NCBI GenBank assembly: GCA_021784515.1
Contig: JAJXSP010000003.1
Span: forward strand, 1-32,450
DNA: 32,450 nt
Reading direction: 5' to 3'
Origin: Myxococcales bacterium
Lineage (GTDB): Bacteria; Myxococcota_A; Polyangia; Palsa-1104; SHYY01
Below, one piece after another: positions 1-32,450 of this stretch. The notes below the pieces were generated by a model. That model ran no database searches and was not told the origin of the DNA. It saw only the letters and a program-made list of their open reading frames with translations. The translations under genes were made by a program, and so were the position numbers. Every line of letters starts with the position of its first letter. The first letter of the stretch is position 1.

Positions 1-836
1 AGCGAGCCCAGCGTGAGGATGAGATAGGCCCACATGTTGCGCTTCTCACGCCGATCGCGGTGGGTGACCGTCAAATAAATCAGCGTCGCCGCCACGAGCG
101 CACAAATGCCCTTCACGAGCCTTTCGGTGATGTTCGGGACCTGCAGCAGGATCCAGACGACGGGGACGAGGACGACCAGCACCGCAAGACCCGCGAGCAG
201 GCGCAGCCGGAACTTCTTCGCCGTGGCATCGAGCAGCGGCGTATTCCGATCGACCAACGACTTCCAGGCGATCGCCGCGAAGACGATCGCCAGGAAATTG
301 CCGAGCGTGGCGAAGATGAACAGCCGCGAATAGCTCTCGGTCGCCTGGTAGTGCCCGGCGACGGTGAAGCCGATGAAGAAGCCGATGTTCATGCCGGCGT
401 AGTTCCACAAAAAGGCCCCCTCGCGGCGGGGGTCCTCCGGCGTGAAGCGCTGGGTGAGCATCATGTTGATGCAGGTGACGTTGAGCCCGCTGCCGGTGAG
501 GAACAGCGCCAGCCCCCAATAGAACAGCACCGTGGTGCCCACCGCCATGGCCGCGCAGCCGAGCACCTGGAGCAGCATGCCGCCGACGAAGAGGTTGCGG
601 TTGCTGAGGAAGCGCCCGCCCAGATAGCCGCCGAACAGGTGCAGTCCGTAGTTGAACGCGCCGAAGACGCCCATGAGCGCGGTGGCTTCCTTGGCGGTCA
701 GGTGCAGGTGCTTGGTGCCGTACAGCACCAGCGTCGAGTACAGGACCGCAAAGCCAAGGGTGGCGAAGGTCTGGATGAAGAACAGCGCGCCAGTGCCCTC
801 GCGGATGAGGGCCAGCCTGCTCTTGAGTGGTGCCAA
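1..836 (-). CDS. POT/PTR2 family proton-dependent oligopeptide transporter (MFS), partial; runs off the window start
   Basis: Not in the ORF track because there is no stop in the window. Manual reverse translation gives LAPLKSRLALIREGTGALFFIQTFATLGFAVLYSTLVLY...FGAFNYGLHLFGGYLGGRFLSNRNLF...GLALFLTGSGLNVTCINMMLTQRFTPEDPRREGAFLWNYAGMNIGFFIG, with multiple TM helices and POT-type motifs. TTG start at 836 is preceded by AGGAGG. Confidence 0.85.
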   Translation of the reverse strand, partial: MAPLKSRLALIREGTGALFFIQTFATLGFAVLYSTLVLYGTKHLHLTAKEATALMGVFGAFNYGLHLFGGYLGGRFLSNRNLFVGGMLLQVLGCAAMAVGTTVLFYWGLALFLTGSGLNVTCINMMLTQRFTPEDPRREGAFLWNYAGMNIGFFIGFTVAGHYQATESYSRLFIFATLGNFLAIVFAAIAWKSLVDRNTPLLDATAKKFRLRLLAGLAVLVVLVPVVWILLQVPNITERLVKGICALVAATLIYLTVTHRDRREKRNMWAYLILTLGS

Positions 837-1017
837 CGGTGCCTCCTGCGCGGTGAAGGTCGGTCCTGGATTGTCGAGCGAGGTCGAGGTGCAAACAAGG
901 GATCCACGCTCGCCTCGTGGGCCCCGGCGGCTGTCGCCGGCGGCAGCTTGCCGCGGAAGACGCCCCCCATGCAATGGCCGAATGGCCGCGCTCCCCATCC
1001 CCGCGCGTGGGCCCGAG

Positions 1018-1237
1018 CGAACGTCACCACACGCTGGGGGGACGGTCTTGACTTTCGCCGCGAGTGGGCCCGGGGCGGGCGAGCGAAAGTCAAAGCCGTC
1101 CCTCGTCTGACTACGTGAGGCGGCTTTGGCCTTCGAACGTCACGAACGTCCCCACACGCTGGGGGGACGGTCTTGACTTTCGCCGAGGGTGGGGCGGTCG
1201 CAGGCGAGCGAAGGTCAAGGCCGTCCCTCGTCTGACT
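1018..1237. repeat. Two tandem ~95 bp imperfect direct repeats (1018-1112, 1143-1237), each an internal palindrome (REP/REPIN-like)
   Basis: Both units read CGAACGTC.CCACACGCTGGGGGGACGGTCTTGACTTTCGCCG-[variable]-GGCGAGCGAA.GTCAA.GCCGTCCCTCGTCTGACT with a 125 bp period. The arms GGGACGGTCTTGACTTTCGC and GCGAAAGTCAAAGCCGTCCC are near-perfect reverse complements. Confidence 0.9.
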
Positions 1238-1462
1238 CGCGACGTTCGTGACGCCCGAACGACGAGGGACGCGTGTTTTGTTTCCTCGCCCCGCCCTCCC
1301 CGAGTCACAATCGGGTTCAGCCGCACGCGAAGAAACGAAACACCGTTCCCCCAGCGTGTGCGTCCTGGAAACATATGCGTTCCCTCATTCCGTCCTACTC
1401 GAAGGGCAGGCTCACGGCGGGCGGCGAGCAGCCTGGGGCCCGCAAGGGCCCCGGCTGACCCG

Positions 1463-3568
1463 TCAGGCCAGCGAGTGCGCCGCCGCCCCTTCGCGGCACG
1501 ACGCGATGCAGGCGCAGAGCTTGTCGACGTCCACCGGCTTGGTGAGGTGGTGGTCGAAGCCGACCTCGAGCGAGCGCCGGCGGTCTTCGGGACGCCCGTA
1601 GCCGGTGACCGCGATCAGCGCGGCGCCCGCCGTCTCGGGGTGCGCGCGGAGGTGGGTCGCCACGTCGTAGCCATCCATCCCGGGCAGCCCGAGATCGAGC
1701 AGCACGGCGTCGGGCCGCATCGCGGCCGCCGCCTCGAGCGCGGCGAGCCCGTCGTAGGCGACCGCCACCTCGTAGCCGCAGCTCTCGAGCACGTCGTGCA
1801 GCATCGTCGCCGCGTCCACGTTGTCGTCCACCACGAGCACGCGCAGCGCTTCGCGCACCGTCGGCGCGCGCCACGCGACGGGAGCGGGCGCCGGCGCCAC
1901 CGCGCCGTCGAGTGCGGGCAGCCGCACCACGAACTCGCTGCCGCGACCCGGCCCGTCGCTCTGGGCGGCGACGCGGCCGCCGTGCATCTCCACCAGGCTC
2001 CGCACCAGCGTCAGGCCGAGGCCCAGGCCGCCGCGCGTCCGGTCGAGCGAGCGATCGGCCTGGTAGAAGCGATCGAACACGTGCGGCAGCTCGTCGTGCG
2101 TCATCCCCTCGCCGGTGTCGCGCACGCGCAGCACCGCCTCGTCGCCCTCGCGGCCGATCTCGATCGCGATCCGCCCGCCGCGCGGCGTGAACTTCGAGGC
2201 GTTGTGCAGCAGGTTCACCACCACCTGCTCGATGCGCACCGGGTCGGCGTCGATCCACGGCGGCTCCGGAGTGGAGCGCACCTCGAGTGCGAGCTCCTTG
2301 CCCTCGATGATGCTCTCCATGCACTCCGCCGCGGCGTTGGCCACCACGCCGAGGTCGACCGGGCGGCGCCGCAGCTCGATCGCGCCGCGGCCGACGCGCG
2401 ACAGATCGAGCACGTCGTCGAGCAGCCGCGCCATGTGCACCACCTGCCGCTCGAGCACGCCCTGGGCGCGCGTCACCTCCGGATCGGGGCTGCCGCGCCG
2501 ACGAAGGAGCTGCGCCGCGTTGCTCATCGCGCCGAGCGGGTTGCGCAGCTCGTGGGCGAGCATGGCGAGGAACTCGTCCTTGCGCCGATCCATCTCGCAC
2601 GCCTCGCGGTACAGCCGCGCCTTCTCGACGACGAGCGCGGCCTGGTGGGCGAAGCGCTCGGCGAGCGCGAGGTCCGCCCCGCCGAAGCTCCGCCCCGAGG
2701 GACCGGTGGCCAGGGCGAGCACGCCCACGATGGCGTGCCCGGCGTCGAGCGGCACGACCATCCACGAGCGCAGCCCGAGGGCGCCAAGGCCGGGGCGCGC
2801 CGGGTCGACCGCGGCGGCGGCGCGGTCGGCGTCGGTGGCCCGCCCGATGAGGAGCGGCCGTCCGGATCGCACCGCCTCGACGATGGGGTGCCCGGCGGGG
2901 AGGCGTTCGCTCGGCGCCTGCGCCGTGGCCATCGGCACATCGAGGCCCTCGTGGCCCACGTGCTCGAGGCGGACCTCGCCGCCATCGCCGACGGTGTAGA
3001 ACGCGCACCAGTCGGCGAGCCGCGGGACGGCCGCCTCGGCGATGCGCCGCGCGGTCGTGTCGTAGTCGAGCGATCCGGCGAGCACCTTGTCCGCGTCGAC
3101 CAGCAGCTCGACGCGTCGCAGCGCCTCCTCGGCCGCGACGCGCGCCGCCCGCTCCTCGGCCAGCTGCAGCGTCCGCTCGCTGTACTGCTGCCGCTCGATC
3201 GCATAGCGGAGCGCACGCTCGAGCACCGATCCGTACGTCGCGGCCTTCACGAGGTAGTCCTGCGCGCCCTCGGCCAGCGCGCGGCGCCCCAGCGCCTCGT
3301 CGTCGAGCCCGGTGAGCACGATCACCGGCAGCAGCGGCGCGGCGGCGTGGATCCGCCGCAGACCGTCGAGCCCGGTGGCGTCGGGCAGCGAGAGGTCGAG
3401 CAGCACCGCGTCGAAGCGCTCGGCCGCGAGCCGCTCGAGCGCGACGCCGACGCGCTCGACGACCTCGACACCGCCGGCGCCGGCGCCGACCGCCAGCCGC
3501 ACGAGGTCGGCGTCGCCCCCATCGTCCTCCACCAACAGGTACCGCTCGCTGCTGATCGCGTCTCCCAT
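1463..3568 (-). CDS. Hybrid sensor histidine kinase/response regulator (REC-GAF-HisKA-HATPase-REC)
   Basis: N-terminal REC (LLVEDD..., DLSLPD, AQDYLVK), GAF (LADWC...), H-box [10 protein letters not shown]-box [11 protein letters not shown] boxes DTGEGM and GGLGLGL, C-terminal REC (VLVVDDN...DLGLPGMDG...HLTKP). Confidence 0.95.
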
Positions 3569-3627
3569 TCACCCACTCCCGCCCGCGACGCCCCGATGCC
3601 TTCCTGCCGTCGCCGCGAAGGCGCTGA

Positions 3628-3670
3628 ACTGTGTGAGGGAACTGCGCACTGTCAAGGCACGGACTTGACG
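3628..3670. promoter_or_regulatory. Candidate back-to-back sigma70-type -35 elements or operator (GTCAAG-N7-CTTGAC) in the divergent intergenic region
   Basis: TTGACA on the minus strand (3650-3655) followed 16-17 nt later by CACAGT/ACAGTT; TTGACG on the plus strand (3665-3670). The -10 matches are weak. Confidence 0.3.
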
Positions 3671-3768
3671 CGCCCCCCCGCGGACCGAGGTTGTCTGGAA
3701 CGCCGCTGCGGGGAGCGACGGGCGACCGCAGGCGCAGCGGGTCTGTGCGATGCATCGCTCGGACGGGC

Positions 3769-4371
3769 ATGACTCCCCACCCCGTCCGGTTCCGCGTCGC
3801 ACCCCCGCCGCGGCTGGAGCGCGTCCACGTCGTGATCCGACTGGCGTTCCTCCTGTCGCTCGGGTTGATCGGCTGGCCGTCGCTCGGCTGGCTGTTCTAC
3901 CTCGCGCTGCCCGCGGTCGCCGCCTTGCTGGTCTCGCAGAAGGGCAGCGCACGCTACCTCGCCGAGGACGCTCCCGCGATCGCGCGCGCGCTGCGCTGGG
4001 TGGCCGCGGCGTTCGCCTACCTGTGGCTGCTCACGGACGCCTTCCCGACCGACGCGAAGGGCGGCCCCGTCGAGCTCGAGGTGGAGACGGGCGGCGCGCC
4101 GACGCCCGGCTCGGCGCTGCTCCGGTTGCTGTACAGCATCCCCGCGTTCTTCGTCCTGGCGCTGCTGTCGATCGCCACCGCGCTGCTGTGGATCGTCGGC
4201 GCGATCGCGATCCTGGCATGGGAGCGGGTGCCGGCGGTGGTCTCCGACGTCCTCGCGCTCACGCTGCGCTACCAGCTGCGGCTGATCGCCTATCACCTGT
4301 CGCTCGTCGACAGCTACCCCTCCTTCGCGGAGGCGCCGCTCACGCAGGTGCCGAACCAGGGCGCTGCCTGA
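3769..4371 (+). CDS. DUF4389-like membrane protein
   Basis: Start moved to MTPHPVRFRV. Two repeated units with RW..AAFAYLWLLTDAFP and RYQLRLIAYHLSLVDSYPSF, matching the DUF4389 'AY...L.D.YP.F' signature. Confidence 0.75.
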   Translation: MTPHPVRFRVAPPPRLERVHVVIRLAFLLSLGLIGWPSLGWLFYLALPAVAALLVSQKGSARYLAEDAPAIARALRWVAAAFAYLWLLTDAFPTDAKGGPVELEVETGGAPTPGSALLRLLYSIPAFFVLALLSIATALLWIVGAIAILAWERVPAVVSDVLALTLRYQLRLIAYHLSLVDSYPSFAEAPLTQVPNQGAA

Positions 4372-4565
4372 TGGATGGGACGCCGATCGAACGCGTCGCG
4401 CCGGCCCGCGAGCGGCGAGGTGGAGCCTCGTCCACCACCAGCATCGGAGGGATGCTCTGGTTCGGCGGGTGGCTGTTCACCGTCGGGTTCGTGAAGCTGG
4501 TGTGGTGGAAGGTCCTGCTCGCGCTCGTGCTGTGGCCCTACTTCCTCGGCACCGCGGCCCGCTGA
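4371..4565 (+). CDS. Small (64 aa) Trp-rich membrane protein, hypothetical
   Basis: TGATG overlap with the upstream stop. MDGTPIER...GGMLWFGGWLFTVGFVKLVWWKVLLALVLWPYFLG forms a hydrophobic hairpin. Confidence 0.7.
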   Translation: MDGTPIERVAPARERRGGASSTTSIGGMLWFGGWLFTVGFVKLVWWKVLLALVLWPYFLGTAAR

Positions 4566-4698
4566 ACATCCGCAAGAGCATCGTCGAGGCCTCTCCGGGT
4601 GAGGGAGGGCAGGAGCCGTCGACGGACGCCTCGCGGGCGGCTCGACGACGCCGGTTTGCCTGCCTTGCGGTCGCGTGTTGCCGCCCGACATCCCTCGC

Positions 4699-5406
4699 GT
4701 GGACGTCACGAGAAAGGTCGTGGCGCTGACGCTCGGCGCTGCCGTTGTCGTCGGTGCCGAAGCGCTCGGCGGATTCGCCGGGGGGTGCGTTGACACCGAT
4801 CTGGCGGAGCCCCCGCCCGCGGTGTTCGCGCTCTTCGATCCATCGACCACGCCGCCGACGATCCCGCTGCCGAACGACATCACGATGACGGCGGCGCAGC
4901 CGGACAGCGTGGCGCACTCCTCGTTCAGCGGGCCCGTCGACCGGAGCACCCTGCGGGCGGGCACCGTGATGGTGATCGACGCCACCACCTCGGCGCCCCT
5001 CATCATGGCCAGCTTCGCGCTCGACGAGATGGCGACGACGCTCGATGTGTCGCCGCCGACCGGGGGATGGCCCGTCGGCCACCGGATCGCGGTGGTGGTG
5101 CGCGGCAGCCCGGGCGGGCTGGTCGGCGCTAAGGGCGAGCCGGTGGTCGCGTCGCCGGCGTTCTACCTGGTGCGCTCGACGTCGCCGCTGGTGCAGTGCC
5201 CTGCCACCGGGCCGTGCGTCTCGACGACGCCGCTCCTGACCGCACAGCAGGCGTTCGTCCTCGAGCAGCTGCGGGTCGCGCTCGCGCCGCTGCTCGACTC
5301 GGTACAGGCGCTCGGCGTGCCGCGTAGCGAGATCGTCCTCGCCTGGACCTTCACCGTTGGCCCGCCCGTCGGAGCGACCGACGCGGGCGCACTCCCGAGA
5401 GGTTGA
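4699..5406 (+). CDS. Putative lipoprotein with an Ig-like fold, resembling the N-terminal region of extracellular lipases
   Basis: Hydrophobic leader ending FAGGC; FDPSTTPPTIPLPNDI motif, beta-rich middle, GVPRSEIVLAWTFT near the C-terminus; no GxSxG. GTG start is uncertain. Confidence 0.6.
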   Translation: MDVTRKVVALTLGAAVVVGAEALGGFAGGCVDTDLAEPPPAVFALFDPSTTPPTIPLPNDITMTAAQPDSVAHSSFSGPVDRSTLRAGTVMVIDATTSAPLIMASFALDEMATTLDVSPPTGGWPVGHRIAVVVRGSPGGLVGAKGEPVVASPAFYLVRSTSPLVQCPATGPCVSTTPLLTAQQAFVLEQLRVALAPLLDSVQALGVPRSEIVLAWTFTVGPPVGATDAGALPRG

Positions 5407-5409
5407 CGA

Positions 5410-6672
5410 ATGCGGATCGATCGGCATTACGTCTCGATCGCGCTCGCGCTGCTTCTGGCGCCGGCGATCGCGCGCGGCGGCGGCTACGAGATCGCCGAGC
5501 AGGGGGCGGCGGCGACCTCGATGGCCGGCGCTTTCACCGCCAAGGCCGACGACGCCTCGGCGATCTTCTACAACGCCGCCGGCCTGGCCCAGCTGCGCGG
5601 GCTGCACCTGTACCTCGGCGCCACGCTGGTGAACTCGCAGGTGACGGCGGATGACGCGTCGAAGACGTTCCTCCCCGAGGGCAGCGCCAAGACGGGCGTG
5701 GTCGCGCAGGTGATGCCGAACTTCTACGCCGCGTACGGGTTCAGCCCCGGCATCACGCTCGGCATCGGCATCTTCAGTCACTACGGCCTGAGCCTCAGCT
5801 GGCCCTCCGACTGGGGAGGCCGCTCGCTGGTCCGGGACGTCACGCTGCGCACCGTGAACATCAGCCCGAGCATCGCCTGGCAGGTGCTGCCGTTCCTCTT
5901 CATCGGCGGCGGGATCGACGTGATCTCGGGCTCGGCCGACCTCACGCGCACCATGGCGCTCGACGCCACGACGGAGGCGGAGTTGCGCTTCCGCGGCAAC
6001 GACACCGCCATCGGCGGCAACGTGGGCCTCCTCATCGTCACGCCGCGCAAGGGCGCGATGCCGCCGATCCACCTCGGCTTCTCGTATCGCACCGGGCCCG
6101 ACCTCGACTTCGGCGGCGGCCGCCTCAGCATCTCCTCGCCGATCGAGCTGTCGCAGGTGCTGCGCGACGTGCGCGCCGCGGCGACCGTGCCGATGCCCGA
6201 TCGGATCGCCGTCGCCTTGGGCGTCCGCCCCGTCGACCGCCTGTTCCTCACGGCGGAGTTCGACTGGGTCCACTGGTCGGACTTCCAGAGCCTCACCGTC
6301 ACGCCGACCGGCGGCTCGCTCCCGCCGCAGACCATCCCGGAGAACTGGCGCGACGGCTACACGGTGCGCGGCGCCGGCGAGGTGCTGGTCGGTCCGGTCG
6401 CGCTCCGCCTCGGCGCGGGCTTCGACTGGTCGCCGGCCGCCGAGAGCACGCTCAACCCGATCGTCCCCGACTCCAACCGCGTCTTCGTCGGCGCCGGCGT
6501 GGGCATCAACCTGCCGCGCCACCTCCTGATCGACATCGGCCTGCTCGGCGTGGACTTCCTCCAACGCACGAGCACGCTGCCGCAGTTCCCCGTCGAGTAT
6601 TCGAACTGGGCGGTGTTGACGACCGTCGCGCTCGGCTACCGCGGCAAGCCCGGGCCGGCGACGCACCCCTGA
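5410..6672 (+). CDS. OmpP1/FadL/TodX family outer-membrane transport protein
   Basis: Signal peptide, then GGYEIAEQGAAATSMAGAFTAKADDASAIFYNAAGLAQL (FadL hatch motif), NISPSIAWQ, ENWRDGY..RGAGE and PDSNR; alternating beta-strands. Confidence 0.92.
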   Translation: MRIDRHYVSIALALLLAPAIARGGGYEIAEQGAAATSMAGAFTAKADDASAIFYNAAGLAQLRGLHLYLGATLVNSQVTADDASKTFLPEGSAKTGVVAQVMPNFYAAYGFSPGITLGIGIFSHYGLSLSWPSDWGGRSLVRDVTLRTVNISPSIAWQVLPFLFIGGGIDVISGSADLTRTMALDATTEAELRFRGNDTAIGGNVGLLIVTPRKGAMPPIHLGFSYRTGPDLDFGGGRLSISSPIELSQVLRDVRAAATVPMPDRIAVALGVRPVDRLFLTAEFDWVHWSDFQSLTVTPTGGSLPPQTIPENWRDGYTVRGAGEVLVGPVALRLGAGFDWSPAAESTLNPIVPDSNRVFVGAGVGINLPRHLLIDIGLLGVDFLQRTSTLPQFPVEYSNWAVLTTVALGYRGKPGPATHP

Positions 6673-6791
6673 TCGCCCGCGGCGTCCGGGTCGAGAGCAC
6701 TTCACCCTGCCCCCTGCTGCACGATCGGCACGCTCCGTCAGCCTGATCCCGTCCCGCGAGCGGCGGCCTCCGAAGTGCAGCCCCTCGGCGC

Positions 6792-7064
6792 ATGGGAATC
6801 ATCACGTGGATCCTCTTCGGTCTGATCGCCGGCGCGGTCGCCAAGGCCCTCCATCCGGGGCGTGACCCGGGCGGCATCGTCCTCACGATGCTCATCGGGA
6901 TTCTCGGCGCCTTCATCGGCGGCATCATCGGCCAGGCGATCTTCGGAGCCGGCGTGACCGGCTTCAACGCCTGGAGCTTCCTGCTGGCGGTCCTGGGCTC
7001 GCTCCTGCTGCTGGTGATCTATCGCGCCGTCGTCGTCAACCGCGGCCGCCGCCGCACCGTGTGA
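6792..7064 (+). CDS. GlsB/YeaQ/YmgE family (transglycosylase-associated) membrane protein
   Basis: MGIITWILFGLIAGAVAKALHPGRDPGGIVLTMLIGILGAFIGG is the canonical family N-terminus. Confidence 0.93.
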   Translation: MGIITWILFGLIAGAVAKALHPGRDPGGIVLTMLIGILGAFIGGIIGQAIFGAGVTGFNAWSFLLAVLGSLLLLVIYRAVVVNRGRRRTV

Positions 7065-7096
7065 GGTGGCGTGCGCGCTGCACCCGGCGAGAGGAC

Positions 7097-7531
7097 ATGA
7101 AGGTCCAGGACGTCATGATGAGCCCCGTCGAGACGGCGGCCGGCGACGACAGCGTGAAGTTGGCGGCGCTGCGCATGCGGGCGAGCGAGGTCGGCGTGCT
7201 CCCCGTGGTGGAGCAGGGTCAGGTGATCGGCATCCTCACCGATCGCGACATCACCGTGCGCGGCACGGCCGAGGGCAAGGACCCCGATCGGACGACGGTG
7301 CGCGAGCTGATGACCCCGCGGTTGATCGCCTGCGCGCCCGACGACGAGCTGTCCGACGCGGCGCGCCTGATGGTGGCCCACTCAGTGCGCCGGCTGCTTG
7401 TGCTCGACGCCCACGGCCAGCTCGTGGGCATCCTCTCGGTCGACGACCTCGCGGTGCTCGCGGCCGACGAGGGCGCGCCCGACGTGATCGCGCCGCCGGA
7501 GCTGGCGTCGCCGACCGGCGGGCCGCGGTAG
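7097..7531 (+). CDS. CBS-domain pair protein
   Basis: MKVQDVMM...LPVVEQGQVIGILTDRDITVR...VRELMT...VRRLLVLD..GQLVGILSVDDL; GAGGA just upstream of ATG 7097. Confidence 0.92.
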   Translation: MKVQDVMMSPVETAAGDDSVKLAALRMRASEVGVLPVVEQGQVIGILTDRDITVRGTAEGKDPDRTTVRELMTPRLIACAPDDELSDAARLMVAHSVRRLLVLDAHGQLVGILSVDDLAVLAADEGAPDVIAPPELASPTGGPR

Positions 7532-7535
7532 CGTT

Positions 7536-8018
7536 CTACTCCCGGCGCCGCGCGATCGGGCCGAGCGTCCCCCCGGTCGCGCGCAGGTACTCGGCCGGCG
7601 CCATCACCAGCTGCGTCCCGCGGACGCCCGCCGAGACCGCGATCTCGTCGCACAGCTCGATGGTGTCGTCGACGAAGACCGGGTAGTCGCGCTTCGCCCC
7701 GAGCGCCGTGCAGCCGCCGCGGAGGTAGCCGGTGAGCGGCTGGACCTCCTTCAGCGGGACCAGGTCCACCTTTCGATCGCCGCTCAGCCGCGCGAGCGCC
7801 TTTCCGTCCAACTCCGAATCGCCGGCGATCACCGCAAACACGACGCCCGTGCGATCGCCGCGCGCCACCAGCGTCTTGAACACCTGCTCGATGGGCATTC
7901 CGATCGCGGCGGCGACGTGCGCCGCGTCGAGGTGCTCTTCGTCGACGGGATAGTCCACGAGCCGGTAGGCGATTCCCAGCCCGTCGAGGATGCGCGCGGC
8001 GTTGGTCTTCGTGGCCAT
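7536..8018 (-). CDS. ybaK: Cys-tRNA(Pro) deacylase (YbaK/EbsC family)
   Basis: C-terminal part of ORF 7536..8825: MATKTNAARILD...QVFKTLV...LTGYLRGGCTALG...IAVSAGVRG. Confidence 0.93.
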   Translation of the reverse strand: MATKTNAARILDGLGIAYRLVDYPVDEEHLDAAHVAAAIGMPIEQVFKTLVARGDRTGVVFAVIAGDSELDGKALARLSGDRKVDLVPLKEVQPLTGYLRGGCTALGAKRDYPVFVDDTIELCDEIAVSAGVRGTQLVMAPAEYLRATGGTLGPIARRRE

Positions 8019-8111
8019 TGCGCGCGCGACGATACCTCCGAATCCGCGGCCGCGTTGCACCGCCACCGTCGGGTCAGGCCGAATTGGACCCTCGCGAGGG
8101 CGGGTGCGAAG

Positions 8112-9146
8112 ATGCGCGCCATGCCCCGACCAGGCCGACGCAAGGGCGCCTTCCGCCAGGCCACCCGACTCCTCCGGATCAGCGAGTCGCTGCGCGCGCG
8201 GCGCTTCGGGCTGCCGCTCGCCGAGCTCGCCGCCGCCTTCCAGGTGAGCGAGCGGCAGATGAGGCGCGACGTGGCCGCCCTCGACGAGGCGGGTGTGCCC
8301 GTCGAGACGACGCTCGACCCCGAGGGGCGCAGCCGCGTGGCGCTGCGCGGCGGCCCGCAGCGCGCGATCTCGCTCAGCCTCCGCCAGCGCTACGCGCTGC
8401 TCGCCGTGCGCCGCGTGTTCGACGTGCTGCGCGACACGCCGCTGTACGAGGACGTGGTGGCGATCGCCGAGAAGATGGCGGCGTCGCTGCCCGAGGAGGA
8501 GCGGCTCGACGCCGAGGGGCTCGCCGATCGCTTCCTCTTCCTGCCCGACGGCGGGACGAAGCGCTACGCCGACAAGCAGGACGTCCTCGACGCGCTCCTC
8601 ACCGGCGTGCTCCGGCGCCTGCGCGTGCGCGCGAGCTACCGGCGGGCGGGCGGCGCGACCCACGAGATGCTCCTCGAGCCCTACGCGATGGTGCTCTACA
8701 AGAACGGGCTCTACGCGATCGGGCGCGGCCTGCCCGTCGAGAACCCCGACGAGGCAGCCGACCGCAAGCCGTTCGTGTTCGCCGTCGAGCGCTTCGTCGA
8801 GGCGGAGCACGTGCGCGGCACCCACTTCACGCCGCCCGCCGGCTTTTGCGCCGAGTCGTTCTTCCAGGGCGCCTTCGGACTCTTCACGGGCGCGCGCACG
8901 GAGCGCGTCGAGATCGACTTCTCACCCGAGGCGCGACCGTTCGTCGAGGCGCGCAGCTGGCACCCGACGCAGCGGCTCGCCCCGCGACGCGACGGCGGCG
9001 TGCGCCTCTCGTTCGAGGTGGCCGACGTGACGCCGGTGGTGTCGTGGGTGCTCGAGTGGGGGCCTCACGCGCGCGCCCGCGGGCCGCGCCGCCTCGTCGA
9101 CGAGGTGCGCCGCCAGCTCGCGGCGACCGCGGCGCAGTACGAGTAG
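8112..9146 (+). CDS. WYL-domain transcriptional regulator (HTH-WYL-WCX, PafB/PafC-like)
   Basis: HTH LAELAAAFQVSERQMRRDVAALDEAGVP, WYL core LEPYAMVLYKNGLYAIG...FAVERF, WCX region WHPTQR...SWVLEWGPHA. Start is 8112 or 8121. Confidence 0.92.
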   Translation: MRAMPRPGRRKGAFRQATRLLRISESLRARRFGLPLAELAAAFQVSERQMRRDVAALDEAGVPVETTLDPEGRSRVALRGGPQRAISLSLRQRYALLAVRRVFDVLRDTPLYEDVVAIAEKMAASLPEEERLDAEGLADRFLFLPDGGTKRYADKQDVLDALLTGVLRRLRVRASYRRAGGATHEMLLEPYAMVLYKNGLYAIGRGLPVENPDEAADRKPFVFAVERFVEAEHVRGTHFTPPAGFCAESFFQGAFGLFTGARTERVEIDFSPEARPFVEARSWHPTQRLAPRRDGGVRLSFEVADVTPVVSWVLEWGPHARARGPRRLVDEVRRQLAATAAQYE

Positions 9147-9198
9147 CCGCCCGTCGGACGACGGGGACGAGGGGAAAAGACGGATTCGAGGGGGGAGG

Positions 9199-9243
9199 GA
9201 AGAGAAGCCCGCGGGCGCGGCGCGTGGCCGGCCCGCGGGCTGG
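9199..9243 (-). terminator. Probable intrinsic terminator of the cytochrome operon, between convergent genes
   Basis: AGCCCGCGGGC (9206-9216) and GCCCGCGGGCT (9231-9241) form a perfect 11 bp stem, followed on the minus strand by TCTCTT, about 10 nt after the 9253 stop. Confidence 0.6.
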
Positions 9244-9252
9244 AACGGGAGA

Positions 9253-11958
9253 CTACTGGGGCTCGCGCGGGTAGATCGCCTTGTACGGATTGGCGACGTT
9301 GTGCACGTTCGCGACGCTGAACTGGGCGTCGGTGCCGTGGCACACCTCGCAGCTCTCGATCGGGCCGTTCGGCCCCTGCCAGGTATTGATCTGGACATGG
9401 GCCCAGTGCGCCTCCTCGTCGTGGCAGGCGAGGCAGACGCGACCCACGGCCGCCGGGCCGCCGAACGGATCGTTCCACGCGGTGTTCACGCAGGTCTTGT
9501 TCGGGCCGCAGCTCTGGCCATAGCCGCACGGCGGGTTGTTGCCACCGCAGGCCGCGCCGCTGTCGGCGTGGCACTTGGTGCAGTTGCGCACGTCGGTCGG
9601 GAAGTTGTTGGTCGACCAGTCGTCGCCGTTGATCTCGAGCTTGCCCGAGAGCGGGATGTTGCCGAGCTGCTGGTACCCGCCGAGCTGCCGCGCGTAGTGG
9701 ATCTGGTGGATCATGACGCGGAAGTCGACCAGCTGGTTCGGCGTCGGGTCCGCGACGTAGACGCACACCTTGTTCTGGCAGGCCGCGTACTTCTGGGGAC
9801 CGGCCGCGCCACCATCGCAGTCCGCGTCGACGGTGCACGCGCCGGCGCCCTCGATGGCCGCCCCGATCACGCCCTGGTCCTCCGCCATGAAGCCGTGGCA
9901 GACGGGGCACTGCGCGACCGCCTGGCCATCGGCGAACTGACGGGTGTACCCGTGGTGCTCCATGGTGCGGTGGCAGCCGTTGCACGCGCTCGGCATGATC
10001 ACCTGCCGCGGCTGCACGGGCGCGTCGCTCCCGTCGGAGCTGAAGCGGACCGTGGCGATGAAGTTCGAGGCGTCGCGCCAGCTCACGTTGGCCACGTTCG
10101 GCGGAGGGAGCCGCAGCGTCTCGAACGCCCAAAGGTGGACGGTGTAGCTGCCCGACGGGTTGGGCTGCCGGGTGAACTTGCCCGCCGGGCTATCCAGCGG
10201 CACCTGGCCGTTGACCGGCCAGCCCGGGTTCGCCTCGCCCGGCGCGACCGGGAAGGTGAAGGTGTAGGTCTTGGAGTTGGCGTCGTAGGTGAGGCAGGGG
10301 ACCGTGGTGTTGTTCGGACCGGGGCAGGTGGCGCTCATGACGTTGATCGCGCCGCCGCCGCTCTGGAACACCGGGAACGGCTGCTCCGTCGGGCCCGCGA
10401 TCGCCGCGCTGATTCCCCAATTGCCGTGATTCGGGTCATTCGCGTCGAGCACGTTCACCGCGCCCGCCTTGTTCGACAGCTGGAACTTCACCACCGGGAC
10501 GTCGCCCGCCTTGAAGCTGTTGTTGGCGCCGGTGCCGCCCGAGAGCACGACGTTGGACAGCGTCACGCCATCCTTCTGCGAGTAGAAGGGCAGGTCGTGC
10601 TTGACCGGCAGCGGCGAGACGCCGTTGTTGTCCGCGCTGTGGCAGGCCGAGCACTTCGTGTCGTCCGTCTCGACGGGGTGGGTCTTTCGCACGCAGGTGC
10701 CGGTCGGCACGTCGCAGGTGGCGTACGTGCTGAATCCCAGGCAGTCGTTGTTCGACGCGCAGGAAGCCGCGGTGCCGTTCTTGTACATCGCGCCCGTGTA
10801 GGGCTTCCCGTAGTTGCGCGGCGGGTTCATCACGCCGGTGTCGAAGAACACCGCCTCGTGGCAGGTGCCGCAGGCGAGGCGCGACGGGTTCTTGAGGTAC
10901 GCGTCGGTGACGTGGCAGCGCGTGCAGTCCTTCTCGTTGTTCGGCAGCCCAGGGAACTTCACGTCGGTGAAGGAGGCCAGCGACGTGTCGGTGCCGAGGC
11001 CGTACTCGGGGTGCGCCACGCCCGGATTGACCTGGTGAATGCCGCGGTGGACGGCGTGCACCTTGCGGATGATCGGGTTCGGGCTGTAGCCGTCGACGTT
11101 GTGGCAGAACTTGCAGTTGAGGACGGGCGTCTCGTCGATCGCGTAGTTGCCGTACGGGTTGCTCGCGCTCCCCTCGCTGTGCATCTCGTTCGACTTGCCC
11201 GACATCGTGCCGAGGTGACACGCAAAGCAGGACGAGGTCTGGGCGTCGCCGGTCGTGTAGGCCTCCGGCGTCGCCGTCCCGATCTGGACGTCGGCGGAGA
11301 GGAAGACCTGATCGGAGCCGTCCTTGCTCTTCACCCAGACGCCGACCTCGTAGGTGCCGGCAGCCTCGTCGCTGACCGGCGCGGTGACGAACTGGAGGCC
11401 CGTCGCCGTCGTCGTGAGGTTGGTCTGCTTGGCGTCGAGGAACTTCGGCGCGATGAGGTTCACGTAGTGGTGCTGATGGTCCATCGCCGCGCGATCGACG
11501 ATGCAGTTGAGCAGCTTCGACGCGCTCTTGGTCTGCGTGGGAGCGCGCGGACCCGCCATGTAGAGGTTGAGGGTGCCGTAGGCCGAGGCCGGAACGATCC
11601 GCCCGCAGTGGTCGACCATGTCGATATTGATCGTGATCTGGTCGCCCGCCGCGAAGAACATGTTCTTCGCCGGCGGCTGGACGGTCAGCTTCACGCCGAG
11701 GCCGGGATCGACGTTCGCGTTGAGCCCGTCACAGCCGGCAGGGCCGGGAGCGCCCGCGTCGCCCTGCGGGCCGGCCGGGCCCGTCTGGCCCGCCGGACCC
11801 TGCTGGCCGGTGGTGCCGTCGTTGCCGTTCTTGCCCTGCGGTCCCGCTTGCCCGGCAGGGCCGGGGGCGCCCGCCTCACCGGTGGTGCCGGCCGGTCCGT
11901 CACAGGCGGACAGCGGCAGCACTGCGACCAAAAACAACGCCAAATTGACTTTCCTCAT
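9253..11958 (-). CDS. OmcA/MtrC-family decaheme c-type cytochrome lipoprotein with collagen-like N-terminus (paralog 1)
   Basis: Lipobox LSAC; 18 Gly-X-Y triplets; 10 CxxCH (CFACH, CKFCH, CTRCH, CGTCH, CSACH, CNGCH, CPVCH, CTKCH, CLACH, CEVCH) as beta domain/5 hemes/beta domain/5 hemes; MtrC-like motifs [29 protein letters not shown]. Confidence 0.88.
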
Positions 11959-12482
11959 GGACAGACCCCTTTCCTAATGAACTCTCCGACCAGAATGCAC
12001 GGATTGTTGCCGTTCTCTGACAAGGTTCCTCGCCGCACTGGTTCTGCTGACGGACGGTCTTCTATCACCGCCGATAACTCGGAGTCCAGAATTTCCGGTA
12101 ACTGAACCGTCATCGGGTCGAACTCCTGTCGTTCCCGGCGCTCGTGCGTGCGCAGCGCGGCGCCCAGTTCGAGGAGATTGCCCACGGCCCCGCGGCGATT
12201 CCCCTGCACCAGCTCCCGCTCCACGTCGGCGAGCAGCGACCGGAGCGCCCAGTGCTCCCGTCGCAGCGAGGCGATCAGCCGCGAGCAGTCCGCCCTCCCC
12301 ATCGCCTCGAGCGCAGCAAATACCACATCCTCCTCCGCACGCAGCTGAGCGCGCAATCGTTTCGCGAATTCATTGAAGGAGGGGCTCCAACGGTCCACGC
12401 GCCGCAACTCGCGGACTGCCGCCTCAATCAACATGACCATTGTCAAGAAACCCTTTGCAAGGCACCTCGCCGTGCTGGACAT
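11955..12482 (-). CDS. Degenerate hemerythrin-like (HHE) domain protein
   Basis: C-terminal part of ORF 11955..13226. GGAAGGAG precedes ATG 12482; pattern [13 protein letters not shown]...LRREH..L...THERRE; stop overlaps the downstream ATG (ATGA). Codon usage is atypical and the first His ligands are missing. Confidence 0.5.
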
Positions 12483-12517
12483 GCCGCCTCGCTCCTTCCA
12501 ACCGGACCGCCGCCCCA

Positions 12518-13573
12518 TCAAGGGTGGCAGACCAGACACATCCCGTTCCGCCCGATCTCCGTGCGCGGGTGGCGATCGGTGTATCCCGCGGGGTGGGGGT
12601 TGCCGCCGATGCCGCCGACCTTGTGGCAGGTGACGCAGACCGAGTTGGGCCCCTGGTCGTGGCACGCCGCGCACTCGGAGATGTCGCGCCGGGCGACCGG
12701 ACCGTGGAACTCGGGCGACGCCGGGAACGCCCAGCCCTGCGGGTGCGGCGTTCGCGGACTGCCGGCCTGCGGCGTCAGGTTCTGCGCGCGGTGGCAGTTC
12801 TCGCAGAAGCTGGTGCCGTGGCAGCGCGCGCAGCGGGTCGGGTCGGCCCGCACCTCGATCGCGTGCCGGTCGACGAAGTCGCCGCGGTGGATGAAGTCGG
12901 AGTCGACCTTCTCGCTGTACTTGAGCTCGATCCGCATCGAGACGGTCTTGGCGTGGCAGTCGGCGCAGAACGTCTGCTCGTGGCAGTTCGCGCAGGTCGC
13001 CGACGAGGAGCGCGCGTCGCGCGGGTGCTGCTCGACCCAGTTCCCGGAGTGCGAGAACTCGGCAACCGGCTTCAGCGGGAAGCGCGCCATGCTCACGTGG
13101 CAGCGCGTGCAATTGCCGGCGCGAAAATCCTCCTCGTGATTGTGGCAGCCCCTGCATGCAGCCATCTTCGGAGCATAATCGCGGTGCCGGCTCGGGTCGG
13201 GAAGCACCTTGTGGCAGACGGTGCAATCCTGCTTCACGCGCTCGATGTGCGGCTTGTGCGCGAATCGGATGTCACGCTCCCGAACCGGATACGCGCGCGC
13301 CCGTTTCACGTCGGTATGGCACTTGACGCAATTGCCGTTGTCCTTCTCGTCCTGGTGGCACTCCATGCACTTCGACTCGGGGGGACGGAAGTTGCCCTCG
13401 ATCGTCGTGGCGTCGTAGATCTCCTCGTGGCACATCCCGCAATCGACGCCATTGCCGAGGTGCTTGTCGTGCGGCACCCGGATCAGATCACCCGAGAAAT
13501 TGTCCGTCACGGTCAGGGCGGCGCACGACGTGACGAGCGCGGCCGCGCCGATGAGAACGGTCCGGCGAATCAC
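12518..13573 (-). CDS. 13-heme c-type cytochrome lipoprotein (c3/c7-like N-half, paired-CxxCH C-half)
   Basis: GTG start overlapping the porin stop (GTGA); lipobox LVTSC; 13 CxxCH counted (CGMCH, CMECH, CVKCH, CTVCH, CRGCH, CTRCH, CANCH, CADCH, CARCH, CENCH, CAACH, CVTCH, CLVCH). Confidence 0.92.
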   Translation of the reverse strand: MIRRTVLIGAAALVTSCAALTVTDNFSGDLIRVPHDKHLGNGVDCGMCHEEIYDATTIEGNFRPPESKCMECHQDEKDNGNCVKCHTDVKRARAYPVRERDIRFAHKPHIERVKQDCTVCHKVLPDPSRHRDYAPKMAACRGCHNHEEDFRAGNCTRCHVSMARFPLKPVAEFSHSGNWVEQHPRDARSSSATCANCHEQTFCADCHAKTVSMRIELKYSEKVDSDFIHRGDFVDRHAIEVRADPTRCARCHGTSFCENCHRAQNLTPQAGSPRTPHPQGWAFPASPEFHGPVARRDISECAACHDQGPNSVCVTCHKVGGIGGNPHPAGYTDRHPRTEIGRNGMCLVCHP

Positions 13574-14898
13574 TGCTTCACCTCGCTGCCCGGCTTTCCG
13601 TCCGGCGTCGCGGCCGATTTCACTTCGTGAAAGCGGGTGCTGTAGTTGTAGACGAGCTTCGCCATCGCCTCGAGTCGCCCATTGACGAAGGGATCGACGT
13701 CGCCCATGGCGGTCAGCACGGCGTGCCAGCCCGGAGAGAAATCCCAGCCGACGGTGGCGGTGGCGGTGAGCGACCAGTCCTGACCATTGAGGGCCCGCTC
13801 GAGCAACAACCCGTCGACGTCGAGGGTCACGCTGATCTTGTCGCCCAGCCGCTGGATCCCATAGACACGCCCCTCGAGATAGCCCTTGTCCGGCAGGTGC
13901 ACCACGCGCGTCTCGGCGCCCACCGTCCCCTGATTGCCGGTGCCGATGCTCGCCTTCACGCCCCCCTGGTGGCCGGTGCCCGAGTCGTCGAGCACCAGGT
14001 GGTAATCGCCGTACAGCCGCACTCGCGGCCGCGGCGTCACGGAGAACCACACGCCCGCTTCGTCGCGCGTCTCCTGCGCGAACACCGAGAGGATCGAGTT
14101 CCGCGGAAGGAACAGATCCGGCGCCACGCGGCGGAACTCGGCGGTGATGTCGAAGATTCGCCAGGGCTGCGCGGTGATCGCCGCCGTCCCCTCGGCGGTC
14201 CGCATTTCATAGAGGCTATAAAGCCAGTAGCCGGTGAAGGTGAGCTGTCGAATCGGCGACCAGCGCGCGTCCAGCGCCGCGTCCTCGCGGGCGGCCACGC
14301 CCTGGCCAAGCACGTAGATGGCCGAGGCGCCGGCTTCGGTCGTGACCGACTGCCGATAGAACAGGCGCCCGCCGGCGAGCGCGTCGCCGCGGCTGGTGGA
14401 AAAGCGCGGCGTGACCGGCACGCCGCCATAAGCCTGCAGCCCGAGCCCGCGATACAGCTTCACCTCGGCGTCCAACCCGTCCATCTGGGTCATTCGCGCC
14501 GCGCCGCCGGTGATGAACTGGCGCCCGATTCGTACCGTGATGCGCCGGTGCGCGAGCTTGCCCTCGATGTAGCCGAGGTCGAGATCCCCGCTGACGCAGG
14601 CGTTGTCGCCGAGCGAGGCGTTGGCGAACTTGCAGTTGTCCTGGTTGTCCCCGGGCGTCCCGAATGCCGCCATTCCCCAGCCCGAGAGCTGGATCCGCAA
14701 ATCGTCCACGTAGGGCACCTGGAGGTCCGAGGCGAGCAGCGACACCATCTCGTACGCCGGGACGACCGTATAGGTCCGCCCGTCGCGCTCGTCGGCGTGG
14801 CCGGCGAGCAACGTGGTCGAGGTGGCGTCGATCGTGTCGGCGCCCGCCGGTGCGGCGGCGGCGACGAGCAAAAGCGCGAGGCCGCTACGGCGCGACAT
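13570..14898 (-). CDS. Predicted outer-membrane beta-barrel (porin of a porin-cytochrome module)
   Basis: Sec signal MSRRSGLALLLVAAAAPAGA-D; amphipathic strand pattern with aromatic girdle residues throughout (VRIGRQF, MDGLDAEV, LTFTGYWLYSL, WSLTATATVGWDF, LEAMAKLVYNY); no heme motifs; overlaps both flanking multiheme genes. Confidence 0.75.
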   Translation of the reverse strand: MSRRSGLALLLVAAAAPAGADTIDATSTTLLAGHADERDGRTYTVVPAYEMVSLLASDLQVPYVDDLRIQLSGWGMAAFGTPGDNQDNCKFANASLGDNACVSGDLDLGYIEGKLAHRRITVRIGRQFITGGAARMTQMDGLDAEVKLYRGLGLQAYGGVPVTPRFSTSRGDALAGGRLFYRQSVTTEAGASAIYVLGQGVAAREDAALDARWSPIRQLTFTGYWLYSLYEMRTAEGTAAITAQPWRIFDITAEFRRVAPDLFLPRNSILSVFAQETRDEAGVWFSVTPRPRVRLYGDYHLVLDDSGTGHQGGVKASIGTGNQGTVGAETRVVHLPDKGYLEGRVYGIQRLGDKISVTLDVDGLLLERALNGQDWSLTATATVGWDFSPGWHAVLTAMGDVDPFVNGRLEAMAKLVYNYSTRFHEVKSAATPDGKPGSEVKQ

Positions 14899-16651
14899 CG
14901 ATTGTCCCATTGATGTGCGTGCTGCTCTCCATCCCCGCGGCGCCGGTAATCAGGATGTCGCCGTGCGAGTCGATGGTCTGGGGATGGCAATCCGCGCAAT
15001 GCTGCAAGCCGGATTGGAATGCGATCGCCTTCCACTTCGCGCCGGGCGCGTGGGCGGCATTCTGCGGCGGAATCCCGTGGCAGGCGCCGCACTCGGCCTG
15101 CGGGCCCCCGCCGGTCCACAGCGGGGAGTGATTCAGCGTCGACGTCTGATCGGTGCCGATCTTCGCGCCGCCGCCGTGGCAATAGACGCGCGAGCAGGTC
15201 CCCGCGTCGTGGTCGAAGGCGGGCTGCGCGCCGTCCTTGAATGCGAGGCTCGTCGACGCGATCGCCGCCGGGAAGAGCTGCGCCGGCAGGTCGTGATCGA
15301 TGTGGCCGGGGTCGGTGACCCTGGTCGGCACGGCGTGGCAGTCGCCGCACGCCACCGGGCCGCGCAGCCGGTGCGCGCCGAGGTGGGCGTCGTGCGCGCC
15401 GACGGAGATCAGGCCGGGATCGGTGCGACCCTGGAGATCGCGCGGCGGCGAAGGGTGATTGGGGCTGCCGTGGCAGGCCCAGCAGGTGCCCGACTCGTCG
15501 CCGAGCGAAATCTTCCCATCCACGTGCCGGGAGAGATCGACCAGCGTCGGCACCGTCGCCCCGGGCGTGGGCGGCGCGGCGACCTTCGGATGGCACGTCC
15601 AGCAGGTGGTCAATTTGTGGTTCGACGGCGGCAGCCCGTGACACGATCCGCAGGTCGCCTCGCCCGAGCCGCCATTCCATCGGGGCGAGTCGTTCTTCGC
15701 GTTTTCGTCCCCGAAGGCGCCGCCGTGGCAATAGACGAACGAGCATTTCCGCGCCGTTTGATCCCAGCCCGGCGGCCCCTGTCGCGGCACGCTCGAGAAG
15801 CTCTGCCCGGCGAACGCGCCGAAGGGCACGATATCGACACCGGCGGGCGGCCCGGCGACGCCGCCGTCGGCGTCATAGGCGGGAATCACGCCGCCGTCCG
15901 CGTCGAAGACATGGCCCACGTCCGTCCAGGCCATCGGCTTCACGTGGCACTCGCCGCAATCGAACGGGCGCGCGAACGCCCCGCCCTTCACGTGCGTCTG
16001 GTGCGCTCCGGTCGCCGGCGGCTGGCCGTGGCAGGTCTCGCAGTCGGTCGGACCCTTGTCGTGGCACTGGAAGCACGACCCCTTCGCCGCGCCGCCTTTG
16101 AAATCGTCGCCATGGCACTTCTGGCAGAGACCGAGGTCGTAGCTCAGCGTCGGAACCGCCCGCGCGTGAAAGTCGACGGAGTCGGGATTGGCCCAGCCGG
16201 CCGGATGGACCGGAGTGGGCGCGATGGCGAGCTGGCAGTCGACCACCCATTTCTGGACGGCGGCGAACAGGGCCGGATCCGTCGCCGCCTGGTGCGTCGG
16301 ATCAGCCGTCTGCGGGTCGATCGTCTGGAGCAGCAGCGACGAGGGATCGCCCGCTACCGCGACCACCTTGCCGCTCGCCTCCTTCAATGTCGTGAGGTAG
16401 CGACTCACGTCGTAGCCGGCGGCCGGGCTCGCGCCGCCGTGGCAGCCGCTGCAGCGACGGAGCAGCTCCGGCCCGACGGCGGCGATCGGCACGCCCGCGT
16501 CGGCGCCGGCGGCCACCACGTCCTCGCCGAGCGCCTTCCAGGTCACGCGGCACACGCGCGTCCCGAACTCGTCGGGCCGCTCGCTCGCGCAGCCTCCCTG
16601 CAGGCTCGCCAGGAGCGCGGTCATGGCAAGGCACCTCGTGGGCGAGGTCAT
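14885..16651 (-). CDS. Multiheme cytochrome lipoprotein with CxxxxCH/CxxCH domains (13 motifs)
   Basis: Start moved to MTSPTRCLAMTALLASLQGGC (GGAG upstream). 11 CxxCH plus 2 CX4CH (CSFVYCH, CSRVYCH), each followed by W...CG.CHG.PP, the Geobacter-type CxxxxCH...CxxCH repeat. Confidence 0.88.
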   Translation of the reverse strand: MTSPTRCLAMTALLASLQGGCASERPDEFGTRVCRVTWKALGEDVVAAGADAGVPIAAVGPELLRRCSGCHGGASPAAGYDVSRYLTTLKEASGKVVAVAGDPSSLLLQTIDPQTADPTHQAATDPALFAAVQKWVVDCQLAIAPTPVHPAGWANPDSVDFHARAVPTLSYDLGLCQKCHGDDFKGGAAKGSCFQCHDKGPTDCETCHGQPPATGAHQTHVKGGAFARPFDCGECHVKPMAWTDVGHVFDADGGVIPAYDADGGVAGPPAGVDIVPFGAFAGQSFSSVPRQGPPGWDQTARKCSFVYCHGGAFGDENAKNDSPRWNGGSGEATCGSCHGLPPSNHKLTTCWTCHPKVAAPPTPGATVPTLVDLSRHVDGKISLGDESGTCWACHGSPNHPSPPRDLQGRTDPGLISVGAHDAHLGAHRLRGPVACGDCHAVPTRVTDPGHIDHDLPAQLFPAAIASTSLAFKDGAQPAFDHDAGTCSRVYCHGGGAKIGTDQTSTLNHSPLWTGGGPQAECGACHGIPPQNAAHAPGAKWKAIAFQSGLQHCADCHPQTIDSHGDILITGAAGMESSTHINGTIDVAP

Positions 16652-16668
16652 CGACGTCGCTCCACCGC

Positions 16669-19317
16669 TCACCGGGAATACGGAGGCACGTAGGGGTTCG
16701 AAATGGCGTGCACGCGGGCGACGGCGAACTCGGACGCCGGGCCGTGGCACACTTCGCAGGTCTCGATCGGCCCTGCGTTGCCTTGATAGGTATTCAGGGC
16801 GATGTGCGCGAATGCGGGGGCGGTGTCGTGGCAGGCCCCGCACACCTTGCCCGACGGATTCTGCCAGGCGACGTTGGTGCAGGTGCCGCCGTTGCACGCC
16901 TGGCCGATCCCGCACGGGGTATTGGCGTCACAAGCTGCCCCGCTGTCGGCGTGGCACTTCGTGCAATTGCGCACGTCCTGCGGGAACAGGACCCAGGAGT
17001 AGTCCGACGAATTGATCTCGAGGCGGCCTGCGTAGGGGATGTTGTTCGCCTCCTTGTAGCCGCCGAGCTTCCGCGCGAAGTGGAGCTGGTGCATCATCGC
17101 GCGAAACTCCACCAGCTGCCCCGGAGTGGGGTCCTTCGTCGTCACGCAGGTGTCGGCCGTCCCGTCGTTGTCGGTGTCCTGGCAGGCCTGCCATCCGGCG
17201 TTGAATCCCGTGCAGTCTTTCGCCTGCGTCGGGGTGGTGCACTTCGCCCCGAGCGAGCCGACCACGCCCTGGTCCTCCGCGCCGATGGTGTGGCAGGTGG
17301 GACAGCCGAGGAACGTCATGTCCGGCGTCGCCTGGCGACTGCCGCCGTGGGCCTGGAGGCGCACGTGGCAGCCATTGCACGCCGACGGCATCACCAGTTG
17401 CCGCGGCTGCTGCGGCGCATCGCTCCCGTCGGGGCTGAACCGCACCGTCGACAGCCAGCTCGAGAAGTCGCGCCAGCTCGCGTTGGCAACATTCGGCGGC
17501 GCCGGGCGCAAAACCTCGAAGACCCACAGCCACAGCGTATAGGTGCCGGCGACGTTGGTCTGCCGCGGCACGGTGAGCGAATTCAAGGGCGGCTGCGAGA
17601 GCACCGGCCAGCCCGGCTTCTGCTCGTTCGGCGCGATCGGGAAGGTAAATGTGTAGAGCCCCTTGTTGGCGTCGAAGGTGAGGCAGGGAACCGTGGTGTC
17701 GTTCGGCCCCGGGCAGGTGGCCGACTTCACGTTGATCGGCGAGCTCCAGATCGGCTCCGGGTTGTCCGTCGGGCCGGCGAGGGTGACGTTGGCCGACCAG
17801 TTGGCGTAGTTCGGATCATTGGGATTGGTCAGCGCGTTGACCACTCCCGCCTTGTTTTCCAGCTTGAAGGTGATGACCGGCACGTCGCCCGGCTTGAAGC
17901 TGCCGTTCGTCCCGCTGCCGCCGCCCAGCACCACCGACGAGACCTTCACTCCGTCGCTCTGCGTGCGTTGGGCGATGTCGTGCTTCACCGGCAGCGGCGA
18001 CAGGCCCTTGATGTCGACGGTGTGGCAGACCGGGCACGCCACATCGTTCTTCAGCTGGGGGTGTGTCTTGCGCTGGCAGGTGCCGCTCGGCACGTCGCAG
18101 GTGACGAAGTTGCCGAACCCCGCGCAGTCGGCGTCGCCGGTGCAGCTCACCGCGGTGCCCGCGGCGTACATCTTCCCCACATAGGGCTTTCCGAAATTGC
18201 GCGGCGGATTGAGCGTGCCGGTGTCGAAGAAGACGTTGTCGTGGCAGGTGCCGCACGCGAGCCGCGTGGGCGCCGTGAAGTAGGTGTCGGTGACGTGGCA
18301 CTTCGTGCAGTCGCGCTCGTGGCCGGGCAGCGACGGGAAGGTGACGTTGGTGAAGTCCGCGAGCGAAGGGTCGGCGGCGAGGCCGTACTCGGGGTGGGCC
18401 ACGCCGGGCGCCATCAGGTTCGCGCCGCGGTGGACGGCGTGGACCTTGCGCACGATCGGATTCGGGCTGTAGCCGTCGAGGTTGTGGCAGAGCTTGCAAT
18501 TGACGACCGGCGTTTGATCGATCGCGTAGTTGCCCATCGGCGACGAGGCCGAGGGCATGATGTGCATCTCGTAGGACTTGCCCGAGATCGTTCCGAGGTG
18601 GCAGCTCCAGCAGGCGCTGGTCTTCTCGTCGCCGGTGGCGAAGCTCTCGACCGTCGCGGTGCCGATCTGGACGTACGCGGTCTCGAGCGCCTGCTGCACG
18701 CCGTCCTGGCTCTTGGCCAGGACTCCGATGGTGTACGTGCCGGGCGGCTCGTCGCTGACGGCGCCGGTGGTGAAGACGAACCCATCATTGGCGGGCGCCA
18801 GGTTCTCCTGCGCGGGGTCGGCGAAGCTCGGCTTGACGAGGTTGACGTAGTGGTGCTGGTGATCGGCCGCCATCCGATCGGTGACGCAGTTGAGGAGCTT
18901 CGAGGCCGTCTTCGTCACCGTCGGGGCGCGCGGCCCCGCCATGTACAGATTGAGGGTGCCGAGCGTGGACGGGTCGATCGGCCGCTGGCAATGATCGACG
19001 AGCGTGATCGCGATCTGGAGTCGCTCGCCGACGTCGAAGTACATCCCATTCTTCGGCGCGGCGATGGTCAATGTAGGATGGAGCGGTTCGCCGCCCGGCG
19101 GGACGTCACAGCTACCGACGGGCCCGGGCGGTCCGGGTGCTCCCGCGTTGCCGGTGGGCCCAGGGGCGCCCTGCATTCCATTGGCCCCGCTTTTCCCATC
19201 GCCGCCGTTCATTCCGTTCGGCCCGGGATCGCCCGGATCGCCCTTTGGTCCCTGTGGACCTTCGCATGCGCCGAGGAGGAGCGTAGCGGTCGCAAGCCAG
19301 ATCAGTCGATTCTTCAT
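16669..19317 (-). CDS. OmcA/MtrC-family decaheme c-type cytochrome lipoprotein with collagen-like N-terminus (paralog 2)
   Basis: Lipobox LGAC; 16 Gly-X-Y triplets; 10 CxxCH (CWSCH, CKLCH, CTKCH, CGTCH, CPVCH, CNGCH, CPTCH, CTKCH, CGACH, CEVCH); colinear with 9253-11958. Confidence 0.88.
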   Translation of the reverse strand: MKNRLIWLATATLLLGACEGPQGPKGDPGDPGPNGMNGGDGKSGANGMQGAPGPTGNAGAPGPPGPVGSCDVPPGGEPLHPTLTIAAPKNGMYFDVGERLQIAITLVDHCQRPIDPSTLGTLNLYMAGPRAPTVTKTASKLLNCVTDRMAADHQHHYVNLVKPSFADPAQENLAPANDGFVFTTGAVSDEPPGTYTIGVLAKSQDGVQQALETAYVQIGTATVESFATGDEKTSACWSCHLGTISGKSYEMHIMPSASSPMGNYAIDQTPVVNCKLCHNLDGYSPNPIVRKVHAVHRGANLMAPGVAHPEYGLAADPSLADFTNVTFPSLPGHERDCTKCHVTDTYFTAPTRLACGTCHDNVFFDTGTLNPPRNFGKPYVGKMYAAGTAVSCTGDADCAGFGNFVTCDVPSGTCQRKTHPQLKNDVACPVCHTVDIKGLSPLPVKHDIAQRTQSDGVKVSSVVLGGGSGTNGSFKPGDVPVITFKLENKAGVVNALTNPNDPNYANWSANVTLAGPTDNPEPIWSSPINVKSATCPGPNDTTVPCLTFDANKGLYTFTFPIAPNEQKPGWPVLSQPPLNSLTVPRQTNVAGTYTLWLWVFEVLRPAPPNVANASWRDFSSWLSTVRFSPDGSDAPQQPRQLVMPSACNGCHVRLQAHGGSRQATPDMTFLGCPTCHTIGAEDQGVVGSLGAKCTTPTQAKDCTGFNAGWQACQDTDNDGTADTCVTTKDPTPGQLVEFRAMMHQLHFARKLGGYKEANNIPYAGRLEINSSDYSWVLFPQDVRNCTKCHADSGAACDANTPCGIGQACNGGTCTNVAWQNPSGKVCGACHDTAPAFAHIALNTYQGNAGPIETCEVCHGPASEFAVARVHAISNPYVPPYSR

Positions 19318-19383
19318 TCCAATCTACGCCCTGCACCAGCGCATGGCCGGCGCGCAATGCGAAACGCCTACCGTCGCAGAGTC

Positions 19384-19421
19384 GGGCCCAGCGGCGTCCG
19401 GCGAAGGACACCGCCGGGCCC
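19384..19421 (-). other. Strong intra-operon stem-loop with no U-tract
   Basis: Minus strand GGGCCCGGCGGTGTCC-TTCGCC-GGACGCCGCTGGGCCC: a 16 bp stem whose two non-Watson-Crick positions are G-U pairs only on the minus (mRNA) strand. Confidence 0.7.
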
Positions 19422-19434
19422 TTTGGAGGTGAAC

Positions 19435-19758
19435 CTACTTCAGGCCCCCTTTGATAAATGCGGCGAGCCCCTTGGCGTCGTCGGCGCTCAATCCCTTCTC
19501 CTTGAAGGCCGGCATCTTCTGCTTGCCGTCGTCGCCCTTCTTGCCATCCAGGATCATGCTGGCGATGCCCGCCTCGTCGAGCTTGGTCACCGTGAGGTCC
19601 TTGATGCCGAGCTTCTTGCCCATGGCGGTCGCGCCCTTGCCGTCCTTGCCGTGGCAGCTCGCGCACTTCTTGTTGAAGGTGTCGTTGTCCGCGCGCGCCG
19701 GCAGCGCGAGGCCGGCGACCGCCAATCCGAGGAACAGGGACTTCGAGGTGAGGGTCAT
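19435..19758 (-). CDS. Small periplasmic monoheme class I cytochrome c
   Basis: Signal peptide ending PARA; CASCHGKDGKG; distal Met in KMPAF; AGGAG RBS; Lys-rich. Confidence 0.93.
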   Translation of the reverse strand: MTLTSKSLFLGLAVAGLALPARADNDTFNKKCASCHGKDGKGATAMGKKLGIKDLTVTKLDEAGIASMILDGKKGDDGKQKMPAFKEKGLSADDAKGLAAFIKGGLK

Positions 19759-20987
19759 TTCGTTTCTCCTTTGTTGTCTTTTGTGCCGCCGGCGCTTTCG
19801 GGCGGCGCCACGTTGAGCGCCGCGAGGACGTGCCGCATCTCCTCGCCGGTGAGCGACGGCCAGCGGACCTCGAGGTCACGCATCCGCTCGAGCATCGTCG
19901 GGCCGTGCATCCACAGCGCCTGCGCCACCGTCACGGGCGTCGCCCGGTTCCGGTACTTGTCGAGGTCGGGTCCGGCGCCTTTTCCATGGCACTGCACGCA
20001 TCCCTTGTCCCGCAACAGGGCCGCGCCCTTCTCCGGAGAGCCGGGCTCGTCGGCGTAGGTCGCCGCGAACAGGTAGGTAATGACGTGCGCCATCTCCTGC
20101 GGCGTCAGCACCGGAACCTGGATGTTCCGGCTCGCCATCGCGGCCCGCATCTTCTCCACGCTGTTCCACGCCTTGATGGCGATTCCGGTGAACGAGGTCT
20201 CCCAGCCCTTCCGTCCCAGTTCGGGGCCGACCTTGCCCCCGACTCCATGCACCGTGTGGCATTGGATGCAGCTCTTCTCCCGGAAGAGCTTCTCCCCGAG
20301 CGCGGCGTCGCCCGGATCGAGCAGCTCCGCCTCGCCGGTGGGCGACATCGAGCGGATGTAGCTCACGATGTCCACCAGCTCGCTCGCGCTGAGCGACGGC
20401 TGCGGGATGTTGCGCGCGCGCATCGCCTGCACCATCTGCGACGCGTGGTCGAACATCAGCTTGGCCCACACCGCGGGATTGCGGAAATGGGCCCAGCGGC
20501 GCAGATCCGGGCCTACGCCATTGCTCTTGTCGCCGACGGTGTGGCAGGTCGCACAGCGCTTCTCCTCGAGCAGGCGCCGGCCATTGTCCGGGTCGCCCGG
20601 CTCGTCGATCGCGCGCACGAACGAGAGGTAGGCGAACAGGTCGGCCATCTCGGCTTCATTGATGGGGACCTGGGGAATGCGCTCCTCCTTCATCTTCCCC
20701 CACATCCGCGGGATGTGGTTCCACAGCGCGGCGGCCAATTCGGCGTCGGTGAGCGCGCCGGCGTGGGTGCGCCCGAGGTCGGGGCCGACCTCGCCGCCGT
20801 GCCCGAAGACGGCGTGGCAGCGCGCGCACGACTTGGCCACGAAGACGTTCCACCCGCGCCGCACGTCGCCCTTGGCGGGCGCCTTCGCCGCCGGCGGGGC
20901 GTCGGCCGCGCCGGCCGGACTGGCCAGCAGCGTTACGCCGAGAAAGAGGTTCGCAGCGACGAGCGAGATGGACTTTCGACGGATCAC
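19755..20987 (-). CDS. Periplasmic tetraheme cytochrome built from four tandem class-I-like domains
   Basis: Signal peptide; four repeats G..LF/L..K.CxxCH...GP(D/E)L...(WNH/FDH/WNS/WMH)...M with CARCH, CATCH, CIQCH, CVQCH; GTGA overlap with nrfD. Confidence 0.88.
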   Translation of the reverse strand: MIRRKSISLVAANLFLGVTLLASPAGAADAPPAAKAPAKGDVRRGWNVFVAKSCARCHAVFGHGGEVGPDLGRTHAGALTDAELAAALWNHIPRMWGKMKEERIPQVPINEAEMADLFAYLSFVRAIDEPGDPDNGRRLLEEKRCATCHTVGDKSNGVGPDLRRWAHFRNPAVWAKLMFDHASQMVQAMRARNIPQPSLSASELVDIVSYIRSMSPTGEAELLDPGDAALGEKLFREKSCIQCHTVHGVGGKVGPELGRKGWETSFTGIAIKAWNSVEKMRAAMASRNIQVPVLTPQEMAHVITYLFAATYADEPGSPEKGAALLRDKGCVQCHGKGAGPDLDKYRNRATPVTVAQALWMHGPTMLERMRDLEVRWPSLTGEEMRHVLAALNVAPPESAGGTKDNKGETK

Positions 20988-22420
20988 GACGCCGCCTCCT
21001 GGCGCTCGGGCTCATCGGACGGAAGGTAGGAGTGCACCCGCTCGCTGACCTCCTTCACCGCCAGCTCGCGCCCTTCCTGGATCTCCCAGATCGACACGAT
21101 CGGGAACAGCTTCGTGAAGCACATGTAGGCGAGGATGAACAGCGCGCTCTCGCCGGCGAAGATCCCCCACTCCACCCAGGTCGGGAAATAATGGGCGTGG
21201 GTCCCGGCGAGGCGCGGATTCGACAGCGACGGGACGACGATCGTCCAGCGCTCGAGCCACATACCGATGACGACCGGGATCGACGCCATGACGGTGCCGG
21301 TGACGGTGCGCCACTTGCGATTGGAGAGGATGGTCAGTGGGATGACGAAGCAGCAGACCACCATCGTCCAGAACGCCGGCGCGAAGGGTCCCCGGATCTT
21401 GTCCCACAATACCGCCATGTGGGCCGGCTCGCCGCCGTAGAAGGTGACCAGGTACTCGCAGACCATGAAGTAGAACCACAGCAGCGCCATGATCAGCAGC
21501 AGCAGGCCGAGGTAGCTGAAGTGGATTTGCTTCAGGTAGTTCTCGAGGTGATAGACCTTCCGGATCAGCGCCATCGCGAGGATGAGCGCGGCGATTCCCG
21601 AGAAGATGGCGCCGCAGACGAAGAACGGTCCGAAGATGGCGGTGTGCCACATCGGCTGGATGGTCATCGCGAACACGAACGACACGACGGTGTGGACCGA
21701 GACCGCGATCGGAATGACGATGACCGCCATGATCGAGATGAGCACCTCGAGGATGCGGTGCTGGCGCGGCGAGCCCTTCCAGCCGAGCGCCAGCGTCCGA
21801 TAGAGGGCGTGGCGGACGCCGGTGGTGCGGTCGCGGAGGATCGCGATATCGGGAATCAATGGCAGGAACAGGTAGGTGGTCGAACCGAACAGGTAGCAGG
21901 TGACGCTGCAGACGTCCCACAGGAGCGGCGACTGGAAGCGACCGAATTTGATGACGGGGATGATGTTGAGGAGCCGGTCCGGGCGCCCCATGTCGATGAG
22001 GATGCTGCCGACGCCGAAGATGATCACCATGACGGTGATGACCTCGGCCGATCGCGTGATGGCGCGCCGCCATTCTGCCTTGGCGATTCGGAGGATCGCC
22101 GAGATGAGGGTGCCGGCGTGCGAGATGCCGATGAAGAAGACGAAGTTGGTGATGTAGACGCCCCAGTAGACTGGCCGGTTCAGGCCGGTCACGCCGAGGC
22201 CGTACTTGAACTGGAAGAGGTAGGCGTAGACGCCGAATGCGCCGATCATGAGGAGGACGGCGGCCATCGCCCAGAAGCGCCAGGTCGTTTCGAGGACGGG
22301 CTTGAGGAGGGCCGCGTCCTGCGTGAGGCTGTGCGCCCCGCCCTCGTGCTTCGGGGTTTCGGCCGCCGCCTGCGCTGCGTCCTCGCGGGTCAACAGACCG
22401 TCGGCAGTCATGGTGGTCAT
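20984..22420 (-). CDS. nrfD: NrfD/PsrC family membrane subunit (QrcD/ActC-like quinone-binding subunit)
   Basis: Start moved to MTTMTADG (ATGA overlap). GLGVTGLNRPVYWGVYITNFVFFIGISHAGTLISAILR, DMGRPDR, SPLLWD, SVHTVVS, GMWLER, PTWVEW; about 10 TM segments. Confidence 0.92.
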   Translation of the reverse strand: MTTMTADGLLTREDAAQAAAETPKHEGGAHSLTQDAALLKPVLETTWRFWAMAAVLLMIGAFGVYAYLFQFKYGLGVTGLNRPVYWGVYITNFVFFIGISHAGTLISAILRIAKAEWRRAITRSAEVITVMVIIFGVGSILIDMGRPDRLLNIIPVIKFGRFQSPLLWDVCSVTCYLFGSTTYLFLPLIPDIAILRDRTTGVRHALYRTLALGWKGSPRQHRILEVLISIMAVIVIPIAVSVHTVVSFVFAMTIQPMWHTAIFGPFFVCGAIFSGIAALILAMALIRKVYHLENYLKQIHFSYLGLLLLIMALLWFYFMVCEYLVTFYGGEPAHMAVLWDKIRGPFAPAFWTMVVCCFVIPLTILSNRKWRTVTGTVMASIPVVIGMWLERWTIVVPSLSNPRLAGTHAHYFPTWVEWGIFAGESALFILAYMCFTKLFPIVSIWEIQEGRELAVKEVSERVHSYLPSDEPERQEAAS

Positions 22421-23127
22421 TCTCCCTCCCGGAGGTAGAAGACTTTCGGCTCGGTCCCGAGGTCTTCGAGGAGCCGGAACGAGCGCGGCGAACGGGCGAG
22501 CTGCGCCACTTCGCTCCGCGGGTCGTCGAGATCGCCGAAGAACATCGCCTTGGTGGGGCAGGCTTCGACGCACGCGGGGAGGTATTCGCCCGGGCGCAGC
22601 TCGCGCTTCTCGGCCGCCGCCTTGTCACGCGCCTTCTGGAGCCGGTGGTGGCAGAAGCTGCACTTCTCGACGACGCCCCGCGGCCGCACCGAGACATCGG
22701 GGTTCAACGACTGCGAGAGCTGCTCCGGCCAACGCGGCGGATACCAGTTGAAGTAGCGCGCCGTGTAGGGGCAGGCGGTCGTGCAGTAGCGGCAGCCGAT
22801 GCAGCGGGCGTAGACCTGCGCGATGATGCCCTCCGCGCCGATCGCGGTCGCGCCCACCGGGCAGACCTTGATGCAGGGCGGTTTGTCGCAGTGCATGCAC
22901 GGGCGCGGAATCAGGCGCAGCTTCACGCGCGGATATTCGCCTTCGACGTTCGGCAGGAGCTCCATCCAGCGGATTGAGCGGTCCTGCGCGGCCGACTGCG
23001 GCGTCGGCGGCGGGATGTTGTTTTCCGTCTGGCAGGCGGTGGTGCAGCCTTGACAAGCGTCACAGCGATCGAGGTCGATCACCATTCCCCAGCGGGGTCG
23101 TGCTTTGGCGTGCTCGGTCTCGTTCAT
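22417..23127 (-). CDS. 4Fe-4S dicluster protein (NrfC/DmsB/QrcC-like, four clusters)
   Basis: RWGMVIDLDRCDACQGCTTAC, CMHCDKPPCIKVCP, CIGCRYCTTACPY, VEKCSFC...PACVEACP. Confidence 0.95.
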   Translation of the reverse strand: MNETEHAKARPRWGMVIDLDRCDACQGCTTACQTENNIPPPTPQSAAQDRSIRWMELLPNVEGEYPRVKLRLIPRPCMHCDKPPCIKVCPVGATAIGAEGIIAQVYARCIGCRYCTTACPYTARYFNWYPPRWPEQLSQSLNPDVSVRPRGVVEKCSFCHHRLQKARDKAAAEKRELRPGEYLPACVEACPTKAMFFGDLDDPRSEVAQLARSPRSFRLLEDLGTEPKVFYLREGE

Positions 23128-23136
23128 TTCCCGACC

Positions 23137-25512
23137 TCAAGCCTTGCGGACACGGACCCAGCCGGCGCCCCAACCGGAGACGCCCGTCGGGTCCTTTCGA
23201 AGCGCGACGAGGGAGCCGGCGGAGGCGCCCATCGCCCGGCGGCAGATCTGGCCGGGCGCGCCGCCCGGGCCGAGAGGCATGGCGGCCACGCCCGGCCGGA
23301 TTCCCGGATAGACCTTCACGCGCGCCTCGACCTCGCCGTCGGGTGACTGCACGATCACGCCGGTGCCGTCGGTGAGGCCGAGCGCGTCGGCGTCGGTGGG
23401 CGACAATTCGACCCACAGGCGCCACGACTGTTCCATTTCCTTTCCCAGGATGTCCTGCACGAACGGCAGCGGTCCGGCGTGGTCACCGTAGGCCGCCAGG
23501 AGCGGATAGAGGTGGAGGCGGAACGGGTATTCCTGGTGGAGCCGTTTTTCGGGGTCGGCCGACGCGGTCGGAGTGCCGTCGCCGACGCGCACCACCGACG
23601 GGCGGGCGGCCGTCGCCGGATCGTAGGCATTGGCCAGCTGCTGGAATTCGAACTTTCCGCTCGGGGTGCGCAGGACGCGCCCGCGCTCGCCGAAATCGTA
23701 GGACGGATCCCACCAGCCGCCGCGCTCCTCGAGCTTCGACCAGAATCGATCGAAGCTGCCGAAGTCGGAGGCGCGCCAGCCGCTCTGTTCCATCGTCTCG
23801 ACCCACGGCTCCGCCTCGGAGACGTCGAAGATCGCGCCGCGGCCGGTCTGATGGATCCCGGCGATGGCGAGCTTCATCACCTCCGGGAAGTCCTTCCACG
23901 GCAGCGCGCCGCCCGTCGCGCCACCGACGCCGCGGGCGATCTCGGCGAGCGTCTCGCCGGCGTGCCGCGTGTCCTGTTTCGGGGGCAGAAGGGGCCGCCG
24001 CAATCCGAGGACGGGATATCCCCCCGAGGTGTAGGTCGCGTCGTCCTGCCAGCGCTCGAGCCAGGTGTGATCGGGCAGCACGAGATCGGCGCGGCGCGCC
24101 GTCTCGTCGAGGAACGGAGAGAGGCTGACAATGAAAGGAATGCGGCCCAGCGCCGCCTTCGCCTTGTCGCCGCCACCGAGCGCGGCGAGCGGGTCCGCGC
24201 CGAGCACGATGAGGAGATTGATGGGATATTGCCCGCGCCCCTCGATCCACGATTGAAGGTCGGCCAGGCCGGAGGCGCCCCCATTCCCCGCCAGCGACGG
24301 CATCGCCGCGCCGCGCTTGCCCGCCTCGTCGGCCGGCGTCGCCGGCAGCGGCGCGAAGGGCACCGGCGGCGGGGTGAGCGTGCCGCCCGGCGCATTGATC
24401 GCGCCCACGACGGCATTCAAGGCGTGGATCGCCATCCGCGCCTCGACCGCCTGCGCGCCCGGGCCGACGCGGTCGTCGCCGATGGCCACCGCGGGCCGCG
24501 TCGAGGCGAAGCGGCGCGCCACCCGGATCAGCGTGGCCACCTCGATCCCCGTGCGCTCGGCGACCGCCTCGGGGTGGTAATCACGGAGGACGATCCCTCG
24601 CAGGGCGTCGAACCCCGTGCCCCAGCGATCGACGAAATCGCGATTCTCCAGCCCTTCGCGGAGGATGAGGTGCATGAACCCGAGCGCGAGCACACCCTCG
24701 GTGCCGGGCTCGATCGGGATCCACTCGTCGGCGTGGGCGGCGCCGACGGAGAGTCGGGGCTCGATTTGCACGACGTGCACGCGCTTCGACTTGCGCGCCC
24801 GCCGTGCGAGGGCGTAGCCGCGGCCGGCGCCGACGGGCGAGGCCGCCCCGTCCAGCCAGCCGGATCCGAATGCGAGGATGAAGCGGGCATTTTCGAGGTC
24901 GTAGGAGACCGGCCCGGAAATCCCTTGCAGCGCGCGCACCGCCTCGGGAGCGCGGTCATCGGTCCAGGCGCGGCCGTCGACGTGATGGGGCGAGCCATAG
25001 GACTCGAGGAAGCGCGCCGCGAGCTGGCTCTCGAGGCCGCGCGACCCGTCCACGATGGCGACGGTGTGCGAGAGGCCGCGGTCGCGCAAATCGCGCAGAC
25101 GCTTCGACACGTCGCCGATGCCGTCGGCCCAGGTGGTCGACTTGAAGTCGCCCGAGCCCGCGGCGCCGGCGCGCCGCATCGGGCCGCGCAGGCGATCGGG
25201 GTGATAGAGCGTGTGCGCCGCCGCGAGGCCGAGCGGGCACAACCCTCCCCGATTGATGGGGTGCAGTGGATTGCCGGAGATGCCGACCAGCCTCTCCTCG
25301 ACGATCCGGGCGCGCACCCCGCAGCCGCCCGGACAGGCGCCGCAGGTGGAGACCAGCCAGGTTTCCTTGAGGCCCGAGCGCGGGGGGCTGGCCAGCGGCG
25401 CGTCGGGGTCGACCGGCTGGTCCGGCGTGCGACAGCCGATGAGGGAGCCGACGGCCGCGGTGGCGGCGGCCGATTCCATCACCTGCAGGAATTCGCGGCG
25501 ATTGAGCGTCAT
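23137..25512 (-). CDS. Molybdopterin-oxidoreductase-family subunit (QrcB/ActB-like), Tat-exported probable lipoprotein
   Basis: Twin-arginine NRREFL and LIGC lipobox; CGACPGGC...C N-terminal Fe-S motif; YHPDRLRGPM, ADEWIPIEPGTE, DETARRADLVLP..TWLE; C-terminal dinucleotide-binding-type domain. Confidence 0.92.
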   Translation of the reverse strand: MTLNRREFLQVMESAAATAAVGSLIGCRTPDQPVDPDAPLASPPRSGLKETWLVSTCGACPGGCGVRARIVEERLVGISGNPLHPINRGGLCPLGLAAAHTLYHPDRLRGPMRRAGAAGSGDFKSTTWADGIGDVSKRLRDLRDRGLSHTVAIVDGSRGLESQLAARFLESYGSPHHVDGRAWTDDRAPEAVRALQGISGPVSYDLENARFILAFGSGWLDGAASPVGAGRGYALARRARKSKRVHVVQIEPRLSVGAAHADEWIPIEPGTEGVLALGFMHLILREGLENRDFVDRWGTGFDALRGIVLRDYHPEAVAERTGIEVATLIRVARRFASTRPAVAIGDDRVGPGAQAVEARMAIHALNAVVGAINAPGGTLTPPPVPFAPLPATPADEAGKRGAAMPSLAGNGGASGLADLQSWIEGRGQYPINLLIVLGADPLAALGGGDKAKAALGRIPFIVSLSPFLDETARRADLVLPDHTWLERWQDDATYTSGGYPVLGLRRPLLPPKQDTRHAGETLAEIARGVGGATGGALPWKDFPEVMKLAIAGIHQTGRGAIFDVSEAEPWVETMEQSGWRASDFGSFDRFWSKLEERGGWWDPSYDFGERGRVLRTPSGKFEFQQLANAYDPATAARPSVVRVGDGTPTASADPEKRLHQEYPFRLHLYPLLAAYGDHAGPLPFVQDILGKEMEQSWRLWVELSPTDADALGLTDGTGVIVQSPDGEVEARVKVYPGIRPGVAAMPLGPGGAPGQICRRAMGASAGSLVALRKDPTGVSGWGAGWVRVRKA

Positions 25513-25769
25513 GGCACCTTGCCCTCCGTCCCGCCGGACAAGCGACGATTCGCGGCGATCATTTCCTGGTCTCCTCCCTTAGGGCCCGCGAATGGACAAC
25601 TCGCTCGCCCTCGCGGTCGATCCATCCCGACCGGCACACTTGTCGGCCATCGGCCTCCCCATCCTTCGGTGGGGCCCCAGGCTCCTCGGTCAAATCCAGA
25701 GAGGATTCTCCCTCGTCGCGCCTCGTCGGATCGGGCGCCTCGACCGTGATCATCGATCGACTCGTTCAT
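25509..25769 (-). CDS. Possible small hypothetical ORF filling the gap between the qrcA-like and qrcB-like genes
   Basis: ATG 10 nt after the upstream stop and an ATGA overlap with the downstream gene, but no recognisable domain and weak codon bias. Confidence 0.2.
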   Translation of the reverse strand: MNESIDDHGRGARSDEARRGRILSGFDRGAWGPTEGWGGRWPTSVPVGMDRPRGRASCPFAGPKGGDQEMIAANRRLSGGTEGKVP

Positions 25770-25779
25770 TCGCGGGCCC

Positions 25780-26274
25780 TTACCGGTGGCACGTGGTGCA
25801 ATCCGTGGAAACGCCGCGTTCGCGATGGCAGTTGATGCAATCGGTCATCGTCAGCGCGACGAGCGGCGCCGGCGGCGGGCGCTTCTGGTTCTTCATCAGG
25901 CCATGGCATCGCTCGCAGGCGATTCCGCCCGATTGCACGTGCCGGCGATGGGTGAAGAAGACGTGACTCGGAATGGAATAGAGGCGCTGCCAGACGAGCG
26001 GCCGGTTCGCCTTCACCGCCTCGACGACCTTCTTCTCCTCGTCGGAGGTTCCGTTCGCCTCTGCATGGCAGTCCGCGCAGTCCGAGACCGTCGGCAGCCC
26101 CGCCACCTGGCCCGTCATCGAGCCGGCGTGGCAGTTGTCGCAGCCAATCTGTAATTTGTTCACGTGGACGTCGTGGTTGTACCCGACCGGCTGGTGGACC
26201 TCGCTGCCGCAACCGGCGAGAATCGCCCACAGCGGAATCAGGGAGCGAACGCCCCGGAGGTAATCGAATGCCAT
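25780..26274 (-). CDS. Pentaheme cytochrome c3-family protein (QrcA/ActA-like), lipoprotein
   Basis: QPVGYNHDVH, CDNCH, AGLPTVSDCADCH, WQRLYSIPSHVFFTHRRH, CERCHG, LTMTDCINCH, CTTCHR match the ActA/QrcA pentaheme pattern; lipobox LAGC; start moved to MAFDY. Confidence 0.9.
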   Translation of the reverse strand: MAFDYLRGVRSLIPLWAILAGCGSEVHQPVGYNHDVHVNKLQIGCDNCHAGSMTGQVAGLPTVSDCADCHAEANGTSDEEKKVVEAVKANRPLVWQRLYSIPSHVFFTHRRHVQSGGIACERCHGLMKNQKRPPPAPLVALTMTDCINCHRERGVSTDCTTCHR

Positions 26275-26276
26275 GT

Positions 26277-26759
26277 TCAGCCTTCGCTCCCATCGATGCT
26301 GCGTTGGAGTTCCCGGATCCACATCGCCTGCACCTGCTGGAGCCGGCGCCCCACCACCTCGGTCAGGCGCTCGATCACCGCCAGCCCGGTCTCCGCCTCT
26401 TCGTGGCAGAGCGAGCCCAGCGCCTCGCCGGAAAACCGCAGAAGCCGGCTATTCTCGACGGCGCGGGCGCTCATCGTCAGGACGTGCGGCCGCACCAGCG
26501 ACGACCAGGCGAGCGTGTCCCCCGAGCCCGCGGTCTGGATCGCGATCTCGCGGGGGGCGCCCTGGATGTGGAAGGGGACGGAGAGATCGACCTTGCCGCG
26601 GTCGATCAGATAGAGCCATTTCGCCGAATCACCGAGACGGAAGAGGAACTCCCCTGCCTTGACGACGATCGGCTCGCCGATACGGGCGAATCGCTCCAGC
26701 TTGCCGTCGGGGACGCCGGCGAAGATGCCGCGACCACGCAGTGCCTCCGCGGGGACCAT
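26277..26759 (-). CDS. Stand-alone cyclic-nucleotide-binding (Crp/Fnr sensory) domain protein, no HTH
   Basis: IFAGV...GEFLFRLGDSAKWLYLIDRGKVDL...GDTLAWSSLV...TMSARAVE; ends after the C-helix. Confidence 0.88.
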   Translation of the reverse strand: MVPAEALRGRGIFAGVPDGKLERFARIGEPIVVKAGEFLFRLGDSAKWLYLIDRGKVDLSVPFHIQGAPREIAIQTAGSGDTLAWSSLVRPHVLTMSARAVENSRLLRFSGEALGSLCHEEAETGLAVIERLTEVVGRRLQQVQAMWIRELQRSIDGSEG

Positions 26760-27122
26760 TTAATTGTGCTCCTCGGGCGAGAGCGGCGGCTGCCTCGCTC
26801 CCTGCCATTCGCCCCTCGCGCGCACGGCGTGCAGGCTCTCCTCCGACGGGTCGTCGACGAATCGCGCGACGGCGATCGTCTCTGCGCGAATGCGTTGCTC
26901 CAGCTGGAAGAGCAGGTCGGTCACCCCCGGCCGCCGCTGTGGCGCGCCACAGGTCGGGCACCGGTCTTCGAGGGGCTCCGGGAGGCGATCCTCGGGGGCA
27001 CGCGCCCCCGCCGTTCGCAGGGCGCGGGCCCGCTCTTGCTCGTTGGTCAAGAGCCCTGAGGCGAGGGCGAATAGCATCCCTCCGAAGAGCGTGATGGCGA
27101 GAATCACAAACACAGCGCCCAT
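26760..27122 (-). CDS. Hypothetical membrane-anchored protein with a CPxCG motif; first gene of the operon
   Basis: Strong SD GGGAGGT before ATG 27122; N-terminal TM helix; CPTCG; stop abuts the next ATG. Confidence 0.7.
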   Translation of the reverse strand: MGAVFVILAITLFGGMLFALASGLLTNEQERARALRTAGARAPEDRLPEPLEDRCPTCGAPQRRPGVTDLLFQLEQRIRAETIAVARFVDDPSEESLHAVRARGEWQGARQPPLSPEEHN

Positions 27123-27160
27123 GAGGTCACCTCCCTTGCGGCACGTCGCTGGCACACTAG

Positions 27161-27176
27161 GGCAGCATGTGTGCCA
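27161..27176 (-). promoter_or_regulatory. Sigma54 (RpoN) -24/-12 promoter of the cytochrome operon
   Basis: Minus strand TGGCACACATGCTGCC has exact GG-N10-GC spacing (consensus TGGCAC-N5-TTGC), about 40 nt upstream of the first ATG, next to a GAFTGA activator gene. Confidence 0.8.
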
Positions 27177-27204
27177 CGCAGGGCAGTTTCCAAAAGACGC
27201 GTAG

Positions 27205-27217
27205 AATCAAGGAGTTG
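27205..27217 (+). promoter_or_regulatory. IHF binding site
   Basis: AATCAAGGAGTTG matches WATCAANNNNTTR exactly and lies about 30 bp upstream of the -24 element, the usual position in sigma54 promoters. Confidence 0.7.
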
Positions 27218-27244
27218 TCGTCGTGCAGGGGAGTTGGAACGAAC

Positions 27245-27381
27245 TGCCAGATCTGTCGGATTCGTCAGGTCGTGGTGACGGCCAATTCGTAAACCCGTCG
27301 AATTTACCGGGCTTTCCGCCATGACAAGGGCGACTGACCGGCCCGACCAAAAACGTCAGAGTCCATTGCGGATTTTTCCGC
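27245..27381. promoter_or_regulatory. Candidate upstream activator sequences for the NtrC-family regulator
   Basis: AT-richer stretch with several dyads, e.g. GTCA-N8-TGAC (~27264-27279) and GCGGA-TTTT-TCCGC (27368-27381), 100-220 bp upstream of the sigma54 site. Confidence 0.4.
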
Positions 27382-27386
27382 CTTGG

Positions 27387-29273
27387 ATGGATCGGTTGAC
27401 GATTTATTTCGCCGGCGGCGCGGCGATCATCGTCGTGGCCACGCTCACGCTCGGGCTCTCGATCATCGGAGCGCGCCATTACCAGACGCTGCTCGAGGGG
27501 GCGCGCGGGGAGGCGCTCCGGCGGGCGGAGCTGGTGCGGGTGGCGCTGGAGCAACAGATGAGCGAGCAGCACCTGCCGCCGATGCGAGCGGTCACCCGCC
27601 GGCTGGTCGAGTCCTTCGCCTCGCAGCCCGAGCTGGAGCGCGTGATGGTGCTCGACCGCACCGGGCGCGTGAAGGTGTCGAGCGATCCCTCGATGATCGA
27701 CGTGCAGCTCCCCCGGGACAGTCCGAGCTGCATCTCCTGCCACGCCCTCCGCGCGAGCGAGCGCGCGAACTCGATGATCGTCGACTACGGCGATGGCGCC
27801 GTGATGCGCGCGGTGCAGCCGATCTACAACCGCCCCCCCTGCTACCAGTGCCACGATCCGGCGAGCCGCATCAACGGCATCGTCATCGTGGACGTCTCGA
27901 CGGCAGGGATCCTCCGCGAGGTGGCGCGCGACCGCCGGCGCATGATGCTGGTGACCTCGGTGCTGTGCCTGGTGCTCCTCGCCGGGATCGGCCTGCTCGT
28001 GCGCAACCTCGTGCTGCGGCGCCTGCACCGCCTGATGGTGGCGACCCGGGCGCTCGGCGCGGGCGACCTCGAGCGGCGCGTGAAGGTCGAGGGCAACGAC
28101 GCGCTGTCGACGGTGGCGGTCGAGTTCAACGAGATGGCCGACGCGGTGAGCCGGCTCCTGCGCGAGGTGCGCACGCAGGAGAGGCGGCTCGCCAACGTGA
28201 TGGACAGCGTCGATGATGGGCTGGTGGTGCTCGACGACGCGATGCGCGTGCGTGCCTTCAACGTCGCCTTCGCGCGGCGCTTCCGCATCGAGCACGGGAC
28301 GATGCTCGGCAACCCCTGCCAGGCCATTCCCGGGCTGCCCTCGGGGTGCAACTGCGGGGACGGCTGTCCGGCGCGGCGCTGCTTCGCCACCGGCGAGCTG
28401 CAGCGGGCGCTCCGGACGCGCGTCGGGGTCGAGGGCGAGGAGCGGATCGAGGAGGTCTACGTGTCGCCGGTGCTCGGAGAGGGCGGCGCCGTCGAGCAGG
28501 TGGTCGAGGTGTGGCGCGACATCACCGACCGCAAGAGCACGGAGGCGCGCGTGGTGGAGTTCGACCGGCTCGCGTCGCTCGGCATGCTCGCCTCCGGCTT
28601 CTCGCACGAGGTGAACACGCCGCTCGGGTCTATGCTGGCGTGCATCGACGCGATGCTGGAGCAGCTCGACGAGGCGGCGTCCTCGGAGGTCGCGCGCGTG
28701 GAGCTGCGCGGCCACGCGCACGTCATCCGCTCGGAGATCCTGCGCTGCAAGGGGATCACGCGGCAGTTCCTCCAGCTCTCGCGGGGCGAGAAGATCGCGC
28801 CCGGCCTGCTCGACCTGAACCGCGTCGTCGAGGCGGTGCTGCCGATCGTGGCGCCGACCGCGCGCGCCGCGGGCGTGACCCTCTCGTTCGACTCCTGCCC
28901 GCGCGCCCGCGTCCTCGCCAGCGACGGGGCGGTGCAGCAGGTTCTGCTCAACCTGATGATCAACGCGGTCCAGGTGTCGTCGCGCGGCTCGTCGGTGGCG
29001 GTGAGCAGCCGGTGCGGCGGCGAGGGCGTGCAGCTGCTCGTCGAGGACCGCGGCTGCGGCATCCCGGCGAAGGACCGCAAGCGGATCTTCGAGCCCTTCT
29101 TCAGCACGCGCCCTCAGGGCACCGGCCTCGGCCTGTTCGTCTCGCTCGGGCTCGCCCGCAACTGGGGCGGCGACATCCGCGTCGAGAGCGAGGAGGGTCA
29201 GGGCTCGACGTTCTACGTGAACTTCCCGGCGTTGGAGGACTGCGATGGATGGAGCGAGACTGCTTCTGGTTGA
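27387..29273 (+). CDS. Membrane sensor histidine kinase with periplasmic diheme c sensor, HAMP, Cys-rich PAS, HisKA and HATPase
   Basis: TM1, periplasmic CISCH and CYQCH, TM2, HAMP (GDLERRV...EFNEMA), PAS, H-box FSHEVNTPL, N-box NLMINA, DRGCGI and GTGLGL. Start is 27387 or 27321. Confidence 0.93.
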   Translation: MDRLTIYFAGGAAIIVVATLTLGLSIIGARHYQTLLEGARGEALRRAELVRVALEQQMSEQHLPPMRAVTRRLVESFASQPELERVMVLDRTGRVKVSSDPSMIDVQLPRDSPSCISCHALRASERANSMIVDYGDGAVMRAVQPIYNRPPCYQCHDPASRINGIVIVDVSTAGILREVARDRRRMMLVTSVLCLVLLAGIGLLVRNLVLRRLHRLMVATRALGAGDLERRVKVEGNDALSTVAVEFNEMADAVSRLLREVRTQERRLANVMDSVDDGLVVLDDAMRVRAFNVAFARRFRIEHGTMLGNPCQAIPGLPSGCNCGDGCPARRCFATGELQRALRTRVGVEGEERIEEVYVSPVLGEGGAVEQVVEVWRDITDRKSTEARVVEFDRLASLGMLASGFSHEVNTPLGSMLACIDAMLEQLDEAASSEVARVELRGHAHVIRSEILRCKGITRQFLQLSRGEKIAPGLLDLNRVVEAVLPIVAPTARAAGVTLSFDSCPRARVLASDGAVQQVLLNLMINAVQVSSRGSSVAVSSRCGGEGVQLLVEDRGCGIPAKDRKRIFEPFFSTRPQGTGLGLFVSLGLARNWGGDIRVESEEGQGSTFYVNFPALEDCDGWSETASG

Positions 29274-30594
29274 CGACGACGACACGTTCCGCACGGTCGT
29301 CGCGAGGCAGATCGCCCGCGCCGGGCACGAGGTGGAGACGGCCGCGACGGGGACCGCGGCGCTGGAGGCGCTCGCGCGCTCGGAGCCCGAGGTGGTGCTG
29401 CTCGATCTCCGGCTGCCCGACCTCGACGGGATGGAGGTGCTCGAGCGGATCCGGCGCGAGCACCCGACGGTGGAGGTGATCGTGCTCACCGGCCACGGGG
29501 CGGTCGACACGGCGATCCGCGCGGTGCGGCTGGGCGCCTACGACTACCTCGAGAAGCCGAGCCCCGTCGCCGTGCTCGACGTGGCGGTGCGCAAGGCGCG
29601 CGAGCACCGGTCGCTCCTCGAGAGCAACGTGATCCTGCGCTCGGGCCTGACGCCGCCCGATCGCGGCGCCGAGTTCTGCGGCAAGAGCCCGGCGTTCCAG
29701 GAGCTGGTGCGGCTGATCGAGCGCGTGGCGCAGACCGACTCGTCGGTGCTCGTCGTCGGCGAGACGGGCGTGGGCAAGAGCGCGGTGGCGCAGCTCATCC
29801 ACTCGCGGAGCCCGCGCAAGGCGCAGCCGTTCGTCGTCGTCGATTGCGGCGCGCTGCACGACACGCTGCTGCAGAATGAGCTGTTCGGGCACGAGCGCGG
29901 AGCGTTCACCGGCGCCGGCTCGCTCACCCACGGCCTGTTCGAGGTCGCGAGCCGCGGCACGATCTTCCTCGACGAGATCGGCGACGTCAGCGCGGCCACG
30001 CAGGCGCAGCTCCTGCGGGTCCTCGAGACGGGGAAGTTCCGGCGCGTCGGCGGCACGAAGGAGGTGCAGGTGGACGTGCGCGTGATCGCGGCGACGAACC
30101 GCGATCTGAACGACCTCCTCGGTCGGGGCACCTTCCGCAAGGACCTCTACTTCCGCCTGCACGCGATCCAGGTCGAGATCCCGCCGCTGCGCGAGCGGCG
30201 GGAGGACGTGGCCGTGCTCGTCGAGCACGTGACCCGCCGCTACAACGCGCGCTGCCAGCAGGAGCGGCGCTTCTCCGATACGGCGATCCGCGCGCTCGAG
30301 CAGTACCGCTGGCCCGGCAACGTGCGCGAGCTGATCCACGAGGTCGAGACGGCGATGACCCTCTGCGACGGCTCGATCATCGGTCCCGAGAAGCTGTCGT
30401 CGACGGTGCGGGGCGCCCGCTCGGGGGGCTGGATGCCCGAGGGCGACCAGCTGGTGACGCTGCGCGAAGCGGAGAAGCGGTACATCGATCACGTGCTGCA
30501 GAAGGTGAACGGTCACCGCGGCCGCGCGGCCGACGTGCTCGGGATCAGCGAGCGCAACCTGTACCGCCGGCTCGTCGACAAAGACGAGGATTGA
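29245..30594 (+). CDS. Sigma54-dependent response regulator (NtrC/AtoC family; REC-AAA+-Fis HTH)
   Basis: LLLVDDD, DLRLPD, GETGVGKS, ELFGHERGAFTGA, FLDEIG, WPGNVREL, AADVLGISERNLYRRL; overlaps the kinase gene. Confidence 0.96.
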   Translation: MDGARLLLVDDDDTFRTVVARQIARAGHEVETAATGTAALEALARSEPEVVLLDLRLPDLDGMEVLERIRREHPTVEVIVLTGHGAVDTAIRAVRLGAYDYLEKPSPVAVLDVAVRKAREHRSLLESNVILRSGLTPPDRGAEFCGKSPAFQELVRLIERVAQTDSSVLVVGETGVGKSAVAQLIHSRSPRKAQPFVVVDCGALHDTLLQNELFGHERGAFTGAGSLTHGLFEVASRGTIFLDEIGDVSAATQAQLLRVLETGKFRRVGGTKEVQVDVRVIAATNRDLNDLLGRGTFRKDLYFRLHAIQVEIPPLRERREDVAVLVEHVTRRYNARCQQERRFSDTAIRALEQYRWPGNVRELIHEVETAMTLCDGSIIGPEKLSSTVRGARSGGWMPEGDQLVTLREAEKRYIDHVLQKVNGHRGRAADVLGISERNLYRRLVDKDED

Positions 30595-30974
30595 CGCGGC
30601 CGCGGGCCGGTTGCAGCTGCCGGCGCGTGGTGACGCTGCTCGACGTGATCGAGCACGTTCCCGACGTCCGCGAGCCGGCCGTGCTCGACGAGGCGTGGCG
30701 CGTGCTCTGCCCCGGCGGTTCGCTCCTCGTCTCCACCAACACCGACCGCAGCGTCGTCGAGTGGAAGCACGACCGCCACTACAGCCAGGAGCGCTTCCGT
30801 GGGCTGTTCGTCGACCGCTTCCACGAGCTGCGGCTTGTCGGGCTGGTGCCCTACTTCCCGACGCTGCGTGCCTGGCTCGGCGCGCCCCTGGTGTGGCGCC
30901 TGTTCCGCGATCGGCTGCGGCCGTGCGACGCCGACGAGGGGCAGGTGGTGATCGGCGTGGGGCGGAAGCGGTAG
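30591..30974 (+). pseudogene. C-terminal fragment of a class I SAM-dependent methyltransferase
   Basis: VVTLLDVIEHVPD...LDEAWRVLCPGGSLLVST...HDRHYS is the post-motif-I half of Methyltransf_11/23 proteins; the SAM-binding GxG motif is absent and there is no room for it upstream. Confidence 0.65.
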
Positions 30975-30977
30975 CGC

Positions 30978-32450
30978 TCACACGGCGGGCACGAGCTCGA
31001 CCATCGCGCCGCCGAGCATGAAGTGCAGCCAGCACCCGAGCAGCCGCTTGCCCTCGACGCGCGCGAGGGCCTCGGCGTAGGCCCCAAGCTGCGGCGACAG
31101 CTCGGTCGCCTTCTGCCGCCACGCCGCCTCGCCCGATCCGGGGAAGCTCTTGTGGTCGATCACCACGAGGCCGTCGCCGACCTCGAGGAGGAGGTCGATC
31201 GCGCCGGCGACGCGGCGCCGACCGGCCGGCGTCGCGACGGCCGCGGTCACCGGCATCTCGCGCCGCCAGCGCGCGCCCGGCCACCGCTCGTCCACGAAGC
31301 GGCGCAGGGCGTCGCCCGCGTCGAGGAGCGCCGCCGGCGAGAGCACCGCGAGGAGCGACGGGGCCGCGAGCAGCCGCCGCGCCCGCTCGAGGCGCTCGCC
31401 CGGATCGAGACCCGGGACGTCGGCCGCGAGGAAGGCGTGCACCGCGGTGCCGACGGTGTCCCAGTCGACGCTCTTCGTCGCGCCGAGCGGCTGGCGCCGC
31501 CCGAGGCGCACGATGGCGGCCGGCTCGAACCGCGGCAGCCCCGGCCACTCCTGCGCGGCGTGCGAGGGCCGGATCCAGTACCCCGGGCGGGGCGCGCGCT
31601 CGACCGGCCGCGCGAACCAGCGGGGCGTCTCCTCGCCGCCCAGGCGCTCCGGGGGATCGGCGCCGAGGGTCACGCGCCACACGCGGGCGGGTGCGCTGGT
31701 CGCCGATCCGTCTCGCCGGCGGAACGCGATCGGCGCCTCGCCCTCGTCGCCGGCCGGCAGCGCGAGCAGCGCGCGCCCGTCGGCGACGCGCAGCTCGTCG
31801 AGCCACGCCGTGGCCGGCTTGCCGCGGCCCGGCCGCGCCGCGAGCACGAGGTGATCGCGCGCCCGCGTGAAGCCGACGTAGAGCAGCCGCACGCGCTCGC
31901 GCTCCTCGCGCTCCGTCACGCGCTGGCCCACCTCGGAGGTGCGCGCGCTCTCGGCGAGCGGCACGTTCTTCTGCAACCCGAACGGCCAGGGCCAGTAGCG
32001 GATGAAGCGGCCGCCGAGCGGGGCGGCGGCGTCGAAGGCGGGCCGATCGCTCTCGGGGCAGACGTCGAAGGCGGTGCGGCGCTCGCCGCGGTTCAGGCTG
32101 CCCAACACCACGACGGGCCACTCGAGCCCCTTCGCCTTGTGGAAGGTGCAGAGCGTCACCGCGTCGGGGCCGGCGCCAAGGTGCTGCGCGTCGTCGCCGT
32201 CGGCCGCCAGCTCGTCGAAGCGGCGCAGCATCCCGGCGAGCGTCGCCGCCTCGCGCTGCTCGGCGCAGCGCTCCTCGTAGCCGCGGGCGAGGGCGCGCAG
32301 GGCATCGAGGTTGGCGAGCCGCTGCGCGGGATCGGGCCAGCGCACGCACAGCGCCGCGAGGTCGAGCGCCGCGATCAGGCGGTCGAGCGCCTCCGACGGC
32401 GAAAGCGTCGCGACGAGCGGCCGCAGCGCTTCGATCCGCTCGACGGTGGG
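30978..32450 (-). CDS. UvrD/AddA/RecB-like helicase with C-terminal PD-(D/E)XK nuclease, partial; begins beyond the window end
   Basis: Frame stays open to 32450. Motif V TFHKAKGLEWPVV, motif VI LLYVGFTRARDHLVL, nuclease GTAVHAFL...GAIDLL...VIDHKS...QLGAY. Confidence 0.92.
   Translation of the reverse strand, partial: PTVERIEALRPLVATLSPSEALDRLIAALDLAALCVRWPDPAQRLANLDALRALARGYEERCAEQREAATLAGMLRRFDELAADGDDAQHLGAGPDAVTLCTFHKAKGLEWPVVVLGSLNRGERRTAFDVCPESDRPAFDAAAPLGGRFIRYWPWPFGLQKNVPLAESARTSEVGQRVTEREERERVRLLYVGFTRARDHLVLAARPGRGKPATAWLDELRVADGRALLALPAGDEGEAPIAFRRRDGSATSAPARVWRVTLGADPPERLGGEETPRWFARPVERAPRPGYWIRPSHAAQEWPGLPRFEPAAIVRLGRRQPLGATKSVDWDTVGTAVHAFLAADVPGLDPGERLERARRLLAAPSLLAVLSPAALLDAGDALRRFVDERWPGARWRREMPVTAAVATPAGRRRVAGAIDLLLEVGDGLVVIDHKSFPGSGEAAWRQKATELSPQLGAYAEALARVEGKRLLGCWLHFMLGGAMVELVPAV

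Follow-up and report, generated by a model that had tools for sequence, protein, structure and literature searches.

A predicted 22-strand barrel and two multiheme lipoproteins as a candidate porin-cytochrome conduit in Myxococcota

The closest described relatives of the locus presented here are the Pcc clusters of Geobacter and other bacteria, the Ext clusters of Geobacter and MtrCAB of Shewanella. Published Pcc clusters combine barrels of 18–22 strands with cytochromes of 5–14 hemes, and they include a two-gene "group IV" form from Anaeromyxobacter with a 12-heme cytochrome of 338–344 aa (Shi et al. 2014, PMC4245776). Among the Ext proteins, predictions give ExtE and ExtI 21 strands and ExtB 18 (Jimenez Otero et al. 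2018, PMC6148476).

Our window (the whole stretch of DNA analysed, 32,450 nucleotides from an uncultured myxobacterium) contains a predicted outer-membrane barrel, B, encoded between two multiheme lipoproteins, A and C, in an 11-gene operon (Table 1) that also encodes a Qrc-like quinone module, class-I cytochromes and two MtrC/OmcA-like decahemes, D and E, on collagen-like stalks. The trio would be a widespread relative of the electron conduits used by metal-respiring bacteria. An earlier note had described a 13-motif CX4CH lipoprotein, a 442-aa protein and a 13-heme 351-aa lipoprotein with overlapping stop and start codons; all three genes are where it placed them on the minus strand, and the overlaps are present, the end of A sharing 14 nt with the start of B and the start of C overlapping the stop of B in GTGA. 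An independent Logan assembly (run X1, possibly the source sample) carries positions 11066–16966 on one contig with zero differences.

Table 1. Genes of the operon, listed in the direction of the minus strand.
Feature	Positions	Strand	Start and stop	Family matches
Molybdopterin-oxidoreductase-like subunit	23137..25512	minus		best match QrcB 261.8 bits (cut-off 440); PF00384, PF01568, PF04879
4Fe-4S ferredoxin-type subunit	22417..23127	minus		best match QrcC 306 bits (cut-off 400); Fer4 families
NrfD/DsrP-type integral membrane quinone-interacting subunit	20984..22420	minus		PF03916 108.8 bits; DsrP 131 bits, below cut-off
410-aa periplasmic protein, four class-I cytochrome c domains, 4 CXXCH	19755..20987	minus		PF00034 112, PF13442 98 bits (4 stretches)
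107-aa monoheme class-I cytochrome c, signal peptide	19435..19758	minus		PF13442, PF00034
D: 882-aa MtrC/OmcA-like decaheme lipoprotein	16669..19317	minus		PF22113 73 bits (cut-off 30), Collagen 33.5 (cut-off 27.2)
A: 588-aa predicted lipoprotein	14885..16651	minus	ATG 16651, stop 14885	
B: 442-aa outer-membrane barrel, predicted	13570..14898	minus	ATG 14898, stop 13570	
C: 351-aa lipoprotein, 13 CXXCH	12518..13573	minus	GTG 13573, stop 12518	
Small hemerythrin-HHE domain ORF, between C and E	11955..12482	minus		PF01814 35.6 bits (long ORF)
E: 901-aa MtrC/OmcA-like decaheme lipoprotein	9253..11958	minus		PF22113 80.2 bits, Collagen 35.7 bits

The 13 heme motifs of A comprise 11 CXXCH and two CX4CH (CSFVYCH and CSRVYCH), its signal peptide ends in LQGGC, and its domains are a class-I-like monoheme domain at the N-terminus (PSCyt1, E 4.8e-4, below cut-off) and two CxxxxCH/CxxCH domains (PF09698, 45.8 bits). 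A also matches TIGR01904, the "Geobacter CxxxxCH...CXXCH" domain (82.3 bits against a cut-off of 27, in two stretches), a likeness to Geobacter, in which some Ext proteins presumably carry TIGR01904 domains. Protein B possesses a signal-peptidase site (AGA/DT) and zero heme motifs, and it matches no Pfam or NCBIfam family at E<=0.01. In C, which has the lipobox LVTSC and matches PF14522 with 66.7 bits, the hemes are packed at about 27 aa per heme, with CANCHEQTFCADCH among the CXXCH motifs.

All 13 CXXCH motifs, the lipobox Cys17 and 11 further histidines are invariant in 37 homologues of C; with two more histidines that are at least 90% conserved, this gives 13 conserved extra histidines, which would serve bis-His ligation. 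All of 40 homologues of A keep the 13 motifs, and at least 90% of them have the lipobox Cys21. Of 30 close loci with downstream DNA, 29 show a 13-heme ORF after the barrel (the locus end truncates one of these ORFs, and the other 28 are complete), and of 30 with upstream DNA, 27 show a 12–13-heme CX4CH ORF in front of the barrel; in more distant Myxococcota loci a 12–14-heme C homologue directly follows the barrel in 20 of 20. C homologues with 12 hemes occur in L074–L076, and one related locus (L032) has a barrel fragment without cytochromes. Since the motifs and lipobox cysteines are conserved in homologues and further genomes show the same gene order, the arrangement of the trio is not due to chance.

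A sample of 401 Myxococcota genomes contained the barrel family in 84 of them, and in 46 of 255 genera. The conserved core is the B+C pair, and the CX4CH cytochrome is a lineage-variable partner: counterparts of A range from 8 to 36 hemes across lineages, and the upstream CX4CH gene is absent from two loci (L004 and L027), which are two-gene B+C loci. A paralogous second module in the same MAG has identities of 62% for C, 52% for B, 47% for A and 47.5% for D, so that conservation drops toward the presumed surface parts. The Ext clusters are similar in that their core is conserved and their surface components vary (PMC6148476).

The AF2 model of B (pLDDT 87.7, pTM 0.76) has 22 strands, mostly joined by connections of 2–4 residues, and strand 1 begins at residue 22 with no N-terminal plug; the model thus bears out the porin barrel that the earlier note had proposed, as a predicted 22-strand outer-membrane barrel without a plug. 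When aligned with VIA-align, B matches FimD (Z 19.7), 22-strand TonB-dependent transporters (Z 17–18.6, rmsd about 4.5 A, 339–350 residues) and, in the comparison with MtrB that the note had called for, 6r2q_B (Z 16.4, rmsd 5.3 A, 335 residues). Foldseek places substrate porins and usher pores at the top, with TM-scores of about 0.3–0.46. The MtrB_PioB Pfam match is absent from B, and a search against PDB sequences detected no similarity to MtrA or MtrB. As modelled, the lumen belongs to the size class that accommodates a plug of about 150 aa in TonB-dependent transporters, a point in favour of the earlier note's reading.

Complex prediction places part of C in this lumen. The B+C runs reached ipSAE values of 0.82, 0.79 and 0.82, against 0.00 for the best of three controls, with at least 83% of contacts in agreement and partner pLDDT of at least 75. 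The ipSAE is the model's own confidence, and B+C were predicted without hemes. Among solved complexes 116 of 157 attain this mark, as do 2 of 215 mismatched pairs, counts that apply only roughly because our own alignments were used for B+C. Part of this pass may reflect likeness of architecture, since the structure of a cytochrome sheathed by a barrel has been solved (MtrAB, 6R2Q). Only residues 171–349 of C (hemes 7–13) lie inside B in the prediction, and residues 17–170, with the lipid anchor and hemes 1–6, lie outside the interface. C touches 21 of the 22 strands of B, chiefly at alternate residues, together with loops 162–172 and 259–277, and the interface is enriched in conserved B residues (35 of 69 vs 21.4 expected; hypergeometric p = 1.4e-4). 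By a rough volume estimate, made independently of the coordinates, seven hemes and about 145 residues would be a tight fit in a 22-strand lumen. The earlier suggestion that C is the wire through the barrel is thus upheld in silico for its C-terminal half but not for the whole protein.

With 22 strands in B and 13 hemes in the neighbouring C, and with strict co-occurrence of barrel and cytochrome, the locus falls within the published Pcc range, and given also the two-gene Anaeromyxobacter form, the "distinct class" once proposed for it was an overstatement (PMC4245776). The 12-heme Anaeromyxobacter cytochrome, from the same phylum, is close to C in length and heme number, and Adeh_3392 with its neighbouring barrel, as well as OmbB/OmaB, were set beside C and B by description and not by sequence. 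The Anaeromyxobacter clusters differ in that their cytochrome is termed "periplasmic", while the lipobox of C is invariant, and in that they were described as having no outer-membrane cytochromes (PMC4245776), while the majority of the present loci also encode a CX4CH lipoprotein and MtrC-like decahemes.

ExtABCD and ExtEFG, again compared by description, likewise have a barrel between a 12-heme cytochrome and lipoprotein cytochromes, and ExtC and ExtD give ExtABCD two lipoprotein cytochromes per barrel; however, predictions make ExtA and ExtG soluble periplasmic proteins, while A and C are both lipoproteins, and ExtB and ExtE have fewer predicted strands than B (18 and 21 vs 22; PMC6148476). 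The statement that Geobacter Pcc uses shorter barrels holds only in part, the predictions for ExtE and ExtI being 21 strands (PMC6148476). With MtrCAB (6R2Q) the trio shares a barrel-sheathed multiheme cytochrome, as predicted for B+C, and the structural alignment of B to MtrB. MtrC/OmcA-type decaheme lipoproteins are encoded in the trio's operon as well, though D and E bear collagen-like stalks. MtrB has 26 strands, unlike the 22 of B, which also lacks the MtrB_PioB domain, and the putative wire C is a lipoprotein with 13 hemes instead of 10, inserted, by prediction, with its C-terminal half only.

Overall, we consider it probable that B, C and A together carry electrons across the outer membrane as a porin-cytochrome conduit, like the Pcc/Ext systems of Geobacter and MtrCAB of Shewanella. 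Plug-less B would span the membrane with its lumen filled by the seven-heme half of C, and the lipid-tethered six-heme half would jut from one barrel mouth. We lean, with modest confidence, toward this N-terminal half facing the periplasm and A, the lineage-variable CX4CH partner, presumably sitting outside; the AF2 model of A is moderate to poor (pLDDT 69.1, pTM 0.46), and a structure search with it gave no match at E<=0.001. Collagen-stalked D and E would be exchangeable partners, most likely at the cell surface. The Mo-pterin/FeS/NrfD module and class-I cytochromes encoded upstream may connect the conduit to the quinone pool, a link drawn from context only since the Qrc-like subunits score below the NCBIfam cut-offs, and electrons would pass, in one direction or the other, between the conduit and insoluble partners outside the cell such as Fe/Mn minerals.

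The same parts could be arranged the other way round, with C a lipoprotein of the cell surface that inserts its C-terminal half into the barrel from the outer side, its six N-terminal hemes extracellular and A facing the periplasm like ExtA. The order A-B-C mirrors extA (periplasmic, 12-heme), extB (barrel) and extC/D (lipoprotein cytochromes) (PMC6148476), the surface is where Geobacter models locate lipoproteins, a FeGenie-based survey has "ExtABC" hits in Myxococcota (bioRxiv 10.1101/2022.03.26.485925), and the predicted interface is compatible with C entering from either side. The N-terminal class-I-like domain of A, of a kind usual in periplasmic carriers, hints weakly the same way, its PSCyt1 match being below cut-off and its fold matches non-significant. 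Yet the conserved lipobox cysteine argues that A is not soluble and periplasmic like ExtA, two-gene B+C loci occur, and C is the most conserved component and A the variable one, whereas in Geobacter the variable parts are the surface ones (PMC6148476); we regard this arrangement as unlikely. Far less probable still is that B serves ordinary diffusion or export as a porin and merely shares a transcript with the cytochromes, whose redox chain would then be periplasmic or membrane-associated and bypass the barrel. B has no family annotation and its best Foldseek matches are substrate porins and usher pores, but an empty 22-strand barrel with such short connections would be an unusually large open hole, the B+C contacts face the lumen and score far above the controls, and the interface is enriched in conserved residues. 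The earlier concern that barrel homologues might mostly occur without cytochromes is not borne out either, a C homologue adjoining B in 49 of 50 informative loci.

Another reading, which concerns function only and not anatomy, is an inward conduit that would serve lithotrophic iron oxidation instead of metal reduction. Fe(II) or reduced minerals outside the cell would donate the electrons, and the class-I cytochromes would hand them on, either to an oxidase or uphill to the Qrc-like module. Iron oxidisers use class-I-type carriers between outer membrane and oxidase, and the soluble carriers encoded upstream, being class-I (c4/c551/cbb3-type) cytochromes, therefore count in its favour. Run X1, the only one with the full DNA and perhaps its source, is labelled mine tailings metagenome, and MtrAB homologues run both ways (for Rhodopseudomonas, PMC6148476). 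MtrC/OmcA-type decahemes and CX4CH cytochromes, by contrast, are known, by their family names, from metal reducers, and no oxidase or carbon-fixation genes were seen within the window. On balance we hold the inward direction to be possible but doubtful.

D and E are 56% identical; their GXY stalks occupy residues 20–70, right after the lipobox cysteine, in D and residues 21–80 in E, and both score below the TIGR03507 cut-off of 209.3 (147.5 and 131.7 bits). In the database gene call, A has 579 aa, with its start nine codons further in. The start of the NrfD/DsrP-type subunit is likely ATG 22420, overlapping the previous stop, and the molybdopterin-oxidoreductase-like subunit begins with a twin-arginine motif, RREFLQ, followed by LIGC. 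The hemerythrin-HHE ORF starts at 12482 or 12440, and its stop overlaps the start of E.

Genes A, B and C follow one another in the same orientation on the minus strand. The window has a G+C of ~70% and is contig C68 of a metagenome-assembled genome (MAG) of 5.5 Mb that is 95.5% complete. The end of A overlaps the start of B by 14 nt, and C begins with a GTG start codon that lies within the GTGA shared with the stop codon of B. The signal peptides of A and C are closed by a lipobox cysteine (LVTSC in the case of C), and that of B is ordinary. ORFs, motifs, and overlaps could all be confirmed, that is, the gene layout given in the earlier note from sequence reading was correct. No RNA dataset is recorded as containing this stretch, and from the RNA run X3 only two 18-nt pieces of one contig match it, which says nothing either way on expression.

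Features of the A-B-C operon and its immediate surroundings
Feature	Coordinates	Strand	Description
Operon gene 1	23137-25512	minus	molybdopterin-oxidoreductase-like subunit; QrcB best match, 261.8 bits (cut-off 440)
Operon gene 2		minus	4Fe-4S subunit; QrcC best match, 306 bits (cut-off 400)
Operon gene 3		minus	NrfD/DsrP-type membrane subunit; DsrP, 131 bits (cut-off 350)
Operon gene 4		minus	protein with four class-I cytochrome c domains
Operon gene 5		minus	monoheme class-I cytochrome
Operon gene 6 (D)	16669-19317	minus	decaheme
Operon gene 7 (A)	16651-14885	minus	588 aa; 13 heme motifs, two being CX4CH (CSFVYCH, CSRVYCH)
Operon gene 8 (B)	14898-13570	minus	442 aa; without heme motif
Operon gene 9 (C)	13573-12518	minus	351 aa; 13 CXXCH, among them CANCHEQTFCADCH
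Operon gene 10	11955-12482	minus	small hemerythrin-HHE ORF between C and E; stop overlaps next start
Operon gene 11 (E)	9253-11958	minus	decaheme
ORF just past operon	7917-9146	plus	WYL/WCX/HTH regulator type
ORF just past operon	5410-6672	plus	FadL/TodX-type outer-membrane transporter
tRNA-Thr(CGT), ARAGORN	24592-24665	minus	probably false; falls within the unbroken molybdopterin-oxidoreductase ORF and within its Pfam domain

A belongs to the CxxxxCH/CxxCH family (TIGR01904/PF09698); it possesses two such domains, with a TIGR01904 score of 82.3 bits (cut-off 27) over two stretches. All 13 of its heme motifs, including both CX4CH, are invariant in 40 homologues, and the lipobox cysteine is conserved in at least 90% of them. 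Among 37 homologues of C, the lipobox Cys17, 13/13 CXXCH motifs, and 11 additional histidines are invariant, and 2 further histidines are conserved in at least 90%, which suffices for bis-His ligation of all the hemes. Family and PDB sequence matches of C are limited to c7-type triheme modules (best PDB E ~1e-4), and A found nothing better than E 0.5 among PDB sequences. The predicted structure of A is moderate (pLDDT 69.1); its Foldseek search gave no match at E<=0.001, and the N-terminal domain returned only weak class-I cytochrome rows.

The three genes sit within a set of eleven on the same strand, with overlaps or short gaps between them. The class-I cytochrome genes occupy the place where the menaquinone reductase Qrc (QrcABCD) would have the multiheme QrcA. 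At the N-terminus of the QrcB-like subunit, a twin-arginine motif (RREFLQ) is followed by LIGC, which resembles a lipobox; judging from these motifs, the subunit may be a Tat-exported lipoprotein. The hemerythrin-domain ORF may act as a sensor or carrier of O2, NO, or iron. From this context, we infer that the operon encodes a single path linking the quinone pool with the cell surface.

The barrel gene is widely distributed, and so is its cytochrome neighbor. At least 166 close relatives of B were found among 8000 scored candidates, and representative clusters numbered 963 at E<=1e-3 and 273 at E<=1e-30. A scan of genome contigs with the B sequence alone found no relative; repeated with an alignment, it gave 33 loci, of which the named ones are all from Myxococcota-type MAGs. 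Downstream (3') of the barrel, a 13-heme gene is present in 29 of the 30 loci that possess downstream DNA (28 complete and one cut by the locus end), the exception being L032, which holds a 74-residue barrel fragment. Upstream (5'), a 12-13-heme CX4CH gene occurs in 27/30 loci with upstream DNA, and is missing at L004, L027, and L032. The B profile also matched 84 of 401 sampled Myxococcota genomes, representing 46/255 genera. At the distant barrel loci examined, a C homologue with 12-14 hemes followed the barrel immediately in every case (20/20), and the other cytochromes varied, being CX4CH proteins of 8-36 hemes on either side or proteins of 23-27 hemes. On these counts at close and distant loci, B and C are the conserved core and A is the variable partner. 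The earlier note had named barrel homologues that mostly lack cytochromes as an observation that would count against its proposal, and these loci display the opposite. We regard the system as a genuine family of probable porin-cytochrome conduits, uncharacterised and strongly conserved.

By sequence, B is difficult to place: it matched no Pfam or NCBIfam family at E<=0.01, and a profile of B retrieved no PDB sequence at E<=10. The earlier note had called for barrel topology prediction and a strand count, and an AlphaFold2 model built on an alignment of 43 homologues supplies both, with 22 antiparallel strands at pLDDT 87.7. Comparison of this model with structure representatives using VIA-align put the 24-strand usher FimD at the top (Z 19.7), with 22-strand TonB-dependent transporters at Z 17-18.6 (rmsd about 4.5 A over 339-350 residues) and MtrB (6r2q_B) at Z 16.4 (rmsd 5.3 A over 335 residues); the structure search against MtrB thus yielded likeness at the level of fold. 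On account of these matches, the modelled B is grouped by size with barrels that normally enclose a plug of ~150 residues. One might therefore ask whether B is itself a TonB-dependent transporter. The barrel size fits, but strand 1 begins at residue 22, directly past the signal peptide, so there is no N-terminal plug domain, and neither the Plug nor the TonB_dep_Rec Pfam family was matched. Foldseek was less informative than VIA-align: its matches, at TM-scores of about 0.3-0.46, were all porins and ushers of a generic sort. In the ESM Atlas, the clusters nearest to B are all labelled "hypothetical protein" and come from Myxococcota, with one mainly from Nitrospirota; among 10 clusters, the names and organisms of distant B relatives offered nothing useful.

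What would occupy the lumen instead of a plug is suggested by complex prediction, for which residues 20-442 of B and 17-351 of C were supplied as heme-free protein chains, with a separate alignment for each. Three runs gave ipSAE values of 0.82, 0.79, and 0.82, whereas the best of the three controls scored 0.00; the mark applied to this score is reached by 116/157 solved complexes and 2/215 mismatched pairs, counts that apply only roughly here, since the B+C prediction was run on custom alignments. Contact agreement among the B+C runs was at least 83%, and partner pLDDT was at least 75. The confident contacts of B involve 21 of its 22 strands, mostly at alternate positions, as well as the long connections at 162-172 and 259-277, and those of C are limited to residues 171-349, which bear hemes 7-13. 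In the 25 best contact pairs, read together with strand parity, residues 200-210 and 239 of C lie near the long-loop rim and residues 220-223 lie lower. Conserved B positions are enriched at the interface (35/69, with 21.4 expected; p = 1.4e-4). Insertion of cytochrome C into the lumen of B is thus supported in silico, with the caveat that the solved sheathed cytochrome MtrAB may aid the prediction through architectural likeness. The proposal of the earlier note that C is the wire through the barrel stands in this respect, but only the C-terminal half of C is predicted to be sheathed.

How, then, does this system relate to known conduits? Porin-cytochrome (Pcc) gene clusters (Shi et al. 2014; Liu et al. 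2014) were defined by Shi et al., in the portion of the paper drawn on here, as a porin-like protein with 18-22 predicted strands, a neighboring 5-14-heme cytochrome, and usually an outer-membrane cytochrome (PMC4245776). The 22 predicted strands of B and the 13 hemes of C fall inside these ranges, the barrel gene is clustered with a multiheme gene, and outer-membrane lipoprotein cytochromes are represented by A, D, and E, as judged from their lipobox cysteines, such cytochromes being a feature of most, though not all, Pcc clusters. Because the system falls within the published ranges, it is a Pcc-type conduit by architecture, compared through published descriptions; the "distinct class" of the earlier note is not established against the ranges in that portion of the paper (PMC4245776). 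The sections used also mention clusters in Anaeromyxobacter that consist of no more than a barrel and a 12-heme cytochrome of 338-344 aa (PMC4245776), and B and C are probably homologous to this pair (cytochrome Adeh_3392 and its barrel), to which they are likened by description. For Geobacter, the sections used from Jimenez Otero et al. 2018 report that ExtABCD combines a barrel of 18 strands with a periplasmic 12-heme cytochrome and a pair of lipoprotein cytochromes, and that ExtE and ExtI have 21 strands each (PMC6148476).

There are differences that should be kept in mind. The partner cytochrome is soluble and periplasmic in the Pcc clusters as described in those sections, whereas C carries a predicted lipobox with its invariant Cys17. 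Compared with MtrAB(C), B is not a member of the MtrB/PioB family and resembles it in fold only, and C, with 13 hemes and a PF22113 score of 29.1 bits (under the cut-off of 30), is not of the decaheme MtrA type; the likeness lies in a cytochrome within a barrel lumen, which here is a prediction. Relative to published descriptions, the differences are the putative lipoprotein wire and its sheathing over only half its length, as modelled, together with the candidate 13-heme CX4CH lipoprotein partner and collagen-like stalks on the decahemes.

The literature searched held no description of this module, though preprint supplements may list such clusters; it contained Adeh_3392 in Shi 2014 only, and nothing joining Polyangia, multiheme cytochromes, and extracellular electron transfer (EET). 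PMC12133095 was checked for Myxococcota, with none found. In the part of one survey preprint consulted, Myxococcota rank first for unclassified putative EET cytochrome clusters and have FeGenie matches to "MtrC, ExtABC" (bioRxiv 10.1101/2022.03.26.485925).

The decahemes D and E are lipoproteins resembling MtrC/OmcA; each possesses 10 CXXCH motifs and a signal peptide with a lipobox. They score 73 and 80 bits against PF22113 (MtrC/MtrF domain II/IV), above its cut-off, and their TIGR03507 scores of 147.5 and 131.7 bits fall short of the 209.3 set as cut-off. The Collagen family is matched above cut-off by both: 16-19 collagen-type GXY triplets follow immediately past the lipobox cysteine, in a run that ends in a cysteine, which suggests that the decahemes may be trimeric on a stalk, with an estimated length of roughly 14-16 nm from the number of triplets. 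Beside related modules, at least 8 GXY triplets precede the first heme in 15 of 29 large ORFs with 8-11 hemes; the related loci with such runs include L004, L005, L020, L030, L073, L075, L078, L085, and L086. No paper in the literature searched joins "collagen-like" with "multiheme cytochrome".

In the mechanism that we propose, B would be the sheath, and the C-terminal seven-heme half of C would fill it and conduct electrons across the membrane. Held by its lipid, the N-terminal half with six hemes would prolong the heme chain on one side; behind the anchor, the alignment of C homologues has a variable linker of about 18 residues. A and the decahemes would swap electrons with the opposite end of the chain. 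We mildly prefer the orientation in which C reaches into the periplasm and A lies outside over the reverse, because conservation is highest in C and lowest in A and the decahemes, which also vary most between lineages, and because two-gene B+C loci exist (L004, L027). In Geobacter, surface components are the ones replaced, according to the sections used here (PMC6148476). Electrons need not flow outward: inward flow, as in iron oxidation, would also fit, given the class-I cytochromes encoded in the operon and the label "mine tailings metagenome" on sequencing run X1, the sole full DNA match and possibly the source sample. There is a more far-reaching reading, which we consider rather unlikely: B+C would be a separate Myxococcota-wide conduit lineage that arose independently of Mtr and Geobacter Pcc, its wire a 13-heme protein anchored by lipid and lodged by half its length in a barrel of 22 strands, and the decahemes, trimerised on collagen triple-helix stalks, would be tethered swinging carriers between conduit and minerals, not fixed caps like MtrC.

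Soils, peat, sediments, and mine wastes hold abundant Myxococcota, and for the majority of the phylum we know of no established route of electron exchange with minerals. The B+C core, present in roughly one in five of the Myxococcota genomes sampled, offers a concrete marker for annotation pipelines and, at 442 + 351 aa, a compact target for structural and genetic work. If true, the lipoprotein wire and the collagen-stalked decahemes would be two new design solutions among the few known trans-outer-membrane conduits.

The same MAG also contains a second, paralogous decaheme-A-B-C module on two contig ends (C417, 1-5641, and C528, 8981-10434), with identities to the copy in the window of 62% for C, 52% for B, 47% for A, and 47.5% for the decaheme. 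A small 4-heme ORF, one motif of which is CX4CH, recurs downstream of the C homologue at L002, L003, L009, L010, L015, L020, and L029; ORFs of the same kind lie beside the modules of L068-L071, L085, and L086, and the copy in the window is without one.
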